DNA of 64,000 bases from the NCBI GenBank assembly GCA_050633245.1, contig JBOEGD010000030.1:153419-217418 (forward strand), in the 5' to 3' direction. Shown one piece after another: positions 1 to 64,000 of this stretch; within the stretch, counting starts at the first letter, position 1, and each line of letters begins with the position of its first letter. The position numbers and the translations under genes are program-made. The notes under the pieces were generated by a model, which had not been told where the DNA came from, did no database searches, and saw only the letters and a list, made by a program, of their open reading frames with translations. The DNA is from Calditrichia bacterium. GTDB taxonomy: Bacteria > Calditrichota > Calditrichia > RBG-13-44-9 > J075.

Positions 1-1
1 A

Positions 2-286
2 TTTCTTTTCGGGTCACTCATAATTTGCATTATTGTTTTTGCCGGGATGAAGGGCTATAATTTTTGGCTTTCAACTATACTGGGTGGAATCGCTCAAACT
101 GTCTTTCGCTTAAGTAAACGAATGTTAAAAAGGGCCAACATAACATCAACTGAAAAGTCAAGCAAAGCAGAAGAACAAATAGTCTCCTGGTCAGCTCTAA
201 ATGTCTTTGTGTTTATTTTTTTATTTATGATGATTGTTTCGGCGTTCTGGTACGGCATCGGAGTGTTGTTAAATCGTATTATCTAA
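2..286 (+). CDS. Hypothetical membrane protein, probably 5'-truncated by the window edge
   Basis: The frame of ORF 47..286 stays open back to position 2 (FLFGSLIICIIVFAG-MKG...). It has hydrophobic segments. Confidence 0.55.
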   Translation, partial: FLFGSLIICIIVFAGMKGYNFWLSTILGGIAQTVFRLSKRMLKRANITSTEKSSKAEEQIVSWSALNVFVFIFLFMMIVSAFWYGIGVLLNRII

Positions 287-324
287 CTACATTAATACAA
301 AAAATTCTTCTCAGAACAAGGTTG

Positions 325-1506
325 CTACTTCTTTCTCAACCAGCGCGATGGATTCAAAGGCTTATTGGCGCCGTAAATTTCGAAATGAAGTAAGGCGCCT
401 TCAAGCGAGCCCGAATCACCCACCGAGGCAATCACGTCTCCGGCATTTACCAACTGGTATTTATTGACAAACACTTCATTCAAATGCGCATACACCGTGT
501 AGTAACCATTATTGTGATCGACAATGACCGTGTTGCCAAATCCGCCCATGTAGGTTATTAGACTCACAACTCCGGAAAAGACACAGCGCACGTCACTTCC
601 TTTTTTACCGCGGATGTCTATTCCATTATTGGTGAGCACCGTTTTTAGCTTGGGGTTTCGAATCTTACCAAAGCCATGCAAAACAGAACCGCGTATCGGC
701 CAATTGAGCTTTCCTTTTTGCCCGGCGAAGTTTCCCTTAATCTTATTCCACTGTGCCAGGTCGGAAGAATTCAATTTCCGCGATTCGCGATTGTTTTCCA
801 GACTTCCAATGAGGCTTTTAAGCCGAGAAAAACTTCTTTTCTTTTCACTGAGCGCTGCTTCAAGGAGCTGCTTATTTTTACTGACATTTTTTAATGTGCG
901 CTGACGATCGGAAAGCTTTTTTTTGAGGTCATCGGTCTCATAAGACTTTTCACGCAACAACCGCTTTTGTTCTTTCAGCTCAATACTTCTATTTTCCTGC
1001 AGCCCAGTCAGTTGCTGCTGACGGTCTGTAAGACGTGAATGGAGACGTTCGACGCCTTCAGATATTTTGCGAAAGTAGCGATAGCGTATAAGTGCCTGAT
1101 TAAAATTCTCAGAACCCAAAATCCAGTCGTATTCGCGACCGCGCTGATATTTGTAGGAGAAGATTGCTTGTTTTGCGAATATTTTCTTCAACTCTCCCAC
1201 CTGACCACTCAAGTCTTCGATCTGGCCATTCAAACGCTTCACTTCACGATCCTTATTCGTCAACTCGCCTCGGATAATACGAAGTGCCTTTTGCTGAAGC
1301 GTCGTTTGCTTATCGAGGTTTTTTATGCGCTCCAGTTCGGAGGTTACGGATTTTTGCGAAGCACGCAACTGTTTCTCTAATGTTGAGATTTCTGTACGCA
1401 CTTCGTCGAGCTGACGTTTAGCAGAATCGGCTTTGGGGCCCGCATCCTGAGCCAACATGCCAACTGTAAAAACAAAGAGGAAGATTTTCAGTATTTTCAT
1501 AGTCAA
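325..1506 (-). CDS. envC: Murein hydrolase activator, EnvC family (coiled coil + degenerate M23/LytM domain)
   Basis: Signal peptide, long coiled coil, C-terminal WPIRG...NNGIDI...YAHL...LHFEI. The HxxxD motif is replaced by NNGID, as expected for EnvC. Confidence 0.8.
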   Translation of the reverse strand: MTMKILKIFLFVFTVGMLAQDAGPKADSAKRQLDEVRTEISTLEKQLRASQKSVTSELERIKNLDKQTTLQQKALRIIRGELTNKDREVKRLNGQIEDLSGQVGELKKIFAKQAIFSYKYQRGREYDWILGSENFNQALIRYRYFRKISEGVERLHSRLTDRQQQLTGLQENRSIELKEQKRLLREKSYETDDLKKKLSDRQRTLKNVSKNKQLLEAALSEKKRSFSRLKSLIGSLENNRESRKLNSSDLAQWNKIKGNFAGQKGKLNWPIRGSVLHGFGKIRNPKLKTVLTNNGIDIRGKKGSDVRCVFSGVVSLITYMGGFGNTVIVDHNNGYYTVYAHLNEVFVNKYQLVNAGDVIASVGDSGSLEGALLHFEIYGANKPLNPSRWLRKK

Positions 1507-1507
1507 A

Positions 1508-2308
1508 CTACTTTACAAATGAAAGACCAGCCACATGCGTGGCTCCGAGTTCAAAATGATGCTGCAGCGCATAGTTCATCTGCACCCGCTTAATTTTAAC
1601 CAGAATTCCGGCTGCGGGTTTCACATCATTCAACAAGACACCGCTAAAGAACGTGAATGATTCGACCGGCGATATTTCCATTCCCATGGAAACCTCCGGC
1701 TGAAAGGCACCATCCTTCTGAACAGCCAGGTAAACAGTGGCATTATCAGCCGGATCATAAGCGCAACCGAAACGAATAATTGGCGAAAGCTCTTCGCCGA
1801 ATTTATTGACAGCCGGATGGTTCATATTACTAATCGACCCGCCAAAGCGCAAACATGTGAACACATCGTAAATAAACCCGGCATCGAGACTAAAAAGCGA
1901 GCTGTTGCCATAGCGCTGCACATCGGTTCTGAGGTAGCGCAAATTCCCCCCGGCATGAATTCCGGATTCCCATGCTCTGGACAAATTTGCTGTCAGCATC
2001 ATTTCCTGATAAAGGCTATGGCCAAAATGCTGAATTGACAATCCAATATTTACCGTCTCATTTGGCAAGATCAACGAGCCGCCGGAAAGTGGAAGCTCCT
2101 TTAAGCCAAATAACCGGGAATGCCAGGTATCGATTATCAAATGTTCTGCATAAGCCGATAGCGCCGGGTTTACTAAAAACTGTCCCGTTGTCGTTTTACC
2201 GGCAATGTTGCTTTCTCTGAGTGCTGCCGAACGCACACCCGGCACGGCGTTGTCTATCGCCGTGCTTACTCCGCTGCATAAAAAAAGCAGCATAAAAATA
2301 TATCGCAT
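1508..2308 (-). CDS. Outer-membrane beta-barrel protein (PorV/FadL-like)
   Basis: Signal peptide, GVRSAAL...NPAL N-terminal motif, DAGFIY, alternating beta strands, C-terminal ELGATHxxGLSF. Confidence 0.55.
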   Translation of the reverse strand: MRYIFMLLFLCSGVSTAIDNAVPGVRSAALRESNIAGKTTTGQFLVNPALSAYAEHLIIDTWHSRLFGLKELPLSGGSLILPNETVNIGLSIQHFGHSLYQEMMLTANLSRAWESGIHAGGNLRYLRTDVQRYGNSSLFSLDAGFIYDVFTCLRFGGSISNMNHPAVNKFGEELSPIIRFGCAYDPADNATVYLAVQKDGAFQPEVSMGMEISPVESFTFFSGVLLNDVKPAAGILVKIKRVQMNYALQHHFELGATHVAGLSFVK

Positions 2309-2312
2309 GATT

Positions 2313-3299
2313 TCACTTATCAGTTATGGAAAACTGGCGGTAGGGGAAAAGCCGGGCAAGAACCTTATCTCGTTCAATCTGCAGGGCCTGCTCCAGAATT
2401 GGCGCTTCGTCCCGCTTATCCAGACGACCACGATTGTATTGCGATAAGTTTTGTCGGGCGAATTCAAGAATCTCCTGCTTCTGAGATTCGTTCATTTCCT
2501 GAAAACGCTCATCATAATAGCGACGTTTATCTTTCGCACCCGCGTGATCGCGCAGAAACTCTTCTCCAAAATTCTGATAATCAAAAGCACCGGTCGACTT
2601 GTTATCGTATTCAAAGATACTTTTTCCCTGTGATGATGCTTCTTTCAGGGAAACTGAATTTCGAATAAAAGAGCGATACAGTTTATGCGGAAAATTCTTT
2701 TCCAGAATTCCCCGCACTTCCTGAGAATGCCGGGTGCGAAAATCGCACATCGTCATTACCACTCCCTTAAGCTTGATGCTACGGTTCAACCGACTCTTCA
2801 CCATTAGAAACGTATCGTAAAGTGGCTTAATCGCCTTCATCGGAAAAAACTCAGGTGAAACGGTCATCAAAAACTCAGTACTGGTAGCTAGTGCATTGAT
2901 TGCCAGAATGCCAAGGTTTGGGGGGCAATCGATCAATATAAAGTCGTATTTATTGCGAACCGGTGCCAAAACATCACGCAAAATATATTCGCGGTTCATA
3001 GACTTATATAATGAGAACTCGACTGAAGTCATCTCAATATTATTGGGGAGGACGTGAAGATTATCATCTCGCTTTAACACCACTTCGTCAAAGCTACTTT
3101 TGTTCATAAATAGATGCAGAAGGGTTTGCTTCAGATTATCGCTATCGAATCCGAAGTGCTGGGTCATATTTCCCTGCGGATCCATATCGACAGTCAGAAC
3201 CTTGTAGCCCTGTCTTGCCAGGTAGCTGGCCGTATTCACCGTAGTGGTGGTTTTAGCGCAGCCGCCCTTTTGAATAATAAAGGAGACTATCTGCGTCAT
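2313..3299 (-). CDS. parA: ParA/Soj family ATPase with ~75-aa C-terminal extension; no adjacent parB
   Basis: Deviant Walker A QKGGCAKTTT, DMDPQGN, LIDCPP. Confidence 0.85.
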   Translation of the reverse strand: MTQIVSFIIQKGGCAKTTTTVNTASYLARQGYKVLTVDMDPQGNMTQHFGFDSDNLKQTLLHLFMNKSSFDEVVLKRDDNLHVLPNNIEMTSVEFSLYKSMNREYILRDVLAPVRNKYDFILIDCPPNLGILAINALATSTEFLMTVSPEFFPMKAIKPLYDTFLMVKSRLNRSIKLKGVVMTMCDFRTRHSQEVRGILEKNFPHKLYRSFIRNSVSLKEASSQGKSIFEYDNKSTGAFDYQNFGEEFLRDHAGAKDKRRYYDERFQEMNESQKQEILEFARQNLSQYNRGRLDKRDEAPILEQALQIERDKVLARLFPYRQFSITDK

Positions 3300-3440
3300 G
3301 CTTCCCTCTCATCGCATCTACTATTAGATTAGATTATACCGTCAATTTTTTGGTAATGCAATAATTTTAACCTGCCCGCATTCTGCTTTCGTCTTTCGCC
3401 TCACAAACCAAGAGAGTAAAATATTTATACCCGACACATT

Positions 3441-3456
3441 TGTGAAAATATTCACA
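3441..3456. promoter_or_regulatory. Palindrome TGTGA-N6-TCACA (CRP/FNR-family box, or two overlapping degenerate DnaA boxes) between parA and rpmH
   Basis: Sequence tgtgaaaatattcaca in a divergent promoter region. Confidence 0.4.
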
Positions 3457-3565
3457 CAACTTCATTTTATTGTTTCACGTACACTATCTTATTCTGCTCA
3501 TTGACATCGACATCATTTTTTGTTTTATTTGAAGGCTTGAATCGAAACCATAGTGGAGATAGAAA

Positions 3566-3706
3566 ATGAAACGCACGTATCAACCGCACAATCGTAAGCG
3601 CCGCAACAAACACGGCTTTCGCGCACGCATGGCTAGTAAGAATGGACGTCAGGTAATTGCCCGTCGTCGTGCCAAAGGACGCAAGCGTCTAACCGTAAGT
3701 GGTTAA
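3566..3706 (+). CDS. rpmH: 50S ribosomal protein L34 (not in the ORF track)
   Basis: Manual translation gives [53 protein letters not shown]; lies upstream of rnpA. Confidence 0.98.
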
Positions 3707-4049
3707 CAGAACGAATCGAAAACGTACGCTTCCCCGGAAGCGTATGCTGAAGCAGTCGGATCTTATCCAGAAAGCCCTCAGACGCGGCAGGAAGTATCCG
3801 GGGAAACATCTTGTGCTGTACGTTCTCGATTCAACTGAAAGTCAGTTTGCAGTTCTTGTTGCTACACGCCTTGGCAATGCAGTTCAACGCAATCGTATGA
3901 AGCGTTTGGCACGGGAAGTATATCGGTATCAGCAGCATCGGTTTGAGGGGAAAGTAGTTTTGTTTCTGTTGCGGAAATATCATGATGTCTTTAGCGATCT
4001 GGAAGAGGACGTTTCGCACTTGCTTTCCCGGATAGAGAAAAAGTCGTAA
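3699..4049 (+). CDS. rnpA: Ribonuclease P protein component
   Basis: RNR motif [15 protein letters not shown]; position between rpmH and yidC. Confidence 0.93.
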
Positions 4050-4177
4050 CCCGCCAGTTATTCGTTCCTCCCTGCACAGATTTGCGCTACCAATTCCCGA
4101 AACATATTACTAACCGGTTCTATGCAAACCGGAACTTGTCTGCAATGCAGACATCACGATGATGATAAGGATTTAGG

Positions 4178-6025
4178 ATGGACCAGAAACAGATAATCGG
4201 CATCTTTCTAATTGTCAGCATTTTCTTGTTGATGCCAACGTATTTAGAATGGATGGGTCTTGCCCCGCAGCCACAACCGGAACAAGAAGCTCCCGCTGTT
4301 ACTCAGGTTGACAGCAGTGCTACAGAAGAGCGTATTTCAGCTCCTCCAACATTACAGAGTGCTGCCATCGATTCACCGGAGATGATGAGGGACTCAATAA
4401 TTGCAGGTACAGAGCAAACAATCCCTGCAGTCGACTTCACGATACACACACCCTTACTGTCTGCCGAGTTTTCCAACGCTGCCGGTGGTCGCTTTACTCG
4501 CTGGGAGCTGAAGAAGTATGACTACTTCGACGGGGGCAAGGTTAACCTGGCAACGCCCAATAACGGATTCGACATTGAATTCAGCGATCCGAATGGCAAG
4601 CAAATTCAGCTTAGTAATTTCACGATGCAGTCTACCGATACGATTGGCGGCACCATCTCACTGGACGAAGCAAATCCGACCGCAGACATTGAACTATTCG
4701 TTCCTTATGGAAACGGGCGCATTATAAAGACCTATCGCTTTTACTACGATCGCTATGCAGTAGACGTTCTCATCCGCATGGAGAATGTTCAGAACCATAT
4801 TGTGAATCGGTTTTATTCTGCTATTTGGGAAAACGGCCTGCCGAACATTGAAGAAAATCAGCAGGATGAAGCTCAGTATTCTCTTGTCATGCTCTCAACG
4901 GCCGGCAGTACCGATGACTTCTACGTTGATGCAGATGAAGACAACAGGCAGACATTTACCGGTGATCTGGACTGGGCAGCCGTTCGTAATAAGTATTTCA
5001 CCGCTGCGATTCTCCCAGGCCAAGGTACCAAGATCGAGAATCTCCTGGTTGAAGGACGCGGTTTGCAGGATGCCGAAGAGACAGACATTGGTCGCATTTA
5101 CTCAACCATCGCTGAAGTTCCTCTGTCGCAGAGCAGTGCCCACGTCGATACATTTACCGTCTATGCCGGTCCATTAGACTATCAGGTACTCAAAAGTTAT
5201 GGCTCGACCATGCAGGACATGGTTTTGAATTCCGGTTGGTATGAACGTGCTTTTCGCTGGATCAGCATTTACCTGATTCTTCCGGCGTTCAAATTCCTGA
5301 ACGGATTTATCCCGAACTACGGACTTGTCATCATCATTTTCTCCATCGTCATCAAGCTGCTTCTTTATCCGCTTACCAAAAAGAGCTACGAATCTACCGC
5401 TCGTATGACGGATCTGCGTCCGAAAATGACGGAGATTCAGGAGAAATACAAGAGCGATCCGGCTCGGCTACAGAAGGAAACCATGAAGCTTTACAAGGAC
5501 GAGGGTGTCAATCCACTTGGTGGCTGTTTGCCAATGCTTTTACAGATGCCTCTGCTGGTTGCATTATTCACCGTATTCCGCTCGACAATCCAGCTTCGTG
5601 GCGAACCCTTTATGCTATGGATAACCGACCTGTCCTTACCGGATCAGCTAGCGCTTCCATTTGAACTACCGTTCTTTGGTGCCGCTATTGCCATCCTGCC
5701 ATTCCTGATGGGTATAACAATGCTCTTTCAGTCTATGGCAACAGTAACCGACCCGAAGCAAAAGGCTTTCGTTTACATGATGCCGGTAATGCTGACGTTC
5801 TTCTTTTACAGTTTTCCATCCGGACTGAACCTGTATTACTCAGTCTTTAATCTACTGACAATGCTTCAGACACAGATGATTAAAAAGAACATGCATAGCA
5901 ACGACGCGGCAACAACAGCTGCGGCGGCGGCTCCTTCGCGCTCGAAGCCAACTACTGAAAAGGGCGGTGCGGCAAGACTTCCAAAGTCTCCGAAGGGCAG
6001 CCGAAAGAAGAAAAAGCAGAAGTAA
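4178..6025 (+). CDS. yidC: Membrane protein insertase YidC
   Basis: N-terminal TM helix, large periplasmic domain, NYGLVIIIFS, GVNPLGGCLPMLLQMP, PSGLNLY. Confidence 0.97.
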   Translation: MDQKQIIGIFLIVSIFLLMPTYLEWMGLAPQPQPEQEAPAVTQVDSSATEERISAPPTLQSAAIDSPEMMRDSIIAGTEQTIPAVDFTIHTPLLSAEFSNAAGGRFTRWELKKYDYFDGGKVNLATPNNGFDIEFSDPNGKQIQLSNFTMQSTDTIGGTISLDEANPTADIELFVPYGNGRIIKTYRFYYDRYAVDVLIRMENVQNHIVNRFYSAIWENGLPNIEENQQDEAQYSLVMLSTAGSTDDFYVDADEDNRQTFTGDLDWAAVRNKYFTAAILPGQGTKIENLLVEGRGLQDAEETDIGRIYSTIAEVPLSQSSAHVDTFTVYAGPLDYQVLKSYGSTMQDMVLNSGWYERAFRWISIYLILPAFKFLNGFIPNYGLVIIIFSIVIKLLLYPLTKKSYESTARMTDLRPKMTEIQEKYKSDPARLQKETMKLYKDEGVNPLGGCLPMLLQMPLLVALFTVFRSTIQLRGEPFMLWITDLSLPDQLALPFELPFFGAAIAILPFLMGITMLFQSMATVTDPKQKAFVYMMPVMLTFFFYSFPSGLNLYYSVFNLLTMLQTQMIKKNMHSNDAATTAAAAAPSRSKPTTEKGGAARLPKSPKGSRKKKKQK

Positions 6026-6090
6026 ATTCCTAAACCGCTGAAAGGTTTAAGAATCCGGACAGCTCTCTTTCACCACAGCATTTCGATTCC

Positions 6091-6123
6091 AAAGCCTTTC
6101 AGGGTATCCTGAAAGGCTTTTTT
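6091..6123 (+). terminator. Intrinsic terminator-like hairpin after yidC, directly abutting the mnmE ATG
   Basis: aaagcctttcagg-gtat-cctgaaaggcttt followed by ttt. Confidence 0.7.
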
Positions 6124-7515
6124 ATGTCCGATTACTTAAACAACGGCGATACAATTATCGCTCTTTCCACTCCATTAGGTAATGGCGCTATTGCCGTTAT
6201 TCGCATTGGTGGCCCCGATGCACTCGCTGTATTTAATCCCTTCCTGAAGCAGCCTATTCGCGAAGAGGATGCCCGTAAGGCGATCTTTAACGAGATAGTT
6301 ACTCAAGACAAGACTACGATTGATCAGGTGATTACAACTTGGTTTCGCGCGCCTGCAAGCTATACCGGCGAAGACTTACTCGAGATCAGCTGTCACTGTA
6401 ACCCACTGATTATCGATAGCATTATCGATCTGGCCATCAGCAATGGTGCTCGCGTAGCAGCACCGGGTGAGTTTACTTTTCGTGCTTTTCTAAACGGGAA
6501 GTTAAACCTGGCACAGGCTGAGGCCGTCTCAGATCTTATCAACTCACGTTCCCGGCAAAGCCTGACCCAGTCGATGCGCCATCTGGAGGGGCGCTTATCT
6601 GAACGTATTTCAACAATACGCGAGCGTATTCTGAACCTGCTTTCGCTACTGGAAGTGAGCCTGGACTTCTCGGAAGACGAAATTGAACTCATTCCTATGC
6701 CAGAACTTATCAACCGTATCGAAACGACTATTGCCGAGATCCAGCAATTTCTCCGCACTTACGACTATGGCCGCTTACTTCAGGAAGGAATAAAATTGCT
6801 GATCCTCGGTAAACCCAATGTTGGTAAATCGAGTCTGCTTAACGCACTTTTGCAGCGCGACCGCGCCATCGTTAGCGATATCCCCGGAACGACAAGAGAC
6901 TACATTGAAGCCAATTTAGAGCTAGATGGACTGGCAGTTCAGGCAGTCGATACTGCCGGCATTCGCGATACCGAAGATACGGTCGAGGCCATTGGCGTAG
7001 AACGGGCACTCAACCAGCTTCAAACCGCAGACATTGCCCTCTGCGTTTTCGATGGAAACGCGCCGCTTAGCAGCGATGATACAGTGCTAATAGATCTCAT
7101 TTCAGAACATCAAAAAGACGTCTCGTTTATTCTTATCGCCAATAAGAGCGACCTCCTACAGAATGAACAAACCATACAAACCCTTGAAGCACTCACCTCT
7201 CCCCTATGCTCTCTTTCAGCTGTCACTTCCAGTGGAATAGATACGCTGAAACAAGACATCAAACGAAGTCTCATCAGCGACGTTAGTCTGGAATCAGAGG
7301 AAGTTGTTATTACAAGTGCTCGTCATAAGGCCGCACTTGATAAGACAATAGAATCTCTAGTACATTCCGTTCAGTCCATACAGGCTGGTGCATCTGAAGA
7401 AATCATTGCTATTGATATGCGATTAGCGCTTGATCACATCGGAGAGATCACCGGTGAAACCAGCTCAGAAGACGTTCTAAACCATATATTCTCCAGCTTC
7501 TGTATTGGCAAATAA
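6124..7515 (+). CDS. mnmE: tRNA modification GTPase MnmE
   Basis: SYTGED, GEFTFRAFLNGK, GKPNVGKSS, PGTTRD, DTAG, NKSD, C-terminal FCIGK. Confidence 0.98.
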   Translation: MSDYLNNGDTIIALSTPLGNGAIAVIRIGGPDALAVFNPFLKQPIREEDARKAIFNEIVTQDKTTIDQVITTWFRAPASYTGEDLLEISCHCNPLIIDSIIDLAISNGARVAAPGEFTFRAFLNGKLNLAQAEAVSDLINSRSRQSLTQSMRHLEGRLSERISTIRERILNLLSLLEVSLDFSEDEIELIPMPELINRIETTIAEIQQFLRTYDYGRLLQEGIKLLILGKPNVGKSSLLNALLQRDRAIVSDIPGTTRDYIEANLELDGLAVQAVDTAGIRDTEDTVEAIGVERALNQLQTADIALCVFDGNAPLSSDDTVLIDLISEHQKDVSFILIANKSDLLQNEQTIQTLEALTSPLCSLSAVTSSGIDTLKQDIKRSLISDVSLESEEVVITSARHKAALDKTIESLVHSVQSIQAGASEEIIAIDMRLALDHIGEITGETSSEDVLNHIFSSFCIGK

Positions 7516-7531
7516 CGTTTCACGTGAAACA
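7516..7531. other. parS centromere-like site (ParB binding)
   Basis: CGTTTCACGTGAAACA, 15/16 match to TGTTTCACGTGAAACA, immediately after the mnmE stop. Confidence 0.9.
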
Positions 7532-7543
7532 CTGAGAGTCAAA

Positions 7544-9442
7544 ATGAACACATTCGATGTTATAGTTGCCGGTGGCGGACACGCCGGAATAGAGGCAGCA
7601 CTAGCCGCTGCACGTCTTGGAATGCGCACGGCGATGGTCACGCTCAAAAAAGAAACCATCGGAAAGATGTCCTGTAACCCGGCAATTGGAGGATTAGCAA
7701 AGGGTCACCTGGTACGCGAGATCGATGCTCTCGGTGGAGAGATGGGCAAGATTATCGACGCAACCGGCATACACTTCAAGATGCTCAATCGCTCTAAAGG
7801 TCCTGCCGTATGGTCACCACGCGCTCAGGCAGACAGGCATGGCTATATGTATGATGCTCAACGCAGGGTCTTTGCGCAGGAGAACCTAACGGTTGTCGCC
7901 GGGTCGGTAGTGGGAGTGCAGACGGCTCAAAATCGCGTTACAGCAGCCGTACTACAGGATGGACAGCTATTGCCCTGTCGTTCGATCATTTTGACCTGTG
8001 GAACGTTCCTGAACGCGTGTATTCATATCGGACTTAATAACCTTGAAAGTGGGCGTGCCGGCGAGCAGGCGGTCGGTGGATTAACCGAGAATCTAATCAA
8101 CCTTGGCTTCAAGACCGGAAGGTTAAAAACCGGCACTCCACCGCGCATCCACAAAGACAGTGTAGACTGGGAGAAAACGGAAGAACAGCAACCAGATATA
8201 CCACCTATCCCCTTCTCGTTCTCTACAGACAAGATTGATCGCGAACAGATCAGTTGCTTTATCACGTATACAAATCTGGAAACGCATGAAAATCTACGCC
8301 TGGGCTTAGACCGCTCGCCGATGTATACCGGAATTATTAAAGGCATGGGACCGCGCTACTGTCCTTCGATAGAAGACAAAATTGTGCGCTTTGAAGACAA
8401 AGATCGTCACCAAATATTTCTAGAACCTGAGGGCTACGACAACCCTGAAGTTTATGTAAACGGGTTCTCGACAAGCCTTCCTGCAGATGTTCAGGAGAAA
8501 GCAATTCGCACCGTCACCGGTCTTGAACGTGCTAAAATTGTACGGCTCGGCTATGCTGTCGAATATGATTTTTTCCCTTCCTACCAACTTCATCAAACCC
8601 TGGAAGCCAAGTCTGTTGAAGGCCTCTATCTTGGTGGACAGATCAATGGCACCTCAGGATACGAAGAAGCTGCTGCCCAGGGACTCATCGCCGGCATTAA
8701 TGCGGCACTCAAACTCAAAGAAGAAGAGCCGTTTATTCTCGATAGATCCGAGGCTTATATCGGAGTATTAATAGACGACCTCATCAACAAAACCATTCTC
8801 GAACCCTATCGCATGTTCACTTCCCGAGCCGAGTTTCGCTTGCTACTTCGCCACGATAATGCAGACCTCCGGCTCATGGAAAAGGGATATCGCACCGGCC
8901 TCACCAGTCAGCAAAGCTTTGACCGCATGTGTAAGAGAAGTCAGGAAATCACAGAGCTGACCAACCGCATCAACGATACTGTCGTTTCAGAAACCATCTT
9001 CAATGGCTGGGCCGAACAAAAGAACACCGCTCCCATTAAGGAAAACACTCCCCTGCCCAAACTTATCAAGCGGCCGGAAGTAAAACTGACCGACATGATT
9101 TCTGAAATGCAATGGGAAAAGCCCTATCAAAATTCCAGCATTGCAGAGGTGGAATTCACGATGAAATACGAAGGGTTTCTGATACGCCAACAGGAACTGG
9201 TCGACAAGTTTGCTCGTTCTGAATCCACACCAATTCCAAATTGGATCGACTATGATTCCCTAACAGCACTTTCTGCAGAGAGTCGAGAAAAGCTCAAAAA
9301 AGTGCAACCAAAATCTATTGGACAAGCAACACGAATATCAGGCGTGCGCCACAGCGACCTGGCAATTCTATTAGTGCATGTCGAAAAGGGATCCCGTAAG
9401 GGAAAATCGGACAAGAGTGTTTCACGTGAAACGTTGGGATAA
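7544..9442 (+). CDS. mnmG: tRNA uridine-5-carboxymethylaminomethyl(34) synthesis enzyme MnmG (GidA)
   Basis: GGGHAG, MSCNPAIGGLAKG, GPRYCPSIEDK, GQINGTSGYEEAAAQG. Start placed at ATG 7544. Confidence 0.98.
   Translation: MNTFDVIVAGGGHAGIEAALAAARLGMRTAMVTLKKETIGKMSCNPAIGGLAKGHLVREIDALGGEMGKIIDATGIHFKMLNRSKGPAVWSPRAQADRHGYMYDAQRRVFAQENLTVVAGSVVGVQTAQNRVTAAVLQDGQLLPCRSIILTCGTFLNACIHIGLNNLESGRAGEQAVGGLTENLINLGFKTGRLKTGTPPRIHKDSVDWEKTEEQQPDIPPIPFSFSTDKIDREQISCFITYTNLETHENLRLGLDRSPMYTGIIKGMGPRYCPSIEDKIVRFEDKDRHQIFLEPEGYDNPEVYVNGFSTSLPADVQEKAIRTVTGLERAKIVRLGYAVEYDFFPSYQLHQTLEAKSVEGLYLGGQINGTSGYEEAAAQGLIAGINAALKLKEEEPFILDRSEAYIGVLIDDLINKTILEPYRMFTSRAEFRLLLRHDNADLRLMEKGYRTGLTSQQSFDRMCKRSQEITELTNRINDTVVSETIFNGWAEQKNTAPIKENTPLPKLIKRPEVKLTDMISEMQWEKPYQNSSIAEVEFTMKYEGFLIRQQELVDKFARSESTPIPNWIDYDSLTALSAESREKLKKVQPKSIGQATRISGVRHSDLAILLVHVEKGSRKGKSDKSVSRETLG
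9418..9433. other. parS site inside the last codons of mnmG
   Basis: TGTTTCACGTGAAACG, which encodes VSRET. Confidence 0.9.
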
Positions 9443-9605
9443 AAAAAGAGCTTGTTAATCGTAATTAACAAGCAACGAATAAGAAGTGGCGAGTAAAATT
9501 ATTCGCATTAGACAAGCAGAGAAACAAAAAAGAACCCTAAACTACAACAAAAACAACCGCTTATCCTCTGTCCAGCTTTTTACCCTGCTGGCATATTGCT
9601 TTTCA

Positions 9606-9647
9606 CTTCTTACATCTTACTTCTAGTTTCTAGCTTCCAGCTGCCAA
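9606..9647. repeat. Degenerate heptamer tandem array
   Basis: cttctta catctta cttctag tttctag cttccag ctgccaa, just after the egtD stop. Confidence 0.55.
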
Positions 9648-9652
9648 CTGAT

Positions 9653-10654
9653 CTACTGCTTCACAACCTTCCAAACTGAATCAACAAAATCTTTTCGCGT
9701 ATCGTAGTATTGATTTTCAATGGCATATCCGGTTCGCTCTGCCAATTCCTGAATGTCCGTTTCCAGATATTTATAGGAATATTCCGTATGAATCGGCTCC
9801 CATGCCTTGAAGGTGAAGCTCTGTCCCAACTCTTTAATTGTCACGGTCTGCGCTTCAAGGCTAACCAAGTAACTTTCAATCGCGCCGGAGAAAACATTGT
9901 AGGATGAATAAAAACGAAATTTACTACGATTAAAATTACCTCCCAATTCACGATTTATTCGCGTTAGAAGATTCAGATTAAAAGCAGCAGTGACTCCTTT
10001 CGAATCATTGTAGGCGCTGAGCATACGCTCAATATCTTTCTTTAAGTCGAAGCCAATCATTACAGAATCACCATCATTCAGGCAATTCCATAGACTGCGT
10101 AAAAAAACCCGCGCTTCCATCTTCGGGAAATTTCCTAAATTTGAACCCAGAAAAAGCACCAAGTTTCGTTTTTCTGAGAAACGGGAAATCCATTTTAATG
10201 CTTCAAAGTACTCTGCAACCAGGCCATTCATTTTCAATTCAGGATGTTGTTGACGCATCGATTGCACTAAATCTTTCATCACTCCCTCAGAAATGTCAAT
10301 CGGCACATAGTCAAACTTTAGCTTCCTTTGCTGAAAATACTTCAAAAGAACGTTCGTTTTTTTGCCATCACCAGCCCCCAACTCTACCAAATTAAAAGGC
10401 TCATTTCCCATAGATTGAGCAATAGCCTCTCCATGAGACTCGAAAATCTCATATTCCAAATTCGTTAAATAATACTCTGGAATATTCATTATTTGCTGAA
10501 AAAGGCGACTTCCCTCATCATCATAAAAATATTTAGAACTCAAACGCTTGGGATATTCCGATAACCCTATCAAAACATCGAGAGCAAACTGCCTATTCGC
10601 ATGTTCAATACCATCTAAATCTTTGGGTTCCAGTATTCTATAACCGCTACTCAT
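9653..10654 (-). CDS. egtD: L-histidine N-alpha-methyltransferase (EgtD, Methyltransf_33)
   Basis: KYFYDDEGSRLF, PEYY, LVELGAGDGKKT, AYNDSKGVTAAFNLNLL, IHTEYSYKY. Confidence 0.88.
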   Translation of the reverse strand: MSSGYRILEPKDLDGIEHANRQFALDVLIGLSEYPKRLSSKYFYDDEGSRLFQQIMNIPEYYLTNLEYEIFESHGEAIAQSMGNEPFNLVELGAGDGKKTNVLLKYFQQRKLKFDYVPIDISEGVMKDLVQSMRQQHPELKMNGLVAEYFEALKWISRFSEKRNLVLFLGSNLGNFPKMEARVFLRSLWNCLNDGDSVMIGFDLKKDIERMLSAYNDSKGVTAAFNLNLLTRINRELGGNFNRSKFRFYSSYNVFSGAIESYLVSLEAQTVTIKELGQSFTFKAWEPIHTEYSYKYLETDIQELAERTGYAIENQYYDTRKDFVDSVWKVVKQ

Positions 10655-10715
10655 CTCATCCTCGTTGGGTTCCGGGTATTTGGGGAGCTGGCTTAACTTG
10701 AGAATCGACTATTTC

Positions 10716-11558
10716 TTAGGAGTTATTCGATTTCTTTTTCTTCTTCTTTCCTTTTGTCTGTTCCGCAACCGGCTCTTTGAGCACCGCGTCTTCTATTGGA
10801 ACAGCGCGATACATCAGCCAAGCTCCAAGTGCAACCAGTGGAATACTAAGTATTTGCCCCATGTTTAACGGCAATCCACCCTCCCATGCCACCTGGTTTT
10901 CCTTAAAAAACTCTACAAAAAAGCGAAATCCAAAAACAGAGGCCAAAAACAATCCAAACAAATAACCTTGTTTTGCACGAATAACAGGTTTTTTATAGAG
11001 CATATACAGTAAAATAAAGACGGTTAAATAGGCAACAGCTTCATAAATCTGCGTTGGATGCCGAGGAATATTATCAACAGATTTAAAAATAAAGGCCCAG
11101 GAAACATCTGTCGGCTTTCCATAAATTTCCGAATTGAATAGATTTCCAAGCCGAATAAAACAACCGGCCAGCGCAACAACAACCACAACTCTGTCAACAG
11201 TCCATAAATAAGTCACGTGTTTATGCTTCTTTACGAAGTAATAGAGAGCTAAAAGAATTCCAATGGCAGCACCATGACTGGCTAATCCACCCTGCCAAAT
11301 CTTAAATATCTCGATAGGATGACTTAAATAGTAGCCTGGATCATAAAAAAGACAATGTCCAAGACGAGCGCCAACGAGTGTTCCGATAAAAACATATAGA
11401 AATAAATCATCAACGTACTCGGCCGGACGTTTCTCGGAGACATACATATCTCGAGAGATGTAAAATCCGAGCAAAAAAGAAAAAACAAAGGCAAGGCTAT
11501 ACCAGCGTAGTGTGAAAAATCCGATAGTAAAGATTTCCCGGCTTACATCCCATTCCAT
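10716..11558 (-). CDS. lgt: Prolipoprotein diacylglyceryl transferase
   Basis: LRWYS, GARLGHCLFY, WQGGLASHG, RLGNLFNSEIYG, RHPTQIYE. Start placed at MEWDV. Confidence 0.96.
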   Translation of the reverse strand: MEWDVSREIFTIGFFTLRWYSLAFVFSFLLGFYISRDMYVSEKRPAEYVDDLFLYVFIGTLVGARLGHCLFYDPGYYLSHPIEIFKIWQGGLASHGAAIGILLALYYFVKKHKHVTYLWTVDRVVVVVALAGCFIRLGNLFNSEIYGKPTDVSWAFIFKSVDNIPRHPTQIYEAVAYLTVFILLYMLYKKPVIRAKQGYLFGLFLASVFGFRFFVEFFKENQVAWEGGLPLNMGQILSIPLVALGAWLMYRAVPIEDAVLKEPVAEQTKGKKKKKKSNNS

Positions 11559-11640
11559 AAAAGTGCTCCTGGCGGTGTTCAAAAGACAGTTGATTAACAA
11601 AAATCAGAGATTCATCAAAAGTATGCAATAAATAAGACAA

Positions 11641-11675
11641 AGAAAAAGCCGGGTAGAAAATGTTTTCCACCCGGC
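11641..11675 (-). terminator. Intrinsic terminator downstream of the HMA gene
   Basis: Imperfect gccgggtagaaaa/ttttccacccggc stem followed by a T-run on the minus strand. Confidence 0.6.
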
Positions 11676-11705
11676 CACAAAAAATTGTAAATACATGCTC
11701 AAGTT

Positions 11706-12026
11706 TTAGTTAACCGAAACCGTATATCCGGCATCGCCTATAACTTTAACCAATTTCTCGGTGTCCGTTCGCGAAGGGTCAAAAGTAATACTGGCAGAAT
11801 TAGCCTCAAGATTAACCTTTTGTTCGACAACACCATCAACTGCAGCAATTGCAGTTTCGATTGAGCTTGCACATCCCTGGCACGTCATTCCCTCAACACC
11901 AACAGCAATCGTTTGTGTTTTGGAAGGAACTTCGGCAACCGCCTTAGCGGAAACATCCTCAGACTTTGAACAGCCTGCAGATACCAGAAAAAAACTTGCG
12001 ATCATCAGCATCATAATATTTTTCAT
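11706..12026 (-). CDS. Heavy-metal-associated (CopZ/MerP-like) lipoprotein
   Basis: Lipobox VSAG-C, GMTCQGC metal-binding motif. Confidence 0.88.
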   Translation of the reverse strand: MKNIMMLMIASFFLVSAGCSKSEDVSAKAVAEVPSKTQTIAVGVEGMTCQGCASSIETAIAAVDGVVEQKVNLEANSASITFDPSRTDTEKLVKVIGDAGYTVSVN

Positions 12027-12133
12027 AAGAACCTCATCTATTGAATAATCAAAAAATGGAAAAGCTTCAAAAATTAAATTAAGCTGTGCAAAATAAGAAA
12101 GCAACCAACAAACAGATTAGAATTTCACATAAA

Positions 12134-12916
12134 TTAGTTCAAGCGAAATTCAAGACCATTTGTTAACACTAAATCATGCTTTTTTACCCCATCGGGAGGT
12201 CGGGCATCATAATTTAGCCCCATAAGGGCCCTTAAATCGACGCGATCCGCAATGCCAACTCGTAGTATTACTTGCGACAGGATACGAGAATCTGAGCGAT
12301 CCTGAAGGGCCGTTTGGAGATAGGTTATTGCTGAAAATTGAAAATTTGGGTCCATTTTCGCATAAATGGAAACATAATTGGTCGATCGAAATTGTTGTCG
12401 AATTACTCCACTACTTTCAATTGTTTCCTCTTCCCACATTAGTCCCACACCTAAATAGCACTCAAACCGTACTTCCTGACTATCTTTAACTCTCTGGAGA
12501 AAAAGATTAAGACGTCCACCGCCACCAATTAAATTTCTGGATCGCAAGTCAGTAAAATCATTGAAGGCTTTTTGAACAAATAATTCTCCTGTAGTTCGCC
12601 TTGAGAAATCTTGCATTACCCGCCAGTGCAAAAAGCCCTTATTTATAAAATCTGCCTCTTTGCGAATCCCGCGCTGGTAGTTACCAACGGCAAAGCTATA
12701 AAAAGCCTTCCGGGAATAGTCGAGTCTAAGGTCAGTATCAATTTTAAAGAATTCGGTATTCCCGGAAAGTAAAGTAAATCCAACACCTGCCTTTCCAGCA
12801 AAGCCGGGAGCAGCCTCTCTTTTTCGAAGCCTTTCAGTATTTACCTGCCCGAACAGCTCAGCGAAAAAACTAATTGATAGGATAAAAAGAAGAAAGAGTT
12901 GAAAAAACGAGGTCAT
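12134..12916 (-). CDS. DUF481-family outer-membrane beta-barrel
   Basis: Signal peptide, QVNTE, SGNT motif, amphipathic beta strands. GGAGG RBS before ATG 12916. Confidence 0.7.
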   Translation of the reverse strand: MTSFFQLFLLFILSISFFAELFGQVNTERLRKREAAPGFAGKAGVGFTLLSGNTEFFKIDTDLRLDYSRKAFYSFAVGNYQRGIRKEADFINKGFLHWRVMQDFSRRTTGELFVQKAFNDFTDLRSRNLIGGGGRLNLFLQRVKDSQEVRFECYLGVGLMWEEETIESSGVIRQQFRSTNYVSIYAKMDPNFQFSAITYLQTALQDRSDSRILSQVILRVGIADRVDLRALMGLNYDARPPDGVKKHDLVLTNGLEFRLN

Positions 12917-12959
12917 GCGTCCTCCCTGTGCATAAGTGACAAGACAAAAGAATAAGAAC

Positions 12960-13484
12960 CTAAAACAGCCCCAGCTGCTCTCCAGACTTTCCTTCAGGAT
13001 TCTGTTCCAGTTTAAGAAGTAAGCGCTTGGCTGCAAGTCCACTGGAGAAACCGGTAAGACTACCATCTTGACCAATAACTCTATGACATGGGATAATGAT
13101 TGGTATCGGATTTTTGCCGTTAGCCATACCCACAGCTCGACTCGCCGTTGGCTGTGAAATGTTCATGGCCAGTTGACCATATGAAATCGTTTTACCAAAG
13201 GGAATACTTTGAAGAGCCCCCCAAACCTTTTTTTGAAAATCAGTTCCTTGCGGATCTAGCTGAAGAGAAAATGTCTCGAGAGATCCTGAAAAATATGCGG
13301 TCAATTGCCTAGCTGCCTCAACAAGACAATCGTCGGTCTCAACCCAGGAAGAATCCGGGTTGGCTTTTTCTTTTTCACGTGGAATAAAAATATGCTGAAG
13401 TATTTCCCCCCTCCCAGCCAGAAGAAGTGGCCCTAAGGGAGAGTCGAGATAACGGTAAGTTTCCAAAAGAAAAGGCCTTTCCAA
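12960..13484 (-). CDS. ogt: Methylated-DNA-protein-cysteine methyltransferase
   Basis: GTDFQKKVW, SRAVG, NPIPIIIPCHRV. Confidence 0.95.
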   Translation of the reverse strand: MERPFLLETYRYLDSPLGPLLLAGRGEILQHIFIPREKEKANPDSSWVETDDCLVEAARQLTAYFSGSLETFSLQLDPQGTDFQKKVWGALQSIPFGKTISYGQLAMNISQPTASRAVGMANGKNPIPIIIPCHRVIGQDGSLTGFSSGLAAKRLLLKLEQNPEGKSGEQLGLF

Positions 13485-13926
13485 ATACTAAAGATTCTTC
13501 AGTAAGCTGATACAATGGTGTTAAGTAATCTTTCCTAATGACAATCTGTTCAAAAACTGAATAGAAAATGGAATCTGTCGGTTAGCGACAGTCCTTAGTA
13601 GTAATATAAACTATATACTAATTATATATGTACTACTTACTACTCTTATTATTACTCTGTGGGAAATGTGGAAAACTGCTGCAATGGCGTCTATTCGCAA
13701 TAATCGTGTTGGTACAGTGTTAATTAAGTGTAAATGACTTGTGTATCTATTGTGAAAAGCTTCGTTAACTGTTGAAAAAGGGAAAATTCTTAAACATTGA
13801 TAAAACAGTTTGAACACTTTTTAAACAAGTTACTAACATAGTTTTCAACATAATTGTGGAAAACTATGTTGCTGTTTCTGGTCTATTTTGGCTGACGTTT
13901 CATTCTATCTTAAATAGTTATAAAAG
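13485..13926. other. Putative chromosomal replication origin (oriC), unlinked from dnaA
   Basis: DnaA-box-like 9-mers: TGTGGGAAA 13658-66 and TGTGGAAAA 13667-75 (tandem), TGTGAAAAG 13751-59, TGTTGAAAA 13770-78, TTTTCAACA 13842-50, TGTGGAAAA 13855-63. Adjacent trinucleotide-periodic AT-rich tract at 13596-13657; parS sites nearby. Confidence 0.75.
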
Positions 13927-13961
13927 AAAAAGGATCCGAAGTATTTTCTTCGGATCCTTTT
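13927..13961. terminator. Bidirectional intrinsic terminator after mscL
   Basis: aaaaaggatccgaag-tattt-tcttcggatcctttt. Confidence 0.8.
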
Positions 13962-13984
13962 AAATGTGGTTCGGTCTTAAAAGC

Positions 13985-14383
13985 TTACTTTTTCAACAGA
14001 TCACGAATTTCTGTAAGCAGTGTCTCTTCTTTTGTCGGTGCAGGCGGTGCTGCTGGTGCGGCTTCTTCTTTTTTCTTCAGATTGTTAATCCAGCGAACCA
14101 TCATAAAGATTGCGAATGCAATAATAGTAAAATCCACAATGTTTTGTATAAACGCGCCATAATTCAACATAACCGGCTCAGCCTCGCCAACGGCATCCTT
14201 GAGCGTAATTGCCAGATCACTGAAGTCTACACCACCCAGTAGTAAACCAAGCGGCGGCATTAATACATCACTTACGAATGAAGAAACAATCTTACCGAAA
14301 GCCCCTCCAATAATAATACCGACAGCCATATCGATGACATTGCCTTTTACGGCAAAGTCTCTAAATTCATTCATTAAAGCCAT
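13985..14383 (-). CDS. mscL: Large-conductance mechanosensitive channel
   Basis: [37 protein letters not shown]. Confidence 0.98.
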
Positions 14384-14520
14384 TTTGTACTACCTCCAAG
14401 AAAGTTCTATTAAATATATATTTAAGTCACACATCCCCCGAGTGAACCACATACTTTTACTATGTCAAGAATAAGTAAAAGCTCGAAAATATACCGAATA
14501 GGCTGAATATATTCAATAGC

Positions 14521-15288
14521 TTAAATGGAATTGAATTCGGGGTTGTCTGACAATAGGTCTTGCATGCTAAATAAGCCAGCTTGTTGATTTGGAAGCCAGC
14601 GTAATGCAGCCATCACGCCATGAACATATGCTGCATACGAAAGTGTCTTATGCGAGATGGAGAGGGATTCGCAGCCGTAAAACAGATGTACCTGTTCTTC
14701 CGCGCAGGAATTGCCTCCGCGCAAAGAATGGATTTTAGGTAAACGTTCTTCCGGGTTCAATATCTCGTTCGAGCTCCTGAGGTGACCGGAAATAATATTG
14801 CTTAGTTGAACTGCCGAAGCTGCAGGTGATTCTTTTACCATGCGGCTGCCAATATCTATTATTTCCGCGTCAAACCTTCCGCTTAACTTTTCCACAGCGT
14901 CTTCCAGTAGTGAAAAAAGCAGATTCATCCCAATAGAAAAGTTTGATGTTTGAAGAACCGGAGCCGTTTGAGAAAGTTTGACTATAGAATCTTGGTGGTC
15001 GGAATGTAGAGATGTGGTGCCGGTAATTAGTGGTGTGCTTTTATGCAGACAAGCACGTGCTATTGCCGCTGCCCCAGCTCCGGAAGAAAAGTCTACAACG
15101 ATGTCTGTGTCTTCAAGTAATTCCGTCGGAGAGGTCGTAACAATAATTTCATCGGCGTAATACGCCTCAAGTGTATCGACACCGCCAATGAGAATGAAAT
15201 CTTGCTCCTGAAGTATTTTAGAACAAAGCACCTGGCCCATCTTACCCAAGATGCCATTGATAATAATTCGCAACATAGTTTCCCCCAA
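14521..15288 (-). CDS. DapB-like protein with degenerate catalytic motif
   Basis: NGILGKMG, VVDFS, ITGTT, SNFSIG and IHSLRGG are kept. The canonical E-x-H-H-x-x-K-x-D-A-P-S-G-T-A is replaced by DIGSRMVKESPAASA. Confidence 0.75.
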   Translation of the reverse strand: MGETMLRIIINGILGKMGQVLCSKILQEQDFILIGGVDTLEAYYADEIIVTTSPTELLEDTDIVVDFSSGAGAAAIARACLHKSTPLITGTTSLHSDHQDSIVKLSQTAPVLQTSNFSIGMNLLFSLLEDAVEKLSGRFDAEIIDIGSRMVKESPAASAVQLSNIISGHLRSSNEILNPEERLPKIHSLRGGNSCAEEQVHLFYGCESLSISHKTLSYAAYVHGVMAALRWLPNQQAGLFSMQDLLSDNPEFNSI

Positions 15289-15462
15289 AACTTGTTTCGC
15301 ACAAAATATTCAGAAGAATATATCTCTTTGTCAGGAGTAATCAAAAAAACAGGTGCAGGGAGCAAAATATAATAAAAATGGAGTGTAGAGGAAAAGCAAG
15401 AAACGAGCAGAAGATCAAGGAGATTTGTCCGGTTTTTGCTGCCTCTTACCTCTTGTGGTAAA

Positions 15463-16047
15463 CTAGCGCTCGATCCAATTAGCGAGTATGGTTTCGCGTT
15501 GTTCTTCGGTGAGCTCAGGGTTTGGATAGCGCTCCTTTAGAATTCGTTGGCGACAGGCTTCATACAAGACTACGGCGGTTGCCACTGAAACATTGAGGCT
15601 TTGCGTCATACCAAATTGAGGGACATAAATAATTTCATCTGCTACAGAACGGGAGTTGTCTGTTACGCCATTATGTTCATTACCCATGATAATTGCTGAG
15701 GGCTGAGTCCAATCTACCTCATATATGGATTTGGCATTCGCGTCTAATGCTGTGGCATAAATGGTGAAGCCATCTTCCTTTAAGCGGCTTCGTAAATCAG
15801 CGGCGCTGGCATGACGTTCGGTATCGATCCACTTAGACGCAGAACCAGACGTTTGATTGGCCAGTGCAGGAAACTTGTGTCCGTCGGTATAGAGCAGGTG
15901 GATTTTCTCAATTCCAATTGCATCACAAGAACGAAGCATTGCACTAACGTTGTGATTGTCATAAATGTTTTCACAAACCACCGTTATATCCTGTTGGCGG
16001 TTCTTTATGACACGCTGCATTTTTTCTACACGACGCTGAGTAGGCAT
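15463..16047 (-). CDS. trmH: tRNA (guanosine-18-2'-O)-methyltransferase, SpoU family
   Basis: HNVSAMLRSCDAIG, MGNEHNG, QSLNVSVA, RQR. Confidence 0.88.
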   Translation of the reverse strand: MPTQRRVEKMQRVIKNRQQDITVVCENIYDNHNVSAMLRSCDAIGIEKIHLLYTDGHKFPALANQTSGSASKWIDTERHASAADLRSRLKEDGFTIYATALDANAKSIYEVDWTQPSAIIMGNEHNGVTDNSRSVADEIIYVPQFGMTQSLNVSVATAVVLYEACRQRILKERYPNPELTEEQRETILANWIER

Positions 16048-16188
16048 AAATACTCCGGAATTATGGTACAGGTAAGATTATAGGAAAAAAAATCCCGGAA
16101 AGAAAGATCGTAAAGAAACAACTTGTTTTTTGCTACTATCACCAATTAACTTTAAAGCTGCACCCTGCATAAAATTAAGGAGGATAGA

Positions 16189-16875
16189 ATGGCTAAGAAA
16201 GATGAAGTCGAAGAGGCTGTGGAAGAGAAGTCTGAGACGGAAGAAACTGCGGAAGAGCTGGAGAAGAAGCAAAAAGAAGAATTTGACAAGGAGCTTCAAG
16301 CAATTGAAAAGCGTCTGGAAAAAGGAGACGACCTTGAATCTTCTTCAGAAGATATTTCTGTTCTTTTAAAAGCGGGTTCTGTGTACTATTGCCAGCGTTG
16401 TCGAAGTATTTACTTTCGCAACAAGTGGATTAAGGACAATATTACTGATATGTATCTTGTTCGTACCGAGCTGGCACTTTGCGATACATGCCTTAAAGAA
16501 AATGGTGAGCATTTTGTAAGTAGTTTGGAGATCTACGACTCCGGACTAAAGTCTCGCCGTAAAGCATTTGAAAAGCTCGCTCGTACCGTGCAGAATCGCT
16601 TGGAAAACCGCCCGCCTTTTGAAAAGGTGTTGAATACGGTTGAACGCGATGGGGTCATGTATATTTTTTCTAATACGACTCGTCTCTCGGTTGAGATTTC
16701 GAAAGAGTTGCGTGCTGAATATCATGGAACGGTTCAATATGAATGGTTTGAACGCAATCAGTATTTACGAGCGCGCTGGTATGCTTCGATGGAGGAGCGT
16801 GAAGTCTTTGCCGATCGAATAAAGCAAGCCCGGGCACATCGCTTTGGTGTTTTTGCCTTTGAAGATCGTTTCTAA
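16189..16875 (+). CDS. NMD3-like / BCAM0308-family Zn-ribbon protein with acidic N-terminal extension
   Basis: CQRC...KW...CDTC, TTRL..EI.KEL...Y.G....W.....LRARW. Confidence 0.6.
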   Translation: MAKKDEVEEAVEEKSETEETAEELEKKQKEEFDKELQAIEKRLEKGDDLESSSEDISVLLKAGSVYYCQRCRSIYFRNKWIKDNITDMYLVRTELALCDTCLKENGEHFVSSLEIYDSGLKSRRKAFEKLARTVQNRLENRPPFEKVLNTVERDGVMYIFSNTTRLSVEISKELRAEYHGTVQYEWFERNQYLRARWYASMEEREVFADRIKQARAHRFGVFAFEDRF

Positions 16876-16918
16876 CATTTTATAAGAAATTGTTGCGATA
16901 TACTCCGGTGCCTATGCT

Positions 16919-17677
16919 ATGAAAAAATCTGAAACGTTTAAGAAGCTCCAGCGGATTAAGGAAGAAAAGGGCACCGGGTTCGTTCTGTTGCTGGACCCTG
17001 AAAAGCTTCCGCCGGAGAGTATTGAGTCAACTGTTCATCGCGCCATTGAAAATGGCGTTGATGTCTTTTTTGTTGGCGGTAGCCTGCTCTTCGGAGAACA
17101 TTTTGACCAAACTATCCAGTTTGTAAAAGCCGCGGCGGGAAATCATCCGGTCGTTATCTTTCCCGGAAGCCTGCAACAGCTTTCTCCCCATGCCGATGCC
17201 TTGCTTTTTTTAAGCTTAATTAGCGGTCGAAACCCGGAACATCTTATCGGCAGTCAGGTTATTGCAGCGCCGATTGTACGGCAAATGCAGCTTGAAGCCA
17301 TTTCTTGCGGCTACATGCTTATAGAATCCGGAAAAATTACCAGTGCTGAGTTTATTAGCAATTCCAAACCCATTCCACGTGATAAACCAGGTATCGCTCT
17401 GGCGCATGTGTTGGCGGCAGAATATCTCGGTCTGCAGTCGGTATATCTCGAAGCGGGCAGTGGTGCACAACAATCCGTTCCGAAAGAAATGATACATCTT
17501 GTCAGTAAACATACCGACGTTATGCTTTTTGCCGGAGGTGGGATTCGCACGGCAGAAGCTGCAGCGGAAAAAGCTGCGGCTGGTGCAGATTTTGTCGTCG
17601 TGGGTAATTTCTTTGAGGCAGAGGAACATCGAAATAAAATTCGCGAGTTTGCAGACGCCATACATCGTGTCAAATAA
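16919..17677 (+). CDS. Geranylgeranylglyceryl-phosphate synthase (group II, PcrB/GGGPS family)
   Basis: LLDPEK, FVGGS, FPG, SLISGRNP, YLEAGSGA, GGGIR. Confidence 0.92.
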   Translation: MKKSETFKKLQRIKEEKGTGFVLLLDPEKLPPESIESTVHRAIENGVDVFFVGGSLLFGEHFDQTIQFVKAAAGNHPVVIFPGSLQQLSPHADALLFLSLISGRNPEHLIGSQVIAAPIVRQMQLEAISCGYMLIESGKITSAEFISNSKPIPRDKPGIALAHVLAAEYLGLQSVYLEAGSGAQQSVPKEMIHLVSKHTDVMLFAGGGIRTAEAAAEKAAAGADFVVVGNFFEAEEHRNKIREFADAIHRVK

Positions 17678-17697
17678 TTGTTACCTGAGAGACGTTT

Positions 17698-18285
17698 ATG
17701 AAAATGTTTGCAACAGAAATTCGCAGTCAGATTGAAGAAAATATCCGCGTTAAACAAGCACTTTTGGAAAACTGTGAAGACGTTATCGCACAGTGCGCTG
17801 AAATATTGATTGCTTCTCTGCAAAATGGTGGAAAATTGCTTCTCTGTGGAAATGGTGGCAGTGCTGCAGATGCGCAGCATCTGGCTGCAGAATTGGTCGT
17901 GCGGTTGCGTGGCAGTTTTAAGCGTCCGGCTATTCCGGCAATGGCGCTGACTGTCGACTCGTCTATTTTAACAGCCGGCGGCAATGACTTGGGTTTTCAA
18001 CAGATATTCGCACGCCAGGTAGAAGCATTTGGCAAACCGGAGGACGTGCTGATTGGTATTTCGACAAGCGGAAATAGCAATAATGTGCTTGAGGCTGTAG
18101 AGGTTGCTGCGGCAAATAAAATGAAGACGATTGCTTTGCTTGGAGGCAGTGGTGGTGCTCTTAGCGAGCTGGTCGATCTCTCGCTGATTGTTCCCTCAAG
18201 CAATACGGCTCGTATTCAGGAATGCCACATTTTGGTTGGACACATTTTGTGCCTGCTGATTGAAGAGGCGCTTTTTAAGCGATGA
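17698..18285 (+). CDS. gmhA: D-sedoheptulose-7-phosphate isomerase
   Basis: CGNGGSAADAQH, ISTSGNS, TARIQECH. Confidence 0.96.
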   Translation: MKMFATEIRSQIEENIRVKQALLENCEDVIAQCAEILIASLQNGGKLLLCGNGGSAADAQHLAAELVVRLRGSFKRPAIPAMALTVDSSILTAGGNDLGFQQIFARQVEAFGKPEDVLIGISTSGNSNNVLEAVEVAAANKMKTIALLGGSGGALSELVDLSLIVPSSNTARIQECHILVGHILCLLIEEALFKR

Positions 18286-18341
18286 GTTATGAATGCTGAT
18301 TGGTGTGATTCTTCTATTGAACTAAACTTAATTTATTTCTG

Positions 18342-18396
18342 CCCTCTGACTATGTTCAGGTAGTAGGTGACGACGTTCCCTGAGTGTAGCCGAGGG
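18342..18396. repeat. REP-like inverted pair
   Basis: ccctctgactatgttcagg ... cctgagtgtagccgaggg form imperfect inverted arms. Confidence 0.5.
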
Positions 18397-18675
18397 AGAT
18401 TTGGTAAGTCCGTTTGAAAGAGCCCGCATTTTTAACACATATTGGCTTGATAGCTGACGCCTGGTTGTAATTGATGTTTACTAAAAATTCTTGAAATAAC
18501 TGGATAACCACACCGTGACTATTGCTTTTTTGCTTCCCTTAAAAAAGGCTCTAAACCTATTTCGGTTATGTTGACAATTAATGGTTTTTTTGTCTTATCT
18601 CTTTTAAGTCCTTTAAATACTTTATCCTATTAAATCCATTTCATCTTATTAATCTATGTTTGGAGTAATATCTAT

Positions 18676-19077
18676 ATGAAAGTCGCATATGTGTTTGCTT
18701 TACCGCGTTCAGCAAGTTATAAATTAGCTCAAATGATTCTTCCACAGCTTGAGGCAGGAACACATGGTGTTGAAGTTGTCGGAATGTTTTTCTTTGATGA
18801 TAATACCTTTGTTTTGAGTAAGGGTGACCCAGTTGGTGAGCGCTTAGCCAAGGTTGCTAAAGAGAAGAATATTATGCTAATGATGTGTGATATGTGCGCG
18901 TTAGAGAGAAATCTTGCCGAAGGTGAGCCACGTTGGTGTGATAAGGATGGCAAGGGACGAAGCGAGCCGGGTCAAGTTCGCACCGTAAATGTTGTTGATG
19001 GTGTGCATGTTGGCTGTTTTCCGGATCTCTACACGGCGCTTTCCGGGAATATGCCTGACCAGGTGATCACCTTATAA
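18676..19077 (+). CDS. DsrE-related protein, SaoD-like
   Basis: MKVAYVF, ILPQLE, GMFFFDDN, CDMCALER, GCFPDLY...PDQVITL. Confidence 0.75.
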   Translation: MKVAYVFALPRSASYKLAQMILPQLEAGTHGVEVVGMFFFDDNTFVLSKGDPVGERLAKVAKEKNIMLMMCDMCALERNLAEGEPRWCDKDGKGRSEPGQVRTVNVVDGVHVGCFPDLYTALSGNMPDQVITL

Positions 19078-19139
19078 TTGATGATTGATGATTGATAATT
19101 GATGAATGATGAATCATCACTAATAAATCTTCACTCATC
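19077..19139. repeat. Opposed heptamer arrays between convergent genes
   Basis: Five ATTGATG-like units (19077-19111) followed by complementary-type units (aatcatc actaata aatcttc actcatc). Confidence 0.6.
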
Positions 19140-19883
19140 AACTGTAAGTCTGTCCATCGCAATTAAGGTGCCGGCAATTGTTCCGTAGGTTGGGGCTGCA
19201 AACCAGCCGATTATCGGGATAAATAGCAGCAACACGAATCCGGCTCCGATTCCCAAAACATAACCACGGTTTTGTTTAACGAAGTCGATGCTTTGGCGAT
19301 AGCTGAAGCGTCGTCTTTCCAGAGCATAATCTATCAACCCTGCCCCGCCATAATACGATTGAATGCAAAAAATAAGTAATGTGGAAGCAATTGCTCCTGC
19401 TACTGGCACGAAAACCAGTAGCCAGGCCGCTGCTGAAAACGTTGTGCTGAGGGTTAGCCCACGGGCATTGATATATAGCCCGCGTCGCAGATCTCGAAAA
19501 AGTTGTGACATTGAAAATGCCGGAGGTTCTTCTCCATACACCAGCTTTTCAGTGCGCTCAGATAATGACCCTAGAATTGGTGCAAATACTATCAGAATAA
19601 TGTGTTTGTAGGATATAAATATGAGTAGAGCCAATAAAATCCAAAGTAAAACTTGGGTGATGATGCGGGTGGCCTGGTGCTGTAGCGCATCAGGTATCCA
19701 GTTGGCGTTAACATAAGCGGATATATCGTCGAACCAACTTCCACCGATGGTTATTAGAATGCCGATGTAAATGACACTCAATAGTCCGGGTAAAATTAAG
19801 TATGGCCACAGACGATGCTTAAAAATTACGCGATGGGCTCGAAAGTAAGCAGCGAACCCTTTGAATATTCCGGCTATGAACAT
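19131..19883 (-). CDS. EI24/CysZ-family membrane protein
   Basis: APILGSLSERTE, DYALERR, multiple TM helices. Confidence 0.8.
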   Translation of the reverse strand: MFIAGIFKGFAAYFRAHRVIFKHRLWPYLILPGLLSVIYIGILITIGGSWFDDISAYVNANWIPDALQHQATRIITQVLLWILLALLIFISYKHIILIVFAPILGSLSERTEKLVYGEEPPAFSMSQLFRDLRRGLYINARGLTLSTTFSAAAWLLVFVPVAGAIASTLLIFCIQSYYGGAGLIDYALERRRFSYRQSIDFVKQNRGYVLGIGAGFVLLLFIPIIGWFAAPTYGTIAGTLIAMDRLTVDE

Positions 19884-19919
19884 AAGTGTATTCCAAGTTC
19901 TGAGTTTCGGGTTAAGTTA

Positions 19920-19949
19920 AAGGCAATAAGGCAATAAGGCAATAAGGCA
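19920..19949. repeat. Octamer tandem repeat (AAGGCAAT)x3.75
   Basis: Read directly from the sequence. Confidence 0.85.
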
Positions 19950-19990
19950 TATGATCCGCGTCAGACTCGGTATAATGAGAATCGATATGG

Positions 19991-20019
19991 TAGACGAACA
20001 TACTAAATGTTTTGTTTCC
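19991..20019 (-). promoter_or_regulatory. Putative ECF-sigma promoter
   Basis: Minus strand GGAAAC-N17-CGTCTA upstream of the EI24 gene. Confidence 0.45.
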
Positions 20020-20100
20020 AATTCACTGATTGCCTGCAACATTTACTTTACCCACCCGTCTATTGCATATAGATACTTCACACATTATATGGAGAATTCA

Positions 20101-21846
20101 ATGCATTCGAATCATCTTATTAAGAGCATGTTACTATTGCTTATCCTTGCATGTATTCCAATTCTTGCTAAGGGCGAGGCAAAGAAAATTGATAAACTGC
20201 TGCAAAGCTACCACGATATCGGTCAGTTTAATGGAGTGGCCTTGGTTGCCAAAGACGGCAAAATCATCTATGAAAAAGGCTTTGGGATGGCAAACTTTGA
20301 GTGGCAAATTCCGAATACGCCTGATACCAAGTTTCGGATTGGCTCTGTCACAAAGCAGTTTGCCGCTGCTCTAATTTTGCAGCTTGTAGAAGATGGTAAA
20401 GTAGATATTCAAGCCAATATCCGAACCTATATTCCAGACTATCCTGAAAAGACCGGTAACATAATAACCGTTCATCACTTATTGACGCACACATCCGGCA
20501 TTCCGAACTATACCAGTCTTCCGGACTTTCGTAATCACATCCGCAATCCATATACGCCGGATGAGTTTGTTGCTACATTTTCTGAACTTGAGTTGGATTT
20601 TGAGCCGGGGAGCAGCTGGAGCTATAGTAACTCAGGATATTTTCTGCTTGGCGTAATTGTAGAAAAAGTAACCGGCAATAGCTGGGAGGAAGAATTACAA
20701 AGTAGAATTCTAAAGCCACTCGGTATGACCAATAGCGGTTATCAGAATAACGACGATCTAATTTTGCAAATGTCTTCCGGTTATTCAAATACAATTGCTT
20801 CGGTACAGCCAGCAGCGTATTTGGATACCAGTCTTCCCTATGCGGCAGGAATGATGTATTCAACTGTGCATGATATGTTAAAGTGGGACCAGGCGTTGTA
20901 CGGAAATGGGCCTTTTAAAAAAGCGCATACCAAATCGTTGATGTTTACTAAACATGCTGAAGTACCTGGCGATCGTGCAAATCACTATGGCTATGGTTGG
21001 TTTCTTCACACGCTGGAAGTCGGCGATAAAAAAATCGACGTTATTGAACATGCCGGTGGTATTAACGGATTTTCCGCTCGTTTTTGGCGTATGCCGACGG
21101 AACGCGCGACAATCGTTATCTTTGATAACACCGCCAGTGGCGGAACCGGGCAGGCCGTTCGTGATGTTGCAAAAATTATCCACGGTGGTGAAGCAGACAT
21201 GCCTAAGCAGGGAATTGCACGAGCAATGCGCAAAATGATTGAGCAAAAGGGCGTGGAAAAGGCAATTGCACAGTATCATGAGCTGAAAAAAAATAAATCA
21301 GATGCCTATAACTTTGGGGAAGGTGAACTTAATCGTCTTGGGTATTATTATCTTGGTAACAAAGAAACCGGAACAGCAATTGCCGTTTTTAAGCTAAACG
21401 TCGAGGTTCATCCGGATGCATCAAACCCTTATGATAGTCTGGGCGAGGCCTATATGGCAGCCGGGCAAAATGACTTGGCTATTGTCAACTATAAGAAGGC
21501 GCTGGAATTAAATCCCGGTATGGGCAGTGCTATTTCTGCACTGGAAAAGCTCGGTGTGAAAATGGAGGACCCGACCGTTGAGGTTCCAGATGAAGTCTTG
21601 ACTTCTTATGTCGGTGTTTATGAAATGCAGCCGGGTGTTAATATGACGATCACCAAAAATGAGCAGCAATTAAGCGCTCAGTTAACCGGTCAGCCTGCGC
21701 TGGAGATTTTTCCCTCTACTGAAAACGATTTTTTTCTTAAGGCCGTGAATGCGAGATTGGTTTTTACGCGTGAAGGCGACAAACCTGCTTCGCAGGTGAC
21801 CCTGCATCAAGGTGGTCGTACGGCTGAGATGAAGCGAATAAAATAA
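20101..21846 (+). CDS. Secreted class C beta-lactamase-like serine hydrolase + TPR + DUF3471-like domain
   Basis: Signal peptide, SVTK (SxxK), YSN, HAGG, TPR YDSLGEAY, C-terminal YVGVY domain. Confidence 0.88.
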   Translation: MHSNHLIKSMLLLLILACIPILAKGEAKKIDKLLQSYHDIGQFNGVALVAKDGKIIYEKGFGMANFEWQIPNTPDTKFRIGSVTKQFAAALILQLVEDGKVDIQANIRTYIPDYPEKTGNIITVHHLLTHTSGIPNYTSLPDFRNHIRNPYTPDEFVATFSELELDFEPGSSWSYSNSGYFLLGVIVEKVTGNSWEEELQSRILKPLGMTNSGYQNNDDLILQMSSGYSNTIASVQPAAYLDTSLPYAAGMMYSTVHDMLKWDQALYGNGPFKKAHTKSLMFTKHAEVPGDRANHYGYGWFLHTLEVGDKKIDVIEHAGGINGFSARFWRMPTERATIVIFDNTASGGTGQAVRDVAKIIHGGEADMPKQGIARAMRKMIEQKGVEKAIAQYHELKKNKSDAYNFGEGELNRLGYYYLGNKETGTAIAVFKLNVEVHPDASNPYDSLGEAYMAAGQNDLAIVNYKKALELNPGMGSAISALEKLGVKMEDPTVEVPDEVLTSYVGVYEMQPGVNMTITKNEQQLSAQLTGQPALEIFPSTENDFFLKAVNARLVFTREGDKPASQVTLHQGGRTAEMKRIK

Positions 21847-21863
21847 CTTCTTGTTGTTCTATT

Positions 21864-21897
21864 TAGCGGTTCCTGAATGTGGAACCGCTATTTTTTT
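21864..21897 (+). terminator. Intrinsic terminator
   Basis: tagcggttcc-tgaatgt-ggaaccgcta-ttttttt. Confidence 0.8.
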
Positions 21898-22154
21898 AGG
21901 GCCTTATTGATCTCTTGCAGCGTGGGTTCATTACCCTCTGTTGTCTCCGATAAAACCTTACCGAATTGCTCAATAAGCTCTGTACTGTCTTTACCTTGAA
22001 GTCGGCGATTCATCCATGCGATGGTTTCATCTTGCATAACCGCTGTTCTTAGCCAATGATTTACCAGGCTGTTAAATGAAATATTGTTTTTCTTAGCCAG
22101 GCGCATTGCTTTTTCTTTTAACTCGTCTGGAATGCGTATAGACATTGCACTCAT
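21888..22154 (-). CDS. Ribbon-helix-helix putative antitoxin
   Basis: MSAMSIRIPDELKEKAMRLAKKNNISFNSLV (RHH pattern); downstream of the PIN gene. Confidence 0.75.
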   Translation of the reverse strand: MSAMSIRIPDELKEKAMRLAKKNNISFNSLVNHWLRTAVMQDETIAWMNRRLQGKDSTELIEQFGKVLSETTEGNEPTLQEINKALKK

Positions 22155-22168
22155 AGTTTGAACTCCTT

Positions 22169-22603
22169 CTATAAATAACTGTCACAGAAACCTTTCGGCG
22201 ACATAATAACAAGCTCGGGAAATTTAAGGTCACCATACAAAAAGTCTCTTAAATTTTTGGTTACCAAAACAGCACCTGTTGTTATTGCTGCCTCTAAAAC
22301 AAAATTATCTGCTTCATCCTCAAGGTTTGGTCTCCATAGATAATGATCTCTTGCTTTATATGCTAAGGCTATGAGAGCATCCAAGATTATTTCAACCTGC
22401 GATTCATTTAAATTAATCAGATTTAGAATCGCGGGTCTATTTAGAACTGACTCATACTCCAACAGTAGCTTATATGTTATTGCTATTGGGATTCGTTGGT
22501 TTTGTATGTTTGCCAATAGTTTATAACTGACAGATTCTTCTCTTCTACAAAGCCCGGAGACCAGAACATTTGTGTCTAGAATAATTAATGGTATCGTATT
22601 CAA
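22169..22603 (-). CDS. PIN-domain putative toxin (VapC-like, PIN_3 type)
   Basis: ILDTNVLVS, LEYE, WRPNLEDEADNFVLEAA, TKNLRDF. Confidence 0.88.
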   Translation of the reverse strand: MNTIPLIILDTNVLVSGLCRREESVSYKLLANIQNQRIPIAITYKLLLEYESVLNRPAILNLINLNESQVEIILDALIALAYKARDHYLWRPNLEDEADNFVLEAAITTGAVLVTKNLRDFLYGDLKFPELVIMSPKGFCDSYL

Positions 22604-22939
22604 TGTTCATTACCTGATCAATGTCTGATACCGTATATAATACCATTGTGCATTAAATGTCAAGAAAAAGGTTCATAATGATGTATTCGGTTTGCCCGCT
22701 TTAGAATTGTTTGCGATTTATTAGCACACTAGATGGACTATCAATCGCTATATTTCATATCTTGAGATAAAGAAAAAATAACTCTAGTAGAAGGCTTGAG
22801 AGGTTCTTTGGGTTGCTTATGCTCTTCTTTACTTGTATTGGCCCTTAAAATAATTTATAGTAGGTATTACCGTTTACAAATGAATCCTAATCTCAAGTCC
22901 ATCAACTGACAAAGAACCAATTAAGTTTCTCCCAATAAC

Positions 22940-23854
22940 ATGACTGGATTTTGCATGTCTATTAAAGCCCTTCGCACCCCCGACAGCCAGTTTCAAAACT
23001 TGCCCGGCTATAACTTTCAACCCAACTATTGCGATGTCGATGACCTGCGCATGCATTATGTTGATGAAAACCCCGATGGTGACGAGACGGTCGTTATGCT
23101 TCATGGCGAACCGTCCTGGAGCTATTTGTACCGCAAAATGATTCCACGTTTTGCTGCCGCTGGACATCGCGCAATTGCTCCGGATCTGATTGGATTCGGC
23201 CGCTCGGACAAACCGGAAAAGCAAGAAGACTATACCTATCAAAAACATATTGACTGGATGAAAGCACTGCTCTTTGAGCACCTCAATTTGCAGGATATTA
23301 CCTTGTTTGTGCAGGACTGGGGTGGGCTGATTGGATTACGATTAGTCGCTGAAAATCCGGAAAAATTTAAACGTTTGGTGATCGCAAATACGTTTCTTCC
23401 GACTGGTGACCAGGGAGCTAATGACGCATTTATGCAGTGGCAAAAGCTAAGTCAAACTATTGAAATATTTGATGTTGGGAGAATAATCAATAAAGCAACA
23501 GTAAGCCCACTTTCTCCTGAAGTTATCGCTGCATACGATTCTCCCTTCCCTGATGAGAGGTATAAGTCTGGTGCGCGCATATTTCCGATGCTTGTGCCTA
23601 TTACTCCTGATAATCCCGCGTCTGCAAGTAATCGCGCAGCTTGGCAGAAACTGGTAACATTTGATAAACCGGTGCTTACCTTATTCAGTGATAAAGATCC
23701 GATAATGTCTGGTTTAGATCGAATCTTTCAGTCGAAACTACCGGGCGCGGCTGGTCAGCCTCATGACACGATTCGCGACGCCGGACACTTTCTTCAGGAA
23801 GACAAGGGCGAAGAAATCGCCGATAAAATAACAGCCTTTATTGCCGCCTCATAA
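22940..23854 (+). CDS. Haloalkane dehalogenase
   Basis: HGEPSWSYLYRKM, nucleophile motif QDWGG, GHFLQED. Confidence 0.92.
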   Translation: MTGFCMSIKALRTPDSQFQNLPGYNFQPNYCDVDDLRMHYVDENPDGDETVVMLHGEPSWSYLYRKMIPRFAAAGHRAIAPDLIGFGRSDKPEKQEDYTYQKHIDWMKALLFEHLNLQDITLFVQDWGGLIGLRLVAENPEKFKRLVIANTFLPTGDQGANDAFMQWQKLSQTIEIFDVGRIINKATVSPLSPEVIAAYDSPFPDERYKSGARIFPMLVPITPDNPASASNRAAWQKLVTFDKPVLTLFSDKDPIMSGLDRIFQSKLPGAAGQPHDTIRDAGHFLQEDKGEEIADKITAFIAAS

Positions 23855-24097
23855 TCGTTTTTGGTGCGGGCATTTCTTCTAAAAATGCCTGCTCCTTTTG
23901 CATCCCTTCTTATCTTCCTGCAAGATGTCCCGCATAAAAAGTTAACTTTTTCTTAAAGTCGCCAACTTCGTTGCCGAAACACTAAGTATACCGATCTTTC
24001 TATCCGGGAGAAATCCCACCCCATTGAAAATTTCAATGAAATTGTCCTTTGACTTCTGCAGGCTTTCTGTGCAGATAAATGCATGTAAAACTGGAAA

Positions 24098-24781
24098 GTG
24101 CCCCGTTCTATGTTTTCACGGCGTCCACTATATCTATTTCTTATGCTGGTATTTTTTATACCGGCCTGTAGTTCTGACCGAGAATTGCCAGAGGAGCGCT
24201 TGCCCTATTTCTCCGATTCAGACTTTACACCTCAGTGGATAGATTCGCGCCATGGAATTGAGGGATCCGTTCACAGAGTGAAAGACCTGTCCTTTTACAA
24301 TCAATTTGATGAGATGGTTACAGATCGAAACGTTTCGAAGAAAATTTACGTCGCCGGCTTTTTTGATCTTCAATGTCGAACGTTTTGCCGGGTTGTTTCA
24401 AAAAACATGCAGAAAATTCAAGAGGCTTTTTCAAGTGATGAACATGTGAAGTTGCTGTCCCATTGTGTCAGTGTTGGAGTTCAGTCTGCTGAGCTACGCC
24501 GCTATGCGAATAGTTATAATGCAATAGAAGGAAAATGGCATTTTCTTCATGGTTCAGCGGAAGCCGTTCAGCAACATTCTCAGTCCGCCTATTTGCTGGA
24601 CAAGCGAATGTTGTTAATTGAGCAACCGCATCGTGAGCAGCATCCGGAGCGATTGATTTTAGTAGATCAATCGGGATATATCAGAGGTGTTTATAGCGGT
24701 ACAATTACTGGAGATATTCAGAGGATTATCGAGGATATTCATATCCTTAAAAAGGAGTTTGGGAATGAAGAAAAAAAATGA
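24098..24781 (+). CDS. SCO family copper-chaperone lipoprotein
   Basis: FFDLQCRTFC (CxxxC), KWHFL, ILVDQSGYIRGVY. Confidence 0.82.
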   Translation: MPRSMFSRRPLYLFLMLVFFIPACSSDRELPEERLPYFSDSDFTPQWIDSRHGIEGSVHRVKDLSFYNQFDEMVTDRNVSKKIYVAGFFDLQCRTFCRVVSKNMQKIQEAFSSDEHVKLLSHCVSVGVQSAELRRYANSYNAIEGKWHFLHGSAEAVQQHSQSAYLLDKRMLLIEQPHREQHPERLILVDQSGYIRGVYSGTITGDIQRIIEDIHILKKEFGNEEKK

Positions 24782-25409
24782 CAAGCGATCTCATATGCTT
24801 CTTTCGCCATTGGTTATAGCTGCCTTTTTGGTGGGGTTGGTTGGAGTATATACCTTTTGTGAATTGGTTGAACAGCCGGATGAGGCAGACCTGCAGGTGC
24901 CGAATATTATGGTAAATTGGCAGGATCCTCTTGTGAAAATCGAGCGTGGACTGGTTTTTTACAACAACATGTTGTTTTCAGGACGACTATTTCAGCGAAC
25001 CGGGCAGGGAGCTCCGATTTCTGAAGAGCGATATCTAAACGGTCTGCGACATGGAATTTCAAGACGATGGCACGCAGGTGGAATGTTGGCATATGTGCAT
25101 CAATATGAGTTTGGCAAGAAGCAGGGCGAGCAAGTTGGCTGGTGGCGAAACGGGAATGCCCGCTATCGCTACAGTTATGTGGACAACCTGCAGCATGGAA
25201 AATCGATAGAGTATCATCAGCATGGAGATCCGTCGCGGGTCTCAAATTTTGACAACGGTATAGAAAATGGATATCAGCGCAACTGGGATATCGATGGATT
25301 CTTGACGGCAAATTATTTCGTTAAAGGTGGCCGGCGATATGGCCAGGTTGTAATCAATCGATTTCACAGTGGCGAATTGACACAGCTAGCGGCGAATGTG
25401 CGGAAATAG
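24765..25409 (+). CDS. MORN-variant repeat (YwqK-like) membrane-anchored protein
   Basis: Repeated Y.NG..HG....W...G units; overlaps the SCO stop. Confidence 0.75.
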   Translation: MKKKNDKRSHMLLSPLVIAAFLVGLVGVYTFCELVEQPDEADLQVPNIMVNWQDPLVKIERGLVFYNNMLFSGRLFQRTGQGAPISEERYLNGLRHGISRRWHAGGMLAYVHQYEFGKKQGEQVGWWRNGNARYRYSYVDNLQHGKSIEYHQHGDPSRVSNFDNGIENGYQRNWDIDGFLTANYFVKGGRRYGQVVINRFHSGELTQLAANVRK

Positions 25410-25440
25410 ATAGCGGGACACCGTCATACTTTGCCCCTGA

Positions 25441-25471
25441 ATACCTCCCGGAAGTTTCGGGAGGTATTTTT
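25441..25471 (+). terminator. Intrinsic terminator
   Basis: atacctcccg-gaagttt-cgggaggtat-tttt. Confidence 0.8.
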
Positions 25472-25488
25472 ATAAATATATTTTTTTC

Positions 25489-25517
25489 TTGACAGACCAG
25501 AAATTGTACCATAGTTT
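25489..25517 (+). promoter_or_regulatory. Sigma70-type promoter for the csp gene, giving a ~100-nt 5' UTR
   Basis: TTGACA-N17-TAGTTT. Confidence 0.55.
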
Positions 25518-25620
25518 GTGGAACCTTCTAGGAATTCCAGCCTGCAAACCATTTTCAGTCTAGAATCATCTGAGAAGTATAATCAAGTTATATGTAAGTT
25601 TATTTTTGTAAGGAGCAGTA

Positions 25621-25833
25621 ATGTCAGAACGAGTAACAGGTGTTGTAAAGTGGTTTAACGCCACCAAAGGTTTCGGTTTTATTTCAAATGCGGATGGTGA
25701 AGATTTGTTTGTTCACTATACAAACATTCGTGAAAGCGGTGGCTTCCGTTCGCTGGAAGAAGGACAGGAAGTAGAATTTACGATCGGCGAAGGCAAAAAA
25801 GGTCTTCAAGCACAGGATGTAGTCGCTCTGTAA
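25621..25833 (+). CDS. Cold-shock protein
   Basis: [15 protein letters not shown] (RNP1), LFVHY (RNP2). Confidence 0.97.
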
Positions 25834-25865
25834 ATTTTATTCTGAACGACACTCGACAACAATTC

Positions 25866-25902
25866 GGGGCGTGCGCTTAATCAGCGCACGCCCCTTTTTT
25901 TT
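25866..25902 (+). terminator. Intrinsic terminator
   Basis: ggggcgtgcgct-taatc-agcgcacgcccc-tttttttt. Confidence 0.92.
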
Positions 25903-25976
25903 GTACTGTATTTCAATATTTATATACGTTTGGAGTCTTGTTATGGAGGGTCACAAGACATTGGCTTGTTTTCCAT

Positions 25977-26001
25977 GAGACGCAAAACATTGCGCCTTTA
26001 C
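25977..26001. repeat. Degenerate REP-like palindrome
   Basis: gagacgcaaaacattgcgcctttac. An octamer repeat (cccgtcac) follows at ~26021-26040. Confidence 0.35.
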
Positions 26002-26099
26002 AATGTATGTGCTAGCTTCGCCCGTCACCCCGTCACCCCGATTTGCCTTATCGTTGATAATCTCTTAAACTCTAATAACCCAAAATCAACGAGGTAACC

Positions 26100-26510
26100 A
26101 TGTCCGCTTTTTATATTAAACTATACCTTCTTACCGTGCCGGTTTTTTTCGCTATCGATTTACTTTGGTTGGGGAGCCTGGCGAAAAGCTTTTACAATAC
26201 ACACCTCGCAAATTTCCTGGCGCCATCAGTTAACTGGACTGCCGCAATGACGTTCTATCTTCTTTATATTGTCGGAATTCTTATCTTCGCTGTTGTTCCC
26301 GCACTTGAAAAAGAATCGTTGCTGCGCGCTGCTGTTTTAGGGAGCCTGTTTGGCTTTTTTACCTATGCGACATACGATCTTACTAATCTTGCTACATTAA
26401 AGGATTGGCCGATTATTGTTGTTTTTGTGGATGTCGTTTGGGGCACTGTTTTATGCGCTGCCGTAGCATCTGCAAGTTATTTGATAGGGTCGTGGTTACA
26501 AACGGTTTAA
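26100..26510 (+). CDS. DUF2177 family membrane protein
   Basis: IDLLWLG, YATYDLTNLATLKDWP, DVVWG. Confidence 0.85.
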   Translation: MSAFYIKLYLLTVPVFFAIDLLWLGSLAKSFYNTHLANFLAPSVNWTAAMTFYLLYIVGILIFAVVPALEKESLLRAAVLGSLFGFFTYATYDLTNLATLKDWPIIVVFVDVVWGTVLCAAVASASYLIGSWLQTV

Positions 26511-26681
26511 CGTATCATTTTATAAACTGTTAGCTCCTGCTGCAAAAGCTGTGTAACTTATGTACTTGCATGAAAGTAGATACTAACATGTGGTTAAAAT
26601 CTGAACGTCAAATATGTAATTCCGCATTTCTTTCCCTCTAGGTAAATAAATCGGCTTTTGCAGCATCAATAGGAAACAACT

Positions 26682-28481
26682 ATGTCTGAGGAATTAAATC
26701 CGACGATCGCTTTCCGCGATCTAAACTTACCCGACGCCGTTCTAAAAGCATTGGACGCGGTAGGGTATGAGATCCCAACACCAATCCAGGCGCAAACAAT
26801 ACCGCTCTTTTTGGATGGACAGGATATCATTGGACAAGCGCAGACCGGTACAGGAAAAACAGCCGCGTTTGCACTACCGGTACTAACAAATATAAATCTG
26901 AAACAAAGGGCACCACAAGCGCTTATTCTTACGCCAACTCGCGAGCTTGGTATACAGGTGGCCGAGGCCTTTCAAAAATACTCTGCCCACATGAAGAATT
27001 TTAGCGTTCTGCCGATTTACGGTGGTCAAAGCTATACTATTCAACTAAAGCAGTTAAAGCGTGGCCCGCATGTTATTGTGGGAACACCCGGAAGAATAAT
27101 GGATCATATGCGTCGTGGTACGCTTAATCTGAGCACTCTAAATACGCTTATTTTGGATGAGGCAGATGAAATGCTTCGCATGGGCTTTATTGATGACGTC
27201 GAATGGATTCTCGATCAGGTTCCGGAAAACCGTCAAATCGGACTATTTTCTGCCACAATGCCTCGTGAAATTCGCCGCATTGCGCAAAAATATCTGCATG
27301 ATCCGAAAGAAATCACTGTAAAAATGAAGACTACCACTGCGTCGACTATTCGTCAGCGCTATTGGGTCGTTAGTGGATTTCATAAGCTGGATGCACTTAC
27401 CCGGATTCTGGAATCCGAGCCTTTTGATGGTATTATTGTTTTTGTGCGGACCAGGAATGCAACCACGGAACTTAGCGAAAAGCTACAAGCCCGTGGCTAT
27501 GATGCAGCTGCCCTGAGTGGCGAAATGCAGCAAAACCAGCGAGAGCGCACGGTCGATCGCCTGCGAAAAGGACAACTTGATATTCTGGTTGCTACTGATG
27601 TTGCTGCTCGCGGTTTGGATGTTGAGCGAATTAGCCACGTTATTAATTATGATATGCCTTCCGGAACCGAGCCGTATGTGCACCGCGTAGGTCGTACCGG
27701 ACGCGCTGGACGTGAGGGTGAGGCCATCCTGTTTGTGGCACCCCGCGAGAAGCGCTTATTGTTTGCTATTGAGCGAGCGACACGCCAAAAGATAGAACCG
27801 ATGGAAATGCCGTCTGCCGATACGATTAACAATAAACGTATTCAGCGCTTTAAGCAGCGAATTACAGACGTTCTTGCAGCCGAAGACCTCGATAAATATT
27901 ATGAAATCATGGAGCAATTCGAACAGGAATACAATGTTCCGGCTCTGGTAATTGCCGCAGCGCTTGGTAAGATGGTTCAAGGTGATGAGCCGTTGCTGAT
28001 AAAAGACAAGCCACGTAAGTCTCGCACTTTTGAGCGCGATGGAAGAGATCGCGATAGAAAGGGCCGACGTTCTGAGCGCGGTTTTGAAAAAGGTGGAGAC
28101 AAGAAGTTTTCCAAGCGCGAAAAACGAGACTCTGTGCCGGATGCCGGTATGGAACGATTTCGTTTGGACGTTGGCCATGATGACGGTGTTAAACCAGGCA
28201 ATATCGTTGGTGCCATCGCAAATGAAATAGGTCTGGAAAGTCGCTATATCGGCCGGATTAATATCTTTGACGATTTCGCAACCGTAGACCTTCCGTCTAA
28301 TATGCCCAAAGCCTTACTGGATACGCTAAAACATGTACGCGTTGCCGGCAGAAAGATGAATGCTTCGCGCTATGAAGGTGATGCGAAGCCGCCTCGTCGC
28401 TCTGGTGATGATAAGCCCAGACGTAAGGAAAAAAAGAAGTTTAAGCCCAAGAAGGTGAAGAGTAAAAAGAAATCGTCGTAA
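26682..28481 (+). CDS. deaD: DEAD-box RNA helicase DeaD/CsdA
   Basis: AQTGTGKT, PTREL, DEADEM, SAT, ARGLD, HRVGRTGR, DbpA-type RNA-binding domain (PGNIVGAIANE). Confidence 0.93.
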   Translation: MSEELNPTIAFRDLNLPDAVLKALDAVGYEIPTPIQAQTIPLFLDGQDIIGQAQTGTGKTAAFALPVLTNINLKQRAPQALILTPTRELGIQVAEAFQKYSAHMKNFSVLPIYGGQSYTIQLKQLKRGPHVIVGTPGRIMDHMRRGTLNLSTLNTLILDEADEMLRMGFIDDVEWILDQVPENRQIGLFSATMPREIRRIAQKYLHDPKEITVKMKTTTASTIRQRYWVVSGFHKLDALTRILESEPFDGIIVFVRTRNATTELSEKLQARGYDAAALSGEMQQNQRERTVDRLRKGQLDILVATDVAARGLDVERISHVINYDMPSGTEPYVHRVGRTGRAGREGEAILFVAPREKRLLFAIERATRQKIEPMEMPSADTINNKRIQRFKQRITDVLAAEDLDKYYEIMEQFEQEYNVPALVIAAALGKMVQGDEPLLIKDKPRKSRTFERDGRDRDRKGRRSERGFEKGGDKKFSKREKRDSVPDAGMERFRLDVGHDDGVKPGNIVGAIANEIGLESRYIGRINIFDDFATVDLPSNMPKALLDTLKHVRVAGRKMNASRYEGDAKPPRRSGDDKPRRKEKKKFKPKKVKSKKKSS

Positions 28482-28581
28482 ACGGTGAACGGTGAAAAAT
28501 TTGATAGCAATAGATTGATGTCTAAACACCGTTTCTTTTTGTTCCTGATACCTGTCCCCGGACTCCTGATTTGGAGCAACT

Positions 28582-29355
28582 ATGTTACGTACACTTGAAG
28601 CAACCGAATATATCACACCACTGCGCGAAGGCGGTTCCCTGCCCGGTGTTGTGCGTGCTGAAGATGGAAATACCTACGCAATGAAGTTTATCGGTGCTGG
28701 TCAGGGTGTAAAAACCCTGATTGCCGAGTTGATCGCCGGTGAGATTGCCCGTGTGCTGGGCTTCAACATGCCCGAGCTTGTGTTGTTGAATCTCGATCCC
28801 AAAATCGGTGCCAGTGAACCGGATGCTGAGATACAGGATTTATTAAACTTTAGTGCCGGGCTAAATCTCGGTATGGCCTTCCTGGAACATTCCCTTCCTT
28901 TTAGTAAAGCACTTTTTCCATCATTTACAGAATCATTTGCATCGCGTCTGGTGTGGTTCGATGCCTTTATTACCAACGTTGATCGCACTCCGAGAAATGT
29001 TAACATGCTTATCCATCAGAACGATATCTGGCTAATTGACCACGGCGCAGCTCTGTACTTCCAACACAATTGGCAAGACCACTACAAGCAGGCGGAAACC
29101 CCTTTTGCGCTTGTAAAAGATCATGTGCTGATTTCGGATGCTTCAGAAATCCGATATGCTGATGAGGAATGCAAATCGCTACTCAATCGCACGATTTTTG
29201 AAACAATCGTTAATATGATACCGTATGCATGGTTAGAGACCGACAAGATGTTTGATTCCCCCGAAGCTTATCGAAACGGTTTTGTAGAATATCTGGATCA
29301 TCGGCTGAAGCATTCCGATGTCTTTGTGAGGGAGGTTGAGCGTGTCCGAACGTGA
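28582..29355 (+). CDS. HipA-like (HipA_2) Ser/Thr kinase
   Basis: REGGSLP loop, MKF lysine, AELIA glutamate, catalytic DRTPRN, IDHG. Confidence 0.85.
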   Translation: MLRTLEATEYITPLREGGSLPGVVRAEDGNTYAMKFIGAGQGVKTLIAELIAGEIARVLGFNMPELVLLNLDPKIGASEPDAEIQDLLNFSAGLNLGMAFLEHSLPFSKALFPSFTESFASRLVWFDAFITNVDRTPRNVNMLIHQNDIWLIDHGAALYFQHNWQDHYKQAETPFALVKDHVLISDASEIRYADEECKSLLNRTIFETIVNMIPYAWLETDKMFDSPEAYRNGFVEYLDHRLKHSDVFVREVERVRT

Positions 29356-29725
29356 AGCCTTCAACTATAGCATAATCCGGATTATTCCACGAGTAGATAG
29401 ACAGGAATTCTTGAATGCCGGTATCGTTTTATTTAGCCGCACCAGGCACCTGTTAACCTGCCGTATCGATTATAGTTTGCCCCGATTACAATCTTTTTCC
29501 CCCGAAGCGGACATTGACATTATTCGCAAGCAGCTGAAAGCGATAGAGTGTATCTGTACTGGCGATCCCACTGCAGGATATTTTTGTGGACTTAGTCAAT
29601 CGGAGCGTTTTAGCTGGTTGGTTGCTCCAACAAGCACTATTGTGCAGATGTCTCCTGCCCACACTGGAATCGGCTCTAATCTTTCACATGAGCTAGATGC
29701 GCTCTACGATCTGTTGGTAGCATAA
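29336..29725 (+). CDS. DUF3037 domain protein
   Basis: YSIIRIIPRVDRQEFLNAG, RFSWLVAP, SPAHTG; 20-bp overlap with the kinase. Confidence 0.82.
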   Translation: MSVSEREAFNYSIIRIIPRVDRQEFLNAGIVLFSRTRHLLTCRIDYSLPRLQSFSPEADIDIIRKQLKAIECICTGDPTAGYFCGLSQSERFSWLVAPTSTIVQMSPAHTGIGSNLSHELDALYDLLVA

Positions 29726-29809
29726 GCCTACTTCCGCTGTTTTAAACGAACTAAAATCTTTACCATATAATAACTCGTATCCATACAAACCTTTCGTGAG
29801 GAGGAAGAT

Positions 29810-30667
29810 ATGAATGGATTAGTATTTTTAGGAGTAGCTATACTCATTATCTTTTTATTTGGAATTCGTATTGTAAGACCGACCCACCGTGGCCTTGTTG
29901 AGCGTTTGGGAAAATACAATCGCTTTGCCAGTCCGGGATTCAATTGGATCATCCCGATTATTGACCGGATGTATCAGGTAAATACAACCGAGATGATGAT
30001 GGATGCTCAACCACAGGAAATTATTACCAATGATAACCTAAATGCTACCGTCGATGCGCAAGTGTATTTCAAAATTCGCGATGATGAAGATAGTGTGAAG
30101 CGCTCGCAGTATAATGTAAACGACGTGCAGCGACAGATTGTTAACCTGGCTCGTACCACGCTTCGTAACATCATTGGTACCATGACGCTGAAGTCTGCAA
30201 ACAGCGAGCGTGGCAGAATTAACAATGATCTGCATAATGTTCTGATTGAAGAAACAAAAACCTGGGGCATTGATGTTGTGCGAACGGAGCTGAAACAGAT
30301 CGACCCGCCACGCGATGTGCAGGAAACCATGAACAAAATTGTAAAAGCTGAGAACGAAAAAATTGCTGCTGTCGATTATGCTACGGCTACGGAAACTGCT
30401 GCCGATGGTGATAAGCGTTCATCCATTAAACAGGCTGAGGGAGTTCGTCAGTCTCGTATTTTGGAAGCGGAAGGACGGGCAGAAGCCATTCGCTTGGTGA
30501 ATGAAGCAGCGAATCAATACTTTGTCGGCAATGCTCAGCTGTTGAAGCAGCTGGAGACGGTTCAAGGTTCTCTGGAAAATAATGCAAAAATTGTCGTTCC
30601 GGCGAATTCGGAATTAATCAATGTTATCGGAGAGATGGCAGGTATTCTGCCCGTAAAGAAGAAGTAA
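29810..30667 (+). CDS. SPFH/Band 7 (stomatin-like) protein
   Basis: GLVERLGKY, QEIITND, TTLRNIIG, WGIDV. Confidence 0.93.
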   Translation: MNGLVFLGVAILIIFLFGIRIVRPTHRGLVERLGKYNRFASPGFNWIIPIIDRMYQVNTTEMMMDAQPQEIITNDNLNATVDAQVYFKIRDDEDSVKRSQYNVNDVQRQIVNLARTTLRNIIGTMTLKSANSERGRINNDLHNVLIEETKTWGIDVVRTELKQIDPPRDVQETMNKIVKAENEKIAAVDYATATETAADGDKRSSIKQAEGVRQSRILEAEGRAEAIRLVNEAANQYFVGNAQLLKQLETVQGSLENNAKIVVPANSELINVIGEMAGILPVKKK

Positions 30668-30701
30668 GCAATTACCATCGCTTAGAGCCGTTGAATTTTC
30701 A

Positions 30702-30741
30702 AAGAAGTCGTTCCGAAACTTTTGGAGCGGCTTCTTGTTTT
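30702..30741. terminator. Hairpin between convergent genes
   Basis: aagaagtcgttcc ... ggagcggcttctt. Confidence 0.6.
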
Positions 30742-32650
30742 ATAGCGGCAGTTCAATTCGAAATGTCGTCCCCTCACCGAGTACGCTGCTAACAGAAATA
30801 TTCCCCTGATGTTTTTCAACCACATTTTTAACGTTCGCCAATCCCACACTCATACGTACCGTGTGGTTATTATTGCCAAAACCAATGTCAAAAAGTGTGT
30901 CCAGCTTATCTTGTGGAATGCCCTTTCCTGAATCGGCTAGCAAAATAATGCAATGTTCTTTTTCAACGCGCGTGCTAATAGTAACGCTTCCACTGTCTTC
31001 AATGGCATCGATGGCGTTCGTAAGCAGCGTCATAAAAACCTGATTCAGCTGCGACGGGTAACCCTGTAACTTTGGTATTTCAGCATATTGTGTTTCGATT
31101 GTGATGTGTTCAGGCATCTGAGTTTTCAATAGTTCTATGGTGTCATTCAAGCAGGAATGAATATCGATACGCTGTAGATCTGCCTCATCCAGCCTGACAA
31201 AGTTTTTAAGCCTTCCAACCAAATCTATAATGCGGCTCCCGGCTTCCAGGGTAGCAGTATTATTGCGCTTTAATATATCAATTGTACGCTCAAGTTTTTT
31301 TGTTGGTTGTGTCGTCTCCGTCGATAAAATTGTTTCAACTTCCTGTTCAATTCTGTTTATCGCTCGATTGGAGACATCGGTAATGCTGTTGATAACGCCG
31401 ATGGGATTATTGACCTCGTGCGCGATTCCAGCAACCAGGTTGCCTAGCAGCGCCAGCTTCTCCGACTGAATAAGTGATGCTTGCATCTCGGCCAACTCTA
31501 TATAACGCAAGCGATGAATTTCAGTTTCCTTTTCGGCCTTTTCCAAGTCCATTTGAATCTGCATTTTTTCAAGCCGCGTCTGGCTTTCCTCGCTGTAGAT
31601 TTGTTCTTTCAACTCCTGCAGCTTTTCGAGGTGACTTAGGGCCAGATTTGCATCTTCTAATTTCTTATAGCATTTATAAAGCCCCTCATGAATACGGCGG
31701 AGAGTAGGCTTCGCATCGGTTCCCTCCATAACAATCAGGGCATTATTGAAATAGTTTATCGCCTTTTGCGGCTCGCTATGGCTCAGAAAGAAGTCTCCCT
31801 GGCTAATCAGCGTACTTCCTATTGCATCTTTGTTTTCGAGTCGGTCATTATTTTTATTTGCTTTTTGATAGTAGGTTTTGGCCTGAGCTGCATCGGACAT
31901 TTCGCTATAGAGTTCCGCAATTGCGGTCTGCGTTCGGGATAAGCCAATTGCCAAATCCAGTTCTGCAAAAAGAGTTTCACTTTCAAGATAGCACTGAAGT
32001 GCTTTGTCGTGATCACCAATCTTGCGAAAGGATTGGCCCAAGGTAAAAAGGATGAGACTTTCACCGACGGAATAATCAATTTTCCGAAAAAGTGTTAATG
32101 CCTTAAGGTCGTGCTCTATGGCTCGCGCGGCATCTTTGTTGACTCGGTAAATAGCTGCAAGATTATGCATGCCCCAGGCTTCGCCACGCGTATTCTTTAT
32201 TTCACGATTTATTTCAAGAGCAGAAAGATAGCTTTCTAATGCACGGTCATAGCTGCCAAGTTGATGGAATGCATATCCCATGGCATCGATAACATCTGCT
32301 TCGGCTTTACGCTCATTATTAAGATCGCGCACCCTTGCCAATGCTTCTTCCAGTGTATTGATACCTTCTTTCAAGTCTGTTTTACCAACGGATTGTAGAT
32401 ATCCTTCATTGCGTAGGCTAAAGGCGAGGCCTTTTTCATAATTCAGTTTTTCGGAGAGTGCACGGCCCTGTTGCGTTAGCTCTGTAGCGCGGGGAATATT
32501 GTTGAGGCCGGTTTCCCAGGCAAGGTCCAGCAATATGTCTACGTGTGCCGTTGTATTGTGTAAGGAAGAATCCAGCTCACTTAGCTGTTCTTCGAGTTGT
32601 TTTATTTGAGGGGTTTGCATGCGCTTCTCTTTTTGAAGATTCCGCTGCAA
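30740..32650 (-). CDS. Cytoplasmic TPR-domain sensor histidine kinase (orphan)
   Basis: N-terminal TPRs, H-box GIAHEVNNP, N-box NAID, DSGKG, GEGTTF. No TM helix and no adjacent response regulator. Confidence 0.88.
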   Translation of the reverse strand: MQRNLQKEKRMQTPQIKQLEEQLSELDSSLHNTTAHVDILLDLAWETGLNNIPRATELTQQGRALSEKLNYEKGLAFSLRNEGYLQSVGKTDLKEGINTLEEALARVRDLNNERKAEADVIDAMGYAFHQLGSYDRALESYLSALEINREIKNTRGEAWGMHNLAAIYRVNKDAARAIEHDLKALTLFRKIDYSVGESLILFTLGQSFRKIGDHDKALQCYLESETLFAELDLAIGLSRTQTAIAELYSEMSDAAQAKTYYQKANKNNDRLENKDAIGSTLISQGDFFLSHSEPQKAINYFNNALIVMEGTDAKPTLRRIHEGLYKCYKKLEDANLALSHLEKLQELKEQIYSEESQTRLEKMQIQMDLEKAEKETEIHRLRYIELAEMQASLIQSEKLALLGNLVAGIAHEVNNPIGVINSITDVSNRAINRIEQEVETILSTETTQPTKKLERTIDILKRNNTATLEAGSRIIDLVGRLKNFVRLDEADLQRIDIHSCLNDTIELLKTQMPEHITIETQYAEIPKLQGYPSQLNQVFMTLLTNAIDAIEDSGSVTISTRVEKEHCIILLADSGKGIPQDKLDTLFDIGFGNNNHTVRMSVGLANVKNVVEKHQGNISVSSVLGEGTTFRIELPL

Positions 32651-32683
32651 ATTAGGATGTTTTTTTGGGGATTACAAGAGATT

Positions 32684-32805
32684 AGAGCCGCACAGCAGTG
32701 CGGCTTTACCAGAGCCGTGGGTTGCGATTATCCGGATCCGTTGATCGCAACCCACGTTACGATCGCTGATGAGTTGTGTTGTTGAGCCGCACTATTGTGG
32801 TGGAG
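32684..32805. repeat. Cluster of REP-like palindromes
   Basis: gccgcac-agca-gtgcggc; cgtgggttgcgat...atcgcaacccacg; a third degenerate gagccgcac copy. Confidence 0.7.
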
Positions 32806-34269
32806 CTACTGTAGCTGTGCAACCGCCCGTTGTGCCGATGGCATTTGTGGGTCGAGCTCCAGTGCTCTTTTATAATTAACCAGTGCTTTTTTGCGATCGC
32901 CTTTTTGCAGCCAGGCCTCGCCGAGGCTGTCATAGCAGTTCGCTGCGTCGGGAAAGAGCTCCGTGTTTAGGGTAAACATTGCGATAGCATCATCGATCTC
33001 TTTATCCCACATCAGCTCGTAGCCAATGTTGTTAAGTATCAGATCTCTCGGATCGTCCGGATGAAAATTAATAGTGAGTGAATCAAAGTTTGTTTTAACG
33101 AACTTGATGCCCTGACTTTTGAATGCCTTATAGACATTTTGCCCCGCGGGAAGATGGGGCTTCTGTGGAGTTTTACCGCGAATTATTGCGAGAATGCCCT
33201 GACCCAACTGCTCGGCAACCGGTTCATCCATATTTGCGAATACGAGCACGGAGGTTTGTATTCCGGGCATCTCATAAATGACGGTGTTGGTACCGTTAAA
33301 TCCACCGGCACTACCAAATGCTTTGTCTCCACCCTCAGCATACAGCTCTATTGCGCGCCTAATAAACGGATCCGCTTCGCGGATGGGTGTACTGAGCAAG
33401 CTGTCGCTATAATAAAATACCTGATAAAATTTCAATATATCTGCAGCGGTGGAATAAAATCCACCGTCGGGTTTTGCCTGTTCCTGAAACTCCAGATTGT
33501 CTTCCAACTCGCCTTTAATCGTTTTGAAATATCCAACGGCTCGATTCTTTACCGCATGCGTATTCTCTACAAATGTCTCGTTGAGTTTTAAGGGAATGGT
33601 AATATGCTCTTTAATATTTTCATAGTAGCTTTTGCCACTCACCTTTTCGATGATTGCCCCGAGCAGTACATAGCCGGTATTGGAATACTCTTGCTCCGTT
33701 CCCGGCTGAAACAGTAACGGCAATTTGCGCGCTCGTTCTACAATGCCTGCAATATTGCGTGTCTTTTGTTCAGACTGAAAGAAGTCCGGGGTAAAATAGT
33801 CTCCATAGCCAGAGCGATGTGAGAGCAGATAGTCAATAGTGATTTTAGAGGCAGCTTCATCCGGAAAGCCGGCGAGGAACTTCCCAAGGTTATCTTCCCG
33901 CCGTAAGATGCCCTCTTCCAGAAGTTTGTAAATTAACAGTTTGGTAAACGTCTTGTTCATCGAGCCGATGTTAAATCGCGTCCGTACCGTATTGGCCTTA
34001 CCGGTCTCGCGGTTAGAAAGCCCGAATGCTTTTAAGTAAAAGGGGTGCCCTTTTTCTGCAATAAGAACAACGCCGGAAAATATATCAAGATCCTGATACT
34101 GTTTTATCAACAAATCTGTTTCACTGATAATTCGCGAAGCATTCCTTTCTATTTGGGAGAGCGGCTCTTTCTTGGGAGATTCAGATTGACAGGAAAGGTA
34201 AAATAACGTAGTAGTAAATAATAAATAGCGTAAGAACATGGCAAACCTCGGCGTGTTGGAGTGACTCAA
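32806..34269 (-). CDS. Beta-lactamase-like serine hydrolase lipoprotein with C-terminal TPR
   Basis: Lipobox YLS-C, SMNK, YSN, YDSLGEAW TPR. Confidence 0.88.
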   Translation of the reverse strand: MSHSNTPRFAMFLRYLLFTTTLFYLSCQSESPKKEPLSQIERNASRIISETDLLIKQYQDLDIFSGVVLIAEKGHPFYLKAFGLSNRETGKANTVRTRFNIGSMNKTFTKLLIYKLLEEGILRREDNLGKFLAGFPDEAASKITIDYLLSHRSGYGDYFTPDFFQSEQKTRNIAGIVERARKLPLLFQPGTEQEYSNTGYVLLGAIIEKVSGKSYYENIKEHITIPLKLNETFVENTHAVKNRAVGYFKTIKGELEDNLEFQEQAKPDGGFYSTAADILKFYQVFYYSDSLLSTPIREADPFIRRAIELYAEGGDKAFGSAGGFNGTNTVIYEMPGIQTSVLVFANMDEPVAEQLGQGILAIIRGKTPQKPHLPAGQNVYKAFKSQGIKFVKTNFDSLTINFHPDDPRDLILNNIGYELMWDKEIDDAIAMFTLNTELFPDAANCYDSLGEAWLQKGDRKKALVNYKRALELDPQMPSAQRAVAQLQ

Positions 34270-34276
34270 TATAGGT

Positions 34277-34305
34277 ATGACGCCGAAGGTTTGGGAAAAG
34301 TTTTA
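34277..34305 (-). promoter_or_regulatory. Putative ECF-sigma promoter
   Basis: Minus strand TAAAAC-N17-CGTCAT. Confidence 0.45.
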
Positions 34306-34337
34306 TCGGTGATCGGTGATCGGTGATCGGTGATTGG
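34305..34337. repeat. Heptamer tandem repeat (ATCGGTG)x4+
   Basis: Read directly. (ACTTCTG)x2.4 also occurs at 34381-34397. Confidence 0.9.
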
Positions 34338-34395
34338 AAAAATTCTACTTGGCTAGCTAAAAAATCAAACCGTATTTTTTACTTCTGACTTCTGA

Positions 34396-36051
34396 CTAGT
34401 CACTCCCAGCTTCCATTTTTGCAATCATTTGCCTACCATTATCATTTTCGGGATTAAGCTCAATCGATTTCTTGTAAGACTGAATGGCCAGTTCGGTATT
34501 CCCTTGATACATATAGCCTTCACCGAGACTGTCATACGTATTCCACGACTCCGGGTGCGCGGCTACATTTAAGCGGAATAGCGTTATTGCGGCTTCCATA
34601 TTTTTTTCGGACATCTTGCCGTAGCCAGCTCTGTTTATCTCGTCTTCAAAGTCGGTAAACTGATTAAGCTTATTGCTTTTCTTTTTCTTGAAGTAACTTG
34701 CTGCCGCATCAAAGCCCTTTGTGTCTGCGAGCTCGAGTAGCTCTTTACCAAGTCGCGTATGCTTGTGCTTGAGTATCGCTTGCATTGCCGGATCAATATT
34801 GTTGTGATAGTCTGTAGAAGTCAATGGCGTATAGAGATCCGGGGCAGTCCATTGGCGATCGTCTCTTGGATCCATATCCTGCCACCATAAATATGATGCG
34901 CGAACTGTAATACCGCTATTGGGAAGCTTAATTTTTTGAGTATCACCAAACAAATTAACGTTCTGTGATGTGGGTTCACCAACAAAGGTAACGTGGGTCC
35001 AATTTTCAAGTCGGTTTGTGAAATTCTGAGCAGCAGAAAACGTGCGGGCTCCAATTATACAAAACAGTATTCCGGCCCGCTCCAGATTTGGGCGCTGAAT
35101 AATTTCTTTTATGACGGGTCTTGTAAGGTAGTTATTTCCCCCGCCGTTACGGCGAATATCAACAACCAGTCGATCTGCTTCGCGGGTATCGATATCTTTA
35201 AACACGCGATTTGCAAATGCTGGAAGACTTTCTTCATCACTATTTCGGATGCTGTTAATTTGAATATAGGCAGTTTTAGTTGCATCATCATAAATATAAG
35301 CAAATGGTTTATTAACGTTACGCAGCCAGAGTGGAGTCGGATTCTTTGATTTATCCCGCGCGTCTGCCCAGTTGCCATCTTCACGTGCAAAGTGATGACC
35401 ACTGTTACCCTTATAGTCGCTGGTTGTTAAGCGCTTGGTAATAGACTTTCCATTTTTACTGAAGGTGAACTCTGTAGATTCTGTACCGGAACTAAGCCGA
35501 ACTGCATGCAAAACTTTTGGCATCGTAAACAGTACTGGTAAATTGTATTTCAACCCCTGATCATTGTCCCTGGCGATAAGTGGTGATAAAGCTTTTAATG
35601 CATCGTCAATGCTCGCCTTTTCTATTGCAATGAGCTCAGCGCCTACAATCTCGGACAAGTCCTTAGGTGCAGCTTTAACAAAAATGCCATCTTCCAACCA
35701 GTGGAATTGTAGTGCAAATCGTTTGAACGGAATTGCTCTATCACCAAAGCGAATACCGGAATGGCCATCGCCAACAGCATTTGCGATGCGGGCGAGCTCT
35801 ACGATTACTTCGTGTGATTGCATGTTCGGAATATTTGCGTGAAGTTTTTTTACTGCATTGTGAAAGGATTCTTCGGATTGAGTGTGAAATAGATCTTTGT
35901 GACGTTCCTGCATTTCAGTAGAGAGAGTTTGCAGATCTTCTCGCCATTGCTCCGGGGTAAGTGTCTCCTGGGCAATTACTTTGCTATGTAATACGAATAG
36001 GGAAACAATAATTGAAATAACTAAAGCTAGTTTTTTTAGCAATTCTTTCAT
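34396..36051 (-). CDS. Secreted S41-like peptidase with C-terminal TPR
   Basis: Signal peptide, DIRRNGGG, TFSAA, VGEPT, YDSLGEGY. Confidence 0.82.
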   Translation of the reverse strand: MKELLKKLALVISIIVSLFVLHSKVIAQETLTPEQWREDLQTLSTEMQERHKDLFHTQSEESFHNAVKKLHANIPNMQSHEVIVELARIANAVGDGHSGIRFGDRAIPFKRFALQFHWLEDGIFVKAAPKDLSEIVGAELIAIEKASIDDALKALSPLIARDNDQGLKYNLPVLFTMPKVLHAVRLSSGTESTEFTFSKNGKSITKRLTTSDYKGNSGHHFAREDGNWADARDKSKNPTPLWLRNVNKPFAYIYDDATKTAYIQINSIRNSDEESLPAFANRVFKDIDTREADRLVVDIRRNGGGNNYLTRPVIKEIIQRPNLERAGILFCIIGARTFSAAQNFTNRLENWTHVTFVGEPTSQNVNLFGDTQKIKLPNSGITVRASYLWWQDMDPRDDRQWTAPDLYTPLTSTDYHNNIDPAMQAILKHKHTRLGKELLELADTKGFDAAASYFKKKKSNKLNQFTDFEDEINRAGYGKMSEKNMEAAITLFRLNVAAHPESWNTYDSLGEGYMYQGNTELAIQSYKKSIELNPENDNGRQMIAKMEAGSD

Positions 36052-36112
36052 GGGGCTTCCTCGTTAATGAACCCAAAGAGGTTTTGTGTATATAGATTGA
36101 CTACGTAATAAT

Positions 36113-36141
36113 TAGACAGTTTGATTCAAAAAAAAGTTTAC
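36113..36141 (-). promoter_or_regulatory. Putative ECF-sigma promoter
   Basis: Minus strand GTAAAC-N17-TGTCTA. Confidence 0.4.
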
Positions 36142-36206
36142 AAGGGAAAAAAATTGACGGCATTCGGTAAAATTTTAGCTTGCTGTGAGACAAAGTCAAG
36201 TAGTAG

Positions 36207-36276
36207 TCACGACTCACGACTCACGACTCACGACTCACGACTCACGACTCACGACTCACGACTCACGACTCACGAT
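36207..36276. repeat. Perfect heptamer tandem repeat (TCACGAC)x9 + TCACGAT
   Basis: Read directly; lies in a divergent intergenic region. Confidence 0.97.
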
Positions 36277-36312
36277 TGTCTTATTGCCCAATTGCCTTCT
36301 TCCCACTAAATT

Positions 36313-38943
36313 ATGATAAACCCAAACCAGAGGACTTTCATGCGTTATTTATTGGCTGTTGTTATCAGTTTGTTACTGTTCTCCTGTTCAGCTACTGAAA
36401 AAGTTATGCAAAAGGTTGAGCCCGAGCTGAAGCTGCACGTGCCGTCTCCCGAATGGCAAGATCAGGTGATGTATTTTATTATGATCGACCGCTTTAATGA
36501 CGGAGATTCTTCGAATAACGATCAGGGGATGGGTGAATATGATCCCGCTGATGAGCGTAAGTTCAGTGGCGGAGATTTAAAAGGAATTACGCAGAAATTG
36601 GATTATATAAAAGAACTTGGTGCAACGTCTATTTGGATAACGCCGCCGGTTGCTAATCAGTGGTGGAATCCGGGTGTGCAGTTTGGCGGCTATCACGGCT
36701 ATTGGGCGCAGGATTTTAAGTCAATAGACAAGCATTTTGGTTCACTGGATGATTACAAACAGCTCTCTGATCAGATGCACAGGCGGAATATGTATCTCAT
36801 TCATGATATCGTCGTTAATCACACTGGAGATTATTTCTATTACAAAGGTGATTATAATCCTGATGAACCACAAAAAAACTATCATTTTAATAAAGGCGTT
36901 GTTCCAACAACAGCACCTACTCAGTTTCCGTTTTCGCTGAATAACGTGAATAACCCGGAACATCTGGTTGCAGATATTTATAACTGGACACCCAACATTC
37001 TTAATTATCAGGATAAAAATGAGCGCCTGTATTATCAATTAAGTGGACTGGATGATCTGAATACTGAAAACCCGGTGGTGCGTAACGCGCTAAAAGATTC
37101 TTACCGCTACTGGATAAAAGAAGTCGGTGTGGATGCCTATCGTATTGACACTATTATTTATGTGGAAACGGACTTTTGGAATGATTTTGTTCATGCTTCC
37201 GACGGAATGAATGTGGCTGCTTCTGAAACCGGCCGCGACGAATTTCTGATGTTCGGAGAAGCCTTCGTTGGATCGGAGCCTTATTCTGAAGAGGGCGATA
37301 AATTTGTGGCGTCTTATTTTGGTACTGCCGAGCAGCCCGGCGTGAACTCGATGCTAAACTTCCCCCTCCATTACACGCTGCGACGCGTTTTTGCTGAAGG
37401 TAATCCCACAGCATATTTAGGGTATCGCTTGAACCTGGCAGCCAATAGCGGTATTTACAAAAAACCACACACACTCACCAACTTTCTGGATAATCACGAC
37501 ACGCAGCGTTTTATGGAAACCGGAAGCCTTGAGGCGTTTAAGCAGGCCCTTACCTGTTTGCTAACGATTCCGGGCATTCCTATTATCTATCAAGGAACCG
37601 AACAGGCGTTTGATATTCAGCGAAAATCAATGTTTGCCGAAGGCTGGGCATCCGAAGGGAAAGACCATTTTGATACCGACTCTCAGATGTTTGTATTTCT
37701 GCAGGATTTGATTCAGTTGCGAAAGGATCATCTGATCCTTTCGCGTGGAGATCTTTCTGTTTTGCAGGAATCTAAAGTAGGCTCCGGTGTATTAGCTTAC
37801 AGGCGAACGTATAATGGCAAAAGCGCCATTGTTCTTTTCAACACCGCGGATGAACGTATTTTGTTGAGCAATTTGAAAACGGGCCTGGCAAAAAATACGG
37901 TATTGCAGAAAGCCTTCGGCAGGAACTTGCCTTCGCAGCTTATTTGTAAGAGAGATGGAACATTGAGTTACGAATTACCTGCTAGAAGTTATGGTGTCTA
38001 TTTCGTTGACGACGTGCAGCCCGGATTGCAGCAAACGTCTCAGAAATTGACAATCGAGGCGGCTCCAACTGATACTTTACGCAGCGATTTACAACTTCAG
38101 GGAAGCATCGATGGTGATATTGCTGATGTACGGATTGTAATAGATGGTAAGCTGGATCGCTCACTTGTTGCATCGGTGCAAGGCAATCACTGGACGGCGT
38201 CCCTGCCGATTTCCAGATTTCCCTTTGGCGACACGCGCCATACGCTAACGGCTTATTCTAAAGAAACCGGTGCTTCTTCCCGGACGATTGAAATAACGAC
38301 CAGCCTCAGAGTTCAGGGTAAGGTGTTAAAAGTTGATGACCCTAAGGGCGATGATCATGGTCCTAATGGCAACTACAAGATTCCAAGCGACGTGACCTTC
38401 GGTAAGCAAATGGATATTGAGCATGTTGAGCTACGTTCTTTTGGAGGAAATTTGATGGTGCAATTGCGGATGGGTGAAGTATCTACCTATTGGGCACCAC
38501 CTAATAAGTTTGATCACGTTGGCTTGCAGGTGTTTATCGACTTACCCAATAGCGAGGGTAAATCTGTACTGCCGCGGCTAAATGCTTCTGCACCGGAAGG
38601 CTTCCTTTGGGATTTTATGAGTTACAGCAGTGGCTGGGTAAATATCTTATTTTCAGCAAAAGAGGCAACCGGGCAAATCAATGGTACGCTGGTAACGCCT
38701 GCACCGGACGTTCAGGTTGATGAAGCAGAACGTACCATTACTTTACTGTATTCTCCTGATGCGCTGGGCAATCCCGAAACGCTAAGCGGTGGCAAGGTTT
38801 ATATTACTACCTGGGACGGTGCAGGATCGGAAGGATTTCACCGTGCATTAACGCCGGAGGGGGCAGCTTTCGAATTTGGTGGTGGGGATGGTCGTACCGA
38901 TCCACTGATATTAGATGACACGATGATACTGGAAATTCCATAG
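36313..38943 (+). CDS. GH13 alpha-amylase-family lipoprotein with C-terminal glucodextranase-like DOMON domain
   Basis: Lipobox LFS-C, DRFNDGD, YHGYW, DIVVNH, RIDT, GEAF, FLDNHD, DDPKGDDHGP. Confidence 0.9.
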   Translation: MINPNQRTFMRYLLAVVISLLLFSCSATEKVMQKVEPELKLHVPSPEWQDQVMYFIMIDRFNDGDSSNNDQGMGEYDPADERKFSGGDLKGITQKLDYIKELGATSIWITPPVANQWWNPGVQFGGYHGYWAQDFKSIDKHFGSLDDYKQLSDQMHRRNMYLIHDIVVNHTGDYFYYKGDYNPDEPQKNYHFNKGVVPTTAPTQFPFSLNNVNNPEHLVADIYNWTPNILNYQDKNERLYYQLSGLDDLNTENPVVRNALKDSYRYWIKEVGVDAYRIDTIIYVETDFWNDFVHASDGMNVAASETGRDEFLMFGEAFVGSEPYSEEGDKFVASYFGTAEQPGVNSMLNFPLHYTLRRVFAEGNPTAYLGYRLNLAANSGIYKKPHTLTNFLDNHDTQRFMETGSLEAFKQALTCLLTIPGIPIIYQGTEQAFDIQRKSMFAEGWASEGKDHFDTDSQMFVFLQDLIQLRKDHLILSRGDLSVLQESKVGSGVLAYRRTYNGKSAIVLFNTADERILLSNLKTGLAKNTVLQKAFGRNLPSQLICKRDGTLSYELPARSYGVYFVDDVQPGLQQTSQKLTIEAAPTDTLRSDLQLQGSIDGDIADVRIVIDGKLDRSLVASVQGNHWTASLPISRFPFGDTRHTLTAYSKETGASSRTIEITTSLRVQGKVLKVDDPKGDDHGPNGNYKIPSDVTFGKQMDIEHVELRSFGGNLMVQLRMGEVSTYWAPPNKFDHVGLQVFIDLPNSEGKSVLPRLNASAPEGFLWDFMSYSSGWVNILFSAKEATGQINGTLVTPAPDVQVDEAERTITLLYSPDALGNPETLSGGKVYITTWDGAGSEGFHRALTPEGAAFEFGGGDGRTDPLILDDTMILEIP

Positions 38944-39003
38944 GAATTGTGTGTAGGAATGGCAATACATTGCTTTTAAAACTATCCTATACGAAAGGGC
39001 AAA

Positions 39004-40083
39004 ATGCGAGTACATATTTACAGTATTCTAATCGCTCTAATTTATCTTGGCTGCTCACCGGTGCAGCATTTTGTGCCGATTAACCCACCGGGAAAAGGGC
39101 AGTATGAGATTCGCGTCGGCGTTGATTGGGCGCTTAATAAACTAATGCTGCCAAACCCAACCTTTGGCATGTACTATGGTCTCTCCGACCGAGATGCAAT
39201 AGGAGTTTCCGCAGCTGCACTTATCATACCCAATAATGTGTCCTATGTTCGCTATTGGGATGGGGAATCGGTTGCAGGTAATTTTCAACTACACTTAAAT
39301 AGTTTAATCGGCGGATCACTCGACCCCGTTGTAGATATTCGAGCAGCTCTAACTTCGCGCGATAGCAATACGTTGCACAGCCTCTCTGCAGGGCTCGCAT
39401 ATTATCAAACTCCATTTTTATGGCAAGCATTTGGTCGCTCAAGCGGGTTGAAAAAAACCTTGCCGGTAGTGGGCTATACGTTACAAAGTAATGACTTTCA
39501 AATGGACATTGATTTTATTCCTGGAACGAGCCGTTATTTGGTTGAGAAAACAAGCAGAGAAGCAGGGTTTCTAAACAGAGATGCCAGATTTCTTATTGCT
39601 GATTCAGGTAATTTTGCCGGGGAGTCTGAAAAAGTTAAAGACTTCGGAGTAGGGACCAGTCGAAAGATGATGCTGTTTTTCACCCATGATAAAGTAGTTA
39701 ACTATGATGTGAACCCTAACAGCGTATTTGGAACGCAGTACACGTTTTTTCTGCGAAATGGATTTAGGGTTGACCTTTTTAACAGGCCACCGTACCCGGA
39801 CTGTATCCCCTGTGGTTTGGAAATGCGTAAGGCCCGGGCTTTTATTGGCTCTCCCGAACATAAAGTCTACTGGGTTTCCGTGAGTGATAACTATGGAATG
39901 GGAGTGGCAACCTTTATACGTGAATTGAATATAGATAACATACTCAAAGGCTATAAAAACGGCGGCGCGCTTAACTTGGAAGAAGGAGAAGACCACCTAA
40001 AAAAGAAGCTGAAAAGGATCGACCCTTTCCCGCACGACTTTTTCTTTTCCGTTGCTTCAAGAGAAAGAAAGAGAAAGCTGTAA
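39004..40083 (+). CDS. Hypothetical lipoprotein
   Basis: Lipobox YLG-C; internal CIPC; no family recognised. Confidence 0.6.
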   Translation: MRVHIYSILIALIYLGCSPVQHFVPINPPGKGQYEIRVGVDWALNKLMLPNPTFGMYYGLSDRDAIGVSAAALIIPNNVSYVRYWDGESVAGNFQLHLNSLIGGSLDPVVDIRAALTSRDSNTLHSLSAGLAYYQTPFLWQAFGRSSGLKKTLPVVGYTLQSNDFQMDIDFIPGTSRYLVEKTSREAGFLNRDARFLIADSGNFAGESEKVKDFGVGTSRKMMLFFTHDKVVNYDVNPNSVFGTQYTFFLRNGFRVDLFNRPPYPDCIPCGLEMRKARAFIGSPEHKVYWVSVSDNYGMGVATFIRELNIDNILKGYKNGGALNLEEGEDHLKKKLKRIDPFPHDFFFSVASRERKRKL

Positions 40084-40114
40084 TGTTTTTGGGGTAATTC
40101 TATCGGGAGGAAAA

Positions 40115-41086
40115 ATGAGGCGAGATAAAAGAATACGAACCGGGCTGATTGTTCTTGCGGCAATTGGTCTTGTAGCAATAGCTTTGAACGTCCTGGCCTA
40201 TAAACATGCCCGTGCAATGTTGTACTTTTCAGAAAGTGGTACTCAAACAGTGAGCCCGGAGAGTATGTCTTTTCTCGATAAAGCGTCGACTCTTTTTACC
40301 GGAGTCGATGCTGCACGTCCCCTGTCATCTGCCAGTGATTCCGCACTATTGGGTTTCCAGCAATTTCTTATTTCGATAAACCCTGATTTATATCTTGGTG
40401 CGGCACTTTTTGCTCAACCGGATACCGCCGATCTGGTTCTACTTTTTCATGGTTATCGCGCCGATAAGTTTGCGCTGCTTCATGAAGCCAGGGCTTTTGC
40501 TGAACTTGGTTATTCAACCTTATTAATAGATTTTCGTGGCTCTGGCAGCTCCTCGGAAGCTTATACAAGCGTTGGATATGATGAAGCAGAGGACGTAGTA
40601 GCAGCCATTCAATATGCCAGAAAGAATATTCCGCATTCGCGCCTGTTCATTTTCGGGCAATCGATGGGGGCGGCAGCTGTTTTGCGTGCGGTAAAAGAGT
40701 TCCAAATTCAGCCGACTGCCCTAATATTAGAATCTGTTTTCGACCGAATGTTAAGCACTGTCGAAAATAGGTTCTCTATTATGAACGCTCCTTCTTTCCC
40801 ATCTGCTCAACTTTTGCTATTTTGGGGTGGCAGACAAATGAATTTTGACGGCTTTAGCCATAATCCGATAGACTATGCAGAGTTTGTGAAGTCTCCTGTT
40901 CTGTTTTTGCATGGTGAATTGGATCAACGAGCAAAGCTAAGTGAAGCACAGGCTGTTTTCCAAAATATTCCTGTTTCTATCCGGAAGAATTTTCACGTCT
41001 TTGATAATGCGAAGCATGTTTCATTTGTTAAGCAGTATCCTGAAGAGTGGAAAGATCAGATTAGGCGGTTTTTGAATACAACCTAA
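40115..41086 (+). CDS. Membrane-anchored alpha/beta hydrolase
   Basis: FHGY, DFRGSG, GQSMG, HGELD, KH. GGAGG RBS before ATG 40115. Confidence 0.88.
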   Translation: MRRDKRIRTGLIVLAAIGLVAIALNVLAYKHARAMLYFSESGTQTVSPESMSFLDKASTLFTGVDAARPLSSASDSALLGFQQFLISINPDLYLGAALFAQPDTADLVLLFHGYRADKFALLHEARAFAELGYSTLLIDFRGSGSSSEAYTSVGYDEAEDVVAAIQYARKNIPHSRLFIFGQSMGAAAVLRAVKEFQIQPTALILESVFDRMLSTVENRFSIMNAPSFPSAQLLLFWGGRQMNFDGFSHNPIDYAEFVKSPVLFLHGELDQRAKLSEAQAVFQNIPVSIRKNFHVFDNAKHVSFVKQYPEEWKDQIRRFLNTT

Positions 41087-41209
41087 ACCATCTTTCTTTT
41101 TTATTACAAGTTTATAAACTGCTGGCTTTCTTTCGTTTACATGGTTTATATTTAAACAACTACTAATTTTTAAGAAACTAGTAATAAACCTTTAGTTAGA
41201 AAATTCTCT

Positions 41210-42562
41210 ATGAGAATACCCTCTACCCCTCCTGATATAATCAAGATATTTAGTGATGCTTTGTCCAACAATAAACAGCTCTTATTAAAGCTTGTCACGG
41301 AAGTTGATTCGGTTGATGGAAAACAACGTTATTTGCATTGGGATGAACTCAAACACAGAACCCCTCCTGATGGTTTAACAAGTGAACAATGGTGGGCTGG
41401 TATGAAGCGTGCTCGAAAATCACTTTACCAGTATTTGCCGTTTACTGATACAAATAATAATCAATTCCATTTTAGTATTTTGAACAAAGTTTCTGCAGAC
41501 TTACACTGGTTAGATATGAATGCCGGCGGTGTAATAAAATCAGATGAGGGAATAATAAACCCTTATACAAAGGCGGTTTTTTTTAAACGCTCCTTGGAAG
41601 AAGAGGCAATCAACTCAAGCTTATTAGAAGGCGCTGTTACTACCCGACATGAAGCAAAAAAGATGATTCGGTCAAAAAGGGAGCCGCGTGATAAAAGTGA
41701 ACAAATGATTCTCAATAACTATCATGCTATGCAGTTTATTAATGAAAATAGGGATGAAAAATTAACCTCTTCCATGGTACTTGAATTACACAGAATAGTG
41801 ACCGAAAAAACGTTTGAGACCGAGTCAAAGTCTGGCGCTTTTCGTGCGGAAAAGGACATCGTTGAAGTAGTCGATAATAGCTCAGGTGAAGTATTACATA
41901 CTCCTCCAAACGCAAATGAGTTAAGTGACCGATTAGACAAACTCTGTATGTTTGCTAATCAAGAGGACGACTCTAAATTCATTCACCCTCTAATAAAAGG
42001 TATTATTTTGCACTATGTATTAGCCTACGATCACCCTTTTATAGATGGTAATGGTCGAACGGCACGTGCTCTTTTTTATTGGGCAGCAATAAGTAGCGGA
42101 TATTGGCAATTGGAGTTTGTTTCCATTTCAAAGGTTATTTATAGAGCACCTGCAAAGTATGGTCGTGCTTTTCTGTTTTCCGAGACAGATGATAACGATA
42201 TTACATACTTTTTACTTCATCAAGTTGATGTGCTTATGAAGGCCATTCATGAGCTTCAAGAATATCTAAGGCAAAAACTAGATGGGGTAAGGCAAGCTGA
42301 GAAGCTGCTCGAGCAAAATAGAAAGCTGAAAGGCAAACTAAATTTTCGCCAGCTTGCGCTTCTGCGACATGCATTAAAACATCCGAATTCGTTGTACCTG
42401 ATAAAAGAGCATCAGCTAAAACACGGTATTTCCTATGAGACAGCTCGGAAAGATTTGTTAATTATGTCTGATGGACTTGGCTTATTTAAAAAACTTTTGG
42501 ACGGCAAAGCTCTTGTCTTCAACGCGCCGGAAAATCTTGAAGAGCGTATCAAAGCCAGATAA
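41210..42562 (+). CDS. Fic family protein (class II, internal inhibitory helix) with probable C-terminal HTH
   Basis: HPFIDGNGRTAR; SSLLEG matches (S/T)xxxE(G/N). Confidence 0.92.
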   Translation: MRIPSTPPDIIKIFSDALSNNKQLLLKLVTEVDSVDGKQRYLHWDELKHRTPPDGLTSEQWWAGMKRARKSLYQYLPFTDTNNNQFHFSILNKVSADLHWLDMNAGGVIKSDEGIINPYTKAVFFKRSLEEEAINSSLLEGAVTTRHEAKKMIRSKREPRDKSEQMILNNYHAMQFINENRDEKLTSSMVLELHRIVTEKTFETESKSGAFRAEKDIVEVVDNSSGEVLHTPPNANELSDRLDKLCMFANQEDDSKFIHPLIKGIILHYVLAYDHPFIDGNGRTARALFYWAAISSGYWQLEFVSISKVIYRAPAKYGRAFLFSETDDNDITYFLLHQVDVLMKAIHELQEYLRQKLDGVRQAEKLLEQNRKLKGKLNFRQLALLRHALKHPNSLYLIKEHQLKHGISYETARKDLLIMSDGLGLFKKLLDGKALVFNAPENLEERIKAR

Positions 42563-42637
42563 CTTCTTGTTTATGCCGTAATAAAGCCTTCCTCTCCGAT
42601 TCTTTATTCTTTAAATCTTAAAATAGGAGAATTAACT

Positions 42638-43720
42638 TTGCTGTTAATAAACCGACTGAATATTAATGAAACCCGTTTTTCCGATCAGGCAATTGACCCT
42701 TCAGCAATTCCGGAAAATACAGTTTTGCTTTCCGTTGATCGCGTTTCCCTAACGGCGAATAATATAACCTATGCGGTGTTAGGTGAACGCATGAAATATT
42801 GGCACTTTTTTCCAACCGAAGATGGTTGGGGTAAGTTACCGGTTTGGGGCTTCGCCAACGTGATTGCTTCGACGGTTGAAGGAATAGATGTTGGTGAACG
42901 TTTTTATGGTTTTTATCCCCTTGCAAGACAGCTTTTGGTAGAGCCTGCTCGAATGAATCCCTTCGGATTCCGCGATGGGGCTTCGCACCGTGCAGAGCTG
43001 CCACCTATTTATAATCACTATGCACGCTGTAACGTAGATCCAATTTATAGCCGGGAAACCGAAAATTTACAGGCGTTGTTGCGGCCGCTGTTTACGACTT
43101 CTTTTTTATTAGATGACTTCATGGCAGAAAGCGATTTTCAGGGAGCATTTGCAGTTCTCATTTCCAGCGCTTCCAGCAAAACATCGCTAAGCCTGGCGTT
43201 TTTACTAAAGCAAAAGCGCAATGAGCGACGAGACTATAAAATTGTTGGATTAACATCACCGCGCAATATTGAATTTACTAATAACACCGGGCTGTATGAT
43301 CGTGTAGTTGAATACGATGCGGTAAAGTCTTTGGATAGTTCTCACAAAGTGGCTTTTGCCGATATGGCCGGAAATGCCGATTTAACCGAAACCCTTCATA
43401 CGCATTTTCGAGAAAATATGCTGCAAAGTTGTCAGATCGGGCTTGCCCACTGGCAAGACTTTGGCGTTCCCAGAGATTTGCCAGGTGCTGCACCTAAATG
43501 GTTTTTTGCTCCGGATCAGGCAGTAAAGCGCACCAAAGAATGGGGAGCCGAAGACTTCCAACAACGTCTTGCTAAATCGTGGCATGCCTTTATAAAAATT
43601 GCCGGGGATTGGCTGCAGGTTGAATATCATAGTGACAATGAATCGGTTCAAAACATCTACCTGCAGACGCTTGCGGGAAAAGCAAGTCCCACCAAAGGAC
43701 ATATTATTACCTTAAAATAG
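42638..43720 (+). CDS. DUF2855 family protein
   Basis: LTANNITYA, PVWGFA, RPLFTTSF, SSASSKT, FFAP. Confidence 0.85.
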   Translation: MLLINRLNINETRFSDQAIDPSAIPENTVLLSVDRVSLTANNITYAVLGERMKYWHFFPTEDGWGKLPVWGFANVIASTVEGIDVGERFYGFYPLARQLLVEPARMNPFGFRDGASHRAELPPIYNHYARCNVDPIYSRETENLQALLRPLFTTSFLLDDFMAESDFQGAFAVLISSASSKTSLSLAFLLKQKRNERRDYKIVGLTSPRNIEFTNNTGLYDRVVEYDAVKSLDSSHKVAFADMAGNADLTETLHTHFRENMLQSCQIGLAHWQDFGVPRDLPGAAPKWFFAPDQAVKRTKEWGAEDFQQRLAKSWHAFIKIAGDWLQVEYHSDNESVQNIYLQTLAGKASPTKGHIITLK

Positions 43721-43731
43721 ACTGGATTATT

Positions 43732-44466
43732 ATGAATCGTACAACACTCGCTGTTATAAATGCCGTTGTTTTCGCAATAACGATCGCTGTGAACTATTTA
43801 TCAAATGCTCTGCCAATTAATGGTTTGACTGCCGGGGATATCTCTGATAAATGGCTCGTGCTTTTTAAGCCGGCTGGCTACGTTTTTTCTATTTGGGGTA
43901 TCATCTATCTTGGTCTGTTGGCCTTTATAATCTACCAGTTTATTGCAGGTGACAGAGAAAACAACTTCATAAGCAAAATCGGCTCCTGGTTTATCGTAAA
44001 TGGTCTTGCAAACGCTGCCTGGTTAGTTGCCTGGCATTATGAGATTTATTGGCTGACGATTCTTATCATGTTGGTTATTCTGGTTTCACTAATCCAGATC
44101 TATACACGTCTTAATGATGCCTCCGAAATCTCTCCTGCTCAACGCTATGCTGTTTTGCTGCCCTTTAGTATCTATTTGGCCTGGATCTGTGTGGCTACAA
44201 TTGCTAATGGTACCATCTTACTTGAGTCGCTTGGTTGGGGTGGCTTCGGTCTTGCTGACTCTCTTTGGCTAATCGTTGTGTTGCTGGCAGGCCTTTATAT
44301 TGCCTGGCAGTTTGCAATGCGTGGAGACGTGGCATTTACTTTGGTTTTTGTTTGGGCATTTGCAGGCGTTGCCGTGCAGAATGGCTCTATGCCGGAAATT
44401 GCACCAATCTGTTGGGCGGCAACCGCTATTGCTGGTGGGCTTTCAGTATTGGCATTCACGAGGTAA
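43732..44466 (+). CDS. TspO-like tryptophan-rich membrane protein
   Basis: PAGYVFSIWGIIY, PFSIYLAWICVATIAN. Confidence 0.8.
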   Translation: MNRTTLAVINAVVFAITIAVNYLSNALPINGLTAGDISDKWLVLFKPAGYVFSIWGIIYLGLLAFIIYQFIAGDRENNFISKIGSWFIVNGLANAAWLVAWHYEIYWLTILIMLVILVSLIQIYTRLNDASEISPAQRYAVLLPFSIYLAWICVATIANGTILLESLGWGGFGLADSLWLIVVLLAGLYIAWQFAMRGDVAFTLVFVWAFAGVAVQNGSMPEIAPICWAATAIAGGLSVLAFTR

Positions 44467-44506
44467 TAACTGTAGGCGTCGTAACATATTTCGACGGCTA
44501 CAGTTA
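44467..44506. repeat. GTAG-type REP-like hairpin, possibly a terminator
   Basis: taactgtag-gcgtcg ... cgacgg-ctacagtta. Confidence 0.55.
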
Positions 44507-44631
44507 CAACGGCTGTTCTTTTTTCAATCTTCTTGCAGAAATTTTGTGCGCCATTCCCTTTGGGTTTAAATTCACCTTCCGTATACTCTGCCAATAGAAT
44601 TACTCACACGATTTAAATGAAGAGACCATAG

Positions 44632-45174
44632 ATGGCAACCGACAGTTTTTGGGGAAACATCTTCAAGTCAAATGAATCCGAAAAAGAGACCGTACGTGAG
44701 GTTTTAAAACGCGTGCCGATCTTCGATAGCCTCGATAAGAAAGAGCTAAAAGCAGTTGAACGAATTCTGCACAGGCGTGAATATCGTGCTGGCGAAGTGG
44801 TTTTTTACGAAGGTGACCCGGCGGCAGGAATGTATATCATTGAATCCGGTTGTGTAAAGGTTGTGTTTGAAGAAACCCAACAGGTGCTTGCTGAATTAAA
44901 TGACGGTGAATTCTTTGGTGAGCTGGCACTGTTGGACGATTCACCGCGATCCGCGACGCTAATTGCGCGCTCCGACTGCAAAATGCTTGGCTTTTTTCAA
45001 ATGGATTTGCTCGGTCTGGTTGAGCGTAGCCCGAAACTTGGCGTAAAAATTGTGCTTCGCTTGGCCAGTGTTGTTGGTGAGCGTCTTAAGGGCTCTAACC
45101 AGCAGGTGCAGGATCTTCGTATGGAGCTATTTGAAAAGCTCGAAGAAGATGGTGAAAAGGCAGGTAAAAAATAA
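44632..45174 (+). CDS. Stand-alone cyclic-nucleotide-binding domain protein
   Basis: FYEGD, FFGELALLDDSPRSAT; no HTH. Confidence 0.9.
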   Translation: MATDSFWGNIFKSNESEKETVREVLKRVPIFDSLDKKELKAVERILHRREYRAGEVVFYEGDPAAGMYIIESGCVKVVFEETQQVLAELNDGEFFGELALLDDSPRSATLIARSDCKMLGFFQMDLLGLVERSPKLGVKIVLRLASVVGERLKGSNQQVQDLRMELFEKLEEDGEKAGKK

Positions 45175-46214
45175 TGGGTTCATTTTTTACCCGTGGTCAA
45201 AAAATGATATTGGCCGGGATTGTCGGCGTTGGAGCTTTGGCATTCTTATTTGCCATTGGCGATTTGGTGCAAATAATAATTATTGCTGCACTGCTGGCCT
45301 ATATTCTGGACCCCTTGGTGAACATGATCGAGGCGCGTGGCATGAGTCGTACTCTGTCCGCCGTTATTCTATTTGGTATCATTTCAGGTATTGTCGGTAT
45401 TGGATTCCTGCTATTAGCACCGGTGTTTACCGTTGAAGTAAAGTCAATGCGCGGTGGCTTTGGACCTGAAAACGCGAAGCAGCTTATACTAACTCTTGAA
45501 GCTTATCTTAAATCCAACTTCAGCTTTTTAGGAATCGGCGATCTAAACCTGGTTGAAAATCTATCGCAGGTCGTAGTAGAGTTTGGCAACTTTTTATTTA
45601 CCAATGTTTCGAGCCTCGTTGGTATCCTGGCGAACCTGGTCATCCTTCCCTTTATTACCTTTTTTCTGCTTAAGGATGGGCGTGAGATAAAAAAAGGTCT
45701 CGTTGCTGCTATTCCAAATCGCTACTTCGAATTCTCACTTAACTTGCTTTATAAAATGGATAAGCAGCTTGGTAATTATCTACGTGGACAAATTCTGGAT
45801 GCGCTGGTTATCGGTATTCTCTCGATGACAGCAATGGCTCTGCTAGGTGTGAAGTATGCGATTATCATTGGTGGCTTCGCAGGTCTGTTTAACTTGATTC
45901 CTTATGTTGGTCCACTTGCTGGTGCTCTTCTCGCTATCAGCGTAACGCTGGTAGAGTCGGGCGATGCCAGTATGTTGCTGCCTATTGCCGGAGCTTTTGC
46001 GATTGTCCAGCTTATGGATAATGTGTTAGTCCAGCCCACCATTGTTGCAAAAAATGTAGATTTGCCTCCACTGGTCGTTTTACTCGTTGTTATTGTCGGT
46101 GGCAAGTTTTTTGGTATTTTAGGCATGATCTTATGTGTTCCGCTTACAGCAATTGTAAAGGTACTGTTTCAGGAAGCGCTGCCGATGTACCGCAAATACC
46201 GTTTTACGTCATAA
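45174..46214 (+). CDS. AI-2E family transporter (PerM-like)
   Basis: AYILDPLV, YLRGQ, IPYVG, VLVQP, GILGMILCVP. Confidence 0.92.
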   Translation: MGSFFTRGQKMILAGIVGVGALAFLFAIGDLVQIIIIAALLAYILDPLVNMIEARGMSRTLSAVILFGIISGIVGIGFLLLAPVFTVEVKSMRGGFGPENAKQLILTLEAYLKSNFSFLGIGDLNLVENLSQVVVEFGNFLFTNVSSLVGILANLVILPFITFFLLKDGREIKKGLVAAIPNRYFEFSLNLLYKMDKQLGNYLRGQILDALVIGILSMTAMALLGVKYAIIIGGFAGLFNLIPYVGPLAGALLAISVTLVESGDASMLLPIAGAFAIVQLMDNVLVQPTIVAKNVDLPPLVVLLVVIVGGKFFGILGMILCVPLTAIVKVLFQEALPMYRKYRFTS

Positions 46215-46352
46215 TCCCATCATTTTGTTTCTGCTAAACCCTCCTTCATCATCCGTCGATACTCCTGAAACACGTCCATAACAATTATGGATCGGTATTA
46301 ATATGGGAACAGGATGACCCAAATAAAAACATACTCAATCTGGAGGTTTACC

Positions 46353-49300
46353 ATGGATGGATCCTTGATACGGATCTGGGTTGTATCAATTTTGATGATC
46401 TGTGCTACAGTTGGCTGGGCGCAGCAAAAGCAAATTTCTGCCCAACAGGCGATTGACAAAGCACTAACATTAACCACGCCGGAAGTTGGAGTAAATGACT
46501 TTCGTGTAAGTGATATGGGCCCAAATGGCAACGGTGCTTTTGATGCGTTTACAGCAGCAGTTGCCTACAACAGCCTGGACAATGAATATCTCGTTGTTTG
46601 GTCTGGTGATGACGAAAAAAATGAAGAGTTTGAGATCTGGGGACAGCGTATTGATGCTGCTACCGGGGAAGAAATCGGAGTAAATGACTTTCAAATCAGT
46701 GATGTGGGACCGGATGAGCAAATAAACTTTGATGCGTTTGAGCCTGCGGTTGCCTACAACAGTGTGAATAATGAGTATCTTGTGGTCTGGTATGGTGATG
46801 ATGACCAGGGGACATTGGTTAATGATGAGCTGGAAATCTTTGGTCAACTTCTTGCCGCTGATGGAACAGAGCTTGGTGACGATGATTTTCGCATTAGCTC
46901 GATGGGCACCGACGGATCACTTGATGCCTCAGCACTGTCTCCGGATGTAGCATTTAGCAATGATGACAACATGTTTATCGTTGTCTGGCATGGCGATGAC
47001 GCGTCGAATGGAACAATTGATGATGAATTTGAGGTATTTGCTGCCGCCGTAAGTGCCGCCGGAAATATTCAAAATATGGACGATATTCGTTTGAGTGATA
47101 TGGGCCCCGATGGTGATGAGAATTATGCCGGCTTGAATGCTGCTGTTAGTTATAACTCAGTTGAAAGTGAATTCCTGGTTATTTGGGAAGGCGATGATAA
47201 TAGTGGCTCGCTTACGGAAAGTGAGTTTGAAATTTTTGGCCAGCGTTTCGATGCCAGCCTGCTTTCCGAAGTGGGAGCGAATGACTTTCGCGTAAGCGAT
47301 CAGGGATCTGATGGTGATCAAAGTATTGATGCTAATAGTCCGGCGATCGTTTTCAATAGCATCGATAATGAGTATCTTGTCGTTTGGCAAGGCGATAGCG
47401 AGACGCCACCACTGGTTAATCAGGAGTTGGAAATCTACGGTCAACGCCTCGATGGCACGTCTGGTATTCCTGTTGGTGAAACTAACTTTCGCATCAGCGA
47501 TATGGGTCCGGATGGGCAAACAAACTATGCCGCAATTAATGCAGCCGTTACGTTTAATCAAACGACCGGAGAATATCTTGTTGTTTGGGAAGGCGATGAT
47601 GACACCATTCCGTTAGTTGACGATGAGCTGGAAATTTTTGGCCAGTTTTTGGATGCTTCAGGTGAGGCATTTGGTATCAATGACTTTCGCATCAGCGATA
47701 TGGGTCCGGATGGGGATAGTGGATTTCTGGCATTTAATCCTGCATTATCCTATAATAGCGCCAACAATACGTTCCTTACTGTTTGGGAAGGCAAAGATCT
47801 GAGTAATACAATTACTGAAATCGAAATCTATGGCCAGCAGCTTGCCGCAACTCCTGTGGCACCGCAAGGACTTTCTGCTGCTCCTGAACAGCTTGAAGTA
47901 CAACTTAGCTGGAATCAGTTTAGCGGCGAAATCGCACAGTTCTACATTTATCGTGGTGTGACTGCCGGTGTCTTGACGCTTGTAGATAGCACGTCCGGTG
48001 ATAATTTGGAATATTCAGATCTATTTGTAAATGAACTAACCCAATATTATTATCAAATTTCTGCCCTTGGCACAAATGGCTTCGAGGGTGATAGATCCGG
48101 TGAAGTGAATGCAATGCCGCTCGATGCTAATGCACCGTCCGCTCCACTTGGTCTTCAAGCTGACGCTGGTAATTTTCTGATAGACTTAAATTGGGATGCC
48201 AATCCGGAAGTTGATATGGCTCATTATACGCTTTATCGGAATACGGAGGAAGATTTCTCCACTGCTGAAAAAATCGCTCGGCTTTCTTCTGAGAGCTTAA
48301 CCTATCGAGATAGCAGTCTGGTTGGTGGAGCGGACTTTATTTATTGGCTTACAGCAGTTGATATCTCGGGAAATCAAAGCGCCTCCAGCAACTCTGCATC
48401 GGCAACAGCGATGGACAATATCGCTCCAAGTGCCCCTCAGGAACTAACCGCTGCTGGAGACAACTCTTTGGTTACGCTTAACTGGCTGGCGAATACAGAG
48501 AGCGACTTGGCAGGCTATAAATTATTGCGTAGCGAAGAGAGCTCGCCGGCAACTGCCCAGGATCTTGCAATTATTGACAAGTCTCAAACGACATTTAATG
48601 ATCTTCGTGTGGAGAATGGGAATACGTATTATTATTGGCTGCAAGCCTTTGACTTTTCCGGGAATGAAAGTGCATTTAGCCTTAGTGTCAGCGTTATGCC
48701 GTTCGATGCTGCACCATCTCAACCTGTCTTTGCGGATGTGATAGGAACGGATCAACGCGTTGAGTTAAACTGGCAGATTAATCCTGAAGCCGATTTGCAG
48801 TTCTATTCACTTTATCGAAATGACGAGAACGATCCTACTGAAGCGACTAAAATTGGTCAGTTCGATCATCCGGGAAACTCTTATGTTGATGAATATGTTG
48901 AAAACGGTTTAGTATACTTTTATTGGCTTGTAGCAACAGATATGGGTGGAAATGAAAGCGAGCGTAGCGCTTCTGCCACTGCGATGCCTCAGGATAATGT
49001 TGCCCCGTCGGCTCCGGAAAACCTCTCTGCAAATGGTGGTTCCGGAGTTGTGGAACTGGCATGGCAGGTTAATGAAGAAGAAGATGTGCAAAACTATATT
49101 GTCTATCGCAGCTCGTCTTCTCCGATAATTCCGACGGATACGATAGCCGTTGTTAGTCATCCAATAGTAATGTTTACAGACAGCTCAGCGATACCGGAAA
49201 CTGAATATTACTACTGGGTTGCCGCTGTTGATGTGAACGGAAACGAAAGCTCGCTAAGTATCTCAGCTACAGCAATCGCTTCACCGCTGGTTGGCATCAA

Positions 49301-49598
49301 CACGTTAACAGGAGTTCCGACAGCATTTGAACTCTATCAAAATTTCCCGAATCCATTTAATCCATCCACAACAATTACTTTCGATTTACCAACGAATGAA
49401 GTAGTACAGCTTGCAATCTACAATATGCTTGGGCAGGTTGTTCGTATTTTGGTGGCGGAAGAGTTACCAGCAGGTCGCGTCAGCGTAACCTGGGATGGTG
49501 CTAACGAGTTTGGTGAACGATTGTCCAGCGGTGTTTATCTTTATCGCATTGAGGCTGGCAATATTGTTCAAACCCGTAAACTGGTTATGATGAAATAG
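46353..49598 (+). CDS. Large secreted protein: 7 acidic ~66-aa repeats + 5 FN3 domains + T9SS/FlgD-like C-terminal sorting domain
   Basis: Signal peptide; repeats NDFRISDMGPDG...YNS..NEYLVVW.GDD...EIFGQ; AP.AP..L FN3 units; LYQNFPNPFNP...SGVYLY tail. Confidence 0.85.
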   Translation: MDGSLIRIWVVSILMICATVGWAQQKQISAQQAIDKALTLTTPEVGVNDFRVSDMGPNGNGAFDAFTAAVAYNSLDNEYLVVWSGDDEKNEEFEIWGQRIDAATGEEIGVNDFQISDVGPDEQINFDAFEPAVAYNSVNNEYLVVWYGDDDQGTLVNDELEIFGQLLAADGTELGDDDFRISSMGTDGSLDASALSPDVAFSNDDNMFIVVWHGDDASNGTIDDEFEVFAAAVSAAGNIQNMDDIRLSDMGPDGDENYAGLNAAVSYNSVESEFLVIWEGDDNSGSLTESEFEIFGQRFDASLLSEVGANDFRVSDQGSDGDQSIDANSPAIVFNSIDNEYLVVWQGDSETPPLVNQELEIYGQRLDGTSGIPVGETNFRISDMGPDGQTNYAAINAAVTFNQTTGEYLVVWEGDDDTIPLVDDELEIFGQFLDASGEAFGINDFRISDMGPDGDSGFLAFNPALSYNSANNTFLTVWEGKDLSNTITEIEIYGQQLAATPVAPQGLSAAPEQLEVQLSWNQFSGEIAQFYIYRGVTAGVLTLVDSTSGDNLEYSDLFVNELTQYYYQISALGTNGFEGDRSGEVNAMPLDANAPSAPLGLQADAGNFLIDLNWDANPEVDMAHYTLYRNTEEDFSTAEKIARLSSESLTYRDSSLVGGADFIYWLTAVDISGNQSASSNSASATAMDNIAPSAPQELTAAGDNSLVTLNWLANTESDLAGYKLLRSEESSPATAQDLAIIDKSQTTFNDLRVENGNTYYYWLQAFDFSGNESAFSLSVSVMPFDAAPSQPVFADVIGTDQRVELNWQINPEADLQFYSLYRNDENDPTEATKIGQFDHPGNSYVDEYVENGLVYFYWLVATDMGGNESERSASATAMPQDNVAPSAPENLSANGGSGVVELAWQVNEEEDVQNYIVYRSSSSPIIPTDTIAVVSHPIVMFTDSSAIPETEYYYWVAAVDVNGNESSLSISATAIASPLVGINTLTGVPTAFELYQNFPNPFNPSTTITFDLPTNEVVQLAIYNMLGQVVRILVAEELPAGRVSVTWDGANEFGERLSSGVYLYRIEAGNIVQTRKLVMMK

Positions 49599-49646
49599 CC
49601 ATTCGAACATTTTTCTATTGGCACGCAAAGCTGATAAAAATGACCC

Positions 49647-49684
49647 AAAATCTCCTCACATGTGTTGTGAGGAGATTTTTTTTT
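49647..49684 (+). terminator. Intrinsic terminator
   Basis: aaaatctcctcaca-tgtgt-tgtgaggagatttt followed by a T-run. Confidence 0.88.
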
Positions 49685-49753
49685 CAAAAAATGTTCACTT
49701 TTTTCTAAGATATAGTACAGTCCCCTTCATCCAATCTAATTGAGGAGAATAAT

Positions 49754-50176
49754 ATGACGTGCATTAAAATTTTGCATAACTTGCCGTCAGGGAATGACCA
49801 CTGTGATAATATTCGTGAGTTAGCGCTGGATGTGCTTTGGAGTTACCTGAGCAACAAATCGTCAATTGGGATCGGGTTTCGCCGCAGCTGTAATATTGCT
49901 GGTTTTGATATTGACTTTTTCTCTCCGGAGGGCGGAGTAATTGTGCAGGTATGTGGCGATGCTGAATTCGACAGGCTACGAATGGTTATGGACGCCTTTA
50001 ACGAAATGATGTTGCGACGTTTGGGGTTTGAGGTGCTTTATATAAGCAGCGAAGATGTTTTACTTCGCTGCCAGGATGTGCTTATGGATGTTTCAGCGCT
50101 TATCAACATCAACAACACGAGTCAGGTCGTTCATTCCTTTTCAACCGGAACTTCTAAGGCGGAAATCCGCGATTGA
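49754..50176 (+). CDS. DUF559/Vsr-like protein, degenerate
   Basis: LW..L....GIGFRR...IAGFDIDF, L...GFEVL. The IEVDG..H motif is replaced by VQVCGDAE. Confidence 0.55.
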   Translation: MTCIKILHNLPSGNDHCDNIRELALDVLWSYLSNKSSIGIGFRRSCNIAGFDIDFFSPEGGVIVQVCGDAEFDRLRMVMDAFNEMMLRRLGFEVLYISSEDVLLRCQDVLMDVSALININNTSQVVHSFSTGTSKAEIRD

Positions 50177-50778
50177 GCATATGCAATATGCATATCCAGG
50201 TTAACCGGTGCATATTCTACAAAGCCACGGAAAGCCAGTAAGGCCTCGTCGAATCGCTCCAGCTTTTCGCAGGCTAGTGCCTTGTTGAAATAGGCTTCAT
50301 AATAGTCTTCTCTTAGTTCGATGGCTTTATCGCGGTCGGAAATTGATTCACCAAATCGTCCCAAATCATAGTAAGTAATGCCGCGGTTGTTGTAGGCCAG
50401 GGCGAACGTAGGGCCTTCAATAATGGCACTGTCTTGTTCTGCTAGTTTTGCCGGCAGGTTTCCCTCATTGCCATGTTGAATGGCGCGGAATAAATGCAAT
50501 CCGGCTTTTTCGGAAATTTGCTTTTCTAAAACCGCTTGGGTTATCTGCAGACTGGTTTGTGATGGAATGTTATTGGAATCCGTTTGTACAGCCTGCAGAA
50601 ATGCCTTTTCGGCGCGAACAAAATGTCCGGATAGTGCGCTGGCTAATCCTGTTTCGTAGCTGTTTTGCAGCGACACCGGAATTTCAGCTGTAGTCTCTTC
50701 TATTTGTCCGCAGGAAAAAATAAGAAACAGGCAACTTATATAGCTTAGGGCGAAATATCGAATGTGTTTCGAAAACAT
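50131..50778 (-). CDS. TPR-repeat lipoprotein
   Basis: IFS-C lipobox; AYNNRG, AYFNKA TPR motifs. Confidence 0.8.
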   Translation of the reverse strand: MFSKHIRYFALSYISCLFLIFSCGQIEETTAEIPVSLQNSYETGLASALSGHFVRAEKAFLQAVQTDSNNIPSQTSLQITQAVLEKQISEKAGLHLFRAIQHGNEGNLPAKLAEQDSAIIEGPTFALAYNNRGITYYDLGRFGESISDRDKAIELREDYYEAYFNKALACEKLERFDEALLAFRGFVEYAPVNLDMHIAYAQSRISALEVPVEKE

Positions 50779-50894
50779 TATGATCCTTAAAAAGTGATAT
50801 TGATATAAGATTGATATATAGGAATATCGACACTTTTTAATCAGAACTATTGTTTTGAATCAAGTATTTAGCGCCGTGTAAATCGAATATGTTA

Positions 50895-51593
50895 TTATCG
50901 TCCTGTACCAAAAAGGATCTTTATAAATGGTCCGCTCATTTCACCGGCCGGTGAGCCGGTTAATGACACGTCATCAGCTTTCCAATCACCACTATATGCG
51001 GTAATATTGTAGCCAAAGCGAATACCAACAGCCATTTTATTCTTCCTATTGGGCGCGATAGGAATATCTATTCCAAATGCTGCGCTAATCAATAAGTGGG
51101 TTTGCGATAGATTGGTGGTAACGCCGGGGGTGGCAAGAAGCTCATCGAAGCTGAGACTGTTGTTTTGTCTGAGGCTTATTTCGCTGATTCCAGCTCCGAT
51201 GCCAGCTAAAGGGTAAAGGCGAATGCTATTATTGTTCAGAATGCTGAAACCCAGCGAGAGCAGTCCATAACTTCCGGATGAGCTGAGTTTTAGGGATTGT
51301 GTAGCATCATCCGTTGTACGCTTTATAATTGCAGCACCTTCGCCACCGATTATCAGGCGTTTGGCAAAAAATAATCCCCCCCCACCGATGGTAATGAATT
51401 TGTCTGCTAACTCAGGATAGTTTGCATCGCTAAGACTGGTGGAAATATCTCCAAAGTCGAACTGCTCTGCGCCTAAAAATAAATAGCCAAAGCCCTGATA
51501 GCGATCGTCTGGCAATCCATATTGAGCAAATGCACTAAAGCTAAAAAAAGACAGGAGTAAAAGAGAGCGAATGATTTGAAAAAGCGATAGCAT
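50895..51593 (-). CDS. Outer-membrane beta-barrel, hypothetical
   Basis: Signal peptide; Gly/aromatic-rich beta strands. Confidence 0.6.
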   Translation of the reverse strand: MLSLFQIIRSLLLLSFFSFSAFAQYGLPDDRYQGFGYLFLGAEQFDFGDISTSLSDANYPELADKFITIGGGGLFFAKRLIIGGEGAAIIKRTTDDATQSLKLSSSGSYGLLSLGFSILNNNSIRLYPLAGIGAGISEISLRQNNSLSFDELLATPGVTTNLSQTHLLISAAFGIDIPIAPNRKNKMAVGIRFGYNITAYSGDWKADDVSLTGSPAGEMSGPFIKILFGTGR

Positions 51594-51784
51594 ACCAGAC
51601 TTCCATAATTGAGATTCGAGGAAATATAGTGGGTGCCAATTTCGGAGGCAAATTAATTATCGGTATGTCGTGGAGTTCTGAATGCTACATGCTATTTGAT
51701 TGTTGCTTTCAGGTTTTGTGCGCTGTATAATCCGATAGACATTTTAACTGTTTTATATTGTATGATGGATGGAAGGAACCAGAG

Positions 51785-52429
51785 ATGATCTCCTGGATAA
51801 AAAAAGGCAACGATGATAAGGCCTCAGAAGAAAACTCCTCTTCGCAGCGAATTAGCGTTACGGATACTGCTCGCGAGAAAATTAACGAGCTCATTCAAAA
51901 TGCTGAAACACCGGTGCTTGGTGTGCGAGTTTTAGCCGAGGCAACTACACCTGTCAATCCGCAATATAGCCTGGCATTTGTCCAGGAAGGTGAAGTGTTT
52001 GACGACGATACCGTAATGGACGTTAATGATTTTAATATCTACATTGATGGTGATAGCTTACCACATGTAAACGGTGTCGAACTTGATTTTATTACAACAC
52101 AGATGGGTGGTGGTGGTTTTCGCATTCAAAAGCCAACCCTAATTCCTAACCTGAAGGGCGAAGTTGCCGAAAAGCTGCAAAAGGTGATTGCTGATCAGAT
52201 CAACCCTGCTTTGGGTATGCACGGTGGACATATTACTTTGATAGATGTAAAAGATAACAAAGCATATATCGAATTAGGCGGCGGCTGCAAGGGATGTGGA
52301 ATGGTCGACGTGACGTTGAAAAACGGCATTGAAACTCTCATTACCCAAAACGTGCCTGAAATAACAGAAGTATTAGACACCACCGATCATGCTTCGGGCG
52401 ACAATCCATACTATCAACCATCCAAATAG
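51785..52429 (+). CDS. nfuA: Fe-S biogenesis protein NfuA (degenerate A-type domain + NifU-C domain)
   Basis: INPALGMHGG, GGGCKGC, TDHASGDNPYY. Confidence 0.9.
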   Translation: MISWIKKGNDDKASEENSSSQRISVTDTAREKINELIQNAETPVLGVRVLAEATTPVNPQYSLAFVQEGEVFDDDTVMDVNDFNIYIDGDSLPHVNGVELDFITTQMGGGGFRIQKPTLIPNLKGEVAEKLQKVIADQINPALGMHGGHITLIDVKDNKAYIELGGGCKGCGMVDVTLKNGIETLITQNVPEITEVLDTTDHASGDNPYYQPSK

Positions 52430-52444
52430 ACCGCGAATAGCTAT

Positions 52445-53827
52445 ATGTCGCGCGTTGCCCTGATCTCAACATACGAAATAGGACGCCAACCTTTTGGGTT
52501 GGCCTCGCCGGCGGCCTGGTTACGGAAGGACGGTTTCAACGTCACTTCTGTAGACTGTGCTGTTCAACCTTTTCCCGATCAGCTCATTCAGCAAGTTGAC
52601 GTTGCAGCTTTTTACATGCCGATGTATACTGCTGCAAGGTTGTCTGTCCCGCTTATTCGTCGCGCTCAAAAGTTAAACCCGGAGCTGATTGTAATTGCTT
52701 ACGGTCTTTATGCACCGGTCAACGAGGCTTTTTTTCGCAAGCTTGGTGTCCAGAATATTGTCGGAGCCGAATTCGAAGCCCCATTGCTGGAACTCTGTCG
52801 AAATATTCGTGCTGGGGATATCGTCGAAGAAACAGTTGTATCGCTAGAGCGTCAGCAGTTTTTAACTCCATTTCGGGACGACTTGCCGGAACCCGGGAAT
52901 TATGCTGCCCTTTGCGAAGAGGGTTGCGCTGCAAAGACCACCGGATATACGCAAACAACTCGTGGCTGTTTGCATACATGTCGACATTGCCCAATTGTGC
53001 CGGTATACAATGGAGCGTTTCGAGTCGTACAAAAAGATGTCGTATTGGCAGATATCCGGCAGCAGGTTGTACGTGGAGCTCAACATATTACGTTTGGCGA
53101 CCCTGATTTTTTTAATGGGCCGGGACATGTTTTACCTATCGTTAAACAAGTTCATGCTGAGTTTCCTGATATAACGTATGATGTGACGATTAAAATTGAG
53201 CATTTGCTTAAATATGAAAAGTATTTGCCGGTTTTGCGAGATACCGGGTGCGCATTTGTGACCAGTGCGGTCGAGGCAGTCGAAGACTCTATTTTACAGA
53301 TTTTTGACAAAGGCCATACGCGGGAAGACTTTGTTCGCACTGTAGAAATTATGGATGCGTACCAGCTTCGATTAAATCCAACGTTTGTAACGTTTACACC
53401 CTGGACAACACTACAGGGATATCGCAGTATGCTTTCTCTACTGGCAGAGCTCGGTTTAATCGAGGGCGTTTCACCGGTTCAATTAGCAATTCGCTTGCTA
53501 ATTCCCGCAGGGTCTAGGTTACTGGAAGTTCCGGATATAGAGGAATCACTTGGAGAGTTTCGAGAGGAGCAATTAGGGTACGAATGGCAGCACAGCGATA
53601 AACGCGTAGATGGTTTGCAAAAAGCTTTAATGGATCTTTTAGGATCAAAAAACTTGGGTAGGAGAGAATACTTTCTGACTGCATGGAAGATGGTGAATGC
53701 ATTATTGAAAGAGGATATTGCGCTCCCTGAAAGCAAACGATCTCGACAAAGAGCAACGGTACCGTATTTAAATGAGCCATGGTATTGTTGAGCTGAGCCA
53801 TCGGAAGAGCAGTTTGCTCGATTATAG
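52445..53827 (+). CDS. CUAEP-tail radical SAM selenoprotein (UGA at 53789-91 read as Sec)
   Basis: N-terminal B12-binding-like domain and CLHTCRHC. Reading through TGA gives ...PYLNEPWYC-U-AEPSEEQFARL-TAG. Confidence 0.88.
53792..53822 (+). promoter_or_regulatory. Putative bacterial SECIS element
   Basis: ATCG(gaag)AGCA-GTT-TGCT-CGAT stem with a G-starting apical loop ~20 nt after the UGA. Confidence 0.6.
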
Positions 53828-53890
53828 CTGGCCATGAAAAGGCCGAGTATTAATTAAAGGATTATATCAGAATGACATTGGAGTAAATGC

Positions 53891-54121
53891 ATGCTGAGTT
53901 TTTTCAAGAAGAAAAAAGCAGAGGCTGAAGCGGAAGAACGTATTACTATTGTTGCGCAAGTTATTCATGATTCTCCAAGGGCTATCCTGGTAGAGTATAA
54001 GGAGTTAAACGCTTGGCTGCCGCACAGTAAGATTGAGATCGAAGAATTATCGGCTGATAATGAAGTACGCCTTAATATGTCTCCGCGACTCTTTCGCGTG
54101 AAGTTTGGCGGTAGAGATTAA
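53891..54121 (+). CDS. Small hypothetical beta-rich protein
   Basis: GGAG RBS; DSPRAILV...WLPHSKI motif. Confidence 0.65.
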   Translation: MLSFFKKKKAEAEAEERITIVAQVIHDSPRAILVEYKELNAWLPHSKIEIEELSADNEVRLNMSPRLFRVKFGGRD

Positions 54122-54301
54122 TGCTATGCTCTTCGATATTGAAGACTCCTTTGGAGGCCGCTATCTGCAATTTGACCATTTCCGCACCTGGACAATTTTT
54201 CTATAGCCGTTTCATTTTAGAATCATCAGTATTAGCTTCAATTACCCCGTTCCAAAAAAGTTAATCATTGGTTTTTTTGTTCAACACTATCATAAACCTT
54301 G

Positions 54302-54357
54302 CGTTTATTTAATTTGTACAATATATTGCGCAATATATTGTACAAATTAAATAAACG
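54302..54357. promoter_or_regulatory. Perfect 56-bp palindrome (probable MarR operator array)
   Basis: cgtttatttaatttgtacaatatattgc|gcaatatattgtacaaattaaataaacg; the halves are exact reverse complements. Confidence 0.8.
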
Positions 54358-54370
54358 TGAGGATTATTCT

Positions 54371-55705
54371 ATGTCAAGACTTGCCATATTGCTTATAAGT
54401 ATATCTCTTTTTTGCATGATGCCTAAAGCCAGGGTTATTGCTCAGCCCAACTCTGAAATGTCTACGCTGAAAAAAAGCCAGGTGTTAGATTCTTTGGCCA
54501 TTACTCTGAAAAATAATTATGCGTTTCCACAGCGTATTGCTTCTATTGTTGCCAATCTTAAAAAGCGCGAGCAAGAAGGTAATTATACCTCCGCTAAAAC
54601 TCCTGCCGATTTTGCGAATCTTGTTACGATGGATTTGCAGGAAATTACCGAGGATCTTCATTTTCATATCGGTGTTGATCCCAACTGGATTGCTGAACAA
54701 CGTGCTGCGAGCGATCCGGAAATAAAAAAAGCTTTAGCAGAGACTAATGTCTTAAAGGAGCAGCAGAAAAACTATGGATTTGAAGATGTGCGAATTTTAG
54801 AGGGGAATATTGGTTATCTTAATTTTACTTATTTCTCAGATCCCGACTATGCTCATGAAACAGCTGAAGCCGCTATGTATATGTTGGAAAACTCTGATGC
54901 ACTTATTATAGATCAACGGTTCAATAATGGGGGCTATATGGAAATGGCGCAATTATTGGCTAGTTATTTTTTCTCTCCGGAACCAGCTCAGGTGCTGTTT
55001 GATATTTATTATTTTGAAGATGGAAAAAGAATCGACTTAAAAGAATGGGTATTGCCATTTGTCCCTGGGAAACGTATATCTAATAAGCCGTTGTACATAC
55101 TAACAAGCAGCACTACCTTCTCTGCAGGAGAGTGGTTTGCGTATGTTCTTAAAAATCTCGGTCGTGCAACGGTCATCGGTGAACAAACAGCTGGTGGCGC
55201 ACATCCGGTGACTCGCAAACCTATTGATGATCAATTTTTTCTACAGGTACCAATTGGAGAAATAAAAGGGCCGGTTTATCAGCAAGACTTTGAGGGAGAA
55301 GGAGTTCATCCAAATATAGCTACTCCGGCCTATAAAGCATTGGGCACTGCTCATCACCTTGCATTGAAACAGCTTGCAGAAGCAGATTCCACTAAGCAGG
55401 ATGCTGTAGACTGGTATCTGCCTTTGATTGCTGTTCGCACAGAACCGATAAAACTTGAAGAGTCCTCGATTGGTGCAATTGTCGGCGAATATGAAGGGCG
55501 AAAGATTAGATTGGATGGGACTGACCTCATATATTCATGGGGAAGTCGATTTCGCATGCGCTTATTGCCATTGTCGCAAACGCTTTTTGCTCTGGAGGGA
55601 TTCGATGGCTTTCGATTTCAGGTCGTTGTTGCAGATGGAAAAACTACGGGGCTGAAGCGCATTTATCAAGACAAAACAACTCAATTTCATCGGAGAATTA
55701 AATAG
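54371..55705 (+). CDS. Secreted S41 family peptidase (IRBP-like)
   Basis: DLHF, NIGYL, DQRFNNGG, TFSAGE, IGEQTAGGAHP, GEGVHP. GAGGA RBS before ATG 54371. Confidence 0.9.
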   Translation: MSRLAILLISISLFCMMPKARVIAQPNSEMSTLKKSQVLDSLAITLKNNYAFPQRIASIVANLKKREQEGNYTSAKTPADFANLVTMDLQEITEDLHFHIGVDPNWIAEQRAASDPEIKKALAETNVLKEQQKNYGFEDVRILEGNIGYLNFTYFSDPDYAHETAEAAMYMLENSDALIIDQRFNNGGYMEMAQLLASYFFSPEPAQVLFDIYYFEDGKRIDLKEWVLPFVPGKRISNKPLYILTSSTTFSAGEWFAYVLKNLGRATVIGEQTAGGAHPVTRKPIDDQFFLQVPIGEIKGPVYQQDFEGEGVHPNIATPAYKALGTAHHLALKQLAEADSTKQDAVDWYLPLIAVRTEPIKLEESSIGAIVGEYEGRKIRLDGTDLIYSWGSRFRMRLLPLSQTLFALEGFDGFRFQVVVADGKTTGLKRIYQDKTTQFHRRIK

Positions 55706-56221
55706 ATGACAAACAGTACCGGCGCATCAAAAAAATCTGTTAAAATAAAAATTCATGCTCTATCAGACTCATTTTTTCTGGGAAAACGTTCCGATCAATT
55801 GAGCATGCTTATTGAGCAGCAGGTTATTCCGATATTTGAAGATATCGGAATTGTGGTGCCGGTTCGATCCTGCTCACTCGTTGTGGTGCTGGCAGAGTTA
55901 ACTTTTGCTTCTGCCGCTGATCTTGCAAGACAACTGGATCAATCTCACCAGCTGGTTTTGCAGAAGATTCCGGCGTTAGAGCGTTTGAAATTGTTGCGCC
56001 GTCAAAACGATCCGAACGACAAGCGCAGGAAGGTCTTTCAGTTGACATCGGAAGGGCACCAGCAACTGGAGCTTATAAATAAACATATCCGATTGATTGA
56101 ACAGGCATATGAAAAATTGAACGCTGAACTGGGTGTCGATGTGTTTGCGGTATTGGGACGGGCGATAGAAGCGCTTAAAGCAAAGGACCTCTCGACGCGT
56201 ATTGATGAGATAGCTAAATAA
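55706..56221 (+). CDS. MarR family transcriptional regulator
   Basis: wHTH with DPNDKRRKVFQLT; abuts the peptidase stop. Confidence 0.88.
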   Translation: MTNSTGASKKSVKIKIHALSDSFFLGKRSDQLSMLIEQQVIPIFEDIGIVVPVRSCSLVVVLAELTFASAADLARQLDQSHQLVLQKIPALERLKLLRRQNDPNDKRRKVFQLTSEGHQQLELINKHIRLIEQAYEKLNAELGVDVFAVLGRAIEALKAKDLSTRIDEIAK

Positions 56222-56349
56222 TCTTCCACTACTGATGTGAATGCATGTTGAAATCGGTGCTATAATTTAAAATGCAAACGTCGTGTTTGCGCTTCAACCT
56301 CTTTCGGTCAGACAAATACATCAACAGCTATTACAAAGCATAATAAATA

Positions 56350-56799
56350 CTACTGGTTCGCTTTTATTTCAATTCCGAGAGATTTTCGAAGTAGCGTCTC
56401 TGTTTTGGTAAGATCATGTAGGCTATATTTATCAAGCACCGCAATAAATGCCTGGATTGCCTCGTTTAGTATATTTTGTAGCCGACAGTTTGGGGCAATG
56501 CAGCAGGTATTTGTCTCTGGATCAAAACATTCAACAATTTTAAAATCTTCCTCCGTTGTTCTGATAACGGCACCGATATTAATTTCTGTCGGCTTCCTTG
56601 CAAGAAGCAAACCTCCTGAGCGTCCACGGATGGCTTTTACATAACCTGCCTGTTTTAAGCCACTGGCAACCTTCATTAGGTGATTTTTCGAAATATCATA
56701 ACTCGTAGCGATTTCCTTTATCGTTGCAGGCTTGTCAAAATTTAATGCCAGATACAAAAGAACTCGCAAAGAGTAATCGCTGTAAAGTGTTAGGCGCAT
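56350..56799 (-). CDS. nsrR: Rrf2 family NO-sensing repressor NsrR
   Basis: MRLTLYSDYSLRVLLYL, ISKNHLMKV, RGRSGG, C-x6-CC-x4-C. Confidence 0.88.
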   Translation of the reverse strand: MRLTLYSDYSLRVLLYLALNFDKPATIKEIATSYDISKNHLMKVASGLKQAGYVKAIRGRSGGLLLARKPTEINIGAVIRTTEEDFKIVECFDPETNTCCIAPNCRLQNILNEAIQAFIAVLDKYSLHDLTKTETLLRKSLGIEIKANQ

Positions 56800-56861
56800 G
56801 TGCCATCTCCATAAAAGATGTACTTTAAATGTTGCAATTTCCAAGTGATTGACCTAGTTTA

Positions 56862-56884
56862 AAGATATATCTAAAATACTTCTT
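56862..56884. promoter_or_regulatory. NsrR operator
   Basis: AAGATATATCTAAAATACTTCTT resembles the AAGATGCAT-N5-ATRCATCTT consensus; a second half-site lies at 56815. Confidence 0.7.
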
Positions 56885-56913
56885 TTGAAACTTGTTTTCT
56901 TTGGAGTCAAAAT

Positions 56914-57300
56914 ATGAAGAGTGTAGAGATTACAGAAGAGACAATAAAGACGTTGGTAGATCAGTTTTATATTCGCGTGCGGTCTGATAGTGAACTTGGT
57001 CCGGTGTTTAATCAGGCGTTGGGATACTCGGATGAAGAATGGCAACCACACCTCGAACGTATGTATAGCTTCTGGTCTTCTATTATGTTGGCGAGCCGCA
57101 GATATCATGGTAACCCGATTCAAAAGCACCTAAATCTTCCGGCCTTCGATAGAAGTTTGTTCGATCGTTGGTTAGAGCTCTTTTCAGAAACAGCAAATGA
57201 GGTGCATGAGCCTGAAGTCGCGCAAAAATATATAATCAAGGGTCAAAATATTGCGAAAAATTTTAAGCAGATGCTCTATCCAAAAACAGAGGCAAGATGA
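56914..57300 (+). CDS. Group III truncated haemoglobin (trHbP)
   Basis: LVDQFY, LGPVF, WQPHL, FWSS, H...P, FDRWLELF. Confidence 0.92.
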   Translation: MKSVEITEETIKTLVDQFYIRVRSDSELGPVFNQALGYSDEEWQPHLERMYSFWSSIMLASRRYHGNPIQKHLNLPAFDRSLFDRWLELFSETANEVHEPEVAQKYIIKGQNIAKNFKQMLYPKTEAR

Positions 57301-57566
57301 AAACGCTACCGGATTCTGTCAGTTGTTATAATACAACAGCCGTGTTTACAGAAGACACGATGCCTGAGGGAATAAAAAAAGATCATTTCACAAAAAGGGG
57401 AACGTGGGGCATCATCCGCGTCCATGAAGGTGAGTTGGAATATGTTACCGGAAATGGAAAAACCCACATTTTAAACTCCGAAAAACCAGGCTTGATTGAA
57501 CCAGAGGTTAAGCATTTTGTCAAACCTCGGGGCGCCGTTGTCTTTCATCTTGAATTTTATAAATAG
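57297..57566 (+). CDS. DUF1971 (TehB/YeaR-like cupin)
   Basis: HFTKRGTWG, GELEY, IEPEVKHFV, LEFY; ATGA overlap with trHb. Confidence 0.88.
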   Translation: MKTLPDSVSCYNTTAVFTEDTMPEGIKKDHFTKRGTWGIIRVHEGELEYVTGNGKTHILNSEKPGLIEPEVKHFVKPRGAVVFHLEFYK

Positions 57567-57623
57567 TCTACTATTGAAAACGATATTATATTTTGCTGCC
57601 GTGAATAGACTTTAGGGGATTAC

Positions 57624-58160
57624 ATGCTTCGCTTTATTATGTTTCTTTTTATGACCGCATCAGGACCTTTGCTCTTCAGCTGTTCGGGAGACCATGAAAA
57701 TTCCGATTATGATGCAGCTGAACATCATACTGAGGAAGATCATCACGGACATGACACTGAAAGTATCGTAAGGCCGGAAACGCTTCAATTACCTGAGAAC
57801 CTGGCGGCTGTACTAAGAATGGAAATGATCGAGATCTCGAATAATATGGGGCCATTGCTGGATCATCTTTCTCGCGGCAATAGCGCTGAAGCAGCAAGTA
57901 TCGCCGATAAAATTCAAAATAGCTTTATTTTGAAACAACAGCTTTCTTCGGATGAATTAAAAGAGCTGGTTAGCCTTTTGCCCACAGATTTTGTAACGCT
58001 TGATCGTGCGTTCCACGGTGATGCAGGAAAATTAGCAGGCGCAGTGCGCAAAAACGACTTCACATCAGCGGCCGCGCTGTATAGCAAAATGGCGGTTGCC
58101 TGCGTTGCCTGTCATGGCAAATACGCAACGAATCGCTTTCCCGGCTTATTGCCTCATTAA
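57624..58160 (+). CDS. Cytochrome c'-like lipoprotein with His-rich linker
   Basis: LFS-C lipobox, EHHTEEDHHGH, helical body, C-terminal CVACH. Confidence 0.8.
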   Translation: MLRFIMFLFMTASGPLLFSCSGDHENSDYDAAEHHTEEDHHGHDTESIVRPETLQLPENLAAVLRMEMIEISNNMGPLLDHLSRGNSAEAASIADKIQNSFILKQQLSSDELKELVSLLPTDFVTLDRAFHGDAGKLAGAVRKNDFTSAAALYSKMAVACVACHGKYATNRFPGLLPH

Positions 58161-58277
58161 GCACTGTGTTTGTATCCGGATTCTTTGTGACTTGATAGTG
58201 GGAATCTGGTTTGCGTCTTTCTTTTTTATCAATGCGTCTTATCTTTAAATCACGCATTTCTATGAAAAGGAGCTCGC

Positions 58278-59423
58278 ATGGCGAACAACAAGCAGTCTTT
58301 GGATACACTTTTAGCACAAGCCGGACATCAAATTGATCCGACAACAGGTGCAATTAACCCGGCAATCCACCTTTCTACCACCTTTGCTCGCGACAAAAAT
58401 TACGAGCTCATTGGCAACTATATTTACGGTCGCTATCAAAACCCAACCTACGATCCTGTTGAACAGCTTATGGCGCAGCTTGAAGAAGGTGCGGAAGCGT
58501 TGGTCTTTGCATCGGGAATGGCTGCATTGTGTGCGGTATTTGAAACGTTGAACAGTGGAGACCATGTTGTTGCTCCGCAGATTATGTATCATGGTGGGCA
58601 GGATTGGTTACGTCGTATTTCGGAGAAGCGCGGGATTGGGTTAACATTATTTGATCAAAGGCAGGAAGGTGCTCTTGCTGGGGCAATTATTCAGGGTAAG
58701 ACGAAAATCGTCTGGATCGAGTCACCAGTCAATCCCACCTGGGATGTAATCGATATTGCTGCTTCAGCAAAGATCGCGCATGAGGCCGGCGCTGCTCTTG
58801 CAGTTGATTGCACGGTTGCACCTCCGGTTACCACAAAGGCACTTACTCTTGGCGCCGACTTGGTGTTTCATTCCGCGACCAAATACCTTGCTGGTCATAG
58901 TGATGTTTTAGCCGGAATGCTTGTTACGCGGGAACTTGATGAGCGTTGGGAAGATATAAAGCAGGTACGCAAGTTCGTTGGCGGCGTTATTGGTCCCGTT
59001 GAAGCCTGGCTTTTACTACGCGGTATGCGCACGTTGTCTTTACGATTTGAAAGAGCATCGCAAAATGCCCTGAAAATTGCGCGTCATTTTGAACATCATT
59101 CACGTATCGAAAAAGTGCTTTATCCTGGCTTGAAAAATCATCCGGGACATGCCATTGCAAGCAAGCAGATGACCGGAGGATTTGGTGGTATGTTATCGAT
59201 GTTAGTAGATGATGACGAGGCAGCAAGTCAAAAAATTGCTACACGTCTTCGCTGCTTTATTGTGGCAACATCGCTCGGTGGCATTGAGAGCCTTGTAGAG
59301 CACCGAGCGTCAGTTGAAGGACCCCGTAGTCAAGTGCCCAAAAACCTGCTGCGGTTTTCTATAGGGATTGAGGCTCCACATGATTTAATTGCAGACCTTG
59401 AACAAGCGCTTGAAAAGTCGTAA
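58278..59423 (+). CDS. Cystathionine gamma-synthase/lyase family PLP enzyme
   Basis: YGRYQNPT, SGMAA, ESPVNP, HSATKYLAGHSD, SLGGIES. Confidence 0.92.
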   Translation: MANNKQSLDTLLAQAGHQIDPTTGAINPAIHLSTTFARDKNYELIGNYIYGRYQNPTYDPVEQLMAQLEEGAEALVFASGMAALCAVFETLNSGDHVVAPQIMYHGGQDWLRRISEKRGIGLTLFDQRQEGALAGAIIQGKTKIVWIESPVNPTWDVIDIAASAKIAHEAGAALAVDCTVAPPVTTKALTLGADLVFHSATKYLAGHSDVLAGMLVTRELDERWEDIKQVRKFVGGVIGPVEAWLLLRGMRTLSLRFERASQNALKIARHFEHHSRIEKVLYPGLKNHPGHAIASKQMTGGFGGMLSMLVDDDEAASQKIATRLRCFIVATSLGGIESLVEHRASVEGPRSQVPKNLLRFSIGIEAPHDLIADLEQALEKS

Positions 59424-59476
59424 ACTGCTGCGCTCTAATTATATTCGCATTCAAAACTTTACACGGATCTTACTAC

Positions 59477-60223
59477 ATGACAAACCTTTATTCTCGACTG
59501 CTTTTGATAACACTCTTTTGCCTTACTGGCAGCTCTCTTGCTCAGGAATCGTATGCAAAGTTCTGGATTGAAATTGATGGCGCTTTTCAAGGTGTTGACG
59601 GAAGCGGCTTAGGAAGCTTTGATGTAACTCGTCCATTAGCTGAAACTTCTACCGCAGGGCAAAGAGTAACTGTTGCTCAATTGGGTCTTGGTTGGGACAA
59701 CACCAACCTAAACGGCTATGGTGCGAAAATAGGTGTGGCATTAGCTCCGGAATTTAGCTTTGCATTGGGATATACTGTTTTTGAGTCAAAATCCTTTACG
59801 CAAAATGAACAGACGAGTGACTTCGATATTAACGCCTATTCTGATTATACTCGAAGAACCCTTAATCTACAGATTGAAGTGTCGCCACCATTGCGCTGGA
59901 TGTATTTGTCTGGCGGTATGGAAATGGCTTTCTCGGATTTGGATTACCGTTCAATCATTGATGCCTCGACCATCATTACCAATGAGCGCTTTGAGAGTGC
60001 AGAAACCAATGCGAAAAACTTCGACACTGGGTTTTACGGTGGATTTGGCCTGAAGATCTTAGATAACAAAATTATTCCCAACCTGGCAATTGTTACGCAG
60101 GCCTCGTTGATCTTTTCTACGCTCAGCACCGAACTCGATGATGAAATTGGCGATGGTGGTGAATCGACGATCACAATGGACGGCGTGCGTTTTGACATCG
60201 GTCTTCGCTATGGGCTGCGTTAA
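59477..60223 (+). CDS. Outer-membrane beta-barrel, hypothetical
   Basis: Signal peptide; terminal strand RFDIGLRY. Confidence 0.6.
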   Translation: MTNLYSRLLLITLFCLTGSSLAQESYAKFWIEIDGAFQGVDGSGLGSFDVTRPLAETSTAGQRVTVAQLGLGWDNTNLNGYGAKIGVALAPEFSFALGYTVFESKSFTQNEQTSDFDINAYSDYTRRTLNLQIEVSPPLRWMYLSGGMEMAFSDLDYRSIIDASTIITNERFESAETNAKNFDTGFYGGFGLKILDNKIIPNLAIVTQASLIFSTLSTELDDEIGDGGESTITMDGVRFDIGLRYGLR

Positions 60224-60226
60224 GCC

Positions 60227-60802
60227 ATGGCGAAATTTGAAGAGCTCCTGAAAGATGTGCGAAGCTGCACAATATGCAAAGATCTGCCGCTTGGGCCTCA
60301 GCCGCTGCTTCAGGTTCACCCCGAGGCGTTTATTTTAATTGCCGGACAGGCACCTGGCCGCAAAACACATGAAATTGGAATTCCCTTTGATGACGCCAGC
60401 GGAAAACGGCTTCGCGACTGGTTAGGAATCGATCGCGATACGTTTTACAACCCTGAAAAAATCGCTATTTTACCGATGGGGTTTTGTTTTCCAGGAACGG
60501 GTAAGGGAGGTGATCTGCCACCACGTGCGGAATGTGCACCTGCATGGAGAGATCAGTTAACGTCGCACTTGCCGAATATTCGTCTAACGCTGGTTATTGG
60601 TCAATATGCACTTGATCATTACTTGGGGAGTCGCCGTAAAAAGAACCTTACGGAGACGGTCAGAGCATGGCAAGAATACCTGCCGGATGTTCTTCCGCTG
60701 CCCCACCCCAGTCCACGCAACAACATTTGGCTGCGAAAAAATCCCTGGTTTGAAACGGACGTGCTTCCGTTTCTTCAGAAAATAGTTCGGGAGAATCTAT
60801 AA
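60227..60802 (+). CDS. Uracil-DNA glycosylase-like protein
   Basis: CTIC, GQAPG, MGFCFPG, HPSPRN. Confidence 0.9.
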   Translation: MAKFEELLKDVRSCTICKDLPLGPQPLLQVHPEAFILIAGQAPGRKTHEIGIPFDDASGKRLRDWLGIDRDTFYNPEKIAILPMGFCFPGTGKGGDLPPRAECAPAWRDQLTSHLPNIRLTLVIGQYALDHYLGSRRKKNLTETVRAWQEYLPDVLPLPHPSPRNNIWLRKNPWFETDVLPFLQKIVRENL

Positions 60803-61435
60803 ATGCACGTTACTGCTGAAGATATCGTTTCTATGGAGCAACGCTATCGCGCGCATTTTGTAAACAGCCTCTCAGGATTTAAAAGTGCCAACCTGGTTGG
60901 CAGTGTCGATAACGCCGGAAACAATAATCTCGCAATCATAAGCTCTGTTTTTCATCTTGGCGCAAATCCACCACTAATTGGCATGATCATTCGCCCGCAC
61001 ACTGCGCCTCGCGGAACCTTTGAGAATATTCTTGCCTCCGGCTTTTATACAATTAACCATGTAAATGCCGATATCTTTGAGAAGGCACATCAAACATCTG
61101 CCCGCTACCGCGAAAGCGTATCGGAATTTCGCGAAGTAGGTTTGACACCTGAGTCTTCAAAGCGACACCCTGCTCCCTATGTGCAAGAGAGTCGATTGAA
61201 AATCGGCGTATTTTTTTGTGAACATAAAACCATCGAGTTAAATGGAACGAATTTGATTATTGGCGAGATCGTTGAAGTCTTAGTAGACGATTCTGTCGTA
61301 AAGGAAGATGGTTTTATCGATATTGAGAGCTTGGATACTGTAGCCGTTTCCGGACTGGATCGTTATCATCAAACCAAAGCGCTTGCCCGATTGAGTTATG
61401 CAAAGCCACACCGCAATCCTGAACGTGTCGATTAA
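60803..61435 (+). CDS. Flavin reductase-like protein
   Basis: NSLSGFKSANL, NLAIISSVFHLG, AHQTSARY. Confidence 0.85.
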   Translation: MHVTAEDIVSMEQRYRAHFVNSLSGFKSANLVGSVDNAGNNNLAIISSVFHLGANPPLIGMIIRPHTAPRGTFENILASGFYTINHVNADIFEKAHQTSARYRESVSEFREVGLTPESSKRHPAPYVQESRLKIGVFFCEHKTIELNGTNLIIGEIVEVLVDDSVVKEDGFIDIESLDTVAVSGLDRYHQTKALARLSYAKPHRNPERVD

Positions 61436-61634
61436 GTTGCAAGTGCCTTTTGCCTCTCACTGAGTATAACCCGAATTTCATAGATTTGTAATTTTAAGAT
61501 TGTAATACACGAGCAATATTATAAGATTACTGCTAAGTTGGCGAGCGAAATGCTCGGCTTACTGACAGGATTGTCATCGCGTTACGATTTATACCTATCT
61601 TCATATCTAAACTTTATACAGGTTTTGGAGTCTT

Positions 61635-62393
61635 ATGACAAAAAAAATAAAGAATGTTATTTGCGATATCGACGGTGTATTGCTGCACAATAACGAACTT
61701 ATTGAAGGTAGCGATACCTTTTTAAATCGCATTTTGGAGCAGGGGATCCCACTTGTTATTCTCACTAACTATCCATCTCAAACTCAGGCCGATTTACAAA
61801 ATCGACTTAGATCTGCCGGAATAGATGTTCCCAAGAAGTGTTTATACACCTCTGCTATGGCTACAGCTGCGTTTCTTGAACGGCAGGAAGGTAGAAAGGC
61901 TTACGTAATCGGTGAGGGAGCATTGACCCATGAGCTATACAATATTGGGTTTACCATCACCGATATCAACCCAGACTTTGTTATCGTTGGCGAAACGAAG
62001 TCGTACAATTGGGATATGATTCAGAAATCATCCTATTTTATTATGAATGGCGCACGTTTTATTGCAACAAATCCGGATGTCGCCGGTCCAAAAGGACATC
62101 CAGCCTGTGGCGCGCTTTGTGCTCCGATTGAGCGAATAACCGGTAAAAAGCCGTTTTATATGGGCAAACCAAGTCCATGGATTATGCGTGCTGCGCTAAA
62201 CAATATGGATGCGCATTCCGAGGATACAGTAATAATTGGAGATAATCTGCGAACGGATATACTTGCCGGCATTCAAGCTGGTTTGGAGACCATTCTGGTA
62301 CTGACCGGATACAGCCAGATGGCTGATTTGGATCAGGTGCCGTGGCAGCCGAGTCACATCTTTCCACGCGCAGGCGATATTGATGTAATTTAG
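61635..62393 (+). CDS. nagD: HAD-IIA nucleotidase NagD
   Basis: CDIDGVL, TNYPSQT, GKPSPW, GDNLRTDI; closely resembles E. coli NagD. Confidence 0.93.
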   Translation: MTKKIKNVICDIDGVLLHNNELIEGSDTFLNRILEQGIPLVILTNYPSQTQADLQNRLRSAGIDVPKKCLYTSAMATAAFLERQEGRKAYVIGEGALTHELYNIGFTITDINPDFVIVGETKSYNWDMIQKSSYFIMNGARFIATNPDVAGPKGHPACGALCAPIERITGKKPFYMGKPSPWIMRAALNNMDAHSEDTVIIGDNLRTDILAGIQAGLETILVLTGYSQMADLDQVPWQPSHIFPRAGDIDVI

Positions 62394-62430
62394 TTTAGGC
62401 CATGAGAGTGGTACTCTTGTAAGAGGGGTT

Positions 62431-63132
62431 ATGACTGCAGCTTCACTATACGATTTATTTTATCCATCTATCCGCGGCGTGACGTATGAGGCCGAGGCCG
62501 AGTATTTTCACGGCTTGATTCAATCGAATCTGCCAAAAGCAAAAACAATATTGGATGTTGCTTGTGGTACGGGAGGGCATGCTGCATCGCTTTCCAGATT
62601 CTACAAGATTAGCGGAGTGGATTGTAATAAGAGTTGGTTAAGCCGAGCGCGCGTGCGTACTCCCAACGCTGTTTTTTATGATGGAAAAATGTGTAGTTTT
62701 AACCTCACTAAAACGTTTGATGTGTTGCTTTGTCTTGGCTGTTCTATCGGATATACCAAAACAATCGACGAACTTTATAAAACGCTCGCCAATTTTCGTA
62801 AGCACATGGAAAAGAATGGATTGTTAGTCCTTGAGCCCTGGCTTGCTCCTGAGGAATGGGAGTCTGGAAAAATGGACGTTCACACTTTCCGTACAACATC
62901 GCTAAATATTACTCGTATGACGCACTATGGAATGGACAATGATTTTTCGAAGCTAACGCACGATTATATCATTGAAAGGCAAAGTGGAACCGAGCGCGTA
63001 AAGGAGCAGCATGTTCTGGGTTTATTTACTCCGGAAGATTTGAAAGCCGGGCTTCAGCAAGCTGACTTCGGAAATATTCGCGTCGAAACGTTTATGCCCG
63101 GTCGCAAGCTTTTTATCGCTAAAGCAGAATAA
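62431..63132 (+). CDS. Class I SAM methyltransferase (TylM1/DesVI-like N-methyltransferase)
   Basis: YDLFY, LDVACGTG, SIGY, LEPW, HVLGLFT. Confidence 0.75.
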   Translation: MTAASLYDLFYPSIRGVTYEAEAEYFHGLIQSNLPKAKTILDVACGTGGHAASLSRFYKISGVDCNKSWLSRARVRTPNAVFYDGKMCSFNLTKTFDVLLCLGCSIGYTKTIDELYKTLANFRKHMEKNGLLVLEPWLAPEEWESGKMDVHTFRTTSLNITRMTHYGMDNDFSKLTHDYIIERQSGTERVKEQHVLGLFTPEDLKAGLQQADFGNIRVETFMPGRKLFIAKAE

Positions 63133-63142
63133 GGTTAGTCGA

Positions 63143-63580
63143 TTGACAGAATTGAATCCCATCGCAGAAGTCCGACGTCCATTGGTGGGTGTTGGCGTTA
63201 TCGTATTAAATTCCCAAAAGCAAATATTACTCGGTGAGCGCATTGGATCGCATGGTGCGAACACCTGGTGTTCGCCTGGCGGGCATTTAGAGTTTGGTGA
63301 AACTGTTGAGGAATGTGCGAGAAGAGAAACATTAGAGGAGACCGGGTTAATTTTGTTGAATTTACGACGAGGTCCCTACACAAATGACTATTTCGAAGAA
63401 GAGAGTAAGCACTACATAACCACATTTATTATCGCAGACTCGGTTGGTGATGCCGCGGAAATCTGCGAACCTGATAAATGTTTACAGTGGAAGTGGTTCG
63501 ATTGGAAGCACCAACCAGATGCGCTTTTTCTGCCAAATAAAAACTTGCTGCTAAGTGGGTTTACTCCGCACGAACAATAG
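63143..63580 (+). CDS. Nudix hydrolase (NUDT15-like)
   Basis: PLVGVG, PGGHLEFGETVEECARRETLEETG, EPDKC. Confidence 0.92.
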   Translation: MTELNPIAEVRRPLVGVGVIVLNSQKQILLGERIGSHGANTWCSPGGHLEFGETVEECARRETLEETGLILLNLRRGPYTNDYFEEESKHYITTFIIADSVGDAAEICEPDKCLQWKWFDWKHQPDALFLPNKNLLLSGFTPHEQ

Positions 63581-63923
63581 GCATAAACCGCTCGCGATGT
63601 TGCCACAGTAAAATACCTGTAAAAACAACTGCTAAAATTCCACCTACCGGATTCCGTGGATCAAGAAAAAGATGAAATAGTGCGATGTTAACCACAACCG
63701 GTGTAATTAGCACCAGCGCCAGTGGGATCTTCTTATTGCTAAGCAGCATAAAGGCTGCAGCAACTTCCAGAGCCTTTACCACATAAAGATAATCACTTTC
63801 CACTAAAATCTTCATAAAAGGATGTAAATCGGGTACTTCCATGAACTGATAAAACCCGTTTACGCCGCCAATCAACATCAACAAACCAAGCAGCAGTCTT
63901 GCACCTGTAAAAACATAATTCAC
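63561..63923 (-). CDS. DoxX family membrane protein
   Basis: RLLLG, PVVVNIALFH, four TM helices. Confidence 0.8.
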   Translation of the reverse strand: MNYVFTGARLLLGLLMLIGGVNGFYQFMEVPDLHPFMKILVESDYLYVVKALEVAAAFMLLSNKKIPLALVLITPVVVNIALFHLFLDPRNPVGGILAVVFTGILLWQHRERFMPIVRAE

Positions 63924-64000
63924 TATATCTTCCTTTTTAAGATATTATGGGCGCCAATTGTGCGTAAATAACTGGAACAGTCTTGGGAGAATAAACGAAG

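Follow-up and report, generated by a model that had tools for sequence, protein, structure and literature searches.

A radical SAM protein of the CUAEP/CCAEP-tail family with a predicted Cys-Sec dyad in a Calditrichia bacterium

Described relatives and family assignment

The nearest characterised relative of the protein described here is ArsL, the enzyme that makes the C-As bond of arsinothricin during its biosynthesis (bioRxiv 10.1101/2024.02.01.577332; 10.64898/2026.04.29.721666). According to these two preprints, ArsL has six conserved cysteines in a 3+3 arrangement, and each of the three cysteines in the C-terminal CCxxC motif takes part in binding As(III). Deletion of the tail was reported in the former to leave the iron and sulfur content unchanged (10.1101/2024.02.01.577332). 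ArsL cleaves SAM to MTA and a 3-amino-3-carboxypropyl (ACP) radical. The CUAEP/CCAEP-tail radical SAM proteins were named, and called uncharacterised, in a further preprint (Haft 2022, bioRxiv 10.1101/2022.07.06.499078). The same preprint ties CU motifs to heavy-metal/soft-metal and organometallic proteins, with HgcA, SAO-locus proteins and MerT-family members being other CU-motif selenoproteins. These share the vicinal Cys-Sec pair with the present protein, in several cases near the C-terminus, but have unrelated folds and contexts. Full-text literature searches on CUAEP/CCAEP retrieved the Haft preprint only and no reaction in print was found for the family, in agreement with the original prediction, which had held its reaction to be unknown.

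Within the window, which is the whole stretch of 64,000 nucleotides that was analysed, the ORF listing places a forward-strand ORF of 448 amino acids at 52445..53791. It ends with VPYLNEPWYC followed by TGA, with the TGT of Cys448 at 53786-53788 and the TGA at 53789-53791. Reading this TGA as selenocysteine extends the frame by the peptide AEPSEEQFARL up to a TAG at 53825-53827 (tail and true stop at 53792..53827, forward strand), giving a complete coding sequence at 52445..53827 for a protein of 460 amino acids. The read-through protein matched the NCBIfam model NF040546 (CUAEP/CCAEP-tail radical SAM (seleno)protein) with 579.8 bits (E 3.7e-174) against a curated cut-off of 500 bits, residues 4-458 being aligned to positions 1-467 of the 468 in the profile. 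A search of the source genome with the same model returned 573.1 bits in the same frame with one TGA inside. The Pfam Radical_SAM domain was also detected (40.5 bits, cut-off 29.5) together with the cluster motif CX3CX2C (C175-x3-C179-x2-C182, CLHTCRHC) at 52967..52990. The Pfam B12-binding domain scored 19.7 bits against a cut-off of 32.1, and there were weak matches to MiaB/MtaB HMMs. The protein shares with NF040546 the CX3CX2C motif, the WYC-U-AEP tail and a single site occupied by Sec or Cys, and no family-defining feature differs. With the apparent stop codon read as selenocysteine, the gene is a full NF040546 member, and the region 52445-53827 is very probably a selenoprotein gene of that family. 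Both the open frame beyond the TGA and the family had been proposed in the original prediction, and both were borne out by the translation and by a match over nearly the whole profile. This copy does differ from many members in the Acidobacteriota in the length of the tail after Sec, which is 11 residues here and about 20-27 residues ending in FV there.

The second-best family was that of ArsL (NF040542) with 253.9 bits (E 3.3e-75), a score below the curated cut-off of 450 bits, so that kinship with ArsL, as had been suggested, is supported while membership is not assigned. This match covers residues 5-394 only, and the two tails are therefore not demonstrably homologous. The comparison with ArsL, which draws on the HMM match and the two preprints, shows homology over residues 5-394 and three further common features: the CX3CX2C motif, a C-terminal tail rich in Cys, and a 3+3 arrangement of six conserved Cys/Sec positions. 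Exactly six Cys/Sec positions, namely C175, C179, C182, C269, C448 and U449, were invariant in 91/91 full-length members of the NF040546 family. The fourth of the invariant cysteines, Cys269 (codon 53249..53251), may serve as a ligand, as may the vicinal Cys448-Sec449 dyad encoded by TGT-TGA at 53786..53791. Unlike in ArsL, the third extra cysteine lies in the core rather than in the tail, and the RCCLKC (CCxxC) tail of ArsL is absent, the corresponding end being EPWYCUAEPSEEQFARL. The conserved partners also differ, being an amino-acid ligase and NfuA/YggX instead of ArsM/ArsQ. No ars genes were detected among the 17 window ORFs in 46314-63132 scanned with NCBIfam and Pfam, nor among 21 clusters that were annotated from the 40 ORF clusters recurring most often across 81 loci.

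The in-frame TGA and the downstream hairpin

To the decoding of the TGA, three lines of evidence are relevant, namely the codons found at the homologous site, the selenocysteine machinery of the genome and the hairpin downstream. At 93 distinct homologous sites the codons comprised 77 TGA, 12 TGC and 4 TGT, the selenocysteine form thus predominating over the 16 Cys-codon forms. The 61 related genomes yielded 18 matches, of which 15 carried TGA at the site and one TGC, with two being cut off before it; all 16 relatives reaching the site had a C-(U/C)-A-E-P-type tail motif. The motif W(Y/F)C(U/C)xEP was found in 80/80 loci from other phyla. The residues after the site were conserved as (A/S/T/V)EP in the homologues, the tail being kept as AEPT(D/E)EQ(F/L)A in 15 relatives that belong to this bacterium's family and order and AEPxxxQ being conserved across phyla. 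The expectation that homologues would show C or U followed by AEP held in the form of C or U followed by (A/S/T/V)EP, Cys codons standing at 16 of the 93 distinct sites. The family itself is widespread, with more than 592 relatives in one scan of species-representative genomes, and includes members in the Acidobacteriota, Calditrichia, Chloroflexota, Latescibacterota and Actinomycetota, among others.

The source genome was predicted to encode selA, selB, selC and selD, and all four were found with scores above the cut-offs. The genes selA (561 bits) and selB (359.8 bits) are adjacent on one contig, tRNA-Sec scored 71.2 bits and was identified by ARAGORN as tRNA-SeC with the anticodon tca, and selD (358.9 bits) contains an in-frame TGA of its own. 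It should also be noted that the selD gene has a hairpin with the loop GGUC at a similar distance.

A bacterial SECIS is expected as a hairpin shortly 3' of the UGA with a G within the first two bases of the loop. Such a hairpin is present at 53807..53819 on the forward strand, GAGC and GCUC forming a stem of 4 bp with the loop AGUUU, which begins 22 nt after the U of UGA. The stem can alternatively be drawn with 5 bp, leaving the loop GUU with G as its first base. A possible lower stem (ATC 53800-53802 with GAT 53820-53822) was read by eye and was predicted by no fold. Single-sequence folds of 53789-53850 and 53770-53880 were not better than chance when compared with shuffles (z -1.10 and -0.71), with 30/200 and 49/200 shuffles, respectively, folding as well, and an Rfam scan of 53700-53900 with E up to 10 gave zero matches. 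It is the comparative evidence, and not the single-sequence fold, that raises the hairpin above chance. In the 77 distinct TGA homologues the helix was paired at 76.9%, compared with 46.4-54.5% for slid partners, with 58 double-change cells, and the observed values were reached by 0/500 shuffles. The 16 Cys-codon homologues, which served as control, showed 46.4% pairing, a value reached by 219/500 shuffles. At least four contiguous pairs were present in 70/77 TGA forms versus 3/16 Cys forms, the remaining seven TGA forms having a version with a bulged A. A loop of AGUU or AGGU started 22 nt after the U of the UGA in 75/77 TGA forms (60 AGTT and 15 AGGT), and coupled amino-acid changes (E..A, D..V, G..A) preserve the pairing among the TGA homologues. 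The SECIS-like hairpin with a G-starting loop that had been claimed from the single sequence thus stood up, with covariation in the TGA forms and a flat signal in the Cys forms. A GC-rich, terminator-like hairpin at 53829..53845 (forward strand), just after the true stop, was rejected as the SECIS on account of that position, of the distance of about 45 nt between its loop and the UGA, and of its lack of conservation in relatives; as a terminator it is a weak candidate, the consensus scan having found 2 sites versus 2.6 expected by chance.

A genuine stop at this TGA, which would make Cys448 the last residue and the similarity beyond it non-coding, is what gene calling with table 11 returns, and the insignificance of the single-sequence folds would agree with it. 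Such a reading is, however, extremely improbable in view of the in-frame downstream peptide conserved across phyla, the Cys codon replacing TGA at 16/93 sites, the hairpin covariation confined to the TGA forms and the complete Sec machinery of the genome. Global reassignment of TGA was likewise rejected, three other long ORFs of the window ending normally at TGA. On the presence of the Sec machinery, the interchange of TGA with Cys codons ahead of a conserved peptide and the hairpin covariation in TGA forms only, the TGA at 53789-53791 is the predicted selenocysteine codon.

Partner genes and predicted structure

Immediately upstream, ending 16 nt before the start of the radical SAM gene, lies an NfuA-like iron-sulfur carrier gene (51758..52429, forward strand, start codon uncertain). 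It was identified by the Pfam domains NifU and Fe-S_biosyn and by TIGR03341 (147 bits, below the cut-off of 269), and its product has a degenerate A-type domain and an Nfu domain with CKGC. This was the sole NfuA-type gene found in the source genome. Across 81 loci the NfuA-like neighbour was present in 13, and an iron helper, either NfuA-like or YggX, lay beside the radical SAM gene in 46 from several phyla, the two never occurring together. An ATP-grasp ligase was encoded within the flanks of 45/81 loci, its closest solved relative being the L-amino acid ligase BL00235 (3vot, E 2.2e-37). In the source genome, unlike at many NF040546 loci, this ligase is unlinked and lies on a different contig from that of the radical SAM gene; unlinked pairs are common where both genes occur. 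In 61 relatives both genes were present in 17 genomes, the radical SAM gene only in 1, the ligase only in 2 (with weaker matches) and neither in 41. For 121 genomes from the phylum to which genome G061 belongs the respective counts were 18, 1, 3 and 99; all these counts are raw and ignore shared ancestry, and one of the three ligase-only genomes (G088) is flagged as unpublished. A Nonomuraea genome with the Cys form had only weak ligase matches (135 bits). Among the 57 loci whose flanks reached 2.5 kb or more on each side, 14 had none of the four recurrent neighbours, and nothing was found to be shared around 13 inspected loci that lacked all four (Chloroflexota, Actinomycetota and some Acidobacteriota). 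Two further candidate partners were rejected: a 76-aa ORF at 53891-54121, which in tblastn of the loci matched its own locus only, and an MFS transporter following the ATP-grasp gene of the source genome, which had no match in the other loci (the flanks of the relatives being only 1.5 kb). Judged from these sequence patterns, genomic context ties the radical SAM gene to an L-amino-acid-ligase-type ATP-grasp enzyme and to an iron helper as predicted partners.

The AlphaFold2 model of the radical SAM protein had a mean pLDDT of 86.4, with values of 54-63 for the last 30 residues, which have no regular structure before residue 454. In the model, this low-confidence C-terminal tail fits a mobile arm. 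The nearest solved folds were AprD4 (6fd2; E 6.8e-17, TM 0.67-0.70), OxsB (5ul3/5ul4), MiaB (7mjy), MgmA (9ccb) and TsrM (6wte), with RimO also among the nearest. The five named first are radical SAM proteins with an N-terminal Rossmann-like or cobalamin-type domain and were also the best PDB sequence matches; however, identity is only 13-18% and none has a Cys-Sec tail.

Possible chemistry and significance

It is suspected that SelB with Sec-tRNA(Sec) would bind the mRNA hairpin 53807-53819 while the ribosome stands on the UGA at 53789-53791, following the canonical bacterial mechanism. Sec449 would then be inserted and translation would terminate 11 codons later at the TAG. The protein would combine a Rossmann-like domain at its N-terminus with a radical SAM core, and a [4Fe-4S] cluster on C175/C179/C182 would serve the reductive cleavage of SAM. 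The poorly ordered C-terminal arm with C448-U449 could form, with the invariant core Cys269, a soft site of three ligands. At this site a metalloid or chalcogen as acceptor atom, or else a substrate, may be presented to the SAM-derived radical, mirroring the presentation of As(III) by the CCxxC tail of ArsL. That radical may be ACP, as in ArsL, or the usual 5'-deoxyadenosyl radical, the sequence being compatible with either. The product would probably be amino-acid-like and be handed to the co-occurring L-amino-acid-ligase-type ATP-grasp enzyme, and the adjacent NfuA-like protein may supply or repair the iron-sulfur cluster. By analogy with ArsL, chemistry of this kind on a soft atom held by the invariant Cys/Sec is plausible, and the putative binding of a metalloid such as As(III) by the Cys-Sec tail, as first suggested, likewise draws on that analogy; against arsenic speaks that no ars genes turned up among the annotated neighbours. 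The proposal as a whole, from the cluster core and the C269/C448/U449 site to the amino-acid-like product passed to the ligase and the help of the NfuA-like protein, is offered tentatively, as a possibility that falls short of probable. A more specific version, in which the CUAEP/CCAEP-tail enzymes would be ArsL-type transferases, is held to be rather doubtful. Here a radical derived from SAM, be it the aminocarboxypropyl group or some other, would be transferred to a non-arsenic soft atom (Se, S, Te or Sb) on C269/C448/U449, the ligase would convert the new heteroatom amino acid to a dipeptide, and NfuA/YggX would keep the cluster alive.

Two other readings of the invariant residues were weighed. 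The mammalian thioredoxin reductase has a Gly-Cys-Sec-Gly (GCUG) tail, which is a flexible redox arm delivering electrons; it shares the vicinal Cys-Sec with the present protein in an unrelated fold. The dyad could likewise be a redox arm rather than a binding site, cycling between selenolthiol and selenenylsulfide on a flexible tail that hands electrons, or else a hydrogen atom, on to a substrate or the active site. The core would then direct an ordinary 5'-deoxyadenosyl radical at the amino acid or dipeptide with which the ATP-grasp ligase is connected. The low confidence and lack of regular structure of the predicted tail, the invariance of the vicinal Cys-Sec and the replacement of Sec by Cys at 16/93 sites, which is typical of redox selenoproteins, are consistent with this, and the NCBIfam name of YggX, oxidative damage protection protein, would suit a setting of redox stress. 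A two-residue redox couple would, however, leave the third invariant cysteine, C269, superfluous, and in ArsL, the closest relative that has been characterised, the Cys-rich tail serves substrate binding and not redox chemistry (10.1101/2024.02.01.577332; 10.64898/2026.04.29.721666), with CU motifs being linked to heavy-metal and organometallic proteins (10.1101/2022.07.06.499078). This reading is considered unlikely.

The three extra invariant Cys/Sec could instead ligate an auxiliary iron-sulfur cluster which is consumed or damaged in turnover and rebuilt by the NfuA-like or YggX neighbour. LipA and MiaB are sulfur-inserting radical SAM enzymes in which an auxiliary cluster meets this fate, and the nearest solved folds include those of MiaB and RimO, with the weak MiaB/MtaB HMM matches pointing the same way, as does the complementary occurrence of the two helpers beside the gene in 46/81 loci of several phyla. 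Against this, it is rare for neighbouring residues to serve jointly as ligands of a single cluster, and an iron-sulfur helper could benefit any oxygen-sensitive radical SAM enzyme, whether it has an auxiliary cluster or not. The unchanged iron and sulfur content of the tail-deleted homologue ArsL (10.1101/2024.02.01.577332) also argues against it, and the auxiliary cluster is regarded as decidedly improbable.

The NF040546 family is already catalogued, and the window adds one member and an example of an unlinked ligase rather than a new kind of system. Since the standard gene call ends at the TGA, the selenocysteine is lost from the annotation, the gene being shortened by 12 codons that probably include the business end of the enzyme. 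The family is large and mostly Sec-using, and the one relative that has been studied joins carbon to arsenic through unusual radical chemistry. A concrete point of departure for experiments lies in the association with an iron helper and a dedicated amino-acid ligase. If ArsL-type transfer to a non-arsenic soft atom were true, the family would represent a widespread and unrecognised pathway of soil and sediment bacteria.

Selenocysteine decoding at the in-frame TGA

The radical SAM gene (52445-53827, +) was called as an ORF at 52445..53791 encoding 448 aa and ending in ...VPYLNEPWYC, with the TGT codon of Cys448 (53786-53788, +) followed by TGA at position 449 (53789-53791, +). In the raw sequence the frame continues past this TGA as GCT GAG CCA TCG GAA GAG CAG TTT GCT CGA TTA TAG, and translation with TGA read as selenocysteine (U) gives a 460-aa protein with the C-terminus CUAEPSEEQFARL and a stop at 53825-53827. 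The original prediction had described an ORF end of EPWYC-TGA with a continued frame of AEPSEEQFARL-TAG, and since the sequence and the read-through translation agree with it, this description is exact.

Selenocysteine machinery had been expected in the genome, and selA, selB, selD and tRNA-Sec (selC) were all found in G000, the assembly carrying the window (completeness 97.1%). The selA gene (561 bits) adjoins selB (359.8 bits) on contig C20, selD (358.9 bits) carries an in-frame TGA of its own, and the tRNA-Sec (71.2 bits) was assigned by ARAGORN as tRNA-SeC with anticodon tca. A search of 61 related genomes (E<=1e-60) gave radical SAM matches in 18, with TGA at the site in 15, TGC in one and a contig end before the site in two, the peptide beyond the TGA being kept as AEPT(D/E)EQ(F/L)A.... 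In a one-genome-per-species scan that found at least 592 relatives, W(Y/F)C(U/C)xEP was present in all of the best 80 loci retained (80/80). The 93 distinct downstream sequences pooled from both sets comprised 77 with TGA, 12 with TGC and four with TGT; together with the conserved following peptide, these bear out the anticipated alignment of Cys or Sec followed by AEP. TGA is the normal stop of three other long ORFs in the window, so the genetic code is standard. On four agreeing lines, namely the machinery, the homologues, the SECIS element and the genetic code, the UGA at 53789-53791 is almost certainly decoded as selenocysteine, every sequence-level hallmark of such decoding being present in this gene.

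The SECIS hairpin

The hairpin GAGC-AGUUU-GCUC lies at 53807-53819 (+) and may alternatively be read as 5 bp with a loop of GUU. The latter reading has the G-starting loop that had been noted for a SECIS-like hairpin 3' of the UGA, and the hairpin is supported by covariation in the TGA forms. Folded alone, the window hairpin was no better than shuffled sequence, and it had no match in Rfam. When the 77 TGA forms were compared, a helix of seven pairs in the hairpin register was 76.9% paired versus 46.4-54.5% with slid partners, both-side changes numbered 58 cells versus 8-37 in the slid controls, and the observed pairing, double-change and covariation values were matched by 0 of 500 shuffles. 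At least four contiguous pairs close a loop of AGUU... or AGGU... in 70 of these 77 forms, and in the remaining seven an A bulges from this same stem, with coupled amino-acid changes preserving the pairing (GAG..GCU, GAC..GUC, GGG..GCC). The same helix was 46.4% paired in the 16 Cys-codon forms, as in shuffles (219 of 500 reach this value), and the hairpin is retained in just three of them. These three (loci L078, L094 and L101) have a SECIS-type hairpin with a loop of AGAUC or AGGUC; a recent replacement of Sec by Cys would fit this.

The selD gene of G000 (C14:56308-57231, -; locus L009) also encodes a selenoprotein, with one in-frame TGA in a ...KTCG-U-AAKISP loop. Its hairpin, with a loop of GGUC, begins approximately 20 nt past the UGA, a distance resembling that of the radical SAM hairpin.

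Family membership and comparison with ArsL

The read-through protein matched NCBIfam NF040546 ('CUAEP/CCAEP-tail radical SAM (seleno)protein') with 579.8 bits (E 3.7e-174; curated cut-off 500) over profile positions 1-467 of 468, which places it in the family originally proposed. The suggested kinship to ArsL, the nearest characterised relative, was likewise upheld, with NF040542 (ArsL) being the next-best family at 253.9 bits, over residues 5-394 only and under the cut-off of 450; every other NCBIfam family scored below 40 bits. In Pfam, Radical_SAM matched with 40.5 bits and B12-binding was sub-threshold (19.7 versus 32.1 bits). AlphaFold2, given a 13-row alignment, modelled the protein confidently (mean pLDDT 86.4, pTM 0.87) apart from the final 30 residues, which had pLDDT block means of 58, 54 and 63 and lacked regular structure up to residue 453. 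The closest solved folds were AprD4, OxsB, MiaB, MgmA and TsrM (TM at most 0.70, identity 13-18%), in agreement with a PDB sequence search that found no close solved relative.

According to two reports on ArsL (10.1101/2024.02.01.577332, 10.64898/2026.04.29.721666), this enzyme cleaves SAM, which yields MTA together with a 3-amino-3-carboxypropyl species (radical or organometallic), and makes a C-As bond; As(III) is bound by all three cysteines of its C-terminal RCCLKC motif, without which product is lost and SAM cleavage and Fe/S content are kept. Six cysteines are described there as absolutely conserved, three of the cluster and three of the tail. Among 91 full-length NF040546 members, the invariant Cys/Sec positions are exactly six: C175, C179 and C182 of the radical SAM motif (C175-x3-C179-x2-C182), C269, C448 and U/C449. 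The 3+3 count is thus common to both, whereas one of the three extra residues lies in the core in NF040546 and all three lie in the tail in ArsL.

A preprint (Haft, 10.1101/2022.07.06.499078) lists NF040546 as an uncharacterised radical SAM protein among the few CU-motif selenoproteins and ties the CU motif to heavy-metal chemistry; ATP-grasp, YggX, NfuA and DUF169 go unmentioned in it. A full-text literature search on CUAEP/CCAEP returned nothing else of relevance.

Conserved neighbours and possible function

Every ORF of 70 aa or more was clustered across 81 loci (the best 80 of at least 592 relatives plus the window), and 21 recurrent clusters were annotated. An ATP-grasp enzyme with a LAL_C2 domain, which among solved structures is closest to the L-amino acid ligase BL00235 (3vot, E 2.2e-37), was found in 45 of the 81 loci, mainly directly downstream of the radical SAM gene. 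YggX/Iron_traffic was present in 33, an NfuA-like protein in 13 (window included) and DUF169 in nine; NfuA-like and YggX never occurred together (0 loci), and one or other was present in 46. Where at least 2.5 kb was available on both sides (n=57), the counts were 37 for ATP-grasp, 27 for YggX, 11 for NfuA-like and seven for DUF169, with none of the four in 14. By these gene-order comparisons, an amino-acid ligase and an iron helper are conserved associates of the radical SAM gene. The two helpers substitute for one another, with NfuA in Calditrichia, Latescibacterota and Gemmatimonadota and YggX mainly in Acidobacteriota. G000 lacks YggX, and its sole NfuA-type gene (51758-52429, +) ends 16 nt ahead of the radical SAM start. 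A 76-aa ORF directly 3' of the gene (53891-54121) had no family match and no counterpart in the other loci compared.

Judged from gene content, the radical SAM gene is accompanied by the ligase also in genomes where the two are not linked. As raw genome counts uncorrected for shared ancestry, both genes were present in 17 of the 61 relatives, the radical SAM gene only in one (G006, 88% complete), the ligase only in two (G016 and G018, weaker at 274-290 bits) and neither in 41; for 121 genomes of the phylum of G061, taken as Acidobacteriota, the respective counts were 18, one (G098), three (G088, flagged unpublished, G103 and G142) and 99. A Nonomuraea genome with the Cys form had only weak ligase matches. 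The G000 ligase is intact (C5, 41231-42463, 530.6 bits). After it comes an MFS transporter that none of the other loci compared was seen to carry. The surrounding locus (L131, C5:33000-51000) also holds a ThiF-family E1-like gene (11612-13749, -) and a Prok-E2_E plus Multiubiquitin gene (1650-7575, -), suggesting a prokaryotic ubiquitin-like conjugation set, as well as a CHAT-TPR protein and a CHASE2 Ser/Thr kinase.

By analogy with ArsL and arsenite, it is tentatively proposed that the flexible Cys-Sec arm and C269 might together bind a soft atom, or a substrate, at the radical SAM active site, with the product possibly passing to the amino-acid ligase. Arsenic specifically is not favoured as the held atom, because no ars genes were found among the 17 window ORFs scanned (46314-63132) or in the 21 annotated recurrent neighbour clusters. 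It is rather unlikely that the Cys-Sec tail acts as a redox arm like that of thioredoxin reductase. A further reading, in which NfuA or YggX would tend an auxiliary Fe-S cluster that may be sacrificial, is quite unlikely.

Elsewhere in the window, 56350-58160 has the look of a unit for nitric-oxide or iron stress. It holds an Rrf2-family regulator on the minus strand, closest in NCBIfam to RirA and NsrR (under cut-off for both), and, divergent from this gene, ORFs 56914-57300, resembling a bacterial globin, and 57624-58160, weakly matching cytochrome c'. A 1094-aa protein (46314-49598) combines fn3 and FlgD-Ig domains and a PelI-like stretch with a C-terminal sorting domain of the T9SS, in keeping with the Calditrichia (FCB group) origin to which the closest loci point.

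Particular to the window copy are its short tail, NfuA-type helper and unlinked ligase. NF040546 is already known, being NCBI-curated and mentioned in print, and the window copy is thus an ordinary member of a known family.
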